A stretch of 64,000 nt of DNA, from assembly GCA_052390235.1 (NCBI GenBank), contig JBQTHB010000005.1, forward strand, positions 47,337-111,336. Direction: 5' to 3'. The notes beneath the pieces were generated by a model, which saw only the letters and a list, made by a program, of their open reading frames with translations, was not told where the DNA came from and did no database searches. Shown one piece after another: positions 1-64,000 of this stretch (positions are counted from its first letter, which is position 1; each line of letters opens with the position of its first letter). The DNA comes from Deltaproteobacteria bacterium (GTDB lineage: Bacteria; Desulfobacterota_D; UBA1144; Nemesobacterales; CSP1-2). Made by a program: the position numbers and the translations under genes.

Positions 1-2
1 TT

Positions 3-1331
3 AACCAAACCGTGAGCTGTTTCGGTCCTGCCGCTCCCACGACAACGGGGGTTGTAAATAGGCTTCTTCCGGGGTCTCCCGTGGCTCAGGGCCCCACAAA
101 TCAAATCATTAACGGCTCGAACGGGGTTCAGGTGTTCGCGGGACTGCGCGAGGACCCGTTTGTTACCGACGCCTCGCAGCTCGTCTCCAGAATTATTGGA
201 GCTGGGGGAGTCGTGGCGAATCAGGACGTTGCCCGTGAGTTCACCTCGCCCGCGCTTGGATTCCTGCGCGGACGCCCAATTAGAGAGGATGGGACAAGCG
301 GCGTGGACACATTCGGCGGATTCAACGCAAGCTCGATTATCGTATCATTCCCGAAGAATTTAGTGCGCGGTCCCGGATTTTTCGGTATTCCCGGGCTAAT
401 TTCATTCTGGGGAACCGTTAACACCCCTGTTGCCGGCTCACCCGGAGATTTTACGCAGGTAGAGAGATTTGGACAGCAACTCGTAGCCACGGTATTCGTT
501 CCGGGCCCGATGCGAAACGCCTTTAACGCGGCAATACCGCAGAACGATATGGCGGCGTTCGGCAACCTAATCCCCGGCACCCTCACCACGACCGACAACG
601 ACGGCACGGGTAATACTATCGCTGGCAGAGCGGCTCTGCTCGACGCCGTAGGGGTTACGGCTCTTCCCAACGGCGCCCCGCTCCTCCTGCCCCCTTCGTT
701 TAATAACACAAACCCGAACCTTCTGAGGATTGCCCTGCTTCCAGATGTGGGAAGGCTCGACTTAGACCGCGCCCCAGAGGATTTTGCTATTGGAGCGTTT
801 GGGCTTCAGAACGGGCGCACCCCTCAGTTTGATGTTACGGACGTACTGCTGAGGCTTGCCAGACAGCTCGCCGATATTAAATTCCCGGACGGCGCTGGAG
901 TTCCGGGGAGCGGCCCGCTTGGAACTAGGGCGGCTCTGAACTGCTCAGATTTGGCTACGTTCCCGCAGTGTACGGATAGGAGAATATTAGCCGTGCTTCA
1001 GGGGACGGATTTTATTGAAGCCGACGATAGAGTGGCAGACGTATCCGACAGCGGGAACATTGTGGAGTTTCCGAGCGTTACAGGCGGAACAACGGCTCTA
1101 TTCGCCGAGACTGTGTTTCCGTTCTTCGGAGCGCCGAACGCTCTACCGGGAGATCTGGGAACGTCAAACTTCCCGCGCCAGACAAACGACGTGTTTGATG
1201 TTTTCATCAGCGATGGTGACGGATGCTCGCTTGCCGCATCGGGAAAGGGAAACATGAGCGGCATTGGGCTTATGCTACTTGCGCCGGTGGTTTATGTGTT
1301 TGTGAGAAGGCTTAGGAAAAAAAATAAATAA
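3..1331 (+). CDS. DUF4331-family secreted/surface protein with Cys-containing C-terminal sorting tail (5' end outside window)
   Basis: Frame is open from the window start and aligns with the 1465..3135 paralogue (FNQTVSC, FAGLREDPF, QVERFGQ, NGR). C-terminus is GDGCSLA + hydrophobic helix + RRLRKK. Confidence 0.8.
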   Translation, partial: NQTVSCFGPAAPTTTGVVNRLLPGSPVAQGPTNQIINGSNGVQVFAGLREDPFVTDASQLVSRIIGAGGVVANQDVAREFTSPALGFLRGRPIREDGTSGVDTFGGFNASSIIVSFPKNLVRGPGFFGIPGLISFWGTVNTPVAGSPGDFTQVERFGQQLVATVFVPGPMRNAFNAAIPQNDMAAFGNLIPGTLTTTDNDGTGNTIAGRAALLDAVGVTALPNGAPLLLPPSFNNTNPNLLRIALLPDVGRLDLDRAPEDFAIGAFGLQNGRTPQFDVTDVLLRLARQLADIKFPDGAGVPGSGPLGTRAALNCSDLATFPQCTDRRILAVLQGTDFIEADDRVADVSDSGNIVEFPSVTGGTTALFAETVFPFFGAPNALPGDLGTSNFPRQTNDVFDVFISDGDGCSLAASGKGNMSGIGLMLLAPVVYVFVRRLRKKNK

Positions 1332-1359
1332 TCCACGTATGTAATGGCTAGTTATCCAA

Positions 1360-1395
1360 ACAGGGCGACGAAAAACATCGCTCTGTCTTTTTTTT
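1360..1395 (+). terminator. Intrinsic terminator after first DUF4331 gene
   Basis: ACAGGGCGA...TCGCTCTGT stem followed by a T8 run. Confidence 0.6.
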
Positions 1396-1464
1396 ATGTT
1401 AATCTGCCGCCGCCAATCTATCGTATAGGTATATACAAAACATAACAAGAGGAGGGAAACACCA

Positions 1465-3135
1465 ATGAGTAGATATAAATTGCTCGGCTCGGCTCTAGCG
1501 ATTTTATTCGTCGCTTCAGTCAGCATATCAACGCTGTGGACTGCGTCGCCCGCGAACGCCGCAGACCACAGAGAGGCTCCAGTTATAAACTTTGAGCCGG
1601 CTTTAGACATTAACGATACATACGCATTTTTAAGCCCCGACGGGCAGAGACTCGTGCTAGCAAGCACTCTTAACCCGTTTTCAGTGCCTGCCGTAACCTC
1701 GACTTACGGCTTCAATAGACAGGCGCTCTATCAGTTTAAAATTGACAACAGCGGAGACGGCGTAGAGGACTTCGTAGTGCAGTGCGTTTTCAGCGGCGGC
1801 GCCGGGGCGTTTAACCAAACCGTGAGCTGTTACGGTCCTACCCCCCCCCCCACGACAGGGGCTATAAACCAGCTTCTCTCCGGCTCTCCGACGGCTCAGG
1901 GACCTGTGAATCAAATCATTAACGGCTCGAACGGGGTTCAGGTATTCGCGGGACTGCGGGATGACCCGTTTGTTACAGACGCCTCACAGCTCGTCTCCAA
2001 TATCCTAGGCTCAAGCAGCGCCCCAATTACCTCGGACGTTACCCGTGAATTCACCTCGCCGGCACTTGGGTTTCTGCGCGGACGCCCAATTAGAGAGGAC
2101 GGCAGAAGCGGCGTGGACACCTTCGGCGGATTCAATACAAGCACGATTATCGTATCATTCCCGAAGAATTTAGTGCGCGGTCCCGGATTTTTCGGTATTC
2201 CCGGGCTACTAGGGTTTTGGGGTACGGCAAGCAGGTCAATTCCCAACACGGCGAATTTCGTTCAAGTTGAGAGATTCGGACAGCAACTCGTTGCCACGGT
2301 TTTCGTCCCAAGCGCCATGAGAGATACATTCAACGCGGCAATACCGCAGAATGACATGGCGGCTTTTTCAAATTTAATTCCTGACGCGCTGACCACGACC
2401 GACAGCGACGGCACGGGCAACACCATCGCTGGCAGAGCGGCTCTGCTCGACGCCATAGGGGTTACGGCTCTTCCCAACGGCGCGCCCCTACTCCTGCCCC
2501 CTTCGTTTAACAACACAAACCCGAACCTTCTGAGGATTGCCCTGCTTCCAGATGTGGGAAGGCTCGACTTAGACCGCGCCCCAGAGGATTTTGCCATTGG
2601 AGCGTTTGGGCTTCAGAACGGGCGCATCCCTCAGTTTGATGTTACGGACGTATTGCTGAGGCTTGCCAGACAGCTTGCCGATGTCAAATTTCCGGACGGC
2701 GCTGGAGTTCCGGGGAGCGGCCCGCTTGGAACTAGGGCGGCTCTGAACTGCTCAGATTTGGCTACGTTCCCGCAGTGTACGGATAGGAGAGTGTTAGCCG
2801 TGCTTCAGGGGACGGATTTTATTGAAGCCGACGATAGAGTGGCAGACGTATCCAATAGCGGGAATGACGCGGAGTTTCCGAGCGTTACAGGCGGAACAAC
2901 GGCTCTATTTACCGAGACTGTGTTTCCGTTCTTCGGAGCGCCGAACCCGATACCGGGAGCGCCGGGAACGAGAAATTTCGCCCTCCAGACAAACGACGTG
3001 TTTGACGTTTTCATCAGCGATGGTGACGGATGCTCGCTTGCCGCATCGGGAAAGGGAAACATGAGCGGCGTGGCTTTGATGTTGCTCGCGCCGGTGGTCT
3101 ATGTGTTTGTGAGAAGGCTTAGGAAAAAAAGCTGA
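1465..3135 (+). CDS. DUF4331-family protein with signal peptide and Cys-type C-terminal sorting tail
   Basis: SD GAGGAGG; signal peptide ending ANA; ADHREAP and DINDTYAF motifs typical of DUF4331; C-terminal GCSL-TM-basic tail. Confidence 0.85.
   Translation: MSRYKLLGSALAILFVASVSISTLWTASPANAADHREAPVINFEPALDINDTYAFLSPDGQRLVLASTLNPFSVPAVTSTYGFNRQALYQFKIDNSGDGVEDFVVQCVFSGGAGAFNQTVSCYGPTPPPTTGAINQLLSGSPTAQGPVNQIINGSNGVQVFAGLRDDPFVTDASQLVSNILGSSSAPITSDVTREFTSPALGFLRGRPIREDGRSGVDTFGGFNTSTIIVSFPKNLVRGPGFFGIPGLLGFWGTASRSIPNTANFVQVERFGQQLVATVFVPSAMRDTFNAAIPQNDMAAFSNLIPDALTTTDSDGTGNTIAGRAALLDAIGVTALPNGAPLLLPPSFNNTNPNLLRIALLPDVGRLDLDRAPEDFAIGAFGLQNGRIPQFDVTDVLLRLARQLADVKFPDGAGVPGSGPLGTRAALNCSDLATFPQCTDRRVLAVLQGTDFIEADDRVADVSNSGNDAEFPSVTGGTTALFTETVFPFFGAPNPIPGAPGTRNFALQTNDVFDVFISDGDGCSLAASGKGNMSGVALMLLAPVVYVFVRRLRKKS
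1841..1851 (+). repeat. C11 homopolymer within coding region
   Basis: ccta CCCCCCCCCCC acg; absent from the homologous site in the upstream paralogue. Confidence 0.9.
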
Positions 3136-3171
3136 CCTTAGAAATTGACGAATAACTGAACCTCCTTCGGT

Positions 3172-3209
3172 GGGGGGGTATGGCGTTTCAGTCATTCCCC
3201 CCTTTTTTT
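3172..3209 (+). terminator. Intrinsic terminator
   Basis: GGGGGG.ATGGC...GTCAT.CCCCCC followed by T7. Confidence 0.75.
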
Positions 3210-3294
3210 ATTGTAACAATCCCCTCAGTACCCGATATTTCATCGCGCGAAATGGTATAATTTTCATAATCCATCCAATACAGGTCATGAGTAA

Positions 3295-4611
3295 TTGAAA
3301 AAACTAATCCTCGCCTCAGCCGTTCTTTGCGCCGCATTTACAATTGCCTGCTCCGAGTCCCCGTCTAAGAAGGAGGGCAACATCGAGACGAAATCCGATA
3401 TTTCAGCCCCGAAAACTGAGGAGACGAATATCGAGACGGACACTATTATTAAATTTTATCTGAACAGGATAAAAGTTGACCCAAACGACTACTTTAACTA
3501 CAACAAACTCGGCGAAGTGTATATCCAAAAAGCCAGAGAAACCGGAGATATATCCTACTACGACACCGCCGAGGCTTCGTTTAAAGAGGCTCTCGCGCTC
3601 TTTCCCGACAACTACTTTGCAAACGTCTATTTGGGGCAAATCAAAATATCCAAGCACGATTTCGCCGCCGCCCTCCCATTTGCCCGAAAATCCATAGAGT
3701 TAAAGCCTGAAGATAGCTACGGATACGGGATTCTGGGGGACGTTCATATTAACCTTGGGCAGTACGGCGAGGCTAAGGCGGCTTATGAGAAAATGGCGAG
3801 CATCCAGCAGAACTACAATTCGCTGATACGGCTCTCGCATATAAATGAGCTGTACGGCAGGGCGGATGAAGCCGTCCGATACATGAGCCAAGCCGCAGAA
3901 CAAGGGGCAATACAGGCTCTCACAAGAGAATACAGGGCGTGGGTGGAGTACGCGCTCGGGGAGCTTTATTTCAACTCAGGGCGGCTTAAAGAGGCCGAAG
4001 AGCGGTATAAATCCTCTCTGGCGATACAGCAGAGATATCATTACGCCCTCTCGGGGCTTGCCAAAGTGAGAGCCACCGAGGGAAATTACACAGAGGCTAT
4101 TGAGCTATATAAAGAGGCAATTGATGTCGTGCCGCTCCCCCTGTTTGCCGCCTCGCTGGGAGATGTGTATAAAAAATCCGGCAATGCGAACGAGGCGCAA
4201 AAGCAATATGACCTCGTCGAGTACATCGGGCTTCTGAGCAAAGTCAATGAGGTTCTCTACAACAGGGAGCTTGCCCTCTTTTACGCCGACCACGACATAA
4301 AACTGGATGAGGCGCTAAGCCTTGCCGAGAGGGAACTGGAAGCGAGACGGGACATCTACACCTACGACACGCTGGCTTGGGTTTTGTACAAAAATGGCAA
4401 ATTCAAAGAAGCCCTCTCGCACTCTAACGAAGCGCTGAAATTGGGCACTAAAGACGCCTCGCTGTATTTCCACGCCGGCATGATAAATCTGAGGCTCGGC
4501 AACGCGGCTGGAGCGCAGGAGCTTCTCAAGCGCGCCCTTGCCATTAATCCCCACTTTCATATCATCCACTCGGAAGAGGCAAAGAACGCCCTAAGAGAAC
4601 TTAGCAAATGA
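3295..4611 (+). CDS. Tetratricopeptide-repeat lipoprotein (DUF4331-associated type)
   Basis: Lipobox-like FTIAC, multiple TPR helices, DTLAWVLYKNG motif; extended -10 TGgTATAAT at 3253-3261. Confidence 0.85.
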   Translation: MKKLILASAVLCAAFTIACSESPSKKEGNIETKSDISAPKTEETNIETDTIIKFYLNRIKVDPNDYFNYNKLGEVYIQKARETGDISYYDTAEASFKEALALFPDNYFANVYLGQIKISKHDFAAALPFARKSIELKPEDSYGYGILGDVHINLGQYGEAKAAYEKMASIQQNYNSLIRLSHINELYGRADEAVRYMSQAAEQGAIQALTREYRAWVEYALGELYFNSGRLKEAEERYKSSLAIQQRYHYALSGLAKVRATEGNYTEAIELYKEAIDVVPLPLFAASLGDVYKKSGNANEAQKQYDLVEYIGLLSKVNEVLYNRELALFYADHDIKLDEALSLAERELEARRDIYTYDTLAWVLYKNGKFKEALSHSNEALKLGTKDASLYFHAGMINLRLGNAAGAQELLKRALAINPHFHIIHSEEAKNALRELSK

Positions 4612-4656
4612 AGGATGCGCCTCCCCAGCCTCTCACGATTTCCCGCCCCGCCCGAC

Positions 4657-6321
4657 CTATTTGCGTCTGAGTAAATCCTTAATGGACTTGTCCCCTTCGA
4701 TGCCGGCAAGCTCAGGGTCTCGTTTGTGATATATATGGCAGAGGCCGCAGTCAGTTTTCGCCAGAGCGTTGGTTTTAACGTTCGGATTATCGGCGTGGCA
4801 GGACTGGCAGGTCTGAATCGAGGGCATAATAACGTCCGTCGTCTCTTCGCTTGACCTAGCTTCGGCATGGCAAGAATCGCAGGTAAGCCCAAGGGTCTCG
4901 GAGTGCAGGGAGTGGTTAAAGACGCTGTGCGGAAGCCACCTTACCGGAATATTCGGCTCGACTAGCTGAGGCGTATTCGGCTCGGATTCGTCTATTGTGT
5001 GGCACTCGCGGCACTTTTTCATGACAAATAGGAGCTTCTCAGACTCCTCAACCCTCTGCGACACCCACTTGGCGGGACCCTTGGTTACGTCTCCGCCCAA
5101 TCCGAGCCTGCCCAGATTATTTATCGCGTACTCGGAATACGCCTTCCTCACGAAATCCCGCACCACGTCCATAGTCTCATGAGGGGCGGCGAGCTTTCCG
5201 AAGCGCGGGTCAAATTCGAGCGTGTGGCATCTCTTGCAGTCTCTTTCATATTCTATCGCAAGGACGTATTTCCCCTGCGCGTCCATCTGATGACAGCTCT
5301 CGCACCGGAGGGTTTCCGGGCCATCCGGGCCTCTTAAATCCGCCTCAAGATGGAGCTTGTGGTTGAGCTTAATCGGAGTGGTGTCAACGACGCCCTCTTC
5401 GTTTAGCCTCACTCTGACCATCTTTTTCTCGTCCTCGGGGGAATTCGTATCCCTGATGGGGCGCACCATAACGGCAAACTCAGGATGTCCCTTGGTGAAG
5501 GCATCAATCTGAGTCGCATAAGTCGTGGACGGGGTATCGCCCTCGACCTCAAGCTCGGCATGGCACTCAGTGCAGGAGGTATTGGTAATTTTAGATAATA
5601 GCGCCTCCCGCTGATGCTCAAAATGGCACTCGACGCAGTTTGGCGTGTAAGGCTCGTTCTGATTATGCGCAAGAGTGGCGCTGTGGCAGTCCATACAACT
5701 CTCGTCGGGAACTATGTCCCATGCGACGGTATGGCATCTGGCGCAGTCGTTATTAAACTGGCTATGAGCGTCGGAGACCTTCCCCGGCGAATACGGGGCT
5801 TTATCCTCCCCGAAAGTCCACATTCCAATCCACGCGCTGATAAGGACAATGCAAAGAACGCTGAGCTTGGATTTAGTGAAAAGCCCCTCGGAAATCCTAA
5901 ATTTAGAGACGTAGCGGATTTTTTCTTCTTTTTTCTTTTTGGACGGCTCTCCCTTGTCGGCTTGCTCCTCGTCGGTGTGGGTAATTAATAAGCCGGCTGG
6001 GTTTTCGGGCGAGGCGGGCAGGGAAAATTCAATTATATAGGAAGATATTTTTATCTTATCTCTATCCGAGAGCTGACCGCGGCCCGAGAGTGGCTTTTCA
6101 TTCACATAAGCCCCGTCGTCCCCCAAGATGTTTAACCAATAGACGCCGTCCGAGGCTCTCTCAATAAAGGCGTGCTTCGTAGCCACTCCCGGAGCGTCGA
6201 GCTGTATCTCGTTACCCGCTCCCGTTCCGATGTTGACCCTAGTTCCCGCCACCTGAGACCTGCGAGTCTCCTCCGCCGCCGCCTCGCTGATATAGCGCTT
6301 TATTATGATGTTAAATGACAT
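4657..6321 (-). CDS. FHA-domain, membrane-anchored decaheme cytochrome c (cytochrome c3-like)
   Basis: N-terminal FHA-like segment (IGTGAGNEIQL..VATKHA..GAYVN), one TM helix, 10 CxxCH motifs (CARCH, CMDCH, CVECH, CTECH, CESCH, CKRCH, CRECH, CDSCH, CQSCH, CGLCH). Start at 6321 chosen for the GGAG SD; the ORF extends to 6369. Confidence 0.85.
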   Translation of the reverse strand: MSFNIIIKRYISEAAAEETRRSQVAGTRVNIGTGAGNEIQLDAPGVATKHAFIERASDGVYWLNILGDDGAYVNEKPLSGRGQLSDRDKIKISSYIIEFSLPASPENPAGLLITHTDEEQADKGEPSKKKKEEKIRYVSKFRISEGLFTKSKLSVLCIVLISAWIGMWTFGEDKAPYSPGKVSDAHSQFNNDCARCHTVAWDIVPDESCMDCHSATLAHNQNEPYTPNCVECHFEHQREALLSKITNTSCTECHAELEVEGDTPSTTYATQIDAFTKGHPEFAVMVRPIRDTNSPEDEKKMVRVRLNEEGVVDTTPIKLNHKLHLEADLRGPDGPETLRCESCHQMDAQGKYVLAIEYERDCKRCHTLEFDPRFGKLAAPHETMDVVRDFVRKAYSEYAINNLGRLGLGGDVTKGPAKWVSQRVEESEKLLFVMKKCRECHTIDESEPNTPQLVEPNIPVRWLPHSVFNHSLHSETLGLTCDSCHAEARSSEETTDVIMPSIQTCQSCHADNPNVKTNALAKTDCGLCHIYHKRDPELAGIEGDKSIKDLLRRK

Positions 6322-6437
6322 GGCACTCTCGCTCTCCGAAGGGGTATTTAGCAACAAACGAGACATCACAGGGGGAAGTATTTAGCCCCCAAGCCGCCCG
6401 ACGAAAATCACTCTCTCTTCTAACCAGACAAACACGC

Positions 6438-7307
6438 TTAATCGGGTAAAAACATCCTATAGCTATTGTAGTAGAGCATGGAAACAATATGCGCCGTAAG
6501 GGCTATTAACATCGCAAACGAAACCGGCAGATGAATGTGAAGCCACGCCTCAAGCAGGTTTTTAATCCGCATCTGCGACACAAAACGCTTCTGAAGCTCG
6601 GCTTTTTGGAGATATGCCACGGCGAGGCGCTGATAGTCCTCCCTCTCGGCTTCAGGAATAGAGGTTAAGTCCTTCTGGAGCCGATTCATGTACTCGGATT
6701 CCGATATTCCGCTTTTGTATGAGCCGAAGACAAGCCCCCAGCCTGAGCGCCCCTTGGGTAGCCCGTAGGATATTGCCTCCTCGGCTTTTTGGGCGAAGAG
6801 CGCGGATTTACCCTTTGCCAGTGCCCTCATCTGCCCGATGAGCTTGTTGATTTCATCGTCGAATTTATCATATAAAAGCTCGCCCCCCTGCTTGGTGAAT
6901 CTTATCGGGAAATTGACATAGAAATAGCCGCCGAAAATCCCGCTTATGACCACCACAGCCATCAATGCAAATGCGAGCGTGTGAACATTTAAATCAAACT
7001 TGAACCCCGCGTGCATCGGAACAATCAGCAGGGTCAAAACCCCGATATAGATATGAAAGCTGAGCCACCCTTTGAGAGTTCCCACGTTTCCCACGTATTT
7101 GCGCTTTCTAATGCCGTAGTACATGAGGAGCAGTATCGCCGCCAGCCCCAGAATCCCGTACAGCAGTCCCATTGGCGTCGCCCCACTGGGGTTCGGCTCG
7201 TTTTGAGCGTACACAATGTAGGAGACAATTAGGACGATGAAGCTCAGAAACGTAATTTTAAACCAGAAGCTCCCATTATAGTTCAGTATATTTTCGTTTT
7301 CTCTCAT
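6438..7307 (-). CDS. Polytopic membrane protein with conserved His, probable heme-b (ferric-reductase-like) subunit
   Basis: About 5 TM helices; WLSFHIYIG, PMHAGF, WLHIHLP and TAHIV place His residues in or near TM segments. Confidence 0.65.
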   Translation of the reverse strand: MRENENILNYNGSFWFKITFLSFIVLIVSYIVYAQNEPNPSGATPMGLLYGILGLAAILLLMYYGIRKRKYVGNVGTLKGWLSFHIYIGVLTLLIVPMHAGFKFDLNVHTLAFALMAVVVISGIFGGYFYVNFPIRFTKQGGELLYDKFDDEINKLIGQMRALAKGKSALFAQKAEEAISYGLPKGRSGWGLVFGSYKSGISESEYMNRLQKDLTSIPEAEREDYQRLAVAYLQKAELQKRFVSQMRIKNLLEAWLHIHLPVSFAMLIALTAHIVSMLYYNSYRMFLPD

Positions 7308-7335
7308 CGTGGCGTCTCTCTAGGAACTTGGGAAT

Positions 7336-9744
7336 TTAGCTGAACTCTACTTTTTTGAAATAATCCGGCTTCACTCTAACCGCCGCGCTCGTAGGACAAT
7401 TTCTAACGCACGCCGGGCCCCCGTCAACCGTGTGGCAGAGATCGCATTTTACGGCAAGCCCCTTTTTTATTTTAGCCGCATGAGGCGCTTTTTTGCCCAC
7501 GAGCGAGCCTAGCGCTCCGACCGCCCCCTGCCATACGGACTTCATCAGCGTGGGCTTGTTCGTAACTGAAATCATAAAAATCACGCCGTAGGGACAGAAA
7601 CGCGAGCAATTTCCGCATCCAATGCACTTATCCTCGTCAATAGCCACAACCCCGTCCGCCCCGCGCACGATGGCGTCTCCCGGAGGGCAGTCCTGAAGAC
7701 ACGGAGCGCCTTCGCAGTGCCGGCAGGCAATTGGAACGTGAATGTTGCCGAAGCTCGGGCCGGGACGCCTGTCGAGCCTCGTATGCCCGCCGTGAGTCCC
7801 CTCGCAAGCCTTAACGCAGTTATCGCATCTAATGCACTTAGACTCGTCAATTATAAGCACATCGGTGCTTTCAACCACGCCGTATTTGATAAAATCAGCC
7901 ATCACTCCCGTATCGCCCGCGCTATGGGGGGACTGTAATATGGCGGATGTTTCAACCTTGCGCCTTCCCATCTCGGCTCTAACTCTGGATTCAAGCTGAG
8001 GGTGCTTTTGCATAAGCGCCTTAAAATCGGAGCTTAAAATGCGAATAGCCTCGGATTTGGTAGCCGCCGAAACGGTTGCCGTTCTAACGTGGTCTTCGCT
8101 GAGGAGGGCCGCCTCGCCGAAATAATTGCCCGTTGAAATATAGGTTATAACGTAGTCGCTTCCGTCTTTCGCCTTCTTGCTGATTTTCGCAGAGCCGAGC
8201 CGGATGACGTAAAAAGAGTCGGACACCTCTGCCTCTTTGCAGATAACGTCCCCCTTTTTATAGGCCACGACCTCGAGCTTAGGGGCTATGGTTTGAAATT
8301 CTTCGGCGCTTATGCTTATCGAAAGCGTTGATTGCAGGGTTCTGAGGATGAAAGCCTCGTCAATTATCCTCTTTACCGACTGCTCGGAGTTTATGAGTTT
8401 CAGCATTCTCCTGCGCGGGGTTTCAATTAAAATTGAATGCTCAGATGCCTTAACCGTAGCCGAGTTGCGGCGGTCGGCAAGGAGCCCCATCTCGCCGAAG
8501 AACTCGCCCTGCTTAATGAATATATCCCTCTCCGAGCCGCCTTTGGGAACGACCTGTACGCCTCCGGTTACGATGCTAAAGAAGTTGGTGGAATAATCGC
8601 CTTGTTTTAGAATAAGCTGGTCTTTTCTCGCCTGCGTAACGTCGGACTGAGTCATAAGCTCCCTGAGGAGCTGTCTCTGAATGCCGGTAAACATCGGCAC
8701 TCTGGCGGTTATGTAGTCGAGCTTTTCGTTGACCGATGCGCCGGGAATTAAGGCGAGTTTCTCTTTAAGCAGGGACTCGTCTATCGGCTCTACGGATTTC
8801 CCGGCGATGCTCTCTATAACTTCATACCCCTCGTTCATTGCGGTTTTGATGAGGTCTCGCCCGCCCGTCGCCCCTATGATATAAAGCCCCGGCACGTTGG
8901 TTTCGTACTTGTCGCTGATGATTGGCAGAGCGGTTACGTCCTTGGAACTGAAGGCGACGCCGCAGGATTCAAGAAATTTCCTTGGCACTTCGGCTCCGAT
9001 TTTTAGGATGACAATATCGCTTTTAATGCGCACTTCTCTGTCGGGGAGGGTTATCGTAGTTGCATCTGCTTCAAACAGCTCGACGGTTGCGCTGAGGTAT
9101 GCGGAAAGCTGTTTTGAGTCTATTTTTTCTCTTATCTTTCCGAGCAGGTCGGAGTTCATATAGAAAAAATCCGCCCCTTTCTCGACAATTGACACCTTGT
9201 TGTTATCCACAAGCGCAAGGACTACCTCCGCCGCGCTGTCGCCCCCGCCTACAACAACCACATGGCGGTCAGAATAAGCGGTCGGGTCAACCAAACGGTC
9301 TGATATGTGCGGGGAGTCTTCGCCGGGGGCGCCTACTTTTCTCGGATTGCCGAGCTTGCCTATGGCGAGAACGACTCTTTTAGCCTGATACACTCCTGAG
9401 GAGGTTTTTACCTCGAACAGGTCTCCTTTTTTTGCTACTGCCGATACGGATTCTTTAGTCTTGATTTTTAGGCTGTTCTTGGATGTGTAGCCGTTCCAGA
9501 CGTCGAGTATCTCTTCGCGGCTCCCCGCTTGGAAGGAAACGTCGCTCCTAAGCGGTATGGACTGGGGCTGAGCCATGACAAATTTCCCGTTCTGATAGTA
9601 GTAGTCCAGGGTATTGGCGACAGCGCCCTTTTCAAGCGCGATGTATTTTAATTTATTCGCCTCAGCCCTAGCGGCGGCGCTAATCCCTGCCGGTCCCGCC
9701 CCAACGATAATAACGTCAAATATGTCGCCGCCCGCGCTACCCAT
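7336..9744 (-). CDS. FAD/NAD(P)-binding oxidoreductase (TrxR/YpdA-like) fused to two cNMP-binding domains and a 4x[4Fe-4S] domain
   Basis: GAGPAG and GGGDSA Rossmann motifs; FGEMGLL..ATV and FGEAALL..RTATV cNMP cassettes; CIRCDNCVKAC, CRHC..PC..CP, CIGCGNCSRFCP, CDLC..PACVRNCP. Confidence 0.88.
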   Translation of the reverse strand: MGSAGGDIFDVIIVGAGPAGISAAARAEANKLKYIALEKGAVANTLDYYYQNGKFVMAQPQSIPLRSDVSFQAGSREEILDVWNGYTSKNSLKIKTKESVSAVAKKGDLFEVKTSSGVYQAKRVVLAIGKLGNPRKVGAPGEDSPHISDRLVDPTAYSDRHVVVVGGGDSAAEVVLALVDNNKVSIVEKGADFFYMNSDLLGKIREKIDSKQLSAYLSATVELFEADATTITLPDREVRIKSDIVILKIGAEVPRKFLESCGVAFSSKDVTALPIISDKYETNVPGLYIIGATGGRDLIKTAMNEGYEVIESIAGKSVEPIDESLLKEKLALIPGASVNEKLDYITARVPMFTGIQRQLLRELMTQSDVTQARKDQLILKQGDYSTNFFSIVTGGVQVVPKGGSERDIFIKQGEFFGEMGLLADRRNSATVKASEHSILIETPRRRMLKLINSEQSVKRIIDEAFILRTLQSTLSISISAEEFQTIAPKLEVVAYKKGDVICKEAEVSDSFYVIRLGSAKISKKAKDGSDYVITYISTGNYFGEAALLSEDHVRTATVSAATKSEAIRILSSDFKALMQKHPQLESRVRAEMGRRKVETSAILQSPHSAGDTGVMADFIKYGVVESTDVLIIDESKCIRCDNCVKACEGTHGGHTRLDRRPGPSFGNIHVPIACRHCEGAPCLQDCPPGDAIVRGADGVVAIDEDKCIGCGNCSRFCPYGVIFMISVTNKPTLMKSVWQGAVGALGSLVGKKAPHAAKIKKGLAVKCDLCHTVDGGPACVRNCPTSAAVRVKPDYFKKVEFS

Positions 9745-9852
9745 CGTGATAACCCCCGAAATGAATAGAAAAGTTTACCAATTGGAAACAGATTGTATCA
9801 CACGAGAATTCAAAAATCTACACGCCGGAGCGGCGGCAAAACCTAACGATTA

Positions 9853-12549
9853 TTAAACTTCGGTGTCCGCGCTGTCCCTTCGCCACTCGTCAATTAGAGA
9901 CGCCACTAGAGCCGTCCAACCGGTCTGATGCGACGCCCCTATCCCAGAGCCGGTATCGCCGTGAAAGTACTCGAAAAACAGTATCAAATCCCTCCAATGG
10001 GGGTCGTCCTTAAATTTGGCGATGTTCCCATTGACCGGACGCCTGCCAGAATCGTCTTTTGTAAAAATGTTTATCATGCGGTTCGCAAGCCCAGATGCCA
10101 TTTCCTCGAACGTAGCCGCAATGCCTTCGGGATTTTCAATGGTAAAGTTCGTCCCGTAAGCGAGTTTGAGCTTTTTGAGGGCCTCAATCATCATAAATGA
10201 GGTGGGAAACCACACGGGCCCACGCCAGTTCGAGTTGCCGCCCTTGATCCTCTCGACCGACTCGGCTGGCTCATAGTGTATCTCCCTGCCCTCGAACACA
10301 AGCGGATGCCTCTCGTGATATTTCGACAGACTCCTGAGGCCGTAGTCCGATAGAAACTCGTCCGGATCCCATACCCTCTCCAAAAGACGCCGCATCTGCT
10401 TCGGATTCACCAGCGCAAGCATATGCACAAGCCCCTTCGCGCCGCCGTCAATCGAGCCGACGCACTCTTTAACTATGTCGCGCCTGTTTTTGAGAAACCA
10501 GTGGAAATTCGCATGGAAATTCGGGAACTGCTCTATCCACGCTTCCTCCAGATACTCAGTGGCGTAAAGCGGGATAAGCCCCACTAGCGAGCGTACCCTG
10601 AGTTTTTGATACCTGCCGTCGGGGTAGCAGAGCGCGTCGTAGAAAAACCCGTCGTTATCGCTCCACATCTCGTAGCCCCCGCCCATGTTCTGCATAGCCG
10701 CGCCCACATAGGCGTAGTGCTGAAAGAACTTCGTTGCAAGCCCCTCGTAGGACTTATTCTCCTGGGCGAGTTCCAGCGCTATGCGCATGAGATTTAGACA
10801 GAACATCCCCATCCAGCCCGTAGCGTCGGACTGTTGCAGCACAGCCCCTCCCGGTATCTCATGACTCCTGTCAATCAGCGTAATATTGTCGAGACCCAGA
10901 AAACCACCCTCGAAAATGTTATTGCCCGCGCTGTCCACTTTATTGACCCACCAGGCAAAATTAATCATGAGCTTATGGAAGCACCTCTCAAGAAACCCCC
11001 TGTCGGCTCTGCCCGATTTTTCGCGCTCGATGTTATAGACCCTCCACACCGCCCACGCCTGAACCGGGGGGTTTAAGTCGGAGAATTCCCATTCGTAAGC
11101 CGGAATCTGCCCGTTTATGTGCTGAAACTGCTCGAAAAGCAATATCCAAAGCTGCTCCTTTGCAAACTCCGGGTCAACAAGGGCAAACGGCACGCACTGG
11201 AAGGATAAATCCCAAGCGGCAAACCAGGGGTACTCCCACTTGTCGGGCATCGTCATAACGCGCATCGAGTCAATATGAGACCAGCGGGTATTGCGTATAT
11301 TGCGCCGCGACTCAGGGGGAGAGAACTTGGGGTCATCACCATCGATCCAAGCCTTCACGTTGAAATAGTAGAACTGCTTACTCCAAAGAAGACCGGAAAG
11401 GGCTTGGCGCTGAATTAATCGCTCCTCGTTGGTTGCTTTCGGCGGATGCACGGTGTTGTAGAATTCATCTGCCTCCGCGCGTCGAGCCTCGACTATCTTG
11501 TCCACATCCGCAAGGGGCTTTTTTAAGAGCTTGTCGCTGAGGCGAAGGCGCACTGTAACCGTCTCTCCTGCAGGAACCGTTATGGCGGAGTAGTGAAAGC
11601 AGGCTTTGGTTCCCCTTTTTCTCGGATTCGTGCAGTTCTCGCCGTCTATAACTTGGCGGTGAAAAGCGTCTTTAACGTAGGGTCTCCTGTTCTCAGCCCA
11701 CGCGCCGAGAGTGCGCTCGGCGTTGGTCTCGTTGTTGGTAAAGAGCAGAGCCGCGCCCTCGTCCCCGTAGAGATAGCGCTCCCCAAGGCGGTATTCAAAC
11801 GGGAGATTCTTCATAGTATCGGCAGGGCGGTCGTCGGCAAGGAGACTGATGAATCCCTTTCCCTCATGCCCTGGGGAAATCACCGGCTCAGGCTTCATCT
11901 CCTCGCCCCACGCCCAAGTGTTGCGAAACCACAGCTGTGGCAGAAGATGAACCGATGCCGCTTCGGGCCCCCGATTTGCCACTTGGATACGAATGCACAC
12001 GTCCTCCGGGTCAGCTTTTGCATACTCGACAAATACATCAAAGTAGCGGTCGTTGTTGAATACGCCCGTGTCAACCAGCTCGTACTCGGAATCTCGGGTG
12101 CTTTGCCGGCGGCGGTTCTCCTCAATTAGCTTCGTATAGGGGAACTCCGCGTGCGGATATTTATAGAGATACTTCATGTAGGAGTGCGTCGGCGTGGAGT
12201 CGAGATAGAAATAAAGCTCCTTTACGTCCTCCCCGTGATTAGCCTCCGAGGGCACAAGCCCAAATAGCCTCTCCTTTAATATCTTGTCATTCCCGTTCCA
12301 AAGGGCAAGCCCGAAAACGAGAACCTGATAGCGGTCGCAAATCCCAGCGAGACCGTCCTCGCCCCAGCGGTAGGCCTTCGAGCGGGCATAGTCGTGAGGG
12401 AAGTAATCCCATGCCGTCCCCCAAGGGCTATAGTCCTCTCTGACCGTTCCCCAAGCCCTCTCGGAGACATAGGGCCCCCATTTATACCAAGGAGGCACCC
12501 CCTTTACGTTCATATTTTCCGCCAAGCGCTTGTGTTCTTTAGTCTGCAT
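9853..12549 (-). CDS. GH63 / MGH1-like glucosidase (glycoside hydrolase)
   Basis: [63 protein letters not shown]. Confidence 0.88.
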
Positions 12550-13210
12550 TTTCTATGACCTTTAATAAATTAATCATGCCGCCGAAAGCCCCTTCTCTAT
12601 GCCCAAAAACCGACGTGCCTGCAACAAACACATCCGCCCCCGCGCGGTATGCCGAGAGGATAGTACGCTCGTCAATGCCGCCGTCCACCTCAAGCTCACA
12701 GGAGGGATTGCGCTCCTGAATCATAAGGCGCACCTTCTGAATTTTGCGAAGCGCGCCCTCAATAAACCGCTGTCCGCCGAAGCCGGGGTTGACCGTCATA
12801 ACGAGGGCGAGGTCTATCTGCTCGATAATCTCTTCGAGAACCGAGGCTGGCGTGGCAGGATTTATGGCAACTCCGGCTTTTTTGCCGAGGCGCTTTATGT
12901 GCTGAACCGTTCTGTGGAGGTGAGGGGAGTTTTCCTGATGAACGATAACGGTGTCCGAGCCGGATTCAATAAACGCCTCAATGTAGCGCTCCGGCTTTTC
13001 AATCATCAGATGACTTTCGAGCGGGATTGACGTCGCCCGGCGCATCGCCGCGACAACCGGCATCCCCATGCTTATATTCGGCACGAAGAACCCGTCCATA
13101 ACGTCAATTTGAAACCGGTCTGCTCCGCCGCGCTCGGCATCTTTGACCTGCTCGCCGAGCCTCAAAAAATCCGCCGCGAGTATTGACGGGGCTATTTTAA
13201 TTTTCGCCAT
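12539..13210 (-). CDS. rpe: Ribulose-phosphate 3-epimerase
   Basis: [34 protein letters not shown]. Confidence 0.96.
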
Positions 13211-13261
13211 TCGACTTTCCTTTTCTAATTAATTTTGCAAGAGCCGGACATTCAAATGGTA

Positions 13262-14017
13262 TTAGCCGCCGGAGAGCATCTGAGCCGCCGCCCTGTCAAC
13301 CATCCAAACGAGCCTCCCGCTAGTTGGGCGCACGACCTGCGAGGGGAAAACCTCAGGCCTGTACTCGCCCTCAAGCACAGATTTAAGAACCTGGGCTTTC
13401 TCCGCGCCCCCGGCAAGAAACACAACGTGCGAGGCGGCGTTAATGACGCGCGGGGTGAGCGTAATTCTATAGGCGCCGAATTTCTCCACCCAAGGGGACG
13501 CCACAAGGCGCGTGTTCTCAAAAATCGCATCAGTCCCCGGAAAAAGAGAGGCGGTATGCCCGTCGGGCCCCATGCCGAGGAGAACCAAATCAAACCGCAA
13601 TGCCTGTCCCTCGGAGAGATTAAAAAACCGGATGAGCTCGATTTCATACTCGTCGGCGACTCTTGCGGCGTCCGGATTTTCAGCCTTGATGCGGTGTATG
13701 TTCTCCTCAGGAATCGAAATTTTGGCGAGCATAGCCTCGTTTGCCATGCGAAAATTACTGTCGGCGTGATTCGGGGGAACGTGCCGCTCATCTCCCCAGA
13801 AGAAATGAATATCCTGCCACGGCGCTCTATCCCGAAGGGCATCGCCGGCAAGCAGGGCATAGAGGCTGCGAGGCGTAGAACCGCCGGAAAGGGCAACCGC
13901 AAACCTCCCCCGCGCCCTTACGGCTTCATTCGAGAGCGCTATAAACTCCGCCGCCGCGCGCCGGATAATCTCATCAGAATCTGCATAAACCCTGATTTCA
14001 GAGTTGGATTTGCTCAT
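13262..14017 (-). CDS. pgl: 6-phosphogluconolactonase
   Basis: ALSGGSTP, FWGDER.VPP, LLGMGPDGHTASLFP; alternative start at 14065. Confidence 0.95.
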   Translation of the reverse strand: MSKSNSEIRVYADSDEIIRRAAAEFIALSNEAVRARGRFAVALSGGSTPRSLYALLAGDALRDRAPWQDIHFFWGDERHVPPNHADSNFRMANEAMLAKISIPEENIHRIKAENPDAARVADEYEIELIRFFNLSEGQALRFDLVLLGMGPDGHTASLFPGTDAIFENTRLVASPWVEKFGAYRITLTPRVINAASHVVFLAGGAEKAQVLKSVLEGEYRPEVFPSQVVRPTSGRLVWMVDRAAAQMLSGG

Positions 14018-14054
14018 TGTCTCATCAAGTACAATCAACGCGGGAGTTTGCGGC

Positions 14055-14972
14055 TTACCCGCCATAAATTTTCATTATCTTATCGAGAAATTCGAGGGCG
14101 TGAGAATGTTCTCGCTGAAACGCGTTTCTGCCCATGATGGAGCCGAAGCCGCCTCCGTCCCTTACGGCGCGGATTTCATCAAATACGGACTCGTCGTCTT
14201 CCTTGAGCGCGCCGCCTGAGAATATCACAATCCTCCTGCCGTCAAAGCAGGATTGCACCACGTGGCGCACCCTTTCGGTGAGCGTTGCAACCGGCACTTT
14301 TGCCGACTCATAGACCTTGCGCGCCGCATCCTGCTCGATGTGAGCCGCCGGGAGTTTCACCTTTATAATATGCGCGCCCAGCTGAGCGGCAATGTGAGCG
14401 GCATAGGCGGTTACGTCAATCGCGGTCTCCCCGTTTTTAGACAACCCTGAGCCGCGCGGATAGGACCAAATTATTACGGCAAGTCCCTTTGCCTTTGCCT
14501 CTTCAGCGTAGGCGCGTATCTGCCCGTACATCTCTAGGCGGTGCGACGAGCCGGGGTAAATTGTAAAGCCAATGCCTACGCATCCGAGTCTTACGGCGTC
14601 GCCAACGCTCCCTGTAAGCGCCTGATAGGGGTCGCTTTCGTCAATTAACACGTCGTGGTCGTTGACCTTTAGGATGAGCGGAATTTCTCCCGCAAAATCG
14701 CGCGCTCCGGCCTCGAGAAATCCGAGCGGGGCGGCGTAGGCGTTGCATCCGGCGTCAATCGCGAGCTGGAAATGATAGTGCGGATTGTAAGACGGCGGAT
14801 TCTTGGCGAAACTTCGAGCGGGCCCATGCTCAAAGCCCTGGTCAACCGGCAGAATCACCATCTTGCCCGTGCCTTTTAACTTCCCGTGGTTCAGCATACG
14901 CGCCAAATTAGTCAGCGTGCCGGGGTTATCGCTTCCGTACCAGCTTAAGATTTCTCGCACTCTTGGAGTCAT
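14055..14972 (-). CDS. fbaB: Class I fructose-bisphosphate aldolase (DhnA type)
   Basis: ILPVDQGFEHGP, WSYPRG, IIKVK, FSGG, GRNAFQR. Confidence 0.93.
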   Translation of the reverse strand: MTPRVREILSWYGSDNPGTLTNLARMLNHGKLKGTGKMVILPVDQGFEHGPARSFAKNPPSYNPHYHFQLAIDAGCNAYAAPLGFLEAGARDFAGEIPLILKVNDHDVLIDESDPYQALTGSVGDAVRLGCVGIGFTIYPGSSHRLEMYGQIRAYAEEAKAKGLAVIIWSYPRGSGLSKNGETAIDVTAYAAHIAAQLGAHIIKVKLPAAHIEQDAARKVYESAKVPVATLTERVRHVVQSCFDGRRIVIFSGGALKEDDESVFDEIRAVRDGGGFGSIMGRNAFQREHSHALEFLDKIMKIYGG

Positions 14973-15009
14973 GGCGTCCTCTCTCCTATGGATTTAGTCT
15001 TAAAATTTT

Positions 15010-16005
15010 TCATTCCCTCATAAACCTCTCGTAAAGTTCGACCTCTTCGGCGCTTCCTATGATGAGCGGGACGCGCTGATGAATAGACTCGGCTTTGATG
15101 TCGAGTATTCGCTCCGTGCCTGTGGTTGCCCGCCCTCCCGCCTGCTCGGCTAAAAATGCAAGTGGGGCGCACTCGTAGAGGAGTCTGAGCTTTCCGTCTT
15201 TGTGTTTTGTGTCCGGCGGATAGATATAGATTCCGCCCTCGAGGAGACTGCGGTGGAAGTCCGCGACCAAAGCCCCGGCGTAGCGGAGCGAATAGGGACG
15301 GCGGGTTGCGGCGTCGCGCTGGGTGAGATATTCGATGAATTTCTGCACGCCCGGATGCCAGTCATGGTAGTTGCCGAGATTGCCGCTGTAGTAATGCCCG
15401 TGAGCGGGGCATTGAATGTTCTCGTGAGAGAGTAGAAAATCCCCGATGTCGTGGTCTAGGGTGAACCCGTTTACGCCGCTTCCCGCGGTATAAACCAGCG
15501 CGGCGCTTGGCCCGTACATGACGTAGCCGGCGGCTACCTGCTCCGAGCCTCTCCTAAGCAAGTCCTCGGTTGTCTCTTGGTCGCCTGAGGTGATGCGGCG
15601 GTAAATTCCAAATATCGTGCCTACCGCGCCGTTTATATCCGTGTTGGAAGAGCCGTCGAGGGGGTCAACGCACAGAACGTATTTTGCCTCCCGTCCTCCT
15701 GAGACGCGCTTGGGCTCGTCTAATTCTTCCGACACAATCGCCGCGACGAGACCCGTTTCAGCGAACGCCTCAACAACGGTCTCATTGCCGAAAATATCCA
15801 ACTTTTTCTGCGAATCTCCGGTTACGTTCTTCTCCCCGCTGAGACCGAGCCTGCCCACTAAAGCCGCTCTGCGCATCTCCCGCGCGAGAATTTTTCCCGC
15901 ATAAGCAACTTGATTCAGCAGCACGGCAAGCTCTGCGGCGTCTTCCCGATGACCGTGTTCATAGCTCAAAATAAACCTTGAAAGTGATACAGCCTTTGCG
16001 CTCAA
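15010..16005 (-). CDS. fbp: Class 1 fructose-1,6-bisphosphatase
   Basis: SEE, DPLDGSSN, RYAGALVAD, GKLRLLYE. Confidence 0.95.
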   Translation of the reverse strand: MSAKAVSLSRFILSYEHGHREDAAELAVLLNQVAYAGKILAREMRRAALVGRLGLSGEKNVTGDSQKKLDIFGNETVVEAFAETGLVAAIVSEELDEPKRVSGGREAKYVLCVDPLDGSSNTDINGAVGTIFGIYRRITSGDQETTEDLLRRGSEQVAAGYVMYGPSAALVYTAGSGVNGFTLDHDIGDFLLSHENIQCPAHGHYYSGNLGNYHDWHPGVQKFIEYLTQRDAATRRPYSLRYAGALVADFHRSLLEGGIYIYPPDTKHKDGKLRLLYECAPLAFLAEQAGGRATTGTERILDIKAESIHQRVPLIIGSAEEVELYERFMRE

Positions 16006-17000
16006 TCCGCACCTCCCGTTTCAATTTGCATAGCGGCATATCGCGCCGCCCCGATAAGGGCGGTTTTATCGTTGAGTATCACGCGAACGGGTATCGCCTC
16101 CATTAACCGTCCGAGCCGCCCTTTGTCAACAAACGCCCTCATAAACGTCCCATCGGTCATTTTCCCAATGATTCTGGGAGCGACTCCGCCTCCGACGAAA
16201 ACACCGCCTGTTGACATAATTTTAAGGGCGAGATTTCCCGCTTCGGCTCCATAAATCGAGACGAAAAGGGCAAGGGCTTGGGCGGCAATCTCGCAAGTTC
16301 CAGCCAAAGCGGATTCCGATACAGCCGCTGCGGGGTTGCCCTCGGCTATTTTCTCGGCAAGCCAGCCCGGCTCAGAGCCAAACTTACCCGAATCGCGCAC
16401 GAAGCTATAGACGTTGAAAAGCCCTGGCCCCGACAGCACGCGCTCGTAGCTCACATGAGGGAAACGCTTAAGCAAGTAGCGCAAAAGCTCCATCTCCACC
16501 TCGTTTCTCGGCGCAAAATCCGAGTGTCCGCCCTCACAGGCGACAGGGCGATGCCTCCTGCCGTCCCAGTATAGATAAGCCTCGCCCAGTCCCGTTCCGG
16601 CGGCGATAACAGCGGCGTTCCCCTCGGCTCCAGCGGCTCCGGGATTGAGAACGGCGAAATCCTCCGCTCTCAGCGCGGCGATGCCGTAGGCGTTGGCTTC
16701 GAGGTCGTTTATCAGCCCAACGGATGGAATTCCCAACTGAGCCGCCAAGTCGGAAGAGTCCACAATCCAGGGCAGATTAGTTGCCTCGCACCTGCCGTTC
16801 TTGACCGGACCCGCCACGCCGAAGCAGGCTCTGGCAACGGTTTGCCTGTTCGCCACCTGAAATTTGGCGACAATCTCGCCGAGGCTCTTATGCTCGCCGC
16901 TTGGAAATTTAGCTTCAGCCACAGCCCTCAGCGCTCCGCCTTCAAGCTCGAATAAGGCGATATTAGTTTTAGTTCCGCCGATGTCCGCGGCTAATATCAT
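16002..17000 (-). CDS. glk: Glucokinase
   Basis: MILAADIGGT, INDLEA, GTGLG, EGGH; ATG at 17000 immediately after the zwf stop. Confidence 0.93.
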   Translation of the reverse strand: MILAADIGGTKTNIALFELEGGALRAVAEAKFPSGEHKSLGEIVAKFQVANRQTVARACFGVAGPVKNGRCEATNLPWIVDSSDLAAQLGIPSVGLINDLEANAYGIAALRAEDFAVLNPGAAGAEGNAAVIAAGTGLGEAYLYWDGRRHRPVACEGGHSDFAPRNEVEMELLRYLLKRFPHVSYERVLSGPGLFNVYSFVRDSGKFGSEPGWLAEKIAEGNPAAAVSESALAGTCEIAAQALALFVSIYGAEAGNLALKIMSTGGVFVGGGVAPRIIGKMTDGTFMRAFVDKGRLGRLMEAIPVRVILNDKTALIGAARYAAMQIETGGAD

Positions 17001-17001
17001 T

Positions 17002-18537
17002 TTACAATTGCCTCCATTTGCGCCCGTCCCGCTCAATGAGGGCGTCGGCTTCCTTTGGTCCCCAGCTACCTGCGGCATAATTCGGGAAATCCCTTGCCGG
17101 GAGAGCGCCCCACACATCTAGCATCGGCTGAGCCACTCGCCAGGCCATCTCCACCAAATCCGAGCGCGAGAAGAGGGTCGAATCGTTTATCATGCAGTTA
17201 TAGATTAATGTCTCGTAGCCTGTGCCTCGCCCAGTATGAAACGCGTCTTCATACTCAAAGCGCATCTTCACGCTCTGAAGGCGCATCGTGGGCCCAGGCA
17301 CTTTGGTCTCAAACACCATCTCAATCCCCTGCTCCGGCTGGATATGCAGAAGCAGTTGATTCGACTCCAGATTTTCCACAGGGGTATCGCGGAACAACAC
17401 CTTTGGGGCGCACTTGAACTGAATTGCAATCTCCGTGTGGCGTTTTGACAGCGACTTGCCAGAGCGCAGATAAAACGGCACCCCAGCCCAGCGCCAGTTG
17501 TCAATAAAAAGCCTCATTGCGGCAAAGGTCTCCGTGCGCGAGTCCATGGCAACATCCGGCTCATTTCTATAGGCGTGAATGGTTCTGCCCTCTATCGTTC
17601 CATCCCCGTACTGCCCGCGGACGGCGTTTGAAAGCACGTCTTCGGGGGTCATTGGGTGGATTGCCTTGAGCACCTCGGCTTTGGCATTTCTAATATCCTC
17701 GGCGTGGAACGAGCTTGGGGATTCCATAGCTACATAGGCGAGCATCTGAAACATATGATTCTGTATCATGTCCCTCAGCACGCCGGAGCGCTCGTAGTAG
17801 TTGCCGCGCCCCTCGACGCCGACCTTCTCGGCAACCGTGAACTGGATGTGGTCAACGTAGTGGCGATTCCAAAGCGGCTCAAAAATCCCGTTTGCGAACC
17901 GGAAGGCGAGGATATTCTGAACCGTCTCTTTGCCGAGGTAGTGGTCAATTCTCCAGATTTGATGCTCGTCCCAATGCGCCTGAAGGTCTCGGCTGAGCTT
18001 TATGGCGCTTTCCAAATCGCGCCCGAAAGGCTTTTCCACAATGAGCCGAGACCAATTGCCGTCCTCTCTATCCAACCCCGCAACTCCCAAATTTTGGGCT
18101 ATTACACTGAACACCACAGGCGGCACAGCGAGATAAAACAGGCGGTTACCCCCGGTTTGGTGCTTTGCATCAACCTCGGCAATCAGCTTGGCAAGTGTTT
18201 CATAAGCGGCGGGGTCGTCAAATTTCCCCGGCGTGTAATAGAATCTCTTGACCAGATCATCCCAAATCTTCTCGTCAAAACCCCGCGTGGAGAACTGGCG
18301 TATTCCCTTGGTCATCTCCTCACGGAAGGAGTCGTGGTTGAGGTCTGTGAGCGCGATGCCCACTAAAGCGAAATTATGAGGCAGAAGCCCGTCGCAGGCG
18401 AGGTTATAAATTGCAGGCATCAAAAGCCTTTTGGTCAGGTCCCCCGACGCCCCGAAAATCGTCATGAGACAGGAATCCCCGGGGCGCTCGCTCCCCGCGC
18501 CGGCTACGGACTCGGATATAATTGTCGGTTCAGCCAT
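17002..18537 (-). CDS. zwf: Glucose-6-phosphate 1-dehydrogenase
   Basis: GASGDL, EKPFG, RIDHYLGKE. Confidence 0.97.
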   Translation of the reverse strand: MAEPTIISESVAGAGSERPGDSCLMTIFGASGDLTKRLLMPAIYNLACDGLLPHNFALVGIALTDLNHDSFREEMTKGIRQFSTRGFDEKIWDDLVKRFYYTPGKFDDPAAYETLAKLIAEVDAKHQTGGNRLFYLAVPPVVFSVIAQNLGVAGLDREDGNWSRLIVEKPFGRDLESAIKLSRDLQAHWDEHQIWRIDHYLGKETVQNILAFRFANGIFEPLWNRHYVDHIQFTVAEKVGVEGRGNYYERSGVLRDMIQNHMFQMLAYVAMESPSSFHAEDIRNAKAEVLKAIHPMTPEDVLSNAVRGQYGDGTIEGRTIHAYRNEPDVAMDSRTETFAAMRLFIDNWRWAGVPFYLRSGKSLSKRHTEIAIQFKCAPKVLFRDTPVENLESNQLLLHIQPEQGIEMVFETKVPGPTMRLQSVKMRFEYEDAFHTGRGTGYETLIYNCMINDSTLFSRSDLVEMAWRVAQPMLDVWGALPARDFPNYAAGSWGPKEADALIERDGRKWRQL

Positions 18538-18592
18538 TTTTGCACCCTTTTTTATGCGGCTTGAAATAATTTAAGTCAGCAACAATCTGCCA

Positions 18593-19579
18593 CTACCCTC
18601 CGGTTGGACGCTCCAAATGCCCTCCGAACTTATGCCGCATGGCTGAGAGCACCTTCTCGGCAAACGTGTGGTCTTGGCGAGAGCGGAAACGGGTGTAGAG
18701 AGAGGCGGTCAGCACATCCGCCGGCACGGCTTCTTCAATAGCCGCCATAATTGTCCAGCGCCCTTCGCCGGAGTCCTGCACGAACCCGCTGTAGTTCGAG
18801 AGATCCGGGTTTTCGATGAGGGCCATGGCGATGAGGTCGAGAAGCCACGAGCCTACGACGCTCCCACGGCGCCAAACCTCGGCTATGTCTCGGATGTTGA
18901 GGTCGTAGCGATGCTCCTCGGCGACTTCCTTTGAATTGGCGTTGCGGAATATATCTAACCCCTCGGCGTAAGCCTGCATAAGCCCGTATTCGATTCCGTT
19001 ATGCACCATTTTGACGAAATGCCCCGCGCCTGCAGGGCCGCAGTGCAGATACCCGTCCTCGGCAGTGCCGCCGGTTATCCCCTCGCGCCCAGGGGTACGG
19101 TCAACATCGCCCCTGCCGGGTGAGAGCGTACTAAATATCGGGTCGAGATGCGCTACGGCTTCATTCGAGCCGCCTATCATCATGCAGTACCCCCTCGTAA
19201 CCCCCCAAATACCCCCGCTCGTGCCTACGTCAACATAGTGAATCCCCTTGGGTTGCAGAATCTTCGCGCGGCGCACGTCGTCTTTAAACATCGAGTTGCC
19301 GCCGTCAATGATGATGTCTCCAGCCTCCATACGCTCGGCGAGAGCCATAACCGTCTGCTCCGTCGGGCCTCCTGCGGGAACCATAACCCATGCGGCGCGC
19401 GGTTTCGTCAATTTAGCCGTAAAATCATCGAGAGAGGTCGCCCCCTTTGCTCCTTCCTTTTCAAGTTGCTTTACGTTGTCCGGATTCATGTCGAATACCA
19501 CGCACTCATGTCCGCTGTGGATGAGCCTTCTGACCATATTGCCGCCCATACGTCCTAAGCCTATCATTCCAAGTTGCAT
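18593..19579 (-). CDS. gnd: 6-phosphogluconate dehydrogenase, decarboxylating (short YqeC type)
   Basis: [31 protein letters not shown]. Confidence 0.95.
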
Positions 19580-19638
19580 TTCTGTATAACCTCCTTTTAT
19601 TGTCGTCGTTTAAGTAGTTTTTACTCTAAATCCCAAAA

Positions 19639-22500
19639 TTAAAGCGCTTTTTTAACCGCGTCTCTGAGGGCGGCGAGGCCCGCTTTTACGTCCCGCCCAA
19701 GATGCACTCTAAGGGCGCGCCGGTCGCGCTCGACAAGCACCTGAAAATCCCCTCTCGCCTGAGCCGCTTTTACCGTGCCAAAAGTGTATTTTTGACCCGG
19801 AACGGCTAAATCCTCAGCATCGTCGCAGGTAATCTGGAGGAACACCCCTGAATTGGGGCCCCCCTTATAAGCCTGTCCAGTCGAGTGGAGGAACCTGGGG
19901 CCGTAACCGAGGCAGGTCGCCGATCTCTTCGCGTCCCTGACGGCGTGGCGCATATCCTGCAGAATCTCCTGATGGGCATGGTTCATCTCGACATAAGCCG
20001 AGACGCAGAAATAATCCCCCGCCCCGATTCTGTCCAAATGGGCTTTAATGTAGGCGTCTAGTGTGTTGTTTCCTCCGGCGGCTTGGGCAAGAGCGGATGC
20101 GTTTTTATCGTCTGTGAAGAGTTTCATCTCGCCGTCTTCGAGTACCGGAGATTCCGCCGGAAGCGAGCCTGTCTTCTCATATTCGGATGTCAGCTTCTTT
20201 GTCGCAATCTTACTCGCCTCAACGTCGGGCTGATTAAACGCGTTGATGCCGATAATCGCTCCGGCGACGGCCGTGGCAATCTGCCAGCGGAACATCTCCT
20301 CTCCCAAATCGTAAATCTCGGATATTGAAATCCGCACCACCGGCTGTCCCGCGTTCTCAAGAGCCGAAATTGCCGCATCCTGCGCCGCGTCCGGGGCTGA
20401 ATCGAGCCGGAGATACGCAAAAAGGCGGTCATTCCCATAGACCGAAGGCTCGCTGAGCTTTTCCATATCCACCGGGATTAAGCCCTTTCCCACCTTGCCA
20501 GTTGATTCGGCTAGGAGTTGCTCCAGCCAAGCCCCTAAATCCCAGATTCCGGGCGAGGGGATTATCGTTACTTTGTCGCGCCCGTTATTGGCAAGCACTC
20601 CCATTATCGTTCCCAATACCACTCCGGGGTTATCGTCGGGAGGAACACACGAGGCGCAGCTATGAACCATCTCTTCGGCGCGGTCTAGGAATTTCTCCAC
20701 GTCCACACCCATTATCGCCGACGGCACCATGCCGAAATCCGACAGAGCCGAGTACCTACCCCCTATGCTCGACCACCCGAAAAATATCCTGCGGAATCCG
20801 TCCCCCTCGGCTACCTGCTGCATTTTCGAGCCGGGGTCGGTGATGGCGATAAACCTATTGCCGGCCTCTTCCGCCCCCACGACCTGCTTCACCCGCTCAA
20901 AGAAATACTGCTTGAAAATATTCGGCTCAAGCGTGCCGCCAGATTTCGATGAGACGATAAATATGGTGTTGGCGAGGTCAACCTTGCCCTCAAACGTTTT
21001 GACTTGAGCCGGGTCAGTGGAGTCCAGCACCTGAAGCTCAGGGTAGCCGTCAATCTTCCCGAACGTCATCTTCATCACTTCGGGGCAGAGGCTTGAGCCG
21101 CCCATCCCCAGCAGAAGCGCGTGGGAGAAGCCGGCATTTTTTATCTCTGCCCCTATGCCCTTTAGGTGTTCGATGTGCGCAAGCTGGTCGTCGGTAATTC
21201 CAAGCCACCCAAGCCAGCGATTCTCGTCGTCGTTTGTCCAGAGGGTTTTATCCCCCGCCCACAGACGCCGCACTTTGCCGTTCACCCGCCAGTCTTCGAG
21301 AGAGGCTTTGACGGCAGTGGCTAGGCTGTCGGGGAGTTTATAGGTGATGCGGTCGAGGTCTGCTCCGAGAAGGGATTTTCTCTTCTTCTCCACCGCGCTC
21401 AGGAGCTTATCAAATGCGTCGGCAAAGAGCTTTACGGCGTCGTCGAGGAGTTTATCCGTAACTTCCCCCATTGAAATCCCCACCTGCGCCAAGACGTCCA
21501 TGGCGTCGTAAGCCTCTTCTACATGCTCTTCGAGGCTGGCGCGCGGGCGGCCATGGTCGCGGAAGGCGTCATAAGTGGCTGAGGGGACGGTGTTTACAGT
21601 GTCCGCTCCCATGAGTTCCTCGACATAGATAACATCGCGGTAGTTGGGGTTTTTGGTGCTTGTGCTTGCCCAAAGAAGCCGCTGAGTCTGCGCCCCCTTG
21701 GCGGCAAGGGCTTTCCATCTGTCGGTTGAATAGATTTCCTTGTAGCGCTGATAAGTGAGCTTAGCGTTAGCTATGGCGATTTTTCCGAGAATGCTCCGCA
21801 GAAGCGCCCTCTCGCCAGCGGTTTTTGCCGACTTGAGCCTCGCCGTTATCAAGCCGTCAATTGCCGAGTCAATTCGGCTTATGAAAAAGCTCGCCACGCT
21901 TGCGATGCCGCTTGGGTCTCCTCCCCGCGCCACAAACGCCTCGATGCCTGAGATATAAGCCTCGGCGACCTGCTCGTAAGCCTCAAGCGAGAACAGAAGC
22001 GTAACGTTTACGTTAATCTCCTCGCTGATAAGCTGTTTTATCGCCGGCACCCCCGCCGCAGTCGCCGGCACTTTTATCATCACGTTGTCGCGCCCCACGG
22101 ACTGCCAGAGGCGATGCGCCTCATCGAGCGTCCCTTGAGTGTCGTTGGCAAGGTAAGGGGACACCTCAAAGCTCACGTAGCCGTCTCTTTTTTTTGTCTT
22201 CTCATAGACCTGATACATAACGTCGGCGGCGTCCTGAATATCGCCTATCGCGAGTTGCTCGTATAGGGTTTTAGCGTCCACATCGCGCTGACGCTCCAAC
22301 GCCCTAAGAGCGTTATTATAGTCCGCGCTTCCGGCTATCGCCTTTTCAAATATTGATGGATTCGAGGTAACTCCCAGCAAGCCGTCTTGCTTGATTAGCT
22401 GCTGCAGCTCGCCCGATATAATGAGACCGCGGCGTATGTTGTCATACCAGAGACTCTGCCCGTAATTTATCACTTCAAGCAGTGGATTTCCCATATTCAC
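19639..22500 (-). CDS. tal: Bifunctional transaldolase / phosphoglucose isomerase
   Basis: GVTSNPSIF, MIKVPAT and LWASTSTK in the Tal half; GMGGSS, SSKSG.T.E, GGRYS and QPDVE in the Pgi half. Confidence 0.93.
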   Translation of the reverse strand: MNMGNPLLEVINYGQSLWYDNIRRGLIISGELQQLIKQDGLLGVTSNPSIFEKAIAGSADYNNALRALERQRDVDAKTLYEQLAIGDIQDAADVMYQVYEKTKKRDGYVSFEVSPYLANDTQGTLDEAHRLWQSVGRDNVMIKVPATAAGVPAIKQLISEEINVNVTLLFSLEAYEQVAEAYISGIEAFVARGGDPSGIASVASFFISRIDSAIDGLITARLKSAKTAGERALLRSILGKIAIANAKLTYQRYKEIYSTDRWKALAAKGAQTQRLLWASTSTKNPNYRDVIYVEELMGADTVNTVPSATYDAFRDHGRPRASLEEHVEEAYDAMDVLAQVGISMGEVTDKLLDDAVKLFADAFDKLLSAVEKKRKSLLGADLDRITYKLPDSLATAVKASLEDWRVNGKVRRLWAGDKTLWTNDDENRWLGWLGITDDQLAHIEHLKGIGAEIKNAGFSHALLLGMGGSSLCPEVMKMTFGKIDGYPELQVLDSTDPAQVKTFEGKVDLANTIFIVSSKSGGTLEPNIFKQYFFERVKQVVGAEEAGNRFIAITDPGSKMQQVAEGDGFRRIFFGWSSIGGRYSALSDFGMVPSAIMGVDVEKFLDRAEEMVHSCASCVPPDDNPGVVLGTIMGVLANNGRDKVTIIPSPGIWDLGAWLEQLLAESTGKVGKGLIPVDMEKLSEPSVYGNDRLFAYLRLDSAPDAAQDAAISALENAGQPVVRISISEIYDLGEEMFRWQIATAVAGAIIGINAFNQPDVEASKIATKKLTSEYEKTGSLPAESPVLEDGEMKLFTDDKNASALAQAAGGNNTLDAYIKAHLDRIGAGDYFCVSAYVEMNHAHQEILQDMRHAVRDAKRSATCLGYGPRFLHSTGQAYKGGPNSGVFLQITCDDAEDLAVPGQKYTFGTVKAAQARGDFQVLVERDRRALRVHLGRDVKAGLAALRDAVKKAL

Positions 22501-22970
22501 TCACCTCTTAAGTATTTGTTTTCAATCGCTTTAACCTTATTAAGCCGCCTTGCGTGGCGCTCCTCGCCCGTGAACTCCGCCTCGGCGAAGGAGCGGACAA
22601 TCTCACGCGCCACCTCCTGCCCTACTATCCTCGCCCCCAAGCAAAGCACATTCATATCGTCGTGCTCAACCCCCTGATGCGCCGAATAGTGGTCGTGGCA
22701 GAGCCCCGCCCTGATGCCGGGGAATTTATTTGCCGCAACCGTAACCCCCACTCCACTCCCGCAGATAACGACTGCGCGCTCGGCTTCTCCCCGCCTAATC
22801 GCCTCGCAGGCGACTTCGGCAAAGTCGGGGTAGTCGTCGGGCTTGGCGGGGTCGTTCGTGCCGAGGTCGGACACCGTATGCCCAGCTTTTATTAAATCCT
22901 CAATTATGATGCTTTTAAGCGGATACCCCGCATGGTCGCCGGCAACTACTATTCGCATTATGTTTGACAC
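22497..22970 (-). CDS. rpiB: Ribose-5-phosphate isomerase B
   Basis: DHAG, CGSGVG, ANK, HDDMNVLCLG. Confidence 0.95.
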   Translation of the reverse strand: MSNIMRIVVAGDHAGYPLKSIIIEDLIKAGHTVSDLGTNDPAKPDDYPDFAEVACEAIRRGEAERAVVICGSGVGVTVAANKFPGIRAGLCHDHYSAHQGVEHDDMNVLCLGARIVGQEVAREIVRSFAEAEFTGEERHARRLNKVKAIENKYLRGE

Positions 22971-23058
22971 CTTCCAGTGAGAGAGTTTCCCAGCTCGGCA
23001 GCGCCATGCCCCCCATAATTCGCCGCCGCCTCAACGAAATGCCCATATCGGCATGAAA

Positions 23059-25083
23059 TCACTTTCCGAGCAAGGCCCTTGCCTTTTCTACGACGTTTTC
23101 AACGGTAAATCCGAATTTCTTAGCCAAAACCTCGTAAGGGGCAGAAGCCCCGAAACCCCACATCCCGATAAAATTCCTGTCGCTGACCGTGCCGAGGTAG
23201 CGGTCCCAGCCGAATGGGCCTGCCGCTTCTATCGCCAGACGGGCGGTTACGCTCGGAGGAAACACGGAGTCTCTATATTCCTGCGGCTGAGCCTCGAAAA
23301 ACTCCCAGCACGGAAAGCTCACGACGCGGGTTTTTATCCCCTCGGCGGCGAGTCTCTGCTGCGCGCTTATGGCAAATGTAAGCTCCCCCCCGTCCGAAAC
23401 AAGAATAATATCTGGAGCGCCCTCATGGGAATCCGAGAGGACATAAGCCCCCCTGCCTAGGTTCTCGGCAGATGCGTATTTAGTTTGGTCAAGCGTGGGG
23501 AGTTTCTGGCGGGAGAAGCAAAGCACCGTGGGTCCGTGTTTGCGCTTTATCGCCTCCCTCCAAGCCCAAGCGGTCTCGTTGCCGTCGGCTGGGCGGATGG
23601 TTACAACCTCCGGCATGGAGCGAAGCCACGCTAGATGCTCTACGGGCTGGTGCGTTGGGCCATCTTCGCCTAAGCCGATGCTGTCGTGGGTATAGACAAA
23701 AATGGCGCGCTGTTTCATAAGGGCGGCGAGACGCACTGTGGGAGACATATAGTTGAAAAATTGCAGGAACGTCGCGCAGTAGGGAATCACCCCTCCGTGA
23801 AGCGCCATACCGTTCACTGCCGCTCCCATGGCGTGTTCGCGCACTCCAAAATGGAGGTTATCTCCGGCGAAGCTGTGGAACTGAACGTCTCCGTGTCCGG
23901 TCATATAGGTCTTAGTCGAGGGCGCGAGATCCGCTGAACCTCCGATGAGATAGGACTTCATGTGCTTTGCGAGGGCGTTTATCACCCTGCCAGAGCAATC
24001 GCGAGTGGCCATTGCGCCGTCCTTTTCGGGGACAAACACCGGCACGTCGGCGTCCCAGTCCGAGGGAAGAGCGCCGCTCATTACGAGTTTATAACGCTCG
24101 GCAAGCTCAGGGTAGTCTCTCGAATAAGCCTCGAGCATAGAGTTCCAAGCCTCTTCTGTCTGCCTGCCGCGCTCGGCGGTCTCGCGGAAATGGGCAAGGG
24201 CCTCTTCGGGAGCGTAAAATGGCTGGTCTTCGGGGAAGCCGTAGTGCCGGCGAGTGGCCTTATAGTGTTCTTCGTTGAAAGGCTCGCCGTGAACCTTGGC
24301 GGTGTCCTGTTCGGGGCTTCCGTAGCCAATGTGTGTGCGGCAGATAATTATCGAGGGACTGCCGGACTCTGCCCTCGCCAAGTTTAAAGCCGCTTCGACG
24401 GCGGCGCGGTTATGCCCGTCTGAGACGGTCTGCACGTGCCATCCGTATGCGCGAAATCTGTCGGATACGGTCTCGGAAAATGCGGTGTCTTTTGTGCCGC
24501 CCTCGATGGAAATACGGTTGTCATCGTAGAGGAAAATCAGTTTCCCCAAGCCCAGATGCCCAGCTAAACTCGCCGCCTCAGCCGCTACGCCTTCCATGAG
24601 GTCTCCGTCGCCGCAGATGCCGTAGGTGTAGTGGTCAACTACGTTGTAGAGGGGTTTATTAAACACGGCGGCAAGGTGAGCCTCGGCAAGGGCAAAGCCC
24701 ACTGCGTTTGCAAATCCCTGCCCAAGGGGGCCGGTCGTGTTCTCGACTCCGGGAGTTTCCCCATATTCGGGATGTCCCGGGCATTTGCTTCCGAGCTGGC
24801 GGAAAGTCTTGAGGTCGTCCATCGAAACGTCGTACCCATAGAGATGGAGCAGGCTATAGAGAAGGGCGCAGGCGTGTCCGGGGGAGAGAATAAAACGGTC
24901 TCGGTTGTCCCATTTCGGATTGGCGGGATTGTGTTTCAGAAACCTATCCCACAGGACATAGGACATATCCGCCGCTCCCATCGGAGTGCCGGGGTGTCCA
25001 GATTTGGCTTTTTGAACACAGTCAACTGCAAGCATTCTCACGGTATTGACGCATAGCTGATGAAGGCTGTCCGAGTCCGGCAT
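23059..25083 (-). CDS. tkt: Transketolase
   Basis: [33 protein letters not shown]. Confidence 0.97.
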
Positions 25084-25130
25084 TGGGGTATCACCTCGCG
25101 AAGATTGGTATTTACGGCTGGCTGGTTTCT

Positions 25131-25160
25131 AAGCTAACATAAAGTGGAAATTATTGTCAA
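25131..25160 (-). promoter_or_regulatory. Sigma70-type promoter of the tkt superoperon
   Basis: TTGACA-N18-TAGCTT with TG extension on the minus strand. Confidence 0.55.
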
Positions 25161-25330
25161 GTGTTGAAAAATAAGGGGAATTCACTCTTGCAACGCGCGC
25201 GGGATAGGGGGATTTCGATATGGATTTATAAACCCTTAAAACTCCTAGCTATTTTAGTCGCCCGGGCCGCTATGGGAGTGAATTCGGCGATTTATAAGCA
25301 AATTTATCCCCCCCCCGAAGCGCATTTCAG

Positions 25331-25358
25331 TTGACAACCAGAGCGCTTTGTATAGGAT
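25331..25358 (+). promoter_or_regulatory. Sigma70-type promoter of def
   Basis: TTGACA-N16-TAGGAT, 8 nt before the ATG. Confidence 0.55.
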
Positions 25359-25366
25359 TTTCCCCC

Positions 25367-25900
25367 ATGGCGCTTCGCAAAATTGTGAGTTTCCCCGACC
25401 CGGTACTGAGAAAACGCTCCCTGCCGGTCAACAGCATAGATAATGAAATCCTCAGACTCCTCGATGATATGGCCGAGACCATGTACGCCGCTCCCGGAGT
25501 GGGGCTTGCCGCCCCTCAGGTAGGGGTAAATTTAAGGGTCTGCGTAATTGATGTATCCGAAAGGCAGGAAGAGGCGGCGGCGCTCGGACTCATCGAACTC
25601 ATTAACCCCGTCATCGTATCGTCGTCCGGTATGTTATACGAAGAAGAGGGGTGTCTCAGCATTCCGGGGTTTACGAGCGAGGTGAAGAGACGCGCAAGAG
25701 CGCTGGTGCGCGCGCGCAATCGCCTTGGAGAGACCATCGAGATAGAGGGCGGAGAACTACTCGCCCGCGCTCTTCAGCACGAGATAGACCACCTCGACGG
25801 GGTTTTATTTATAGACAGGCTAAGCAAGCTGAAAAGAGAGCTTATGAGGAAAAAAATCGAAAAAGTCCTTGGGAAAGAGGGAGGCTACGCCGCTTTTTGA
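25367..25900 (+). CDS. def: Peptide deformylase
   Basis: [24 protein letters not shown]. Confidence 0.96.
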
Positions 25901-26079
25901 ACCTTCCCCGACCGAATGCACCTCGCGCAAACCCTGATTCTCTTAACCTGCCCGCTGTCGAGTCTGGCTCTAGTGGTTCTTAAGTTTATGTTCCAGCGTC
26001 TTCTGGTTTTATTATTGGCGTGGCTAACGTTATTACCGTACATGGGCTTTTTTCCGCACATTAAACATATTTGAGACAT
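25885..26079 (-). CDS. rpmB: 50S ribosomal protein L28
   Basis: Cxx[18 protein letters not shown], CxxC. Confidence 0.96.
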
Positions 26080-26200
26080 AGCACTATATCCTCATAAATA
26101 AAAATTTGAAATCACTATACCCGCTAAGTTTCCCCATTTCAACACCAATCCAAAGGTTGATTTACGGCAATCATAGATTCAGCGCATTGGATTTTGGCCC

Positions 26201-26340
26201 GGCGTCGTAGCGGCGGCGCGATAAATCCCCTCTTTAGGAGAGGTTCGATAATCCTACTTGCGAGTTTATCGGAGGACTCATGGGAAATGGGCTTATCACG
26301 ATGAAAATTCGCTATAAATTCTCTCTACCCTGACGACGCC
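26201..26340 (+). ncRNA. Candidate rod-shaped structured RNA (possible 6S RNA)
   Basis: Closing stem GGCGTCGT/ACGACGCC, AT-rich central bulge, and terminal stem GATAATCC..GAGTTT/GGACTC..GGGCTTATC; 6S is absent from its usual zapA-ygfA site. Confidence 0.35.
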
Positions 26341-26409
26341 AGAAATTATTCACTTTGCAAAAATAAATGGTATTATTCCCGAACTTTTAAATTCGGCGGA
26401 TGCTCCCTG

Positions 26410-27288
26410 ATGACGTTTCAAGAACTAATCCTAGAGCTTCAGAGATTTTGGGCTAAAGAGGGCTGTGTGATACTTCAGCCCTACGACATAGAAAAGGGGG
26501 CGGGAACGTTCCATCCCGCTACTTTCCTGCGCTGTCTCGGGCCTGAGCCTTGGCGCGCCGCCTACGTTGAGCCATCTCGAAGACCCACCGACGGCAGATA
26601 CGGCGAAAACCCAAACCGCCTCCAGCGCTACTACCAGTTTCAGGTAATCCTAAAACCCTCGCCCTCGGACATTCAAACACTCTATCTGGCAAGCCTTGCG
26701 CGCCTCGGTATTGACCCCCTCAAGCACGACATCCGCTTCGTCGAGGACGACTGGGAATCCCCAACGCTCGGCGCATGGGGGCTCGGCTGGGAGGTATGGC
26801 TCGACGGCATGGAAATCACGCAATTTACCTACTTTCAGCAGGCGGGCGGAATTAACCTAAAGCCCGTGTCGGGGGAAATCACCTACGGCACGGAGAGAAT
26901 CGCGATGTACCTACAAGGGGTCGAGAGCGTCTATGACCTCCAGTGGACAAAGGGCGTAACCTACGGCGAGATTCACCGCCAAGATGAAATCGAGTTCTCA
27001 AAGTACAATTTTGAGGAGTCCAACGCCGAGATGCTACGGGATATGTTTGATAAATTCAAAGGCGAATGCGAGAGATTAATTGAGGTGAAGCTCCCGATAC
27101 CGGCTTACGATTATTGCCTCAAATGCTCGCACACATTTAACCTGCTCGACGCGCGCGGAGCGATAGGGGTCGCCGAGCGGGCAAGCTACATCGGGCGCGT
27201 GAGGATGCTCGCCAAAGCCTGCGCTGAGGGGTATCTCAGAGAAAGGGAGGAACTAGGGTTTCCGCTCCTCAAAAAAAGCCCTTGGTAA
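26410..27288 (+). CDS. glyQ: Glycine--tRNA ligase alpha subunit
   Basis: [42 protein letters not shown]. Confidence 0.98.
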
Positions 27289-27327
27289 TAGGGATTTAAA
27301 AATTCTCGGCGGCTCGAACTTAACACT

Positions 27328-29448
27328 ATGAACAGAGAACTGTTACTTGAAATAGGAACTGAGGAGATACCGGCGGGCTTTATTGACCCTGCGCTGGCCT
27401 CGCTCATGGAAATAGCCAAGAGGGAGTTTCGGGAAAATTCCATCTCCCACGGAGAGATCCGCGTATTCGGCGCTCCGAGAAGGCTCACCCTTCTCGCGCG
27501 GGACATCCCCGATAAGCAGAGAGACAGAACCGTGGAGGCGCTAGGGCCGCCCAAGCGTATAGCGTTTGATGCCGAGGGAGCGCCCACGAAAGCGGCTCTA
27601 GGATTTCTCAAGGCTCAGGGGGCGGAGCTTGGCGATTTAGTCGTGGTGAAGCACGAAAAAGGAGAGCTTCTCGCCGTGAGACGAGAAATCAAGGGGGCGA
27701 GAACGGCGGAAATTCTGCGCGAGCTTCTGCCGAAGATAATCCTCTCGATTCCCTTTAGGAAATCCATGAGATGGGCGGCAGGCGATGTGGCGTTTGCGAG
27801 GCCCATGAAGTGGATTCTCGCCCTCTTCGGAGGCAAAACCGTGCCGTTCGAGATAGAAGGGCTTGCGAGCGGCAACCGAACCGAGGGACACCGCTTTATG
27901 TCCCCAAAACCGAGGCGAGTTGCGAATTGGGAGGAGTACGCAGGGGAGCTTGAAAGGGGATTCGTCGTGCTTGACCAAGCCAGAAGGCGAAGGCTCATAG
28001 AAGAGGGAATTGAGGCGAAGGCGGCCGAGGGGGGAGGATTTGCGCTTGCCGACGGGGAGCTCGTCGCTACGGTTACTCATTTAGTAGAATATCCAGTCGC
28101 GCTAATGGGAAATTTCCACGAGGACTTTCTCAAATTGCCCAAAGAAGCCCTCGTTAGCGTGATGAAAAATCACCAGAAATACTTTCCCGTTCTCTCAAAC
28201 GACGGCTCCCTCCTCCCGCACTTTGTTTTCATCTGCGGCGCTCCGGTTGAAAACCCGCAAATCGTCATAAACGGTAACGAGCGGGTGATAAGGGCGAGAT
28301 TCACAGACGCAAAGTTCTTTTTCGAGGAGGACACAAAAACCCCGCTCGCCGAGAAAGCGCATAAACTGCGCGGCATGGTTTTTCTCTCTGAAATAGGCAC
28401 TTACCGAGACAAAACCGAGAGAATGGAATGTATCGCCGAATTCATAGGGCGGCGGCTCGGCTTCGGCGACGGCGAAATAGCCGATGTAAAGCGGGCGGCG
28501 GGGCTTTCCAAAGCAGACCTCGCCACTCAGATGGTGTTCGAGTTCCCAGAGCTTCAGGGGACCATGGGCAAATACTACGCCCGATGCTCTGGGGAATCGG
28601 AGGAAGTGGCGGCGGCTATTGAAGAGCAGTATATGCCGTCCTCGCGCGAGGGAAGGCTACCCAAAAGCGATTTTGGGGCGGCGCTCAGCATCACGGATAA
28701 AACCGACACCATCTGCGCCTGTTTCATATCCGGGCTCATTCCGACGGGAGCATCCGACCCCTACGCCCTTAGGCGCGGCGCAATAGGAATTATAAATATT
28801 CTCCTCGACCGGGAATACCGCCTGAATCTGCGCGAGGTTTTCGGCGCGGGGCTTAATCAAATCTGGACGCAGCTCCATAGGACGAAGCCCGATTTTCCCG
28901 CCCCCGGCAGGGACAAATCTCCCAATCCCCTGCTTGAGCAGATTGCAGATTTCATCATCGAGAGGTTTAAGAATATTCTCATCTCCGAGGGGTTTGCCCA
29001 GGACGTTATCGAAGCCGTAATCTCGGCCGAAGGGGACGAGGCAGGATGCGATTTGGTCGAATCCAAGAGGAAAATCCAGTCGCTCGGCGAATTTCGCGAG
29101 GCGGCGGATTTCACCCCTCTCGCTATGGCATTCAAGCGCGTGGTCAATATCGCCAAAGGGCAGACTAAGGCGCGGGTACGGCGGGAGCTATTCGCGGATA
29201 CGGTGGAGGGGGAACTTTACAAATCCTACACACGGGCGAAGGCGGCAGTGGAACAAAATATCGCGATGCGCAAATACCCGGAAGCCTTAGCCGAGATGAA
29301 AACCCTCAAAGATCCCGTGGACAGGTTCTTCGAGACCGTCCTTGTGATGGACAAGAACGAGGATATCCGGGAAAATCGCCTCTCGATGCTCCTTGAGATT
29401 CGGGATTTGTTCTTTAAAATCGCCGACTTCTCGAAAATAAGCGCGTAA
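27328..29448 (+). CDS. glyS: Glycine--tRNA ligase beta subunit
   Basis: LLEIGTEEIP, PRRL, EFPELQG, DPYALRR, NRL. Confidence 0.97.
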   Translation: MNRELLLEIGTEEIPAGFIDPALASLMEIAKREFRENSISHGEIRVFGAPRRLTLLARDIPDKQRDRTVEALGPPKRIAFDAEGAPTKAALGFLKAQGAELGDLVVVKHEKGELLAVRREIKGARTAEILRELLPKIILSIPFRKSMRWAAGDVAFARPMKWILALFGGKTVPFEIEGLASGNRTEGHRFMSPKPRRVANWEEYAGELERGFVVLDQARRRRLIEEGIEAKAAEGGGFALADGELVATVTHLVEYPVALMGNFHEDFLKLPKEALVSVMKNHQKYFPVLSNDGSLLPHFVFICGAPVENPQIVINGNERVIRARFTDAKFFFEEDTKTPLAEKAHKLRGMVFLSEIGTYRDKTERMECIAEFIGRRLGFGDGEIADVKRAAGLSKADLATQMVFEFPELQGTMGKYYARCSGESEEVAAAIEEQYMPSSREGRLPKSDFGAALSITDKTDTICACFISGLIPTGASDPYALRRGAIGIINILLDREYRLNLREVFGAGLNQIWTQLHRTKPDFPAPGRDKSPNPLLEQIADFIIERFKNILISEGFAQDVIEAVISAEGDEAGCDLVESKRKIQSLGEFREAADFTPLAMAFKRVVNIAKGQTKARVRRELFADTVEGELYKSYTRAKAAVEQNIAMRKYPEALAEMKTLKDPVDRFFETVLVMDKNEDIRENRLSMLLEIRDLFFKIADFSKISA

Positions 29449-29508
29449 TCACGCGACTCAATACACCCTAATTTATCACTGCATCCACAAAAGTAGCGTC
29501 CGAGCGCC

Positions 29509-31089
29509 CTAAGTCGCATAGGACGATGCCCTGACCTCTCTGACGACGGTAATTTTTATCTGCCCAGGATAGGCGACCTCGCGCTCGATTTTCTTGGCTA
29601 TCTCGTTGGACAGAAGCACCGACTCCTCGTCGTTCACTTTACTGCTCTCGACAATTACCCTCACCTCGCGCCCAGCTTGAATGGCATAGCACTTCTCCAC
29701 GCCGCGGAACGAGCTTCCGATTCTCTCTATGTCCTCGATTCTCTTGACATAAGCCTCGTACATCTCCCGCCTCGCCCCCGGTCTTGCCGCCGAGATAGCG
29801 TCTGCCGCCTGCACCAGCACCGCCCATATAAGCTGCGGCTGCGGGTCGTGATACTTCGACACGGACTCTATGACCTCCCAAGGCTCTCCGTATTTTCTGA
29901 CGATTTCCGCGCCGATTTCTACGTGCGAACCTTCAATTTCGTGGTCGAGCGCCTTGCCGATGTCGTGCAGAAGCCCAATTCTGCGGGCGAGCTTGGTGTT
30001 GAGTCCCAGTTCCGCCGCTATGACGCCGCAGATGAACGAGACCTCCATCGAGTGGCTCAGGATGTTTTGAGAGTAGCTGCTGCGGTACTTCAATTTCCCG
30101 ACGAGTTTTACAAGCTCCGTGTGCATCCCGTGAGCGCCGATGTCGAAGACGGCTTCCTCTCCAGTTTTTTGTATCTCTTTTTCGATTTCCTGCTCGACCT
30201 CGGCGACCACCTCTTCAATTCTCGCCGGATGAATCCTGCCGTCTCCGATGAGACGCTCCAGAGCGACCTTTGCGACCTCTCTGCGTATAGGATTGAGCGA
30301 GGAGATAACGACCGTGCCAGGGGTGTCGTCAATAATGATGTCCACTCCGGTTCTGGACTCGATGGAGCGGATGTTGCGCCCCTCGCGCCCGATGATGCGC
30401 CCTTTCATGTCATCGCTTGGGAGATTCACCACGGAGATGGTCTTCTCGCTCGTGTACTGTCCCGCGTATTTTTGAATTGCAAGGGCGATAATGTCCTTTG
30501 CGCGGCGCTCGGAAGTCTCGTGAAGCTCGTCTTCGATGAGTTTTAGTTTTTTGGCGGAGTCGTGCCTCGCCTCGTTCTCGACGATGCTCACAAGCTCCCT
30601 TTTCGCCGCCTCCTGTGTCATACCGGCAATCTCTTCTATTTTCCTCTTCGCCTCCTCTACTATGGCGTCAAGCTCCCGCTGTTTCTCTTCGGCGGTTCGG
30701 TCTTTTGCGGCGACGTCCCTTTCCTTGTGGGAGAGGTCGGATTCCCGCTTTTCGAGGGTTTCGTACTTTCTATCCAGAGCCTCCTCGCGGTTCTGGAGCT
30801 TTCTCTCGGTTTTTGAAAACTCTCTCTGCCGCTCCCGGAGCTCGTTTTGCTTCTCTCTGGCATCGCGCTCGATTTCCCCCTTCGCCCTTTCCAGAGCCTC
30901 TTTTGCGCGAAGCTCTCCTTCAACCTTGATTTTATCGGATTCCTTTTTGGCTATCTGAATTATGCTCTCAGCCTCTCCCATCTTAAGCTCGAGATTTTTC
31001 TTGTCTATTTTGGTCATAAAAAGAAAGTGTCCGATAACCCCTATCGCAACTCCGAACACGGTCGCAAGCATTATCCATATCACGGTCAT
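29509..31089 (-). CDS. rny: Ribonuclease Y
   Basis: N-terminal TM, coiled coil, KH (KGRIIGREGRNIR), HD (LLHDIGK), AIQAGRE; SD AAGGAGG before ATG 31089. Confidence 0.96.
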   Translation of the reverse strand: MTVIWIMLATVFGVAIGVIGHFLFMTKIDKKNLELKMGEAESIIQIAKKESDKIKVEGELRAKEALERAKGEIERDAREKQNELRERQREFSKTERKLQNREEALDRKYETLEKRESDLSHKERDVAAKDRTAEEKQRELDAIVEEAKRKIEEIAGMTQEAAKRELVSIVENEARHDSAKKLKLIEDELHETSERRAKDIIALAIQKYAGQYTSEKTISVVNLPSDDMKGRIIGREGRNIRSIESRTGVDIIIDDTPGTVVISSLNPIRREVAKVALERLIGDGRIHPARIEEVVAEVEQEIEKEIQKTGEEAVFDIGAHGMHTELVKLVGKLKYRSSYSQNILSHSMEVSFICGVIAAELGLNTKLARRIGLLHDIGKALDHEIEGSHVEIGAEIVRKYGEPWEVIESVSKYHDPQPQLIWAVLVQAADAISAARPGARREMYEAYVKRIEDIERIGSSFRGVEKCYAIQAGREVRVIVESSKVNDEESVLLSNEIAKKIEREVAYPGQIKITVVREVRASSYAT

Positions 31090-31700
31090 TTCATCCTCCT
31101 TTGAAAGCAGAAAATTGTACGGGATTCCGTAATCAGGCATCCCACAGGGGCATCCCAAGGCTCTGGCGGGAGAGGGGCGAGAAGCTGAAAATCGTAAATC
31201 AGCGAGACCCTGCGCTCCCGGGCAACATTGCCCAACGCTCGGTCATAGTATCCCCCTCCGTAACCCACCCTAGTGCCGGACTGGTCAAAGGCAACCCCCG
31301 GGACTATGACAATATCTAGGGATTGACCGGGGATAGGGGGCGAGTCTCGAGGCGGCTCAGGGATTTGAAATTTCCCCGGCGCAAGCTCGGACAAATCGCT
31401 TATCTTGGCAAATATAAGGGATGAGCCTTCGACACGCGGGAAATATATATCTTTTCCCATGCGCCTTGACCTCTCAAAGACGGCTTCGGTTCGCGCCTCG
31501 TTTTTTACCGGGCAATAGAGGGCGATGGTCTTTGCCCGAACGTAACTCTCAAGGGCGAAGAGGGCCTCGCAGATTTTCTCGCTTTTTTGATTTACTTCCT
31601 CGGGGCTTAGGGCAAGCCTGCGTTGAAGCAAACCGGAGCGTATGGATTTTTTATGCTCTCCGCCCTGTTCATGAGCCTCGTCCGAGCCGGAGAATTCCAG
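31086..31700 (-). CDS. ygfA: 5-formyltetrahydrofolate cyclo-ligase (start codon uncertain)
   Basis: IPEP, VPGVAFD, RVGYGGGYYDR. No in-frame ATG after zapA; CTG at 31700 used. Confidence 0.88.
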   Translation of the reverse strand: MEFSGSDEAHEQGGEHKKSIRSGLLQRRLALSPEEVNQKSEKICEALFALESYVRAKTIALYCPVKNEARTEAVFERSRRMGKDIYFPRVEGSSLIFAKISDLSELAPGKFQIPEPPRDSPPIPGQSLDIVIVPGVAFDQSGTRVGYGGGYYDRALGNVARERRVSLIYDFQLLAPLPPEPWDAPVGCLITESRTIFCFQRRMK

Positions 31701-31713
31701 CCCTGAGCGGTGT

Positions 31714-32070
31714 TTAGTACTTTGAAGGGTCGCTCCAACCGTACTTGGGCTGAGGGTCGCCTCTGGTTTCACCCTGAGTACCAAAGGCTTGAGATGGCTC
31801 TCTGCCTTCCAGTAGGTCGAGTAGCGTTTTTGATCTGTCTTCAGCACGATATTGAAACTCCTCGAACTCTCTTTTTAACCTAAAATACTCGTCGGCTATC
31901 TTGAGCGTTGCGAGGAGAAGAGGGTAAGGCAGGGAAACAGAGCCGAGTTGAGGATCCACTTCCTTTACTTTTTCTTCCAAGTAAGCGGCTATATTTGTTA
32001 TATAATCTTCATCGGCGTCGGTTTTTACAAAATACTCGTTGTTTAAAACGTTTATTTTTACTCGTCTCAA
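31714..32070 (-). CDS. zapA: Cell division protein ZapA
   Basis: VKINVLNNEY, IAAYLEEK, LATLKIADE pattern; conserved position upstream of ygfA-rny. Confidence 0.8.
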   Translation of the reverse strand: MRRVKINVLNNEYFVKTDADEDYITNIAAYLEEKVKEVDPQLGSVSLPYPLLLATLKIADEYFRLKREFEEFQYRAEDRSKTLLDLLEGREPSQAFGTQGETRGDPQPKYGWSDPSKY

Positions 32071-32075
32071 CTTTG

Positions 32076-32285
32076 TTATGCCTCTGATCTGGATAGATAA
32101 AGCTCAATTTTTTCGATAATTCTCTTTATTGTCTCTCTAGCCTCTTCTCTCTCTAGCTCTAGTTCTCTTAAGCTCTCGCTGAGTTTCGCAACCTCTCCAG
32201 CGAGACTATTGCGTTCAGCCTCAAGAATCGCCTTCGTTGATAACGTCTCTTTGATTCTCGATTCAAGAATATCCATTATTTTCAT
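32076..32285 (-). CDS. zapB: ZapB-like short coiled-coil protein
   Basis: 69-aa heptad coiled coil directly upstream of zapA. Confidence 0.6.
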   Translation of the reverse strand: MKIMDILESRIKETLSTKAILEAERNSLAGEVAKLSESLRELELEREEARETIKRIIEKIELYLSRSEA

Positions 32286-32353
32286 GACGTTACTGCGACA
32301 AGTTTAATCTTATCTTGAAATCTTTGCAAGATGTGTAATGATAATTGCCTAAA

Positions 32354-33427
32354 ATGGCGCAAATAGGCATACTCAAAAGACTCGACGAAGTAGAGAAAAA
32401 ATACGAAGACCTGGAGCGCACCCTGAGCGCGCCCGATTTATCCCCCGCTGAAATCCACCGCTACTCAAAAGAGCGCTCCGATAGAAGCGAAGTTGTCGAA
32501 AACTACAGGGAGTTCAAAAAAACCCTCGAAGACATAGAGCAGAACAAAGCCCTCGCCGCCGACAAAGAACTCGCCGAGCTTGCCCGCGAGGAGGTCGCCG
32601 CACTCGAACAAAAACTCGCCGAAATCGAGAAAAGGCTCGAACTCCTGCTCCTTCCCAAGGACCCGAACGACGGCAAAAACGTCGTCCTCGAGATACGCGG
32701 GGGAACCGGAGGGGACGAAGCCGCCCTATTTGCCGCAGACCTGTTCCGAATGTACTCGCGCTACGCCGAGCGCAACGGCTGGAAGGTGGAAATCATGGAA
32801 CTGAGCGAAACCGGCGTGGGCGGTCTTAAAGAGGTAATTCTCTCGATAGACGGCAAGAGGGTCTATAGCAGGCTCAAATACGAGGGCGGAGTACACAGGG
32901 TACAGAGAATCCCCGCAACCGAGGCCGGAGGCAGAATCCATACATCCACCGCAACGGTCGCTGTGCTTGCCGAAGCCGACGACGTTGAGGTGATGATTGA
33001 CGATAAGGATCTGCGCATTGACACTTTCCGCGCGGGGGGCAAAGGCGGCCAGCACGTGAACAAAACGGACTCTGCCATCAGAATAACCCACATCCCAAGC
33101 GGCATCGTCGTTAGCTGTCAAAACGAGCGCTCTCAGCACCAAAACCGTATGCTAGGCATGAAAATTCTGCGCGCGAAACTCTACGAACTCGAAGAAGAAA
33201 AACGGGCAAGCCAAATCTCAAACGCCCGACGAAGCATGGTGGGCGGCGGCGAGCGAAGCGAGAAGATACGCACCTATAACTTCCCCCAAGGGCGCATCAC
33301 AGACCACAGAATCGGATTTACCGCGCATAAAATAGAGTTCATCCTCGACGGAGACCTCGAAGAACTCATTGACGCGCTGACAAATTACTACCAAAGCGAG
33401 AGGCTCAAGCAAGCCGTAGAGCTTTAA
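32354..33427 (+). CDS. prfA: Peptide chain release factor 1
   Basis: GTGGDEAALFA, PAT specificity tripeptide (RIPATE), GGQ, RTYNFPQ. Confidence 0.96.
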   Translation: MAQIGILKRLDEVEKKYEDLERTLSAPDLSPAEIHRYSKERSDRSEVVENYREFKKTLEDIEQNKALAADKELAELAREEVAALEQKLAEIEKRLELLLLPKDPNDGKNVVLEIRGGTGGDEAALFAADLFRMYSRYAERNGWKVEIMELSETGVGGLKEVILSIDGKRVYSRLKYEGGVHRVQRIPATEAGGRIHTSTATVAVLAEADDVEVMIDDKDLRIDTFRAGGKGGQHVNKTDSAIRITHIPSGIVVSCQNERSQHQNRMLGMKILRAKLYELEEEKRASQISNARRSMVGGGERSEKIRTYNFPQGRITDHRIGFTAHKIEFILDGDLEELIDALTNYYQSERLKQAVEL

Positions 33428-33508
33428 CATCCGGGCAGTCGCGGTGGGAGGGGGGCGTCCGTTTGTCCGCTCATCCTCTGGATGACTAACCGAGGCGGCG
33501 TGGGGAAT

Positions 33509-33536
33509 TTGTAATTCCACAGCGGTTTAATACAAT
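33509..33536 (+). promoter_or_regulatory. Sigma70-type promoter of ccsA
   Basis: TTGTAA-N16-TACAAT, 7 nt before the ATG. Confidence 0.55.
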
Positions 33537-33543
33537 ATAAAGC

Positions 33544-34362
33544 ATGTTTTGGCACTGGATAATTGCCTCTTGCTATCTCGCCTCTTCGATTTTCTACTTC
33601 GCCCATTTATGGATTCAAAACCCCAGGGTTTCGGTCTGGGGAACGCGCGCAGTTATCCTCGGGGCGGCGCTTCATACGGCAAGCCTCATAGCCATATTCA
33701 AGAGTGGAAACCCGATAGCGGGCGGGTTCGATAGCTCGCTTTATTTCTTCTCCTGGTTCATCGCGCTCGTCTACATAGCGTCTCAGCTCAAATTCAGGAC
33801 AAACACCCTTGGGGCGTTCGCCGCGCCGCTTGTCCTTTTTATGACCCTGCCCTCCCTAATTCTGCCTCAGGGGATTATCGAGCATGACCCCTCGCTTAGA
33901 AACCCTTGGATTCTGACCCACATCGCTCTGATGTTTCTGGGAGAGGCTCTTTTCACCTTCGCGTTTATTGCAAGCGCGCTCTATATATTTCAGGAGAGCC
34001 GGATAAAGTCCAAACGCATGGGAAATTTCCTCATGAAACTCCCATCGCTTACCTCGCTCGATAACCTAAGCCACCTGTGCCTTCTCATCGGATTCCCCGT
34101 GCTTACGGCGGGGCTTGTCCTCGGCGTTATATCGGCAAAGGAAATTTGGGGCGAGCTTTGGCATTGGGGACACAAAGAAACGTGGTCAATGATTACGTGG
34201 TTTCTATACGCCGCGCTGATTCACGGCAGGCTTGCCGCGGGCTGGAGGGGCAGAAAATCAGCCATCGGGGCGGCAGTGGGGTTTGCGGTTATACTTTTTA
34301 CGTTTTTCATTATCGGCTATCTCGCGCCGGGAAGGCACAATTTTTTCCTTGGGGCATATTAA
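33544..34362 (+). CDS. ccsA: Cytochrome c assembly protein CcsA/HemX family
   Basis: About 8 TM helices, WILTH, tryptophan-rich WHWGHKETWS motif. Confidence 0.82.
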   Translation: MFWHWIIASCYLASSIFYFAHLWIQNPRVSVWGTRAVILGAALHTASLIAIFKSGNPIAGGFDSSLYFFSWFIALVYIASQLKFRTNTLGAFAAPLVLFMTLPSLILPQGIIEHDPSLRNPWILTHIALMFLGEALFTFAFIASALYIFQESRIKSKRMGNFLMKLPSLTSLDNLSHLCLLIGFPVLTAGLVLGVISAKEIWGELWHWGHKETWSMITWFLYAALIHGRLAAGWRGRKSAIGAAVGFAVILFTFFIIGYLAPGRHNFFLGAY

Positions 34363-34415
34363 GGGCTTAAATTATGAGCGGCTGGTTATATCCTCGCATT
34401 ATTCTCCAGCTCAAG

Positions 34416-35528
34416 TTATTTAAGTTGAATTATTCTCCCATTGCGCACGGATAAAATCAGAGGATTAGGGGAAATCTCCAGCCCCCCGCCTGCGCCTCTG
34501 GTAACGGTAAACCGTCCGCCTCCTGCCGCCGCCGAGAGCCGCTCGATGATCTGGCTTGCGTCCTGAAGTGGTTCTCTTAACGCCTCAAGCGCCAATTTTG
34601 CCGCTTCATAGATTTGATACTCCAAAAATCCGGGCTTTTCCCCGAACTCGGCTTTAAACTTGGCGCTGAAATTAACCCATTCGGGAGTCGAGGGAGAGAA
34701 AAAATCGGTAAATATTATTTTCTTATTCCTCCCGCCGGAGGATTTTAAAAATGCCTGGCTGTTCCACGTGTTAGGCCCGAGAAACAGCAGATTATCCAGC
34801 GGCAGAGTCTTTTCTACCGCCGCTATTATCTCCCCCGAACGTGTAGCGCCGTCGGGTATGAAAACCGCATCGGGACGGAGCGAGCGTATCCACTCAATCT
34901 CTGTTGAGATGCCGCCCGGAGCGGATACGTAAGAGCCGTCGTAAATCACCTCGCCGCCCAATAAAACCACAGACTTCGTAAAGGACTCTTTAAATAACTG
35001 GCTGATGCGGTTCTGCGGGGCTATCACTGCAAACCTCTTAACGCCCAAATCCCGAACCGAATAGTTGGCAAGGGCGGCGGCCTGCCTCTCAAGGGAGTAG
35101 AAAAACTTTATTAAATAGGGATTGTCGCCCAAACCCTCCTCGGAAATGGGAAAAACCAGCGTAGGCACTTTGAGGGACTCGGCAATTTTAGCTACCTCGT
35201 CAATGGAGACCACCGGCGGCGGGCCAATTATAAGCGACACTCTATCGCGGCTAACCAGCTCTTCAAAGGATTTCCTAAGCCCTTCGGTGTCCCCTGCGAC
35301 GTCCTTGAGGGAGAGTTGAAATCCCTCGGCGGCATTAAAGACGTTTGTAGCCAAAAGGACTCCGCGCAGGGCTTTTCTGCCCACCATTTCATACTCGCCG
35401 CTTAATGGAAAGAGGCATCCCAGAGAGGCGGGTTTTATTTGCGGCTTGTCAATCTGCCCCGGCTCTTGGCAGAATGCCACTGCCGAGAATAAAACGAGCA
35501 ATACGAAAAATATTGAAATGCACTGCAA
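34416..35528 (-). CDS. Periplasmic binding-protein fold protein (LppC/LpoA, branched-chain SBP-like)
   Basis: Signal peptide; GCLFPLSG, LIIGP and PDAVFIPD of type I PBP fold. Confidence 0.7.
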   Translation of the reverse strand: MQCISIFFVLLVLFSAVAFCQEPGQIDKPQIKPASLGCLFPLSGEYEMVGRKALRGVLLATNVFNAAEGFQLSLKDVAGDTEGLRKSFEELVSRDRVSLIIGPPPVVSIDEVAKIAESLKVPTLVFPISEEGLGDNPYLIKFFYSLERQAAALANYSVRDLGVKRFAVIAPQNRISQLFKESFTKSVVLLGGEVIYDGSYVSAPGGISTEIEWIRSLRPDAVFIPDGATRSGEIIAAVEKTLPLDNLLFLGPNTWNSQAFLKSSGGRNKKIIFTDFFSPSTPEWVNFSAKFKAEFGEKPGFLEYQIYEAAKLALEALREPLQDASQIIERLSAAAGGGRFTVTRGAGGGLEISPNPLILSVRNGRIIQLK

Positions 35529-35721
35529 CTTCGGCTTCTCCTCGTATAAATTAATTCATGCCCCGGACGGCGGCGCACTCGTGGGAGATTATAACACACC
35601 GAAGGGGTTTATCCGATAACTCGAGCTATCGGGCGCCGAGAGAGCCTCATTTCTCTTCGCTTTGGCTATGTTAATACAATATGAATTTTCCTAATATGCC
35701 GAAACAATTAGATATTTTATT

Positions 35722-35773
35722 TTCGCAAATGCGAAGAAAAACCCTTGACAACTCTATTCGCAAATATTATATT
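35722..35773 (+). promoter_or_regulatory. Phasin promoter with operator-like palindrome
   Basis: TTCGCA-AA-TGCGAA (35722-35735); TTGACA-N17-TATATT (35745-35773) with a TTCGCAAAT half-site in the spacer. Confidence 0.7.
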
Positions 35774-35808
35774 ACTCCTCAGCAAATACACTTTAGGAGG
35801 CAAATAAA

Positions 35809-36210
35809 ATGGCAGATATAAGAAAAGACATTAAGGTCGAGGACGTTACAGAGTTCTTCAAAGACCTAAGCGGCTTGGTGAAAGAGAACTATCTCCTCAC
35901 GCTCGACGCCTACCTCTCGGTTTGGGAGGAGAACCAGAAATTCGCCAACGCCCAGCTTGAGCAGTTCTACTCCTTTCAGAGAGAATACGCGGAGCAGGTA
36001 AAGACGAACTTCGAAAAACTCCCGAAACAGGTATCCGAGGTTTACACCAATAGCGGAGTTGACCGTATCGCCGCCGCTCAGAAGGAATACGTAAATCTCG
36101 TAAAGAGCGTATCCGATAAATTCACAAAGAGCTCGCTTGCCCTTAGCCAGAAATTGGCTGAAAAGGCGTTTTCGGCGTTCGACGAGCAGCTTAAGACGCT
36201 TAAGTATTAA
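35809..36210 (+). CDS. Probable phasin (PHA granule-associated protein)
   Basis: 133-aa amphipathic helical protein heading the phaE-phaC cluster; strong SD AGGAGG. Confidence 0.6.
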   Translation: MADIRKDIKVEDVTEFFKDLSGLVKENYLLTLDAYLSVWEENQKFANAQLEQFYSFQREYAEQVKTNFEKLPKQVSEVYTNSGVDRIAAAQKEYVNLVKSVSDKFTKSSLALSQKLAEKAFSAFDEQLKTLKY

Positions 36211-36306
36211 TCCCTCATCGGGTAAACTAACATGGAGATGTGCTGGAACCAGGGCATATCTCCCGATGTTAGACCATCGGATTTCTCCTGAGGAGGCTGT
36301 TTGGCT

Positions 36307-36687
36307 ATGGGTACGAAAGATAAAGAGACAGAGTATTTCAGTTATTTTAGAAATCTCTATGAATCTTGGGAAAAATCCACGTCTCACGCCCTTGAGTTAT
36401 GGCTGAAAAGCCCTATATTCAACAACCGGATGGAAAAAGCGGTTGAAAAGTCCACTGAGTTCAGAAGCTATATGCAGGACGTAATGGAGAAGACGCTTAA
36501 ATATAAAGTCCTTCCGAGCAGTACGGATATAGGCAAAATCGCCGACTCTCTCGATGCCCTGAAAGAGAGGCTTGCCGAGCTTGAAGAGAAAATATCCGAA
36601 CTCGAATGGGGCGAAGAGCCTCCTCAAAGACCGAAGGCAGAGAAAGTAAAAACAAAGAGTAAGTCCGCTAACAAGGAGAGAAAATAA
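36307..36687 (+). CDS. Short PhaE-like PHA synthase subunit (copy 1)
   Basis: YESW...WLKSP motif, C-terminal LPS..DI...L..L PhaE-like box and coiled coil; TTG at 36301 is an alternative start. Confidence 0.6.
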   Translation: MGTKDKETEYFSYFRNLYESWEKSTSHALELWLKSPIFNNRMEKAVEKSTEFRSYMQDVMEKTLKYKVLPSSTDIGKIADSLDALKERLAELEEKISELEWGEEPPQRPKAEKVKTKSKSANKERK

Positions 36688-36689
36688 CT

Positions 36690-37151
36690 ATGAGTGAGCA
36701 AAAATTCGACTACACTGAGAATTACAAAAAGTTCTACGAGTCTTGGCAGAAGACCATGTCCGAAGCCGTTGAGACGTGGATGAAAAGCCCGTTTCTAAAT
36801 AATCCCGCCGATGGGGGAGCGGCAAAGCCCTCGGAATTCGACCCGGTGGCGCAGTACAAGAAATTCTACGAAACCTGGGAGAAGACCACATCCGAAGCCA
36901 TGGAGGCTTGGCTAAAGAGTCCGCTCTTTGCCGCCAGCATGGGAAAAGCCATCGAGAAATCCTCTGATGTTAAAAAATATCTCGACGAAGTCATGGAAAA
37001 GAGCCTCAAAAATATGCACTTCCCCACTAAAAACGACATTGACCGCGTCTTAGCCTCCATTAACAACGTTGAAGCCAAAATCAACGACCTGTGGGATAAA
37101 GTTGAGGATTTAAAAAAGCAGAAGGCAAAATCTAGCCCCAATTCTAACTAA
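36690..37151 (+). CDS. phaE: Short PhaE-like PHA synthase subunit (copy 2)
   Basis: Duplicated YKKFYE.W.KT.SEA.E.W.KSP motif; MHFPTKNDIDRV C-terminal PhaE box; upstream of class III phaC. Confidence 0.7.
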   Translation: MSEQKFDYTENYKKFYESWQKTMSEAVETWMKSPFLNNPADGGAAKPSEFDPVAQYKKFYETWEKTTSEAMEAWLKSPLFAASMGKAIEKSSDVKKYLDEVMEKSLKNMHFPTKNDIDRVLASINNVEAKINDLWDKVEDLKKQKAKSSPNSN

Positions 37152-37375
37152 TACCGAGAGTACGCAACGGCGGCTCTCTGCCGGGTGTTCATACCGTCAG
37201 AGGCGGCGCCGCGAGTATGTAGATAAACCAACACGGAAACGTAGTGTAGGAGCTTAAAGCTACGGGGTGTTGGTTTGTTTTTATAAAGCCCGTCGGGCGC
37301 GTTGTGTTCCGCCGATTTTCGGTTATATTCTAGTCGCGCGGGGAGTTGTAATCTTAAAGCAGGAGGCATTTTAAT

Positions 37376-38449
37376 ATGACAGCGAACTATCTTGAATCCA
37401 TAATGCAGGAAAGCGAGAAAGTAAAACAGAAATTCCTAAAAAGCATCGAGCTTGCGCTCGTAAATCCGCCTGAGGTCAAAGTGGGAATCACGCCGCACGA
37501 GGTCGTATTCTCAGAGAATAAACTCCGCCTTCTGCACTATCACCCGCACCCGCTCACGGAGAAAACCTCGAATGTCCCTCTCATATTGGTATTCGCCCTA
37601 GTAAACCGCCCCTATATCATGGATTTAAAACCGGGCAGAAGTGTGGTCGAGGCTCTGCTCAAAAAAGGGATAGACGTATATCTGATTGACTGGGGAGTGC
37701 CTGGGGATGAGGACAAAAATCTCGGACTCAATCACTACATAAACCGCTACATGAAAAAGGTAGTCAACAGGGTCAAGGGCATCTCCGGCTCAGAGCAGGT
37801 GAGCCTTATGGGCTATTGCATGGGCGGGACGATGTCGGCAATGTACACGGCGATTCACCCGGAGGATGTTAAGAATCTGGTTCTCCTCACCGCCGGGATA
37901 GATTTTAAGGTTGACGGAATGCTGAACCTCTGGGGAGATAAGCCCAATTTCGACGTGGACAAATTCGTAGAGGCTTTCGGAAACGTTCCGCCGGAGTTCC
38001 TGCAGACCGGGTTTCTCATCATGAAGCCGGTGCAGAATCTGGTGTCGAAATACGTCGGTTTCTATGAGAACATAGAAAACGAGCAGTTTTTGGATAATTA
38101 CTTCGCCATGGAGAAGTGGCTCAACGACAACATTCCAGTCGCAGGAGAGGTGTTCAGGGAATTCGTCAAATACTGCTATCAGGAGAATCAGCTCGTGGAG
38201 AGCAAGCTCAAAATCAACGGTAAAATCGTTGATTTGAAGCGGATAAAATGCTCCGTGCTAAACCTCATAGCCGAGCATGACCACCTAGTGCCGCCTCAGT
38301 CGAGCCTTGCACTGAAGAACCTCATCTCAAGCGAAGACCAAGAGAGCATAGTCTATCCCACAGGGCATATCGGTATGTCCGTAAGCAGTAAGACTCTAAA
38401 AGACCTCTGGCCCAGAGTCGCCGGCTGGCTCATCGAGAGATCTAGATAA
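37376..38449 (+). CDS. phaC: Class III poly(3-hydroxyalkanoate) synthase PhaC
   Basis: ALVNRPYIMDL, YLIDWG, lipase box GYCMGG, EHDHLV, TGHIG; 357 aa. Confidence 0.93.
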   Translation: MTANYLESIMQESEKVKQKFLKSIELALVNPPEVKVGITPHEVVFSENKLRLLHYHPHPLTEKTSNVPLILVFALVNRPYIMDLKPGRSVVEALLKKGIDVYLIDWGVPGDEDKNLGLNHYINRYMKKVVNRVKGISGSEQVSLMGYCMGGTMSAMYTAIHPEDVKNLVLLTAGIDFKVDGMLNLWGDKPNFDVDKFVEAFGNVPPEFLQTGFLIMKPVQNLVSKYVGFYENIENEQFLDNYFAMEKWLNDNIPVAGEVFREFVKYCYQENQLVESKLKINGKIVDLKRIKCSVLNLIAEHDHLVPPQSSLALKNLISSEDQESIVYPTGHIGMSVSSKTLKDLWPRVAGWLIERSR

Positions 38450-38475
38450 AAATTGGCAAAAACAATACTGACCCG

Positions 38476-38513
38476 AGCGGAGCAGACCTGAAGCGGTTTG
38501 TTCCGCTTTTTTT
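38476..38513 (+). terminator. Intrinsic terminator after phaC
   Basis: GCGGAGCAGACC/GGTTTGTTCCGC stem + T7. Confidence 0.8.
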
Positions 38514-38766
38514 ATTCAACCCGCACGCCACTTGCAACGAGCAGGCGCTCATCTGTCAATATATAGCAATCTCAGGGGATTTTGGGCCGCGATGAGAGAT
38601 AAATCCCATCAGCGCGCAACTGTCTCGAATAGAGTAGAAGTACCGCAGCTAAGGGAGTGCAGCAGCACAGTCCCTTAGCTGACCGAGGGGCTTCGGCGCA
38701 CCTCTTCAGGCGCGCAAGCCGCCGCTCGATAAGCTCAGGGGGAATTGGGAAAGCGAAATTTCGGAT

Positions 38767-39528
38767 TTAAATATAATGTCCGCCGTTAATTCTAACGGTT
38801 GTTCCCGTAATCCAGCTTCCGGCGTTAGAGCAGAGATAGAGAACGCAGAGGGCAATTTCTTCAGGAGTGCCGAATCTGCCAAGGGGGATTTGCGTGAGAA
38901 TCTGCTTTCTGATGTCCTCAGGCACGGTGCCGAGCATATCGGTCTCGATGAATCCTGGGGCTATGGCGTTGACGCGGATTTTATTGCCGGCGAGCTCTCT
39001 TGCAAGGCTCTTGGTGAATCCCATGATACCGGCTTTGGTAGAGGCGTAGTTGGTCTGCCCGATGTTGCCCATCTCGCCGATGATGGATGAAATGGAGACG
39101 ATAGAGCCGCCGTTGGGGTTTGCCGCCATAAGCTCGACTACTCCCTTGGTGCAGTTAAAGAGGCTGGAGAGGTTCGTCTGTATGACCTCGTTCCACTGCT
39201 CGATAGCCATTCTGCGGAACGTCCTGTCGCGGTTGACGCCGGCGTTGTTGACGAGGATGTCGAGCCTGCCGAAGTGGTTAGCAACGGCTTTGCCGAGGTT
39301 TTGAGCCTGCTCGTATTTGCTCACATCGGCGCGGATGGTTATACATTTTCTGCCCATTTTTTCGATTTCTTTTTTGGCCTCGTCCGCCTGTTTGTCGCTA
39401 CGGACGTAGTTGAGAGCGATGTCTGCTCCGCCCTCGGCAAGGGCGAGGGCAATTGATTTGCCGATGCCTCTGGATGCCCCTGTAACGAGGGCGACTTTTC
39501 CACTTACATCATATAAATCCTTAATCAT
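38767..39528 (-). CDS. phaB: Acetoacetyl-CoA reductase (PhaB/FabG-family SDR)
   Basis: TGASRGIG, NNAGV.RD, GNIGQTNYASTK, INGG; located in the PHA locus. Confidence 0.8.
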   Translation of the reverse strand: MIKDLYDVSGKVALVTGASRGIGKSIALALAEGGADIALNYVRSDKQADEAKKEIEKMGRKCITIRADVSKYEQAQNLGKAVANHFGRLDILVNNAGVNRDRTFRRMAIEQWNEVIQTNLSSLFNCTKGVVELMAANPNGGSIVSISSIIGEMGNIGQTNYASTKAGIMGFTKSLARELAGNKIRVNAIAPGFIETDMLGTVPEDIRKQILTQIPLGRFGTPEEIALCVLYLCSNAGSWITGTTVRINGGHYI

Positions 39529-39669
39529 TTTAACACCTCCTGAAGTTTCTAAGTTTTAGATGAGTGATTTTAGGGTATGAGTTTTAACTTATCTTTGAAA
39601 TTTGTCAAATGGATTTTGGAGCCGAAAGGCAGTGATTTTGAGAGGTTTTTCAAGGTCGCCGGGGGGAAT

Positions 39670-40296
39670 TCAAAGAGTTGCCGTCTTAGATTTGGCAGAG
39701 TGGCGGGGCTTGGCAGGCGGGTCGGATTCATCCATGGGCCCGTGCGCCGGGCTAATCTGGCTCTCAAGCTCGGCAACCCTCGCGCGCAGGAATTCGAGTT
39801 CCATAAGCATCGTCAGGGTAGAAGCCTGTAGCGGCGGTTCTCTTTTATCCTGCCCCTGCGATGGCTGATTGCGACGAAATTCAAACGGGTCAATAAATTT
39901 CGGACTCATCTGAGATTTCATTATCGAAGATATGCCCTTGTCGAAACTGAGGAGGTTTTTTCTCATCTTCTCGCTGAAAACGAGGTAGGGCTGAAACACG
40001 ATTACGAGGTAATTCTCAACAAATTCGACTGCCATTCGATAACCCTGCTTTATAAGCACGTGGAGGAAAACCTTGGACAGCGGGTACTCCATGGTTTTAT
40101 TCTCTTCGCTCTCTAGGATTATCTGTATGAGGATGGGCTTTGTGATGTCCTCATCGGTTTCGGCGTCAAGTATTTTCACCTCTCCGCCGTCGGTTATGAA
40201 GGCAGCGATTTCCTCAAGCGTTACGAATTTCTTTCTGTCAACGCAGTAAAGCCGCCGATTGGAGTATTTTTTTATGAGAATCTGCTCGGTAGCCAA
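39670..40296 (-). CDS. phaR: PHA synthesis regulator PhaR
   Basis: IKKYSNRRLY, VTLEEI and EDIT..IL.QII of the PHB_acc_N DNA-binding domain; TTG start. Confidence 0.85.
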   Translation of the reverse strand: MATEQILIKKYSNRRLYCVDRKKFVTLEEIAAFITDGGEVKILDAETDEDITKPILIQIILESEENKTMEYPLSKVFLHVLIKQGYRMAVEFVENYLVIVFQPYLVFSEKMRKNLLSFDKGISSIMKSQMSPKFIDPFEFRRNQPSQGQDKREPPLQASTLTMLMELEFLRARVAELESQISPAHGPMDESDPPAKPRHSAKSKTATL

Positions 40297-40445
40297 TTTA
40301 TCCCCCTAAATTGCCCCCCACCCGATTTGCGGAGTGAAATTACCATAACTGCCAGCATTGTCAAAAATCACGGCTTGACTTTAATCTGCAAATTTGATAG
40401 AGGAAGTATCAACATCACAATCACAACAGAGACAGGAGGCGCCTC

Positions 40446-40649
40446 ATGGCTGTAGCAAGAATAACCGAAGTAATAGGCTCGTCGGAGAAATCCTGGGACG
40501 ACGCAGTTAATAACGCAATGGAGAGGGCTAATAAAACCCTCCGCGGTCTAACAGGAATAGAGGTTACCAAAATGAATGCCCGAGTTGACAACGGCAAGAT
40601 TACCGAGTACCGGGCTCATATCAGAATTACTTTTATCCTGGAAGGATAG
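40446..40649 (+). CDS. Dodecin family protein
   Basis: EVIGSSEKSWDDA, A.KTLRG, ITEYR...ITF; SD AGGAGG. Confidence 0.9.
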   Translation: MAVARITEVIGSSEKSWDDAVNNAMERANKTLRGLTGIEVTKMNARVDNGKITEYRAHIRITFILEG

Positions 40650-40667
40650 TTCTCCTTCTTAAATCAT

Positions 40668-40705
40668 CGCGGGGACGGCGTGGGCGCGAGCCTGCCGTCT
40701 TCGCG
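40668..40705. terminator. GC hairpin between convergent genes
   Basis: CGCGGGGACGGC...GCCGTCTTCGCG. Confidence 0.5.
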
Positions 40706-40707
40706 GT

Positions 40708-41493
40708 TTATCTGTCCTGGAAAGCCGGCTCTCTTTTCTGCAGAAACGCGGTCATCCCCTCGACCCTGTCCTCGGAGTCAAAGCAGAGCGCGACCAGAGT
40801 TTTCTCCAAGAGCAGGGCTTTTTGCAAGTCCATCTCTGAGCCTGCGTTGATTGCGGTTTTTGCCATTCTCACGGCTCTCGGGCCGCGCTTGGCGATTTTG
40901 TGGGCAAGCTCTCTAGCCTCGTCCATAACCTTGTCGTGAGGCACTACCTTCTCGACTAAGCCCATTCTGAAAGCCTCGTGAGCGTCTATCATCTCGCCCG
41001 TGAAAACCAACTCCTTCGTCCTGCCAAGTCCGAGGATTCTCGTAACCCTCTGCGTGCCGCCCCAGCCGGGGAATATTCCGAGTTTCACCTCAGGGAATCC
41101 AAGGCGCGCCTTTTCAGATGCGATTCTAATGTCGCATGAGAGGGCAAGCTCGCAGCCGCCGCCGAGGGCATAGCCGTTTATTGCCGCTATCGAGGGACAC
41201 TGGTCGCTTTCAATGAGTTGATACACTTTGTGGGCGAAATCCACGTAGTCCTGAAACTCGCGGTCTTTCATCTCGTTCATCTGAGCTATATCCGCCCCGG
41301 CGACAAAAGCCTTGTCTCCGGCGCCGGTAACGATGAGAGCCTTGAGATTTTCTTTGGGAAGCGTGTCTTCGAGGAACACTCTAAGTTCGCGAAGGGTCTG
41401 CCAATTAAGGGCGTTAAGCACTTTCGGGCGATTTATCGTAAGAACGCCTAAATCACCTGTCTCTCGTTGATACCCGATAAACTCAAATTCCAT
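40708..41493 (-). CDS. Enoyl-CoA hydratase (crotonase)
   Basis: RPKVLNALN, AFVAGADI, GYALGGGCELAL, PEVKLGIFPGWGGTQR. Confidence 0.9.
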   Translation of the reverse strand: MEFEFIGYQRETGDLGVLTINRPKVLNALNWQTLRELRVFLEDTLPKENLKALIVTGAGDKAFVAGADIAQMNEMKDREFQDYVDFAHKVYQLIESDQCPSIAAINGYALGGGCELALSCDIRIASEKARLGFPEVKLGIFPGWGGTQRVTRILGLGRTKELVFTGEMIDAHEAFRMGLVEKVVPHDKVMDEARELAHKIAKRGPRAVRMAKTAINAGSEMDLQKALLLEKTLVALCFDSEDRVEGMTAFLQKREPAFQDR

Positions 41494-41530
41494 AAGACCG
41501 CCTCCCTAAACCGTAGTTTTCATCAGTGTA

Positions 41531-41582
41531 AATTTATCCCGAAGCGCAAAACATTGTCAACAGTTTACAACGCAAGTGCGAA
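41531..41582 (-). promoter_or_regulatory. Crotonase promoter with operator-like palindrome
   Basis: Minus strand TTCGCA-CT-TGCG, 10 nt, then TTGACA-N18-TAAATT. Confidence 0.55.
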
Positions 41583-41801
41583 AAATAGGACAGGGAATCT
41601 GCAAATGGCAAATTCGGCAGCGGGGAGAGCGAGAATTTATACGCCCCCTAGATTATTGCATATTTTATTTCTGAGGATATACCATTGAGCCTAGTTATAT
41701 ATTCAACTGCGAAGAGAAAACCACAATTCAGCGAAATTATACTACATCTAGGGAGCGGGATTCGCAGCCCCGCCCCCCCTCTTTCTGCAATCGGACACTA
41801 C

Positions 41802-43577
41802 TTAAATCGTAATAGTCGTGCCGTCAAATTTCGTAAAGGTAAATCCGCCGAACGGCTCCCTGTAGGTCGCCCTCTGGTCTCTGAGAATACTTATCGCAAC
41901 CGCCTCGCCCAACAGGTTCGCCTCAGTGGCGTCGGTGCGCCAATGCACCCCTGCAATATTACGCCCCTGAGAGACATTAGAAGCTATCTTATTTAACTCG
42001 CCGCGCACCGTAAGAGGATCACCAACGTAAGGCACAAGCCCCGTGCCATCGGCAGTCGGCACAACCGGGTTCGGAACAAAAGCCGCCTCATCAAACCAAG
42101 CCTTGAGAATCGTTACGCATGCTCCGGCAACAGTCGCATGGCCAGAGCCGTATGCGGTGTGCATAGGAGAGCCTTCGGGAAACGCCATGGGGAGAAGAAG
42201 AGTTCCGTATTCGCTGAAAATGCTGTTCAACACGGGCGAGTTCAATAATTCGGAATTTATCGGGTAATTCGCCCCGCCCGTTGTATGGACTTCCACTCTG
42301 CCGCCAAATTCTTCGGGTCTAAGCCTGCGATGCACTAGCCACTTCTGATACCACACGGCTTTGAGCGCGCGCGATGAGACCTCAGTGAGCAGAGCCAAAA
42401 TATGCGGCCCTCCGAACGTGGCGAAACCCACCTGGGATCTGGAGCCGGGAACTCCGGCGGGCAGAGGCCTGCCTGAGCCGGGGTCGGGGGTTTTGCCGTA
42501 AGGGTTGCCGGCATTAAAGGGCACGCCGTTGGCAAGGAGAACCAGGCAAGCCACGAAATACGCTTGATAGAGCGCGTCCACGTGGACGTATTGAGACAGG
42601 TCGCGCCCGTTGCGGCAGAAAACCGGACTGGGCAAAATGGTCTGTGCGAGGCTCGGCTGGCAGCCGTTTTGCACATCTAGCCAAGAGGCGAAGTCCGTCA
42701 TGAAATCCACGGGGGTCGTAGTGAATATGCGCTGATCCACGGTTTGCGCGCCGAACGGGGCTGGCTTTAAGAGGAACTGAGAGATGTAGGGACCCGTTGT
42801 GCATCCTGGATATTTATCGCGAAAAAGGGTTTGAGTGTTTACCACCCCACCCTGTTTCGGCCCTCGGAAGTCTGAAAACCCGGATAAATCTGCCGCCGCC
42901 GCCGCCGCTATCGGGTTTATGTCGTAATCGAGGAAATTCACGTCTCTGAGGAGAGACATCCAGTAGAGTTCCGCCATTTCCCCAGCCTCTTCGGCGCTTG
43001 CAAATGCCGGAGCGGGGCGTACGGCGAGTTGATGCGAATCAGTCCCTTCGAGGTCGAATGCGTAGCCGGCTTGAGGGCTTACGAATCTGCGCTGGAGAGC
43101 CGGATTCGGGCATCCGAGGTGTCCGTTTGTTGCAAGGGATTCAAAATCCGAGAATTTTCCACTCGTAATTGCCGCAATTAGGGCGTTGTAGGACGAGGGG
43201 ATAACCTCTCCTAGGGGATTGTGGCGAAGCCCCTTGGTGAAATTGCCGATTTTATTGGGATACAGAGCCTCGTCGCCGTTGCAGGGTTGAGGGGTCTTGC
43301 CGAGTTGTTTGTTGAAAATAGCGGCATCTTGGCGAATTTGAGCCGAGCGGTTTCGGCGTAGGCTCGCGGTTTCGGGACCAATAGCGGCGGCTTGCGCAAC
43401 GGAGCCGTTTTGAGCCGTTAGGGAGGGCAGTCCTATGGAGGTAATGGCAATTGTCGCCGCGCTGATGCCTCCCAGACTGCCTAAAAACTCTCGTCTGCTC
43501 GAAGATAAAACCCCGTCCTTATTTTCGATTTCCTGCTTTTCATTGATACTGCTTTCTTCCGTTTTTGCGTCTTTCAT
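41802..43577 (-). CDS. Tat-exported vanadium-dependent haloperoxidase (bromoperoxidase-like)
   Basis: SRREFL twin-arginine signal; KWLVHRRLRPE, HTAYGSGHA and GRNIAGVHWRTD vanadate-binding motifs; SD GGAGG before ATG 43577. Confidence 0.88.
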   Translation of the reverse strand: MKDAKTEESSINEKQEIENKDGVLSSSRREFLGSLGGISAATIAITSIGLPSLTAQNGSVAQAAAIGPETASLRRNRSAQIRQDAAIFNKQLGKTPQPCNGDEALYPNKIGNFTKGLRHNPLGEVIPSSYNALIAAITSGKFSDFESLATNGHLGCPNPALQRRFVSPQAGYAFDLEGTDSHQLAVRPAPAFASAEEAGEMAELYWMSLLRDVNFLDYDINPIAAAAAADLSGFSDFRGPKQGGVVNTQTLFRDKYPGCTTGPYISQFLLKPAPFGAQTVDQRIFTTTPVDFMTDFASWLDVQNGCQPSLAQTILPSPVFCRNGRDLSQYVHVDALYQAYFVACLVLLANGVPFNAGNPYGKTPDPGSGRPLPAGVPGSRSQVGFATFGGPHILALLTEVSSRALKAVWYQKWLVHRRLRPEEFGGRVEVHTTGGANYPINSELLNSPVLNSIFSEYGTLLLPMAFPEGSPMHTAYGSGHATVAGACVTILKAWFDEAAFVPNPVVPTADGTGLVPYVGDPLTVRGELNKIASNVSQGRNIAGVHWRTDATEANLLGEAVAISILRDQRATYREPFGGFTFTKFDGTTITI

Positions 43578-43659
43578 TTTACTCTCCTCCGATGATTTGC
43601 ATTTCAATGCCGCCCGCGCCTTCTATAGACCGACAGATTCGCAAACTGGCCTATCGGAG

Positions 43660-43719
43660 TCAGAAAATATTAGCCCTTGAATGGAAAAACCATTGAATAG
43701 AACAGACTGCTAAGAGCAT
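43660..43719 (-). CDS. Putative 19-aa peptide MLLAVCSIQWFFHSRANIF
   Basis: AAAGGAGGAG SD 7 nt upstream of the ATG, within the haloperoxidase leader. Confidence 0.45.
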   Translation of the reverse strand: MLLAVCSIQWFFHSRANIF

Positions 43720-43798
43720 TATCTCGCTCCTCCTTTATGGGAGAATTCAATGCCTTAGATATAGAAATGAAAAGAAATGTTCCCGGAATAAAAAGAAT

Positions 43799-43840
43799 AC
43801 TAATCACTAATCACTAATCACTAATCACTAATCACTAATA
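43799..43840. repeat. Heptamer tandem repeat (ACTAATC)x5 + ACTAATA
   Basis: Direct reading of sequence. Confidence 0.95.
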
Positions 43841-43847
43841 AAAATTA

Positions 43848-43876
43848 ACGATAAGCCATGATTAGAGGGTTGTCAA
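43848..43876 (-). promoter_or_regulatory. Sigma70-type promoter of the haloperoxidase unit
   Basis: TTGACA-N17-TATCGT on the minus strand. Confidence 0.6.
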
Positions 43877-43907
43877 GAGGGTGGGTACTGCGCGTATTAC
43901 TGCCGCC

Positions 43908-46900
43908 CTAAGCCGACGGGTCCTGCCCCTTTGCGAGCGGGCGACTACCGAGAGCGTCATCTAAAATCATATACAGGCACGGCACGAGGATAAGGGAAAT
44001 TAAAGTGGCGAATAAAATCCCGTAGCCAAGCGAAATCGCCATCGGAATCATGAATCGCGCCTGACGGGAGGTCTCAAAAATCATCGGAGCAAGCCCGCCG
44101 AACGTGGTCAGGGTCGTGAGTATTATGGGACGGAAGCGCCGAACCCCCGCGGATTGGATTGCAACTTCGGGGCTGTCCCCTTCTGCTCGGCGGTTATTGG
44201 CTTGGTCAATCAGCACAAGCGCGCCGTTAACTACCACTCCCGCAAGAGCGACAATTCCCATCATACTTATGACGCTTAGGTCGTAGCCCATGAGAATATG
44301 CCCAAGCACCGCCCCGACGATTCCAAACGGAATGCTTATCATAATTATTACGGGCTGGGTGTAGCTCTTAAACGGAACGGCTAGGACGAAATAAATCGCC
44401 ACAAGCGTCAAGAGGAATCCCTTGAAAAGGCTGTCGAGGCTCTCCGCCATGTCGGCTTGTCTGCCCTCGTAGGCGTAGGTAAGTCCCGGAAAGTCGCGGG
44501 CAAGCTGAGGGAGAATAGTAGCGTCGAGGGCAGAGATGACTCTGCCGGTTTCTCCAATGGGGGTAACATCGGCGCTTACGGCTGTGGTGCGGCGCGAATC
44601 GCGCCTTTTGATGGAGGTATAGGAGCGTCCCCGGTCAAAATCGGCGACCTGAACGAGCGATGAGTCCCCGCCGCCGGGGGTGCGCACGAGTAGGTTTTCT
44701 ATATTGTATTCGCTTACGCGCTCATCTTCGGGGAGGCGCACGATGACTTTCACCTCGTTTCGAGCGCGCTGCTGCCTCAGGGCTTCCGAGCCGTGGAAAG
44801 AGTGGCGTATCTGTCTGGCGACGGCTTCGGAGGTAAGTCCAAGGCTTCTGCCCTCGGCGTTGAGGGCGAAATCAAACTGCGCCTTGCCGGGAACATAGCC
44901 GTCGTCAACGTCTCTGGTATTGGGAAATTCGGCGAGTTTCTCGGCAAGGGCGACACCTGCTTTATCCAGCACGGAAACGTCCCTGTGGCTAAGTTCAATG
45001 GTCAGCGCCGCCCCTGAGCCCGGGCCGCCTCTGTCGGATTCAAATTTGAGCGTCCTCGTCCCCGGAATCTGCCCTACCAGCTCCCGCCAAATCCGCGAGA
45101 CCTCGGCGGTTGAAATTGGTCTTACAGTTGGGTCGGTGAGATATATGCTGACTTCAATGAGGTTTTCATCTATCGTGGCGAATATCCCCTCTACAAGGGC
45201 GCCGCCCCCGTGCTTTTCCTTTATTTCATCGGCGGCTTCAACCATCAGGTCTCTTATCTCAGCCGCCTTAGACAGCGGCGCGCCAAAGGGGATAGTGGCC
45301 GAGGCGACGGCTCTATCGGATTCAACGCGCGGCATAAGTATCATGCCGATTCTGCCGCTCGCCACATATCCTGTTACGATTATCAGGAGCGCGAATCCCG
45401 CCGAAGCCGTAACGTAGCGCCGTTTTATACAGAGCCGCAGAAAGGGCGCGTAAACGTTGTCGGTAAAGCGGTTAAATTGGCGGCTGAACGCCCCCTGCCA
45501 CCCGCTGATTGCCGAAAGAAGGCGAAATCTGGATTTTTTTGACTCCTGCGCAAGGTGCGAGGGCAGTATTAAAAGAGACTCAATCCACGAGATTAAAAAC
45601 ACCGTAACTACGACAAGCGGAATAACCTGCCAAGTTTTCCCAAACGTTCCCGGCACAAAGTAGAGGGGCAGAAAAGCGAGTATGTTCGTAATAATGCTGA
45701 AGGCGACAGGCACGGAGACGTCCCTTGCGCCCTTCATTGCGGCGGCGAAAGCGCTCATCCCGCTTTCTCGATACTGATAGATGTTCTCGCCGGCAACTAT
45801 GGCGTCGTCAACCACAATCCCCAGAGCGACGATGAAGGCAAACATCGAAATCATATTAATTGACACATCCATGAGCGGCAAAAATAGAATCGCCCCCAGA
45901 AACGACGTGGGAATCCCCATTGTTACCCAAAAGGCGAGCCTGAATTCGAGAAACGCTCCGAGTATCAGAAGCACGAGTAATAGCCCCATGAATGCGTTCT
46001 TGAGCAGGAGTTCGAGCCTCTGCTGATATATTTTCGAGGAGTCGTTGCTTATTACATAATCAATCCCGCCGGGCAGGTCAGCTTTGATGCGCGCCATTGC
46101 CTCGCGGACGGCTTCGGAGATGCCGATAGGGGTCTCATCGCCCACCCGATAGACTTCTATTCCTATGGCGGGCTTGCCGTTATATTCGGCGTAATTGTCG
46201 GAATCTTGGAATCCCTCGCCCACTTGGGCAATACTGCCGAGGGTAACGACCGAGCCTTCGGGAGTCGCAATTATGGGAATTTCAGCGAATTCACTCGCCC
46301 AATTGCGTCTCTCGTTGAAGCGCACGAGTATCTGTCCGCCGTCAGTTTTGAGTCCGCCGCCGGGAACTTCAACCGAAGTGGCGCTGATTTTTTGCGCTAT
46401 ATCGTCCAGGGTTAAGCCATAGGAGCGGAGACTCCCCTGCGATACCTCGACGTGAACCTCGTAGTTTCTCGCCCCCACAAGCTCGACCTGCGTAATTCTT
46501 GGGTCTTGAAGAAGGCGGTCTTGCACCTCTTCGGCGAGGTTTCTAAGCGCCCAGTCGGAAGCCTCGCCGTAGAGCTGGATTGTCAACACATTGCGGCGGC
46601 GCACCTGAAGGGCAACCCTAGGCTCTTCGGCGTCTTCGGGCAGTGTGGTGATGCGGTCAATTTCCTGCTTTATGTCCTGATAGATTTTCTGCTGATCCAC
46701 TCCCGTAATGAGTTCTATATTTACCGAGCCTACCCCTTCGGAAGAGGTGGATGTTATCTCTTTTACCCCCTCGACCCCGCGCACTGCCTCCTCGACGGCA
46801 AGCACAATTCCCTGCTCGACCTCCGCGGGGCTTGCTCCGGGGTAAGGCACGCTCACGGTTACCATATCAAGCTCGAACTCAGGGAATACCTCTTGCTTGA

Positions 46901-47000
46901 TTCTGGTAGCCATGAAAAGCCCGCCGATGATGAGAAACATCATTATGAGATTCGGCGTAACGCGGTTTTTGACCATCCATGAAATGGGCCCGCCACTCAC
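43908..47000 (-). CDS. RND efflux permease (AcrB/AcrD/AcrF family)
   Basis: 1030 aa; GIVVDDAIV, GVVVN, RFRPIILT, PMAIS. Confidence 0.93.
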   Translation of the reverse strand: MSGGPISWMVKNRVTPNLIMMFLIIGGLFMATRIKQEVFPEFELDMVTVSVPYPGASPAEVEQGIVLAVEEAVRGVEGVKEITSTSSEGVGSVNIELITGVDQQKIYQDIKQEIDRITTLPEDAEEPRVALQVRRRNVLTIQLYGEASDWALRNLAEEVQDRLLQDPRITQVELVGARNYEVHVEVSQGSLRSYGLTLDDIAQKISATSVEVPGGGLKTDGGQILVRFNERRNWASEFAEIPIIATPEGSVVTLGSIAQVGEGFQDSDNYAEYNGKPAIGIEVYRVGDETPIGISEAVREAMARIKADLPGGIDYVISNDSSKIYQQRLELLLKNAFMGLLLVLLILGAFLEFRLAFWVTMGIPTSFLGAILFLPLMDVSINMISMFAFIVALGIVVDDAIVAGENIYQYRESGMSAFAAAMKGARDVSVPVAFSIITNILAFLPLYFVPGTFGKTWQVIPLVVVTVFLISWIESLLILPSHLAQESKKSRFRLLSAISGWQGAFSRQFNRFTDNVYAPFLRLCIKRRYVTASAGFALLIIVTGYVASGRIGMILMPRVESDRAVASATIPFGAPLSKAAEIRDLMVEAADEIKEKHGGGALVEGIFATIDENLIEVSIYLTDPTVRPISTAEVSRIWRELVGQIPGTRTLKFESDRGGPGSGAALTIELSHRDVSVLDKAGVALAEKLAEFPNTRDVDDGYVPGKAQFDFALNAEGRSLGLTSEAVARQIRHSFHGSEALRQQRARNEVKVIVRLPEDERVSEYNIENLLVRTPGGGDSSLVQVADFDRGRSYTSIKRRDSRRTTAVSADVTPIGETGRVISALDATILPQLARDFPGLTYAYEGRQADMAESLDSLFKGFLLTLVAIYFVLAVPFKSYTQPVIIMISIPFGIVGAVLGHILMGYDLSVISMMGIVALAGVVVNGALVLIDQANNRRAEGDSPEVAIQSAGVRRFRPIILTTLTTFGGLAPMIFETSRQARFMIPMAISLGYGILFATLISLILVPCLYMILDDALGSRPLAKGQDPSA

Positions 47001-48247
47001 TTCGTCTTCACCTCCGCAGCGGGGATTTCAGTCGAGCGGCTGACCGGCTCGGATGGGGAATTCCCCCTCGTGCGCAGTTTCATTCCCTCGACCGGGGTGG
47101 AAAGGAGCGTCGTAACCAAACGCTCCCCGTCAGATAGCCCCTCGTTTATGTATAGCTTGTCCCTACCCCTGAACAGAACTCCGACCTGCCGTATTTCAAG
47201 CTCGTCCCCTGCATTCATAATCCAGACCTGACCGCCGTTATGGACAAATCTCCTGTCAACAGAGAAAACCGACTTCAATTCCTGCCCCTCGATTTCGAGT
47301 CGCACATAGCTTCCTATAATCAACCGCGGCTTCCCCCTATTGCCGGAAGATAGCGACAGAGGGTCCGCAATCTCGACAATAACGCGCGCCATGCGGCTCT
47401 CACGTTCCAAATCGCCGAGGAGTCTCACAATTTCGCCCTCCCGAAACACTCCCTTTCCCCAAGCCGAGTCGCTGAATATTTTCACCCTTGAGCCGGCTTC
47501 GGCGGTAGAATTAGGGATTTGAATCCACCTGAGCGCGTCCACAGGCACAGGGGCTTCAACCCAATATCTGTCCGTGCCAACTATCGTCGCAAGCGGGGTT
47601 GAAGCGGCAACCTGCGCGCCGAGGTTCACGCCCCGTCCTGTGATAATTAAATCGAATGGGGCTTTAACCGCCGTCCTCTCAATGTTGATTTTTGCAAGCG
47701 CGAGCGCGGCTTTCGCCGAGTTGAGGACGGAGCGAGTTTTCTCCAGTTGGGGCTTGCGAAGGACAAAATCCCTGTCCCCCTCCGAGACGACCTCGCCCAG
47801 AAGCTCGTACTCCTTGAGGGCTACGGCTTGCTGTCCCATTTCGAGTTTTAGGTCGCTTTGCGCCTGAGCCACCTCGCTCTCCCTCTGGCGCGCGGCAAGC
47901 TCATAGTCCGAGCGTTCAATCCTAAGTAAAACCTCTCCTCGCCTGAAGCGTCCTCCGGGTATGAATTCCCGGCTAACCTCTACGATTTTCCCAGCGACTT
48001 GAGGGTGAAGAGCCACCTCCTCGGCGGGTTTGACCTCTCCCATCGCCTCTTGGAATGTATTTTCATCCCTCGCATAGACGCGCGCGACCTCGACGAGCCT
48101 CGCCTGCTTTTCGGGGGATTTTCTCTCTATTTTGGGAGAAGTTTTTATGAGCGCCGCCGCTAGAGAGAATCCGACGACAATCACCGCCGCCGGAATGATT
48201 ACTTTCAGCGCCGACCTCCGGCGAGCGTTTTTTGCGTTATTGCTCAT
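46997..48247 (-). CDS. RND membrane fusion protein
   Basis: N-terminal TM, PQVAGKI, APFD, GLSDGE. Confidence 0.9.
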   Translation of the reverse strand: MSNNAKNARRRSALKVIIPAAVIVVGFSLAAALIKTSPKIERKSPEKQARLVEVARVYARDENTFQEAMGEVKPAEEVALHPQVAGKIVEVSREFIPGGRFRRGEVLLRIERSDYELAARQRESEVAQAQSDLKLEMGQQAVALKEYELLGEVVSEGDRDFVLRKPQLEKTRSVLNSAKAALALAKINIERTAVKAPFDLIITGRGVNLGAQVAASTPLATIVGTDRYWVEAPVPVDALRWIQIPNSTAEAGSRVKIFSDSAWGKGVFREGEIVRLLGDLERESRMARVIVEIADPLSLSSGNRGKPRLIIGSYVRLEIEGQELKSVFSVDRRFVHNGGQVWIMNAGDELEIRQVGVLFRGRDKLYINEGLSDGERLVTTLLSTPVEGMKLRTRGNSPSEPVSRSTEIPAAEVKTK

Positions 48248-49763
48248 TGGATTTTTCTATCTCCTCTCTTTGTATAAGAATTGCCCCCTCGGATTCGCCA
48301 GCGGGCACGCCCCCCAGCCCCTTTGGCGGCGGCGCGTCCATTTCCCATCCACCGGCAAGGGCGCGGTAGAGGTTTATGCGAAACCCCAGCAAGCCGCCTC
48401 TCGCGTCGAGATAATCGCGCTCAAGGCTCTGGTGCGTAACAGTGGCTTCGAGAACCCGCAAATAATCAGCCGCGCCTTTAATGTAGCTGCCTCGCGTTCG
48501 CTCCATCACCTGAGCCGAGAGTTTCAACTGACGCTCGAGACTCAATATGAGCTCGCGCTGACGCCGCTCCTGGGCTAGAGCGGTTTCAACCTCTCCAAGG
48601 GCGGCGACAATTGCCTGTCCATAGAGGTTGAGGCTCTCGGAAACCGCCGCGCGGCTACGCTCCACGTCGGCTTTGCGCGCCCCTGCGTCAAACAGAGGGG
48701 CAAGGAGATTTGCCGCGAGATTGAGAGCCCAATTATCGAATAAATCCCTCAGATTTCCGCCTGAAGCCCCTGCCTCGGCAACGATGCTCAGGCGCGGGAG
48801 GCGGTCGGCAAGCGCGGCGGCGGCGCGGCGGTCTGCGGCAAGAACCCCGTAGTATGCCCGCTTCACATCGGGGCGGCGCTGAATTATGTGAGCGGGAATT
48901 CCGGTTGCGGGTATCGGGGGAAGCTCGGCCAATTCGGGGGAGGAATTAGTGGTATAGAGCGCTCTTCCCGCAGTCCTGCCGAGTAGAACGGCGAGTCTAT
49001 TGTTGAGAGCGGCGGCGGCGGCCTCGGCGGTTTTTTTGAGTCCCTCCAGAGACTCCACGAGCTGGCGCTGGCGAATCACATCTGCCGCGCCGACCTGCCC
49101 CCGCCGGAATCTGAGCGTTACAAGCTCAAGAATCCGGGAATTTGTCTCGAACTGCTCGCCGAGGAGTCTCAGCTGTCCGTAAGCGGTTGCGAGTTCATAC
49201 CAAGCTCCTGCAACCTCGGCTGAGAGCGTAATTGCCGCCGCCTGCGCGTCCTCGCGCGAAGATGCGGCATCGAGGCGGGCGGCATCTCTAGCAGAGCGCA
49301 CCCTCCCCCAGAGGTCTATCTCGTAGGAGGCGACTAAACCCAAATCCAAGCCGTTCGATGACCCTCCGCCGCCGGAAGAGAAATCCCCGCCGCCATCGTC
49401 CCTTTTCCTCGCCGAAGACCCAGCCTCGGCGGCTATTTCAGGCAGGAGCAAAGCGCCCTGTCTCTTGGCGATGGCTTCGGCCTGCGCGAGACGATCCCAA
49501 ACGGCGAGAAAATTAAAATTTCCGGCGAGCGCCTCCTCTATCAACTTATCGAGCGAGGGGTCGTTAAAACCCCTCCACCATCGCTCGGCAAGCGCCGCCT
49601 CGCCGGCTTCGGAAAACGCTTTGGGCATCTGCGCGGGGGATTCCACGGATTTTGGCAGGGCAGCGCAGGAGGGGAGAAGCGAGATAGCCAATAAAATAAA
49701 GGGCAGGCGGTTTATGCGGCGTTTGGGCGTGGTTTGGTTCTGCAAATGATTCCTCAAGTTCAA
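48237..49763 (-). CDS. Outer membrane efflux factor (TolC/NodT lipoprotein)
   Basis: Lipobox LLPSC, WW..FND..L, SYEIDLWG, RRPDV, LYRALAGGW. Confidence 0.92.
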   Translation of the reverse strand: MNLRNHLQNQTTPKRRINRLPFILLAISLLPSCAALPKSVESPAQMPKAFSEAGEAALAERWWRGFNDPSLDKLIEEALAGNFNFLAVWDRLAQAEAIAKRQGALLLPEIAAEAGSSARKRDDGGGDFSSGGGGSSNGLDLGLVASYEIDLWGRVRSARDAARLDAASSREDAQAAAITLSAEVAGAWYELATAYGQLRLLGEQFETNSRILELVTLRFRRGQVGAADVIRQRQLVESLEGLKKTAEAAAAALNNRLAVLLGRTAGRALYTTNSSPELAELPPIPATGIPAHIIQRRPDVKRAYYGVLAADRRAAAALADRLPRLSIVAEAGASGGNLRDLFDNWALNLAANLLAPLFDAGARKADVERSRAAVSESLNLYGQAIVAALGEVETALAQERRQRELILSLERQLKLSAQVMERTRGSYIKGAADYLRVLEATVTHQSLERDYLDARGGLLGFRINLYRALAGGWEMDAPPPKGLGGVPAGESEGAILIQREEIEKSNEQ

Positions 49764-49803
49764 TTATGATGAGTCCCAGTTAAGCGTGGATGAAGACGCG
49801 GGG

Positions 49804-50256
49804 CTAAAGGGGTTTTCGGTTTTTTAAAATGGCTTCGGCGACTTTTTTCCTATCCTCAGGCGAAAGCCCCCGAGCTGCCTTGAGAAACGCCTCCTGAAAT
49901 TTTATCTGCGCTCCCGTCATGGCGGCGCGTATCTCGGCAAACGCCTCTTCGGCTTTTATAACGTCAACGGCGTCGCCCCCGAGTGCTTCGGCTAGTTTAT
50001 AGTTGACCTCTTCGATTCTTTTTCTGAGATCTCCCTCGGCGCGCGGCAGATTGCCCCTGATTGCCTCAATAAATTCCCTTTGGGCGGAGCGGGGGAGGTC
50101 TTCGATGAGCTTTTCGATTTTTTTCTCAAATTTGGCGTGTTTTGGGCTATTGCCGTGCCTGAATTTATCGGCTTTGCCTCCGAGAGCAAACCCCAAAAGC
50201 CAGATGTTCAGCCCCACTGAGATTACGCAGACAGCGACAATTATTTTTTTCATCAT
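49804..50256 (-). CDS. Periplasmic heavy-metal sensor / CpxP-like protein
   Basis: SVGLN..L.G TM anchor, helical hairpin, LSPEDR motif. Confidence 0.7.
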   Translation of the reverse strand: MMKKIIVAVCVISVGLNIWLLGFALGGKADKFRHGNSPKHAKFEKKIEKLIEDLPRSAQREFIEAIRGNLPRAEGDLRKRIEEVNYKLAEALGGDAVDVIKAEEAFAEIRAAMTGAQIKFQEAFLKAARGLSPEDRKKVAEAILKNRKPL

Positions 50257-50258
50257 CT

Positions 50259-50636
50259 CTATATAACTCCTATATCTTCGACGGGACCCAAAAGGGCCGT
50301 CGCCGGGTCAATTTGCTGGGAAAGCGCCTCCTCGGTGAATCCATCGTAAAATCCCGCCATGAAGCCGAAGAGCAGAAACAGGACGACTGCGGCGAGGGCG
50401 AAAGAAGGATTGAAGAGGAACGAGAGAAAACCGCTAGGGTTGGAGCGGGTCGCCGTATTTTCAACCACTATTTTGTTGATTAGACCGTCGTCCGCCTCTC
50501 GAACCGAGTACAAATCCAAGAGACTGTCGAGGGCGCGGGCATACTCAGGGTTAGACTCAATTTCACTGAGGAGCAAATCCTTGGGCTTCGTGGCTTCCCC
50601 GCAGGCTCCAATCAGTTTTTTATCCTTGCGTCTCAT
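50259..50636 (-). CDS. Probable anti-sigma factor (single TM)
   Basis: Overlaps the ECF sigma stop; cytoplasmic N-terminus + one TM. Confidence 0.55.
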   Translation of the reverse strand: MRRKDKKLIGACGEATKPKDLLLSEIESNPEYARALDSLLDLYSVREADDGLINKIVVENTATRSNPSGFLSFLFNPSFALAAVVLFLLFGFMAGFYDGFTEEALSQQIDPATALLGPVEDIGVI

Positions 50637-51289
50637 ATTGAGTCCTCCTCACCTCGAATTTTCAAATCCGCATCCAGCATCTGCCCAAGAGCCGCTCTAG
50701 CCCTTTGAACAAGCGCCTCGAATGCCCCCTGCGATACCTCCAGCACCCCTGCGGCTTCGATTTGATTAAGCCCCTCGTAGTAGAACAGAATTAGAGCCGC
50801 CCTCTGCCTTTCGGGGAGTTTTTGAAGCGCGTCTCTAACTCGCCCACGCCTCTGTCCGGCAATAGCGGACTGCTCGGCGTTCGGCATCGGGGATAGGATT
50901 TCATCATCTAATTCGGCGCGTACCTTCGCCGAAGCGTGTTTTCTCATGTGGTCTATCGCGAGGTTATATAAAATCCTGTGAAACCAGGTCGTGAATTTCG
51001 CCTTCGGCTGCCAATTTTGCGCCCCCTTCCAAACCGATAAAAATCCCTCCTGCACTATGTCCTCGGCATCGGTTCTGTTGCCGACCATTCGCTCGACAAA
51101 GCCCAGAGAGCGATTTATGTGCCTCTCCACGATATTGCGATAAGCTAAGGCGTCGCGGCGTCCTGAGACCCTCTGCATGAGGGCGGCGTCAATATCCGAT
51201 TGCGAATCTTCGCGGCTTAGAGGCAATATATCGGTTTCCTTCGGAGAGGGGGAGTCGTATTTTAAACATTCTGCCATAGTATCGGACAT
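50633..51289 (-). CDS. ECF RNA polymerase sigma factor
   Basis: DAEDIVQE, FTTW..RI..N..ID, LPERQR, region 4 HTH. Confidence 0.92.
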   Translation of the reverse strand: MSDTMAECLKYDSPSPKETDILPLSREDSQSDIDAALMQRVSGRRDALAYRNIVERHINRSLGFVERMVGNRTDAEDIVQEGFLSVWKGAQNWQPKAKFTTWFHRILYNLAIDHMRKHASAKVRAELDDEILSPMPNAEQSAIAGQRRGRVRDALQKLPERQRAALILFYYEGLNQIEAAGVLEVSQGAFEALVQRARAALGQMLDADLKIRGEEDSI

Positions 51290-51380
51290 TTTCAGCTTCG
51301 GATTTTATATGCGAAAAGAAGCGGCGCATCTCCTGCCGGGGCGAGCGCTCCACTGCCCGCCCCCCGCTTTGGTCATAGAA

Positions 51381-51815
51381 CTAGCAGTCTTTTTTAAATT
51401 CTGCTCTGTGCTGGTCTTTGATTTCAAAGAGTTTTACTCTCTGCTCCGTGGAAAGCGCCTCTCTCATAGCCAGGGTCATCTCGATTTTGATTTTTCCAAG
51501 TTCCATGTGCGTAGATTCCACCCTGTCATAGGCGGACAAAATTTCACTATTGGTTGAATTCGGGTTTCTCATCACGGTTTTCATCTCTCTGTAATCGGCT
51601 TTAAGGCGGGCGCGCAGAGCCTCGATGCTCCCCTTGTGGGACGATGCGATTTGCTCAATTTGGCTCTTCTGCCGGTCGCTGAGGGCGAGTTGCTCGACAA
51701 TTTTCGATTTTGTCCACCAATCGCCGCGTTTGTCCTCGTGTTTTCCGGGTAATGCCCAAGCGGCGGCGGCAAGGACGAAAACCGATAATGCGGATAAGGT
51801 CAACACTCTTTTCAT
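51381..51815 (-). CDS. Spy/CpxP-family periplasmic protein
   Basis: Signal peptide; LSDRQ and LSTEQ (LTxxQ) motifs. Confidence 0.75.
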   Translation of the reverse strand: MKRVLTLSALSVFVLAAAAWALPGKHEDKRGDWWTKSKIVEQLALSDRQKSQIEQIASSHKGSIEALRARLKADYREMKTVMRNPNSTNSEILSAYDRVESTHMELGKIKIEMTLAMREALSTEQRVKLFEIKDQHRAEFKKDC

Positions 51816-52092
51816 TTGTAAAACCTCCTGACTCGAAATTTTTATTTTGAGAAAATTGCCGGCTTGTGAATTGTTTTCTCAATCTATTAAACGTATGGGG
51901 GGTGAGATTTCCTACGCGCTTTTTTTGACTATAGCAAAATTCCCCCCTCCTCGAATAGCCCATTTCATTCTCGTCGAAACGGGAATTCCGTATGCCGCAG
52001 CGCGTATCCCGAACTGTGATTCGTTGAATTCGGGGGAAAATCCGCTAATATTTTCTCTCGATAGAGTAAAAACCGACTTTGAGGGTGCAAGG

Positions 52093-52968
52093 ATGAACCG
52101 ATTTGTGAAATCCCACGGGCTTGGGAACGACTACATTGTGCTAGACGAGGCTAATATCTCATTTGAACTCACGCCGGAGGTGATAAAACTCATCTGCCAC
52201 AGAAATTACGGCATCGGCTCGGATGGGATACTGCTTCTGACCCCATCGGAAAGGGCCGATTTCGGTCTCAGAATCCTAAACCCTGACGGGAGCGAGGCGG
52301 AGAAAAGCGGAAACGGGCTTCGGATATTCGCGAAATTCCTGTACGAGCATTGGTACACTAAAAAAAGCTCCTTCACCATTGACACGCTCTCAGGGGTGGT
52401 GTCTGCGGAGCTGGAAAGCAGAGACGGCAGGGTGTCGTTTGTTACCGTTGAGATGGGCGAGGCGACCTTTAGGAGCAGGCTCATTCCCGTCGAGGGCGAC
52501 GACAGAGAGGTCATCGGCGAGGAAATACGCATAAACGGCGAGATACTGAGATTCACGGCGGTCTCGGTTGGCAATCCCCACTGCGTGGTGTTCGCCGAGG
52601 AGCTAGACGAGGCATACACGAAAAAACTGGGGCCCAAAATTGAAAATCACCGCATTTTCCCCAACCGCACCAACGTGCAGTTTGCTAAGGTCGTCTCCAG
52701 AGATAGAGTAGAGATTCTCATTTGGGAGCGCGGCGCGGGCTGGACTCTCGCCTCAGGGAGCAGTTCGTGCGCTGTTGCGGCGGCTTGCGTGAGAAACAAC
52801 CTAACGGACAGGTATTTGACCGTCGCCATGCCCGGAGGGGAGCTTCAAATTGAGGTGAGAAACGATTGGACTCTCAAGATGCGGGGCGAGGTCGAGGGAG
52901 TCGCCGAAGGCTCCATCTCCAAAGACCTGCTGGAGAGAATCAATAAAATCTCACCCCCAGAGTCATGA
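52093..52968 (+). CDS. dapF: Diaminopimelate epimerase
   Basis: KSHGLGNDY, GIGSDG, NPDGSEAEKSGNG, VGNPH, WERGAG.TLASGSS (Ser at both usual catalytic Cys sites). Confidence 0.9.
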   Translation: MNRFVKSHGLGNDYIVLDEANISFELTPEVIKLICHRNYGIGSDGILLLTPSERADFGLRILNPDGSEAEKSGNGLRIFAKFLYEHWYTKKSSFTIDTLSGVVSAELESRDGRVSFVTVEMGEATFRSRLIPVEGDDREVIGEEIRINGEILRFTAVSVGNPHCVVFAEELDEAYTKKLGPKIENHRIFPNRTNVQFAKVVSRDRVEILIWERGAGWTLASGSSSCAVAAACVRNNLTDRYLTVAMPGGELQIEVRNDWTLKMRGEVEGVAEGSISKDLLERINKISPPES

Positions 52969-53044
52969 TTCAATACTGCGCCCAGCCACAGAACGCGGGG
53001 GTAGCGGCCGGGCGAAGCCAGTTAATGCAAATGGAAACAAAAGT

Positions 53045-53076
53045 AACGAGTTTCTAGTTTCTAGTTTTGAGACTAA
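53045..53076 (+). repeat. Heptamer-based direct repeat, copy 1
   Basis: AACGAGTTTCTAGTTTCTAGTTTTGAgACTAA. Confidence 0.9.
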
Positions 53077-53163
53077 AAACTAAAAACCAGTTACTAGAAA
53101 CCGCTTTTAGATTCTCTCGCGCTGAAAAATTGTGTTTAATTCACGGGCTTGCGATTTTGGAGA

Positions 53164-54384
53164 ATGATATTGAAACTATCGGCGGCGCTTAAAGTCTCAT
53201 ACGGCGCATTGAAGAAAAATAAAATCCGCTCGGCTCTCACGACGCTTGGCATTATTATCGGAGTCGCCGCCGTTATCGCCTTGGTGTCCCTCACGCAGGG
53301 GGCGAAAAATCTCATCGAAGAACAGCTCACGAGCCTCGGCGGAAAATCCCTCATCGTAAATTCTGGCAGAAGAGCTGGAAGCGGCGTAACCGCCTCAGGG
53401 GGCGGCTCTCAAACCCTCACCGCCGCAGACGCCGATGCCATAAGGGGGCTGAGTTTCGTAACGCGCGTCTCGCCGATAGTTGACACGACTGGTCAGGTGG
53501 TCTGGGGAAACCGCAACTGGTTTACCGCGCTCATCGGCTCGTCCCCCGATTTCATCCACATCAACGACTGGTTTCCAGAACGGGGAAATTTCTTCACCGA
53601 AGAGGACGTTGCAAACTCCGAGCGTGTATGCGTGCTAGGCAAAACCGTAGCCCTAAGCCTCTTCGGCGCTCAAAATCCCGTGGGCGAGACCGTGAGAATC
53701 GGGAGCAACTCGTTCCGCGTTATAGGCGTCATGGCGTCTATCGGGCAGACACCCGGAGGCAAAGACCAGGACGATATTATCCTCATCCCCTATACGACGG
53801 CGCAGAAGAGAATCATCGGCGTCTCCAGCGTAGAGAACATATCCCTCTCCGTGAGAACACCCGAAGACATCCCCTTTGCCGAGAGCCAAATCAATATGCT
53901 CCTCAGAGAACGGCATCAAATCCGCCCCGGCGAGGAAAACGATTTCTTCGTAAAAAGCCAGCTCAATATCATCGAGCGCATATTCACTATATCGAAAATC
54001 ATGACTATTCTCCTAGGGAGCATCGCCTCAATTTCGCTCATCGTGGGCGGCATCGGAATAATGAACATAATGCTCGTCTCGGTTACGGAGCGCACAAAGG
54101 AAATCGGCATCAGAATGGCAGTAGGGGCGAAGGAGCGGGATATTATGCTCCAGTTCCTGATTGAAGCCGTCGCTCTTTCACTAGCCGGCGGGCTGATTGG
54201 AACGGGCGTGGGGATAGCGGCATCGAAGGCGTCTTCGTTTTTTACGAGCTGGCCCAGCCTGATTTCGCCATTGGCAATACTGCTCGCGTTCGGATTCGCC
54301 GGAGCGATAGGGGTTTTCTTCGGCATCTATCCGGCGAGGAAGGCATCGAAATTAGACCCGATAGAAGCCCTGAGATACGAATAG
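53164..54384 (+). CDS. ABC transporter permease (MacB/FtsX type)
   Basis: RSALTTLGIIIG, GGIGIMNIMLVSVTERTKEIGIRMAVGA, LDPIEALRYE. Confidence 0.93.
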   Translation: MILKLSAALKVSYGALKKNKIRSALTTLGIIIGVAAVIALVSLTQGAKNLIEEQLTSLGGKSLIVNSGRRAGSGVTASGGGSQTLTAADADAIRGLSFVTRVSPIVDTTGQVVWGNRNWFTALIGSSPDFIHINDWFPERGNFFTEEDVANSERVCVLGKTVALSLFGAQNPVGETVRIGSNSFRVIGVMASIGQTPGGKDQDDIILIPYTTAQKRIIGVSSVENISLSVRTPEDIPFAESQINMLLRERHQIRPGEENDFFVKSQLNIIERIFTISKIMTILLGSIASISLIVGGIGIMNIMLVSVTERTKEIGIRMAVGAKERDIMLQFLIEAVALSLAGGLIGTGVGIAASKASSFFTSWPSLISPLAILLAFGFAGAIGVFFGIYPARKASKLDPIEALRYE

Positions 54385-54403
54385 CCACAAACATAAGAGA
54401 AAA

Positions 54404-54435
54404 AACGAGTTTCTAGTTTCTAGTTTTGATACTAA
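54404..54435 (+). repeat. Heptamer-based direct repeat, copy 2
   Basis: AACGAGTTTCTAGTTTCTAGTTTTGAtACTAA (1 mismatch to copy 1). Confidence 0.9.
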
Positions 54436-54469
54436 CCACAACGCGCCGCCTTTTCGGCAGGTTCAATCC

Positions 54470-56293
54470 CTAAAATTCCGTCCGCACAAAGCCCGCGCCG
54501 CCAATGCCAATATCCGGAAGGCTGTCGTCAGAAATATCGCCGAGATTCACCACGACGCTTCCGAATCCCGCTCCAGGAGCTGTGTCGCCCGCCAAGGGAA
54601 GGGATATATTCGCCTGAGCCGCGCTGAGAGCGGCTGGGAAATTAGGGCGTCCAAAAAACAGATACACGCGCGACATTCCCGGCGCTCCTACGGCAAAATC
54701 GGCGTTTGTAGGCTCGAAATCAACCAAAAAACCGCTGCTTACGGAATCTGACATAGTGTCCGGGTTAACGTCTGCGAGGATGGCGACCGATGTTCCAAAC
54801 CCCCCGCCTGAGCCTGAAATCTGGGACAAGGGCGAGGGGCTAAGTCCCGTAGTTCTCGCTGCCTCGATTTCGGTTCCCGAATATATGAACACAGCCCCTG
54901 AGCCTGAGGGGTTTCCAACGATGAGTTCGTCCCTCTCGTTGCCGCTATTTGTGTCCACGTCGGGGTCGTCAAGGTCTGCGCCGCCGCCAATAGAGAACCC
55001 AAACTGAGACGCGCCCTGAATCACCACAACGCCCGATACGCCTGCGGATAGGTCCCTGCTTGCCAAATCCCCGCTTCCAAAAATCACATAGGCTCTGCCC
55101 GCCCCCGGCGCTCCGACTCCGAGTTCCTCCGTAGAGCCGCTGTCGAGGTTGCCCACTTGCCTCAGGGCAAATCCGAACATATCCCCCGCCGCTTCGCCTG
55201 AGAGAATCACCCTCGCTCCTGCGGCAGAGTTCGCCGAATTGAGGCTACTTGCGCGAAAAACATAAGCCTTCCCCCGCTGAGATAGGGCATTGGGCGCGCC
55301 CACGAGAAGCGCCCTGTTGCCGCCTATGACCCCCGTGCCATCCGAAACGGTAAAGCCGAAGCCGTCTCCCGCCGCCTCGCCCGTTATGATGACGTCGGCC
55401 TCATCTCCCGCAGTGAGATTTATGACAGGCACAAGGTCGCTACTCTCGCCCGTTATGATGAATACCGCGCCTGCTCCGCCGTTTGCCCCCGGTGCGCCTA
55501 TGACGATTTCATCGGCGAAATCCCCCATAAAAGTCCCGATACCAGAGACAGACGCCCCGAACATATCAGCCGCGTTCCCTATAATTACGGCGTCGGGGGT
55601 ATCGCCGGAGGCGACATCAAAAAAACGGTCTCCGTTCGCGCTCCCCGTGGCAAGGTCGTTGCGCCCGTAAAATACAAATACCCTGCCTAGACAGGGGTCG
55701 CCTATTAGGACATCGCTTATATCGTCGTCGTTGAAATCTCCTCCGCCAATGGAGCGTCCGAAGCAGCTGCCGCCTGCCGAGCTGGCAAATTGGGCGAACA
55801 CAAGGGGGGTTGAAACCTCCACTACGTTAGACGGGCTGGACTCGTTTCCGACCTCGTCGCGGGCGATGATTGCGGCGAAAAATCTCCTTGCGCCGGTTAT
55901 GTCAATCCTCGGAAAAAGAAACGTCTCAATAGAGCCGGCGGCACTGGGTTCCGGCTCGTCTTCGACTTGAGTGGCGTCGTCGAAATTGCTCTGAACGGCT
56001 TGCTGAATAGAGGCGAGCGACGCTCCGGCTAGAGAGGGAACGCCGAGAATGGCGGCAACTTCAGAATCCTCGAAGTAGCGAACGTCGTAAATGCGAACGA
56101 TGCCCGAATTTCCGTCGTCGCCCGTGGCTGTCCATCCGAGAAGGCGTCCGAAGGCTGAGGTGAAGTTGGCGATGGCCGCGGGGTCGCTGTCGTCGCCGAC
56201 TCTAATTCCGCCGCCTCCGCCGCCGCACGAGATGACGAGCGCGAGATGTAGAAAGAGGATTAAAGCTACTGCCGAGCTGGTGATTGTTTTCAT
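54470..56293 (-). CDS. FG-GAP (integrin-alpha beta-propeller) lipoprotein with FN3-like N-terminal domain
   Basis: Lipobox VISC + Gly linker; WTATGDDG..ARDEVGN.S..SN; repeated FG...GAP motifs with DxNxD loops. Confidence 0.82.
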   Translation of the reverse strand: MKTITSSAVALILFLHLALVISCGGGGGGIRVGDDSDPAAIANFTSAFGRLLGWTATGDDGNSGIVRIYDVRYFEDSEVAAILGVPSLAGASLASIQQAVQSNFDDATQVEDEPEPSAAGSIETFLFPRIDITGARRFFAAIIARDEVGNESSPSNVVEVSTPLVFAQFASSAGGSCFGRSIGGGDFNDDDISDVLIGDPCLGRVFVFYGRNDLATGSANGDRFFDVASGDTPDAVIIGNAADMFGASVSGIGTFMGDFADEIVIGAPGANGGAGAVFIITGESSDLVPVINLTAGDEADVIITGEAAGDGFGFTVSDGTGVIGGNRALLVGAPNALSQRGKAYVFRASSLNSANSAAGARVILSGEAAGDMFGFALRQVGNLDSGSTEELGVGAPGAGRAYVIFGSGDLASRDLSAGVSGVVVIQGASQFGFSIGGGADLDDPDVDTNSGNERDELIVGNPSGSGAVFIYSGTEIEAARTTGLSPSPLSQISGSGGGFGTSVAILADVNPDTMSDSVSSGFLVDFEPTNADFAVGAPGMSRVYLFFGRPNFPAALSAAQANISLPLAGDTAPGAGFGSVVVNLGDISDDSLPDIGIGGAGFVRTEF

Positions 56294-56437
56294 ATAAAGC
56301 CCCGAAATTTTTAGAATTCTATGAATTCTACTGGAATATAGGGGATATTCAAATAAGAAATCACCTCAGAGCGGGGCGCGCGCTTCTATTGAGCCTCTCT
56401 TACCCAATACTGATTCATCGTTTACACTCATGGGGCT

Positions 56438-57193
56438 ATGATAGTGCGCCTCAATAAATTTCTGTCCATGTGCGGAATTTGCTCTCGAAGGAGGGCTGAC
56501 GAACTGATTGCCGAGGGAAGGGTCAGGGTAAATGGAGTCGTCGCAGAGGAGTTGGGACGGAGAGTGGACACCGAAGCCGACAGCGTGCAGGTCGGGGGCA
56601 GAGTCGTAAAATCCGAGGCGAAAAGATATGTGGCTCTATACAAACCCCGGCTCTACATCACGGCTCTGGGCGAAGGGGAGGACGATAAAAAAACCATCGA
56701 GGAGTTAATTCGCGGCATTGATGAGCGCGTCTATCCCGTCGGGAGGCTCGATTACGACTCCGAAGGGCTATTAATCCTCACAAATGACGGCGAGCTTGCC
56801 AATAAAATCCATCATCCGAGCTTCGGGGTGTCAAAGGTCTATATCGCCAAACTCAACGAGACGCTATCGGATGAGGCTATGAAATCCATGCTTGAGGGAG
56901 CAGAATTAGAAGACGGATTCGCCAAGCCCGATTGGGTGCGCACTATTAACCGCGGGGGGCAGAGCGCCTCTGCCGTCGAGATAGCGTTTCACGATGGGAG
57001 GAATCATCTCGTAAAGAGATTTTTCGAGCAGTTCGGGCATCGCGTAATGAGGCTCAAGAGAGTGGCTATAGGCAACATAAAGCTCGGCAGGATGCAAAGG
57101 GGCGAGTGGCGGGACATATCCGAAGAAGAGCTAAAAACCCTAAAAGCTCTGCTCAAGCCCAGGGGTAAATCCCCCTCAAGAGGGGCTGAGTAA
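56438..57193 (+). CDS. rluB: rRNA pseudouridine synthase (RluB/RsuA family)
   Basis: S4 domain RLNKFL..CSRR, VGRLDYDSEGL, GRN. Confidence 0.88.
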   Translation: MIVRLNKFLSMCGICSRRRADELIAEGRVRVNGVVAEELGRRVDTEADSVQVGGRVVKSEAKRYVALYKPRLYITALGEGEDDKKTIEELIRGIDERVYPVGRLDYDSEGLLILTNDGELANKIHHPSFGVSKVYIAKLNETLSDEAMKSMLEGAELEDGFAKPDWVRTINRGGQSASAVEIAFHDGRNHLVKRFFEQFGHRVMRLKRVAIGNIKLGRMQRGEWRDISEEELKTLKALLKPRGKSPSRGAE

Positions 57194-57198
57194 CACTG

Positions 57199-57831
57199 AT
57201 GAGCTTTGATATTTTGCTCTTTTTAAAGGGTTTTATTGCCGGCATAGTTATTGCCACTCCCGTAGGGCCAGTGGCGGCTCTATGCGTTCAGCGCACCCTA
57301 ATTGAGGGGAAAATTTACGGCTTAATATCGGGATTAGGCGCGGCGGCGGCAGATGCGGCTTGCGGCGTTATTGTCGTTTATGGGTTTTCATTCATCGTGG
57401 ACGCGGCGGCGCAGTACGAGCCTTGGTTTCGCATTGCCGGAGGATTGGCTCTGATTTACATCGGCGCGAGGATTTTTATATCAAATCCGATAGACGGGGC
57501 GGCGGCGGCGCGAAACGGAGGCGCATGGAGCGGTTTCCTATCCGCATTCGCCCTGACTCTCACAAATCCGCTAACAGCCGTGTCGCTCGCGGTAATACTC
57601 ACAGGACTCGGGGCGCTGGAAGATGAGCCGAGCTATGTATCCTCGATGATTGTGGCTTCGGGGGTGTTCACAGGCTCGGCGGTTTTGTGGTTCGCGCTGT
57701 GCAGCCTTATTTTTCTATTCCGCGAAAAATTCACCCGAAGCAAATTTATATGGCTCAACAGAATCACAGGCTCAGCTATATTGATTTTCGGGTTGTTTGC
57801 CCTGTCCGGCTGGGTAGCGCTGAGCGGATAA
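57199..57831 (+). CDS. LysE-family transporter
   Basis: PVGP, GLGAAAAD, LTLTNP. Confidence 0.88.
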   Translation: MSFDILLFLKGFIAGIVIATPVGPVAALCVQRTLIEGKIYGLISGLGAAAADAACGVIVVYGFSFIVDAAAQYEPWFRIAGGLALIYIGARIFISNPIDGAAAARNGGAWSGFLSAFALTLTNPLTAVSLAVILTGLGALEDEPSYVSSMIVASGVFTGSAVLWFALCSLIFLFREKFTRSKFIWLNRITGSAILIFGLFALSGWVALSG

Positions 57832-57851
57832 CAGGCTCTGCGGGGTAATTT

Positions 57852-58289
57852 TTACTGCAGATTTGTCTCTTCGGGTTGATAGAAGCTCGGCGGAATGGGC
57901 GATGCGTGGTGAATTGTCATGAGCCAGTCCCCGCCGGCGCGCCGCTCGAAAATGTTTGTGGATTGAGAGATATTTACGGCTACGGGGTCTCTTTTAATAT
58001 AGGTTATCTGCTGGACACACGTAACCCACGCCACGTCCCCCCTGACCTCCGCCGAGACGTTCAGAAGTTTAATATCGAGCTGGTCTTCGGGGTCAAAAAC
58101 ATTTTCCCAACTCTGCCTGATAGCCTCCCAGCCTTGGAGCATTATCCACCCCGGATGTACGCATCCAGCCGTATGGTCTTTGACCCACACCCGCTCCATT
58201 AGGGCTAAATCCCTCGCGGCAAGGGCTTTATAAAAGCTCTGGTTAACCTCCAGCACGGCTTCGTAGTCCGAGTTCTGCGCCATCATCAT
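57852..58289 (-). CDS. SnoaL/NTF2-like protein
   Basis: N..FY.A...DL..M..VW, CVHPGW, TNIF, HHAS. Confidence 0.85.
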   Translation of the reverse strand: MMMAQNSDYEAVLEVNQSFYKALAARDLALMERVWVKDHTAGCVHPGWIMLQGWEAIRQSWENVFDPEDQLDIKLLNVSAEVRGDVAWVTCVQQITYIKRDPVAVNISQSTNIFERRAGGDWLMTIHHASPIPPSFYQPEETNLQ

Positions 58290-58350
58290 GAAATTGACCC
58301 CTCGATTTAAGTTGGCAAAAGCGGGTTTATTCTATACGCCTAGAGCGCGG

Positions 58351-58533
58351 TTAACAAGAATTGCCGCGAACAAAAGGAAAAGCCTCGATTCCAGCCGCGC
58401 CCATACCCTTTAGATGCCGTTTGTTATGAAACCGCTTGATGAAATTATGATAAAAGTATTCGGTCTTATGCCTCAAATGTCTCGCTCCAGCGATTATTCT
58501 GACTTGTTCCAACAATTTTGGCTTGTTTTCCAT
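58351..58533 (-). pseudogene. intI: Truncated integron integrase (N-terminal SAM-like domain only)
   Basis: MENKPKLLEQVR..RH...TE..Y...IKRF-HNKRH...MGA..IEAF matches the IntI N-terminus; the usual ILF is missing, and a stop follows at about 60 aa with no catalytic domain. Confidence 0.82.
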
Positions 58534-58640
58534 AAATTGCTCTTGCGAAACTCCCGAAAATAATTTACCCTCACCCTGGCTGTTAGGATTATTACCCCGG
58601 ATCATCTCAGATAATACATAAAATTCGGTGATTAGAAGGA

Positions 58641-58668
58641 ATGGTTCCGCTCAACTGAACCGTTAGCT
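58641..58668 (+). other. First recombination core site (attI or attC remnant)
   Basis: ccgctcaactgaaccGTTAGCT, 22 nt upstream of the first cassette ATG. Confidence 0.5.
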
Positions 58669-58690
58669 AAAAAGACAAACCGCTCGCACA

Positions 58691-60001
58691 ATGACCAAAT
58701 TTATCGCTAGACTGAGACCATTCCAATTGCTTGCGCTGGGGTTCCTTTCGTACGTCATCATTGGCGCACTTTTGCTCTCCTTACCGTTTTCTCGGGCGGC
58801 CCCTGTGAAGTTTGTGGATAATGTGTTCAACGTGACTTCTGCCATGTCCACCACAGGATTAGCGACTGTGAGTGTCGCTGATTCCTATACGTTTTTTGGG
58901 GAGCTTGTGTTGTTGATCCTGTTTCAACTCGGCGGGATCGGCTACATGACAGTTACTTCATTCATTATTCTTTCTCGTGGGCAGACACTTTCGGCAACCA
59001 GAATCAAAGTATTGACAGCGGAGTTTACCCTTCCGGAAGGGTTTCAGATCACGCAGTTTGTAAAACATATTATAGTTTTTACTGTATTGATTGAAGCGAT
59101 AGGGACGACGTTACTCTTCTTTGAGTTCCGCGCCGCCGGCGTTAAAGATACACTCTGGTCGGCTGTGTTTCACTCGGTCTCGGCATTTGCCACAGCGGGA
59201 TTTAGTTTGAACAATAACAGTTTAGAGGACTTTAGAGGTAATGGCATCGTGAATGTTACTGTGGCTCTTCTTTGTTATCTGGGCGCAATCGGCTTTATTG
59301 TTTTACAGGATGCCTTCCTTGCTGTGCGCCACCGTGAGTATCGTATTACTTTTACGTCCAAAGTCATTTTGGGCATTACGGTGGCCATTTTCTTTGCTCT
59401 GACACCCCTTTTTTATTTGGTAGAGCCTGCGCTCGTGGGTCTTCCGACTTTTGAACGATTACTTGCCGCTGCATTTCAAGTAATGACGGCTTCCAGCACG
59501 GCAGGATTTAACACCATTCCGATTGGACAGCTTTCAGCTGCCTCGCTTAGCTTGATCATCGGGGCAATGATCATCGGGGCTTCACCGAGTGGAACGGGAG
59601 GTGGGATTAAGACCACTTCGATTTCAGCCTTTGGCGGCATCCTTGTCTCCACCCTTAAAGGAAACAAGGTTATCACGTTTTTTGGTCACGAGGTGCCGAT
59701 GTTTCGCTTGATGACCGCGATTTCTGCCACGGCACTTTATATTATTGTCTTGCAGATCGGAGTATTTTTGCTGACCCTGACAGAGCAGCAGGACTCTCTA
59801 AAATTGATGTTTGAAGCGGCATCTGCATTAGGAACGGTGGGGTTGAGCATGGGCATTACTGGCGAGCTATCTCATCTTGGAAAATGGATCGTGATCACGC
59901 TTATGTTCATGGGACGCGTTGGTCCACTCACTATAGGATTGGCTCTGTTTCACAGCCCGAAAGATGCGGATAACCACCAAAAATCCGATCTGGCTACGTG
60001 A
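58691..60001 (+). CDS. TrkH/KtrB potassium uptake membrane subunit (cassette 1)
   Basis: Four pore motifs STTGL, ATAGF, STAGF, GTVGL; GASPSGTGGGIK; MFMGRVG. Confidence 0.9.
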   Translation: MTKFIARLRPFQLLALGFLSYVIIGALLLSLPFSRAAPVKFVDNVFNVTSAMSTTGLATVSVADSYTFFGELVLLILFQLGGIGYMTVTSFIILSRGQTLSATRIKVLTAEFTLPEGFQITQFVKHIIVFTVLIEAIGTTLLFFEFRAAGVKDTLWSAVFHSVSAFATAGFSLNNNSLEDFRGNGIVNVTVALLCYLGAIGFIVLQDAFLAVRHREYRITFTSKVILGITVAIFFALTPLFYLVEPALVGLPTFERLLAAAFQVMTASSTAGFNTIPIGQLSAASLSLIIGAMIIGASPSGTGGGIKTTSISAFGGILVSTLKGNKVITFFGHEVPMFRLMTAISATALYIIVLQIGVFLLTLTEQQDSLKLMFEAASALGTVGLSMGITGELSHLGKWIVITLMFMGRVGPLTIGLALFHSPKDADNHQKSDLAT

Positions 60002-60342
60002 AGAAAAAACAAGACAGCTTGGACGTTAGACGAACAGGCCGATCGAGCGGAGATGCTGGGGATGACGTTGATGCGCAAGGTCAGGACGCAGTCGTGGGCA
60101 AAGTCCGCACGGCCAGGGCTTTCACAGGCAGAGGCGGTATGAATACGTTGCGACGGTTCGTGTGGGCAGGATGGCTGGTGCCGGCGACATTCAGGGAAAC
60201 AAGGAACTCGAAAAGAAGGCGAAGAACCGAACTGCGGAATTGGGCGGGGATACTGTCTTAATTCAACCTGAGCAACAAGGTTGGGTGGGGAAAAGCATGG
60301 TGGCCGACGCATACAAGTGCAAACAGTAGCTCTCAGCTTGCC

Positions 60343-60402
60343 GTGTAACAAAGCGTTGCAGTTGACAGCGCTTCGCCGCGCGCCTTAGCATAGTCGTTGG
60401 GC
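60343..60402 (+). other. attC site (short/degenerate)
   Basis: GTGTAACaaagcgttgcag...tagtcGTTGGGC. Confidence 0.6.
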
Positions 60403-60477
60403 AGATTCTCGTTGCGCTTTAACAATTCGGAAATTTAACTGAACAAATGCTACAATTACTTTGCTTGAGGTCAATTT

Positions 60478-60699
60478 ATGATAACGATTACTTTTCCAGA
60501 CCACGATACTGAAAAACGCGCATTAGGATTTTTGCTAGGGCGTTTCTCCGGACGCGTCTTAAAATCTGGCGAGCATCTTATTCCCGAAGCCGCGCTTGAG
60601 GCTTTAGCAAATCAAAACATTCCTTTTACAGTTCAAGGCAAATCAACTTATGAACAACAAATTGCGGCGGTTCGAGATACTACTCCCGTTAGAATTTAA
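60478..60699 (+). CDS. Small hypothetical protein, putative antitoxin (cassette 2)
   Basis: SD GAGG; own extended -10 TGcTACAAT (60448-60456); overlaps the next gene. Confidence 0.7.
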   Translation: MITITFPDHDTEKRALGFLLGRFSGRVLKSGEHLIPEAALEALANQNIPFTVQGKSTYEQQIAAVRDTTPVRI

Positions 60700-60970
60700 C
60701 GACGGGCGCGAAGTGCCGCCTGATTGATTAGCCGAAGCTGTTTTGGAGATTGTCAAAAAGTTTGACGCGGCGAGTTATGAAACGCAAAAAGTCGAAGGAC
60801 ATTGGCGACATCAATGCGTTTTGTATCGGGACAACTTAGTGAAAATTGTCATTGACACAACGGATGAAGAGGCAAACCGCAAGTGGATGCGCGAGTATAA
60901 AGCGCGTTGGAAGGAAAAGCTGGAGCAACTTGAATTATGGCTCGTCAGTTACACTGTTGACGTAGATTAA
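60650..60970 (+). pseudogene. Hypothetical 106-codon gene interrupted by in-frame TGA (putative toxin, cassette 2)
   Basis: ATG 60650 MNNKLRRFEILLPLEFNDGREVPPD* then LAEAVLEIVKKF... continues in the same frame; TGA at 60725-60727. Confidence 0.7.
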
Positions 60971-60993
60971 AACGCTTCTCTGATGCCACATTT

Positions 60994-61105
60994 ATCCAAT
61001 AATTCAATGGACGTGAGGGCAAACGGCGGCTTTGTTATCGCGTTGTGTGGTTTCCCTAAACTTGCGGGCGGGCGGTTTCGCTCCCCGGCATCTCCGCCGT
61101 TCGAT
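60994..61105 (+). other. attC site
   Basis: ATCCAATaattcaatggacgtgagggc...ctccccggcatctccgccGTTCGAT; imperfect hairpin, homologous to 63352-63465. Confidence 0.8.
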
Positions 61106-61177
61106 GCTTCGTGGTGTATAACATCGGCTTCAAGTAAAATAGCATTTGGTTTTTATTTTCTTATTAATTATTGAAAA

Positions 61178-63340
61178 ATGTATCATTCAAAACTTCGCAC
61201 ACTTCGAGAACTGGCTGAAAATCTGTCAGAAGTTCTTGCAAATGAAAAAACAAATGAACGAGATGAGCAATACGTTAGCTTTTTAGACGAACAAGTTGAA
61301 AGGCTTAATGACGCGCTCGACAAAGCACAAATACCTGACGAATATAAAGTTGCTATTGTCGGACAGTTCAAAGTTGGAAAGTCTTCTTTTGTTAATGTTT
61401 TGCTCAATGTCAAAAATCTTGCGTCGGTCAATACCAACCCAGAAACTGCCGCCATTACGATTTTTCATTATGACGAAAAGGCTTTTGCAAAAGTGCATAT
61501 GACCGACAAAAACGAATGGGACTCGATTGCAGAACCATACAAAGAAAATCCGAATTATTCAGATGATTCCCGATACGGCCAAATCTTCAAACTCGAAAAA
61601 TCAGGCGATTTGGCGAAAGAACACAAAGTAACTTTGTCGGAATTGGAAGGAAAATACATTTCATCACCCGCATACGTTCAGCAAATTGAATGTGAAGATT
61701 GGAGTGCATCAAAATCGCAAACCACATTTGTAAAGGAAATCAAAAAGTTTATGTCAAGACGCAACCCTGTTCATTATTTGGTTGACCGTCTTGAAGTCAA
61801 TGTTCCCGCTACGCTTTTGCAAGATGGTATTGAACTGATTGACACTCCCGGACTTAATGATACCGACCGCTATCGTGTTCGTTTGACCGAAGAATTAGTC
61901 AAAGACGTAGATGTAATTTTGTATTTGACCGAATCGGGAAAGTCTTATGCACAATCCGATAAGGATTTTATCGTTACACAACTCAGACGCGGTAAAATCA
62001 AACATCTTCTTATTGTTGTAACAAAGTGCGATTTAACTTTTGAGGCGGCTAAGAAAGATGCCGAAGAAAGCGACGATGAGCCGCCGACATTTGAAGAACA
62101 TTTAGCGACCGAAGAAAAGCGAATTCGTGAGCAAATCAAAAATACTTTGAATGAATTGTTGGATGAAACCAAAGACGACGAAAAGGGTTATTTCTTTATT
62201 GAGCAGTTAGACGAAGTTGGAATTAGTTTTATTTCAGCGAATTGGTATAAAGAAGAAAATCCTAATAGTGGAATCAGTGAATTACGTGAAAGGCTAAAAG
62301 AGATGCTGACCCAAAGCCAGCGCATCACCAATGCAAAAGTTATTTTAGAGCGAGTCTTGAATGACGTTCTTGATAAGACTAGAACAAACATTCAAGCGCG
62401 TTTAGAAATTACTAAATCAACTTTTGACGCTAAACGAGTTCGCCAACAACTTGAAAATATTAAGGCGGAACTCGATGACAAATTTGATTCTTTTCAGGAC
62501 TTTGCTGAAAAAAAAGCGAACTTGCTCGCTAAAAAAAACTCTGCTGATTCGGAACTTACCGAATCGAAAATAGAAAATATTGTAAGCAGTGCAAAATCTG
62601 TTATTGAAGATTACAAAACCGGAGACATTGTAAAGCATTGGAGAACTCGCCGAGTTGGACGTTGGCTCTACCTGTATGACGTGCAGGAAAAAATTGCCAA
62701 TAAAATTTTTATCCATGTTCATAGCCTTTTAAAAAGATACGTGGAAAGGTTTCGAGAATTTACGGACGACCTAAAATCTGAAATGGGAAATCTGCAAAAA
62801 GTTATTGCTGAAATTGAGCAAAGTAATCATTTGGAAGATGAAGAACAATCACTCGACCTAATCGAAAATTTTGACAGAAGATATGCAGTTCAAGAAGATG
62901 ACTTGCTTGAGTTTATAAATTCTCAAGAACAAAAAATATCGGAACGTCTTGAATCTTTTATCTCTCACGAAGTAGAAGACAAAATAGAAGAAGCGCGAAC
63001 TAATGTTTCAGCCGTTCTCGGCACAGGAACCACTTGGAGGCAAGATGAACAGGTGATAAAGTTTTATTCTTTTTTCAAAGACGCTATTGGCACAGAGTTA
63101 AATAAGTTTCTGACGCAGCAAGTCAAAAATTTAGCAAACTCCCTTGAGAAAAAAGCAAAACAAATTTACCCGGAATTGAAACTCGACCTTGATAACATCT
63201 TGGAGATTAGGCTTAAAGCAATCGAAAGCGGTTTACTTGAGTTAAATCAAAATGAAAAAGAAACTTTGGAAAAACGCTTGAAACACTTTTCAACGAGTCT
63301 TAAAAGAATCGAGAAATCATTTCAATTAGAAATTGTGTGA
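61178..63340 (+). CDS. Dynamin-like GTPase (cassette 3)
   Basis: G1 GQFKVGKS, G2 PETA, G3 DTPG, G4 TKCD; long helical C-terminal stalk; AT-rich. Confidence 0.88.
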   Translation: MYHSKLRTLRELAENLSEVLANEKTNERDEQYVSFLDEQVERLNDALDKAQIPDEYKVAIVGQFKVGKSSFVNVLLNVKNLASVNTNPETAAITIFHYDEKAFAKVHMTDKNEWDSIAEPYKENPNYSDDSRYGQIFKLEKSGDLAKEHKVTLSELEGKYISSPAYVQQIECEDWSASKSQTTFVKEIKKFMSRRNPVHYLVDRLEVNVPATLLQDGIELIDTPGLNDTDRYRVRLTEELVKDVDVILYLTESGKSYAQSDKDFIVTQLRRGKIKHLLIVVTKCDLTFEAAKKDAEESDDEPPTFEEHLATEEKRIREQIKNTLNELLDETKDDEKGYFFIEQLDEVGISFISANWYKEENPNSGISELRERLKEMLTQSQRITNAKVILERVLNDVLDKTRTNIQARLEITKSTFDAKRVRQQLENIKAELDDKFDSFQDFAEKKANLLAKKNSADSELTESKIENIVSSAKSVIEDYKTGDIVKHWRTRRVGRWLYLYDVQEKIANKIFIHVHSLLKRYVERFREFTDDLKSEMGNLQKVIAEIEQSNHLEDEEQSLDLIENFDRRYAVQEDDLLEFINSQEQKISERLESFISHEVEDKIEEARTNVSAVLGTGTTWRQDEQVIKFYSFFKDAIGTELNKFLTQQVKNLANSLEKKAKQIYPELKLDLDNILEIRLKAIESGLLELNQNEKETLEKRLKHFSTSLKRIEKSFQLEIV

Positions 63341-63351
63341 TAATAAAGGGA

Positions 63352-63465
63352 ATCAGAACAACTCAATAGACGTGAGGGCGAAACAGCTACTTTGTTATCA
63401 CGTTGTCCGTTAAACTCGAAGCTGTGCGTAGGCGGTTTCGCTCCCCGGTATCTCCGCCGTTCGAT
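63352..63465 (+). other. attC site
   Basis: ATCaGAACaactcaatagacgtgagggcgaaac...gtttcgctccccggtatctccgccGTTCGAT; the inverse core nearly complements GTTCGAT at the cassette start. Confidence 0.82.
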
Positions 63466-63571
63466 GCTTCGTGATTGAAACGACGATATTTGCTCTTTGA
63501 CACATTTAAATTTTAGTGCGCGTCTGTGTCGAATCACGGATTTTCGTGCTAGGATTTATTTGAGGTATAAA

Positions 63572-63799
63572 ATGTTACGAGATATCAAAATTATCGTCGA
63601 AAAACATTCTGACGGTTACGTTGCTTATCCGCTTGGCTTGAAAGGCGCAGTTATTGGCGCAGGCGACACTTATGAAGAAGCACTTTCGGACGTTAAATCA
63701 GCCATCCGTTTTCATATCGAAACTTTCGGCGCGGAGGTTTTGAACACTGACGAGCAAGCGCTTGAGGCGTTCGTGGCAGAAGCGGAAATTTTGGCATAA
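63572..63799 (+). CDS. hicB: HicB-like antitoxin (short, cassette 4)
   Basis: [25 protein letters not shown]; SD GAGG; TGcTAGGAT upstream. Confidence 0.85.
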
Positions 63800-64000
63800 T
63801 GGCGAAGTTTCCCATTGACGCGCCAAAGGCAAGGGTGCTACGAGCGTTGGCATCGTTGGGTTTTGAGGTTGTTCGTGAGCGCGAACATATTTCTTTGGCA
63901 CGAAACAACTCGGACGGAACGCAAACGCCTTTGACGATACCAAACCACGCTAAACTAAAAAGTTCAACCCTGCGCGGAATTTGCACACAGGCTGGAATCG
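63799..64000 (+). CDS. hicA: HicA-like mRNA interferase toxin (3' end outside window)
   Basis: TAATG coupling; [33 protein letters not shown]...LTIPNH...[11 protein letters not shown]; not listed in the ORF track. Confidence 0.85.

Follow-up and report, generated by a model that had tools for sequence, protein, structure and literature searches.

Three adjacent genes in the window, the 64,000-nucleotide stretch of DNA analysed here, encode redox proteins that belong to a widespread trio and that probably carry electrons out of the cell. In the specific reading that we prefer, and to which we give about an even chance, the trio is the inner-membrane core of a cNMP-regulated, quinone-independent and NAD(P)H-driven electron export system.

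The gene trio and its envelope partners

The list of open reading frames places three co-oriented minus-strand genes exactly where the sequence-only reading had delimited them (Table 1), and the domains read in each of the three proteins were confirmed. Transcription runs from the flavo-iron-sulfur gene (g1) through the membrane protein gene (g2) to the cytochrome gene (g3), with intergenic gaps of 28 nt (g1-g2) and 68 nt (g2-g3). These gaps, together with weak promoter and terminator matches, give evidence for a single transcript at the consensus level only, which is what speaks for the notion that the genes are unrelated neighbours forming no functional unit. That notion, which we find hardly credible, is contradicted by comparative sequence data. 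Of the 65 loci in other genomes where 2800 nt or more follow the g1 homologue, 57 carry g1-g2-g3 in the same order and on the same strand, as the predicted recurrence of the trio would have it, and these extend across Nitrospirota, Alpha-, Beta- and Gammaproteobacteria, Bdellovibrionales and others (taxa per the sequence records); fusions of g2 with a cytochrome and of g1 with g2 also exist. Within this sample, every g3 homologue that is not truncated at a contig end carries exactly 10 CxxCH motifs. In the other eight loci neither g2 nor g3 was found within 8 kb of g1, profile search included, and in four of these g1 immediately follows barrel, decaheme and tetraheme genes. Judged from gene order and fusions, the trio is a real unit, and chance would hardly produce such an arrangement.

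These three genes supply only the inner-membrane portion of a larger set, which also has periplasmic and outer-membrane partners. The trio faces a convergent operon, beginning just outside the window and upstream of it, that encodes an HbpS-like lipoprotein, an AlgE-like outer-membrane barrel (774 aa), an LVIVD decaheme (1305 aa) and a tetraheme (479 aa), these four genes lying within about 20 kb in the same genome. In the model of the 774-aa protein (overall pLDDT 66.8), the first ~300 residues are not resolved and the C-terminal 470 residues form a beta-barrel (pLDDT mostly 85-96) that is nearest to AlgE (Foldseek E 1.5e-14) and resembles the 18-strand AlgE/OccD barrels. Homologues of these four genes adjoin the trio in other loci (HbpS-like in 43, barrel in 37, LVIVD decaheme in 37 and tetraheme in 18 of 80). 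The operon tail inside the window contributes further candidate members (Table 1); a search of the 80 other loci turned up no homologue of either DUF4331 protein or of the TPR lipoprotein. The same genome also carries CcmC/CcmF-like genes for cytochrome c maturation. The sequence-only reading had overlooked the envelope partners encoded convergently next to the window.

Table 1. Positions of the trio, its domains and the convergent operon tail in the window
Feature	Position	Residues	Strand	Description
g1	7336..9744		-	802 aa; cytoplasmic flavo-iron-sulfur protein, two cNMP domains
g1 FAD/NAD(P)H domain	8827..9720	9-306	-	two-dinucleotide-binding, YpdA/TrxR-like
g1 cNMP domain A	8335..8682 (approximate limits)	about 355-470	-	cNMP-binding; N427 for the conserved Arg
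g1 cNMP domain B	7945..8322	about 475-600	-	Pfam best stretch 493-581
g1 ferredoxin domain	7357..7863	628-796	-	HycB/HydN/NrfC-like, 16 invariant Cys
g2	6438..7307		-	289 aa; five-TM membrane protein, putative di-heme-b subunit
g3	4657..6369		-	570 aa as listed; FHA, one TM helix, decaheme cytochrome c
g3 FHA domain	6046..6234	46-108	-	Pfam PF00498, 36.6 bits; cytoplasmic
g3 TM helix	5809..5865	about 169-187	-	single; seen in translation
g3 periplasmic domain	4726..5766	202-548	-	10 CxxCH
Convergent operon tail	3..4611		+	two DUF4331 paralogues and TPR lipoprotein; candidate system members
DUF4331 paralogue 1	3-1331		+	3' part of 558-aa gene
DUF4331 paralogue 2	1465-3135		+	
TPR lipoprotein	3295-4611		+	

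Architecture of the three proteins

The g1 protein has no signal peptide and starts with a GxGxxG Rossmann motif. Its flavodomain matches PF13738 (Pyr_redox_3; 155 bits, residues 12-291) and PF07992 (91 bits), and its top NCBIfam match, YpdA (TIGR04018), scores 162.8 bits vs a cut-off of 339.9. The best structural relatives of residues 4-294 are the bacillithiol-disulfide reductase YpdA/Bdr (7a7b, E 1.6e-38) and TrxR-like ferredoxin-NADP+ reductases (3ab1, 2.2e-20). The flavodomain lacks a CxxC motif and any Cys in the region where TrxR carries it, and also lacks the Cys at the GxGP-x-G position that we take to be conserved in YpdA, a position held by A, G or S in 45/46 sequences. With these absences and the sub-cut-off TIGR04018 score, g1 looks like an electron-transferring flavodomain rather than a disulfide reductase. 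The window's copy has K189 and Y195 where 44/46 and 45/46 homologues, respectively, have Arg, and these positions are likely the NADPH-phosphate Arg pair of the family.

Pfam recognises two cNMP_binding stretches in g1 (122 bits), and the tandem region aligns to the tandem CNB domains of PKG/PKA-R (PDB profile search, E 2e-51). Domain B retains an intact phosphate-binding cassette (G543-E544 ... R554-T-A556, with R554 in 46/46). Domain A retains G417-E418 and R425-R426, and N427 replaces the conserved phosphate-binding Arg, which is present in 45/46 sequences, the single Asn being that of the window's copy. The ferredoxin domain, whose PDB profile matches include HycB3 (7qv7, 2.4e-27) and HycB (7z0s, 2e-25), holds Cys motifs at 637/640/643/647, 674/677/682/686, 707/710/713/717 and 767/770/779/783; because all 16 Cys of these four motifs are invariant (18/18 sequences in A1, 46/46 in A4), four [4Fe-4S] clusters are predicted.

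The g2 protein has five TM helices and, on the cytoplasmic side, a helical insert some 110 residues long. The sequence-only reading was right about His-rich helices and short in its count of about five, since six His lie in or near the TM helices (H85, H99, H109, H257, H259 and H273). Four are invariant in 57/57 sequences, H85/H99 on TM3 and H259/H273 on TM5, each pair spaced H-x13-H. Four invariant His so spaced on two helices match the expectation for two stacked b hemes, and we infer heme b in g2 on this basis, though the four residues could serve another metal. The protein belongs to a large family without a Pfam model: its sole Pfam hit is PF01292 (17.3 bits, under the cut-off of 30.1) with no PF01794, NCBIfam gave zero matches, the PDB profile search gave no meaningful match, Foldseek returned nothing at E <= 0.001, and hhalign probabilities against E. 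coli MsrQ (0.65%) and YodB were under 1%. By these searches, g2 has no detectable kinship to any known heme protein.

For g3, the ATG at 6321 (Met17) is preceded by GGAGAGCGAGAG and lies at most 2 residues from the homologues' conserved first Met (column M19); it is probably the true start, giving 554 aa. The translation has no N-terminal signal peptide. The FHA domain matches those of GarA/OdhI in the PDB (about 1e-9). Across the family (n=56), Gly-Arg (R in 55/56), His and Asn-Gly are kept, and the Ser that canonically binds phosphate is replaced by Ala in 37/56; the window's copy has T49 for Arg, the single such sequence of the 56, and A63 for Ser. By alignment the domain is degenerate at its phosphothreonine-binding positions, and at the cytoplasmic face it most likely serves for phospho-independent docking. 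In the cytochrome domain, the 10 CxxCH motifs are accompanied by 10 further invariant His, which fits bis-His hemes; its best PDB relative is a Geobacter c7-type multiheme 'cytochrome c family protein' (3ov0, E 6e-16).

Natural fusions bear directly on how these proteins are arranged. At four of the five loci that we examined in relatives of the window, g1 is short, about 490 aa (two cNMP domains and Fe-S), and is followed by a 692-813-aa protein in which the g2 module precedes five CxxCH motifs, a pentaheme fusion retaining all four His. The first CxxCH of the g2-cytochrome fusions comes within about 10 residues of the end of the last TM helix. One 1110-aa representative fuses g1 with g2, again with the four His retained. 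We count as established the cytoplasm-to-periplasm topology that these fusions predict, and, together with the invariant H-x13-H pairs on two helices, it supports the earlier idea of a wire from cytoplasm to periplasm.

Related clusters and known electron conduits

The trio had been put forward as an undescribed system, a claim overtaken by two preprints that already describe the cluster, as uncharacterised; going by the portions available, the trio is of the same kind as PtdE/F/G (ptd) and the Ferrigenium 'FHA-multiheme' cluster. In ptdABCDEFG, as described in the available part, a cNMP-binding 4Fe-4S protein, a 'ferric reductase-like' TM protein and a periplasmic decaheme occur in order (PtdE/F/G) and adjoin a tetraheme; carriers are Alpha- and Gammaproteobacteria, Nitrospirales and Planctomycetes, and the function is given as uncharacterised (bioRxiv 10.1101/2023.11.21.568154). 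Orthology is judged from the descriptions only, and these differ: the flavoprotein PtdC is separate and PtdE has two clusters, whereas g1 here is one 802-aa protein with 16 Cys; pentaheme PtdA and porin PtdB contrast with the LVIVD decaheme, AlgE-like barrel and HbpS-like lipoprotein found here; and FHA, present in g3, goes unmentioned in the part of the ptd description available. In Ferrigenium straubiae, the 'NHC' cluster encodes a single-TM multiheme cytochrome with an FHA domain on its cytoplasmic side, and adjoining genes encode a [4Fe-4S] protein and a five-TM protein that InterPro does not match; the cluster is uncharacterised and expressed under all conditions tested (bioRxiv 10.64898/2026.01.22.701106). 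The excerpt available gives nine hemes vs ten in g3, and mentions neither a cNMP nor a flavin domain, both of which are in g1. Our literature search found no experiment on any member of the trio family.

The logic proposed for the trio is that of NADPH oxidase, ferric reductase and MsrQ-type export, in which a cytoplasmic nicotinamide-linked flavin passes electrons to two b hemes, stacked across the membrane and ligated by paired His of two helices, and thence to an acceptor outside. The NADPH oxidase/MsrQ type has six TM helices and an FNR-type flavodomain, whereas the trio has five in g2 and a TrxR/YpdA-type flavodomain, and adds four Fe-S clusters and ten c hemes. By the PF01794 and MsrQ hhalign results given above, g2 is not a detectable member of the ferric reductase/MsrQ group. 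The trio also resembles the transmembrane redox complexes Hmc, Tmc, Qrc and DsrMKJOP, which belong to sulfate reducers, and CymA, CbcL and ImcH, which belong to metal reducers, in combining a multiheme c outside with a membrane b- or NrfD-type subunit and an Fe-S protein in the cytoplasm or periplasm. The electron partners of those systems are quinones or DsrC/Hdr-type cytoplasmic chemistry, and we know of none with an NAD(P)H flavodomain, cNMP domain or FHA domain; the corresponding NCBIfam matches fall far under their cut-offs (QrcA 38 vs 180, HmcA 25.5 vs 400 and DsrO 59.9 vs 200 bits). An outer-membrane barrel beside decaheme genes, plus an inner-membrane entry module, recalls MtrCAB-type conduits; however, the barrel here is AlgE/OccD-like by model and not MtrB-like, the input would be NAD(P)H where that of MtrCAB is quinol, and the OmcA/MtrC NCBIfam match to g3 reaches 17.3 bits vs a cut-off of 209.

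Proposed electron path, direction and regulation

In the export reading, the three proteins would assemble physically and NAD(P)H would be oxidised at the FAD of g1, from which electrons would run through its four [4Fe-4S] clusters, cross the membrane via the two stacked b hemes of g2 (the cytoplasmic one held by H85/H259, the periplasmic one by H99/H273) and transit the periplasm along the ten c hemes of g3. The electrons' onward route in this genome would lead to the tetraheme, the LVIVD decaheme and the AlgE-like barrel, and so toward a presumed terminal acceptor. Such a path would bypass the quinone pool and dissipate membrane potential, which gives a rationale for the tandem cNMP domains, which sit between the flavin and Fe-S parts of g1, to exert allosteric control.

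Alternatively, although we think it unlikely, g2 could be a quinone-reactive cytochrome b, so that electrons enter or leave the quinone pool with no direct crossing; g1 and g2 would then be an NAD(P)H:quinone reductase, or g2 and g3 a quinol:cytochrome c dehydrogenase like CymA, CbcL and ImcH. Di-heme b partners of four-cluster ferredoxins (FdnI, HybB, NrfD-type) are indeed usually quinone-reactive. The Ferrigenium preprint also proposes that the cytochrome or the TM protein connects to quinone (10.64898/2026.01.22.701106). However, g2 shows no homology to any quinone-reactive b cytochrome (Pfam, Foldseek, PDB profile, hhalign), and through-transfer fits because its four His on two helices span both membrane faces and the relatives' c-heme domain is joined to the last TM helix.

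The Ferrigenium authors further favour inward flow from Fe(II) oxidases to quinone, for a similar cluster whose FHA cytochrome has nine hemes and which was expressed in every condition they used (bioRxiv 10.64898/2026.01.22.701106). Applied to the trio, the decaheme would take electrons from donors outside the cell or in the periplasm, such as Fe(II) oxidases or cathodes, and g2 and g1 would pass them on to NAD(P)+ or a ferredoxin-like carrier in the cytoplasm. Lithoautotrophs are among the carriers of the cluster: 27 Gallionellaceae genomes are listed with a 'forkhead-associated protein' cytochrome cluster of 10 CXXCH, and Nitrospirota have g1 homologues accompanied by g2 and g3. We nevertheless judge inward uptake quite improbable: many carriers are aerobic heterotrophs (e.g. 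Alcanivorax, Tahibacter, Pseudomarimonas and SAR116, per the sequence records), and by established bioenergetics the electron would work against the membrane potential to reach NAD(P)+, which at about -320 mV lies far below the Fe(II) or nitrite couples. Conversely, NAD(P)H at that potential is a good donor, an outward electron moves with the membrane potential, and reverse flow would require a periplasmic donor far below -320 mV; we infer outward export because both potentials favour it.

Signalling-type domains in both redox subunits also raise the prospect of a redox sensor, in which the cytochrome and b-heme module would report periplasmic redox state and the cNMP and FHA domains relay the signal to partners; one redox-sensing system is known to include HbpS-like proteins, the likeness here being a Pfam name alone. 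We give this very little credence, since Pfam and NCBIfam find no output domain in the trio (kinase, DNA-binding or cyclase), ten hemes, four clusters and a flavin exceed the usual load of a sensor, and the set comes with an outer-membrane barrel and a second decaheme.

The export reading would place electron flow under cNMP control, and cNMP domain B is intact. The sequence-only reading had built two signalling inputs into the redox subunits. The cNMP and FHA domains themselves stand, but in this copy the FHA phosphothreonine-binding positions are degenerate and cNMP domain A has lost its key Arg. With its departures at K189, Y195, N427 and T49, the window's copy may be regulated differently or be less effective. 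The proposal of two built-in inputs is further weakened by the neighbourhood, in which a cyclase or Ser/Thr kinase had been sought: neither adjoins the trio in this genome. A CHASE2-adenylate/guanylate cyclase gene lies no more than 8 kb away at only 8 of the 80 other loci, yet at six of these it is upstream and on the same strand, and its presence there counts in favour of cNMP control.

The three-gene unit and its distribution

The trio consists of g1, which encodes a flavo/Fe-S protein with two cyclic nucleotide (cNMP)-binding domains, g2, which encodes a five-TM membrane protein, and g3, which encodes a forkhead-associated (FHA) decaheme cytochrome. The ORF listing reproduces exactly the coordinates that a sequence-only reading had proposed for these three minus-strand genes, which are separated by gaps of 28 nt (g1/g2) and 68 nt (g2/g3). 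The 108-nt gap before g1 holds a hairpin resembling a terminator and a weak match to a promoter, both at consensus level only. For g3, an ATG at 6321 is the more likely start than that of the called ORF, because it has a purine-rich ribosome-binding stretch and lies at most two residues from the conserved first Met of the homologues (alignment column M19).

Coordinates of the trio, the convergent envelope operon and other features (window positions; C5, contig of the window's own genome)
Feature	Position	Strand	Product
g1	7336-9744	minus	802-aa ORF
g2	6438-7307	minus	289-aa ORF
g3	4657-6369	minus	570-aa ORF as called
Operon gene 1		plus	HbpS-like lipoprotein, 612 aa
Operon gene 2		plus	774-aa protein with signal peptide
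Operon gene 3		plus	1305-aa LVIVD-repeat decaheme protein
Operon gene 4		plus	479-aa c554-like tetraheme protein
Operon genes 5	C5:46991-48667 (locus L099, 192-1868); 1465-3135	plus	two DUF4331 paralogues, in tandem
Operon gene 6		plus	TPR lipoprotein
Glycoside hydrolase	9853-12549	minus	GH63/MGH1-like
Sugar-phosphate genes	12539-25083	minus	tkt, fused tal-pgi, gnd, zwf, glk, fbp, class I fba, pgl, rpe, co-directional
CcsB-like gene	33544-34362		
Polyhydroxyalkanoate set	37376-41493		
RND efflux pump	43908-49763		pump, adaptor, NodT/TolC-type outer-membrane factor
720-aa protein	61178-63340		

When species-representative genomes were scanned for g1 relatives, 575 encoding stretches were recovered, and the best 80 loci were retained. 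Among these best 80 of 575, 65 have 2800 nt or more downstream of g1, and 57 of the 65 continue with g2 and g3 in this order on the g1 strand; g2 is present at seven of the eight with 1000-2800 nt downstream of g1, and each g3 carries 10 CxxCH motifs unless truncated by a contig end. The gene-neighbourhood comparison thus bears out the expected conservation of gene order (57/65), and the trio is a real, widespread unit. At the eight exceptions among the 65 loci, g2 and g3 are absent within 8 kb of g1, profile search included.

At E <= 0.001, 2103 of the 8000 candidates examined are g1 relatives, and the g2 profile matches 4757 representative clusters (50% identity), 2841 of them at <= 1e-10. 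Distribution in the window's own phylum is patchy, since the g2 profile matches 11 of 120 genomes; three of the 11 have a free-standing g2 gene of ~290 aa, and in the other eight g2 forms the N-terminal module of 666-820-aa ORFs. At four of five loci examined from the window's relatives, the gene after a short g1 (~490 aa, with two cNMP domains and the Fe-S domain, and without a flavodomain) encodes a fusion of a g2 module and a pentaheme c554-like domain. The two-gene "short form" loci L108-L111, from relatives' genomes G011, G002, G004 and G029, combine a first gene for two cNMP domains and a four-cluster ferredoxin with a second for the g2 module and a pentaheme c554/NrfB-like domain. A single 1110-aa representative (P0221) consists of a full g1 joined to g2; resting on one representative, this fusion could be a gene-calling artefact.

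Redox and signal domains of g1 and g3

The architecture proposed earlier for g1, a flavodomain without CxxC joined to two cNMP domains and a four-cluster Fe-S domain, holds in each part. The flavodomain is of the two-dinucleotide-binding, YpdA/TrxR-like type (PF13738, 155 bits), and its nearest solved structures are YpdA/Bdr (7a7b, E 1.6e-38) and then TrxR-like ferredoxin-NADP reductase. Neither named function is matched at family level: g1 scores 162.8 bits against YpdA/Bdr TIGR04018 (cut-off 339.9) and 62.7 bits against thioredoxin reductase TIGR01292 (cut-off 343). YpdA/Bdr proteins keep a Cys in their first GxGxxG loop, and this Cys is wanting in the first glycine loop of the g1 family, where position 19 is G in 25/46, A in 18/46 and S in 2/46. 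In the region of the TrxR CxxC, the window's g1 has no Cys within residues 124-141, and family position 139 is V in 34/46 and C in only 4/46. The NAD(P)H domain of this copy carries K189 and Y195 at positions where Arg stands in 44/46 and 45/46 homologues. For the Fe-S domain (PF13247 Fer4_11, 39.1 bits vs a 26.2 cut-off), alignments of 18 and of 46 full-length homologues show 16 invariant Cys, arranged in four CxxCxxCxxxC-like groups as in four-cluster ferredoxins of the HycB/HydN/NrfC/DmsB type, and four [4Fe-4S] clusters are predicted. This part is nearest HycB3/HycB among solved structures (E 1e-27 to 1e-25), and no NCBIfam equivalog reaches its own cut-off against it.

Two stretches of g1 match PF00027 (122.3 bits vs cut-off 27.5), and the tandem cNMP domains are nearest PKG/PKA-R among solved structures (E 2e-51). 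The phosphate-binding cassette of such domains, as in CAP and PKA, is Gly-Glu ... Arg-[ST]-Ala. In domain B the cassette is intact, with G543, E544 and R554 (46/46 homologues); in domain A the window's copy has N427 vs Arg in 45/46, so that this copy is predicted to keep one functional cNMP site.

As had been read, g3 combines an FHA domain (PF00498, 36.6 bits vs cut-off 20.7), a single hydrophobic helix near residues 169-187 and 10 CxxCH motifs. With 10 further invariant His as candidate distal ligands, a PF14522 match of 55.6 bits, a predicted periplasmic location and CcmC/CcmF-like genes on contig C7 of the genome, it has the features of a multiheme cytochrome c; among solved structures it comes closest to 3ov0, a Geobacter multiheme protein of the c7 type (E 6e-16). 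A search of the genome for ResB (PF05140) found none, and a CcsB-like gene in the window scores 167.8 bits, below its cut-off of 187.6.

FHA domains contact phosphothreonine through the Arg of Gly-Arg, the Ser of Ser-x-x-His and an Asn. In the g3 family (56 sequences), Gly-Arg (R 55/56), His (50/56) and Asn-Gly are kept, and 37/56 have Ala in place of the canonical Ser. The window's FHA domain has T49, A63 and N90-E91, being the sole sequence of the 56 with Thr for Arg, and so lacks the phosphothreonine-reader residue set (T49, A63). Because these contact residues are degenerate, docking independent of phosphate appears more likely than control by a kinase.

The two signal inputs that the sequence-only reading saw built into the redox subunits accordingly survive in part: the cassette of cNMP domain B is intact, domain A departs from the family at N427, and the FHA domain is degenerate. 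None of the genome's four class III cyclases, nor its one Ser/Thr kinase, adjoins the trio; elsewhere, a CHASE2-adenylate/guanylate cyclase lies within 8 kb of the trio at 8 of the 80 loci (best 80 of 575) and may provide the system with cNMP in those eight genomes. At three loci (L030, L062 and L089), a FecR-domain protein is encoded between the CHASE2-cyclase and g1 on the same strand, and two of these also have a TPR/Slam-like protein there. That the trio is a redox sensor seems very improbable.

The membrane protein g2

Four His of g2 (H85, H99, H259 and H273) are invariant in 57/57 homologues, and H109 is nearly so. In the AF2 model (pLDDT 90.4), the third helix (78-99) carries one pair and the membrane part of the long last helix (219-284) the other, both spaced H-x13-H. 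In the fusion proteins all four His are retained (4/4) and the first CxxCH comes ~10 residues past the last TM helix; because CxxCH directly follows that helix, the g2 C-terminus lies on the periplasmic side. By the positive-inside rule, the RKRK loop and the helical insert (~132-250) are read as cytoplasmic, which would set H85/H259 close to the cytoplasmic face and H99/H273 close to the periplasmic face. With two His pairs on two TM helices and at both faces, g2 has the layout of a putative di-heme b bundle.

Structure and profile searches link g2 to no known heme protein. It scores 17.3 bits against PF01292 (prokaryotic cytochrome b561/Ni_hydr_CYTB; threshold 30.1) and matches neither the ferric reductase Pfam family nor any NCBIfam model; hhalign gave probabilities of 0.65% against E. 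coli MsrQ, a weak test with a single template, and 0.13% against E. coli YodB. A PDB profile search returned nothing meaningful, and Foldseek with the g2 model found nothing in the PDB at E <= 0.001. VIA-align returned generic helical bundles only, led by the TorS sensor (Z 9.7) and including a designed two-heme protein (Z 8.4) and cytochrome b561 4o6y (Z 8.0), all below the noise level for helical proteins. ESM Atlas clusters of g2 bear the automatic name "ferric reductase like" and have no Pfam family; the label, which one preprint (bioRxiv 10.1101/2023.11.21.568154) also uses in the form "ferric reductase-like", is an automatic name without Pfam support. g2 represents a large family of membrane proteins with invariant His pairs, without a Pfam model and without a solved relative.

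Envelope partners, precedents and proposed electron flow

Convergent with the trio is a plus-strand operon that begins outside the window (C5:37204 onward). The C-terminal 470 residues of its 774-aa product give a beta-barrel model nearest AlgE (E 1.5e-14, TM 0.68 on target), with AlgE and Occ porins as neighbours, and the final residue is aromatic in 32/34 relatives. Homologues of operon genes 1-4 lie beside the trio at 43, 37, 37 and 18 of 80 loci, and DUF4331 and TPR homologues at 0/80 (best 80 of 575 in both cases). An outer membrane is present, since the window encodes an RND pump and, with it, an outer-membrane factor of the NodT/TolC type; together with the barrel in the cluster, this rules out a monoderm host. 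The two DUF4331 paralogues are 84% identical, with identical first 39 residues; both carry a signal peptide, and their C-terminal hydrophobic helix, followed by a basic tail, resembles a sorting signal; the TPR lipoprotein that follows weakly resembles PEP-CTERM PrsT. At four betaproteobacterial loci (L057, L068, L073 and L094), g1 comes directly after the HbpS-like, barrel, LVIVD-decaheme and tetraheme genes, and g2/g3 were not found within 8 kb of g1; the ~780-aa genes that follow g1 at three betaproteobacterial loci are DUF5916/CBM9-like, hence neither g2 nor g3.

The system had been put forward as the best candidate for an undescribed one, a claim that does not stand, as two preprints already describe such a cluster. 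One names ptdABCDEFG, of which PtdE/F/G correspond to the trio by description (bioRxiv 10.1101/2023.11.21.568154); the likeness, by description only, lies in the order cNMP/4Fe-4S protein, transmembrane protein and periplasmic decaheme cytochrome, and the homologous locus L084, with pentaheme and tetraheme genes upstream of the trio, is much like that description. The other reports a nonaheme cytochrome with an FHA domain, accompanied by a five-TM protein and by a 4Fe-4S protein (bioRxiv 10.64898/2026.01.22.701106), and a third source lists 27 Gallionellaceae genomes with a "forkhead-associated protein" cytochrome cluster that has 10 CXXCH (PMC10734462). The system therefore belongs to a kind already described and untested experimentally; in the literature covered, which lies outside subscription journals, no experimental work on it was found. 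New here are the geometry of the invariant His in g2, the two kinds of natural fusion and the degenerate FHA domain, as well as the convergent envelope operon of this genome and the departures of this copy at conserved Arg positions. The trio is set apart from the MtrCAB porin-cytochrome systems, with g3 scoring 17.3 bits against the OmcA/MtrC NCBIfam model (cut-off 209) and the barrel being nearest AlgE/Occ. The Tenderiales uet cluster (LVIVD plus multiheme) is a different system.

The predicted cofactors would form a series from FAD through four [4Fe-4S] clusters and two putative b hemes to ten c hemes, and because of this series, the topology and the envelope partners, the sequence supports a trans-envelope wire. 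Complex prediction for g1 600-802 and g3 17-205 with g2 and two hemes gave scores of 0.62, 0.61 and 0.58; replacing the partner gave 0.00 and 0.00, and replacing chain 1 gave 0.44, hence the score is not specific and counts neither towards binding nor against it. On bioenergetic grounds we infer that electrons flow outward from NAD(P)H, since this direction is downhill from NAD(P)H and along the membrane potential. For electrons to run the other way, to NAD(P)+, the donor would have to lie far below -320 mV. Inward electron uptake, which a preprint suggests for Ferrigenium (bioRxiv 10.64898/2026.01.22.701106), is quite improbable for the trio.

We tentatively consider that the trio and its envelope partners may form a second-messenger-gated, quinone-independent "electron valve", NOX-like in logic, although this is doubtful. 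Electrons would pass from NAD(P)H to FAD, the four Fe-S clusters, the new di-heme-b membrane family, ~24 c hemes and finally the cell surface; gating by cNMP would have a rationale because such an outward path wastes membrane potential. To our knowledge, bacterial electron-export routes start at the quinone pool. A quinone-coupled hub is an unlikely reading of the trio. If the valve exists, ubiquinone-type aerobes and small-genome bacteria could reduce extracellular acceptors beyond the reach of quinol. With NAD(P)H as its starting point and cNMP sensors built in, such a widespread module would couple metabolism to the outside differently, with relevance to metal and humic reduction, redox balancing and bioelectrochemistry. 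Carriers, by record name, include cultured Alcanivorax, Tahibacter, Pseudomarimonas, Oceanibacterium and Cognaticolwellia strains, so that the idea is directly testable.

Upstream of g1 on the same strand, a GH63-like hydrolase gene is followed by rpe, pgl, fba, fbp, glk, zwf, gnd, tal-pgi and tkt. With these oxidative pentose-phosphate and glycolytic genes, a source of NADPH adjoins the NAD(P)H-type flavoprotein, and the pentose-phosphate genes, in a co-directional string with the trio at its end, would supply NADPH to the valve. The same hydrolase type occurs downstream of the trio in a Nitrospirales MAG (locus L018, 8663-11371); the two hydrolases are 68% identical vs 46% for the corresponding g1 proteins, and GH63/MGH1-like homologues occur at 2/80 loci (best 80 of 575). 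Elsewhere in the window lie a polyhydroxyalkanoate set, comprising class III PhaC, an acetoacetyl-CoA/3-oxoacyl reductase, PhaR and an enoyl-CoA hydratase, and a gene whose 720-aa product has weak dynamin-like GTPase matches.
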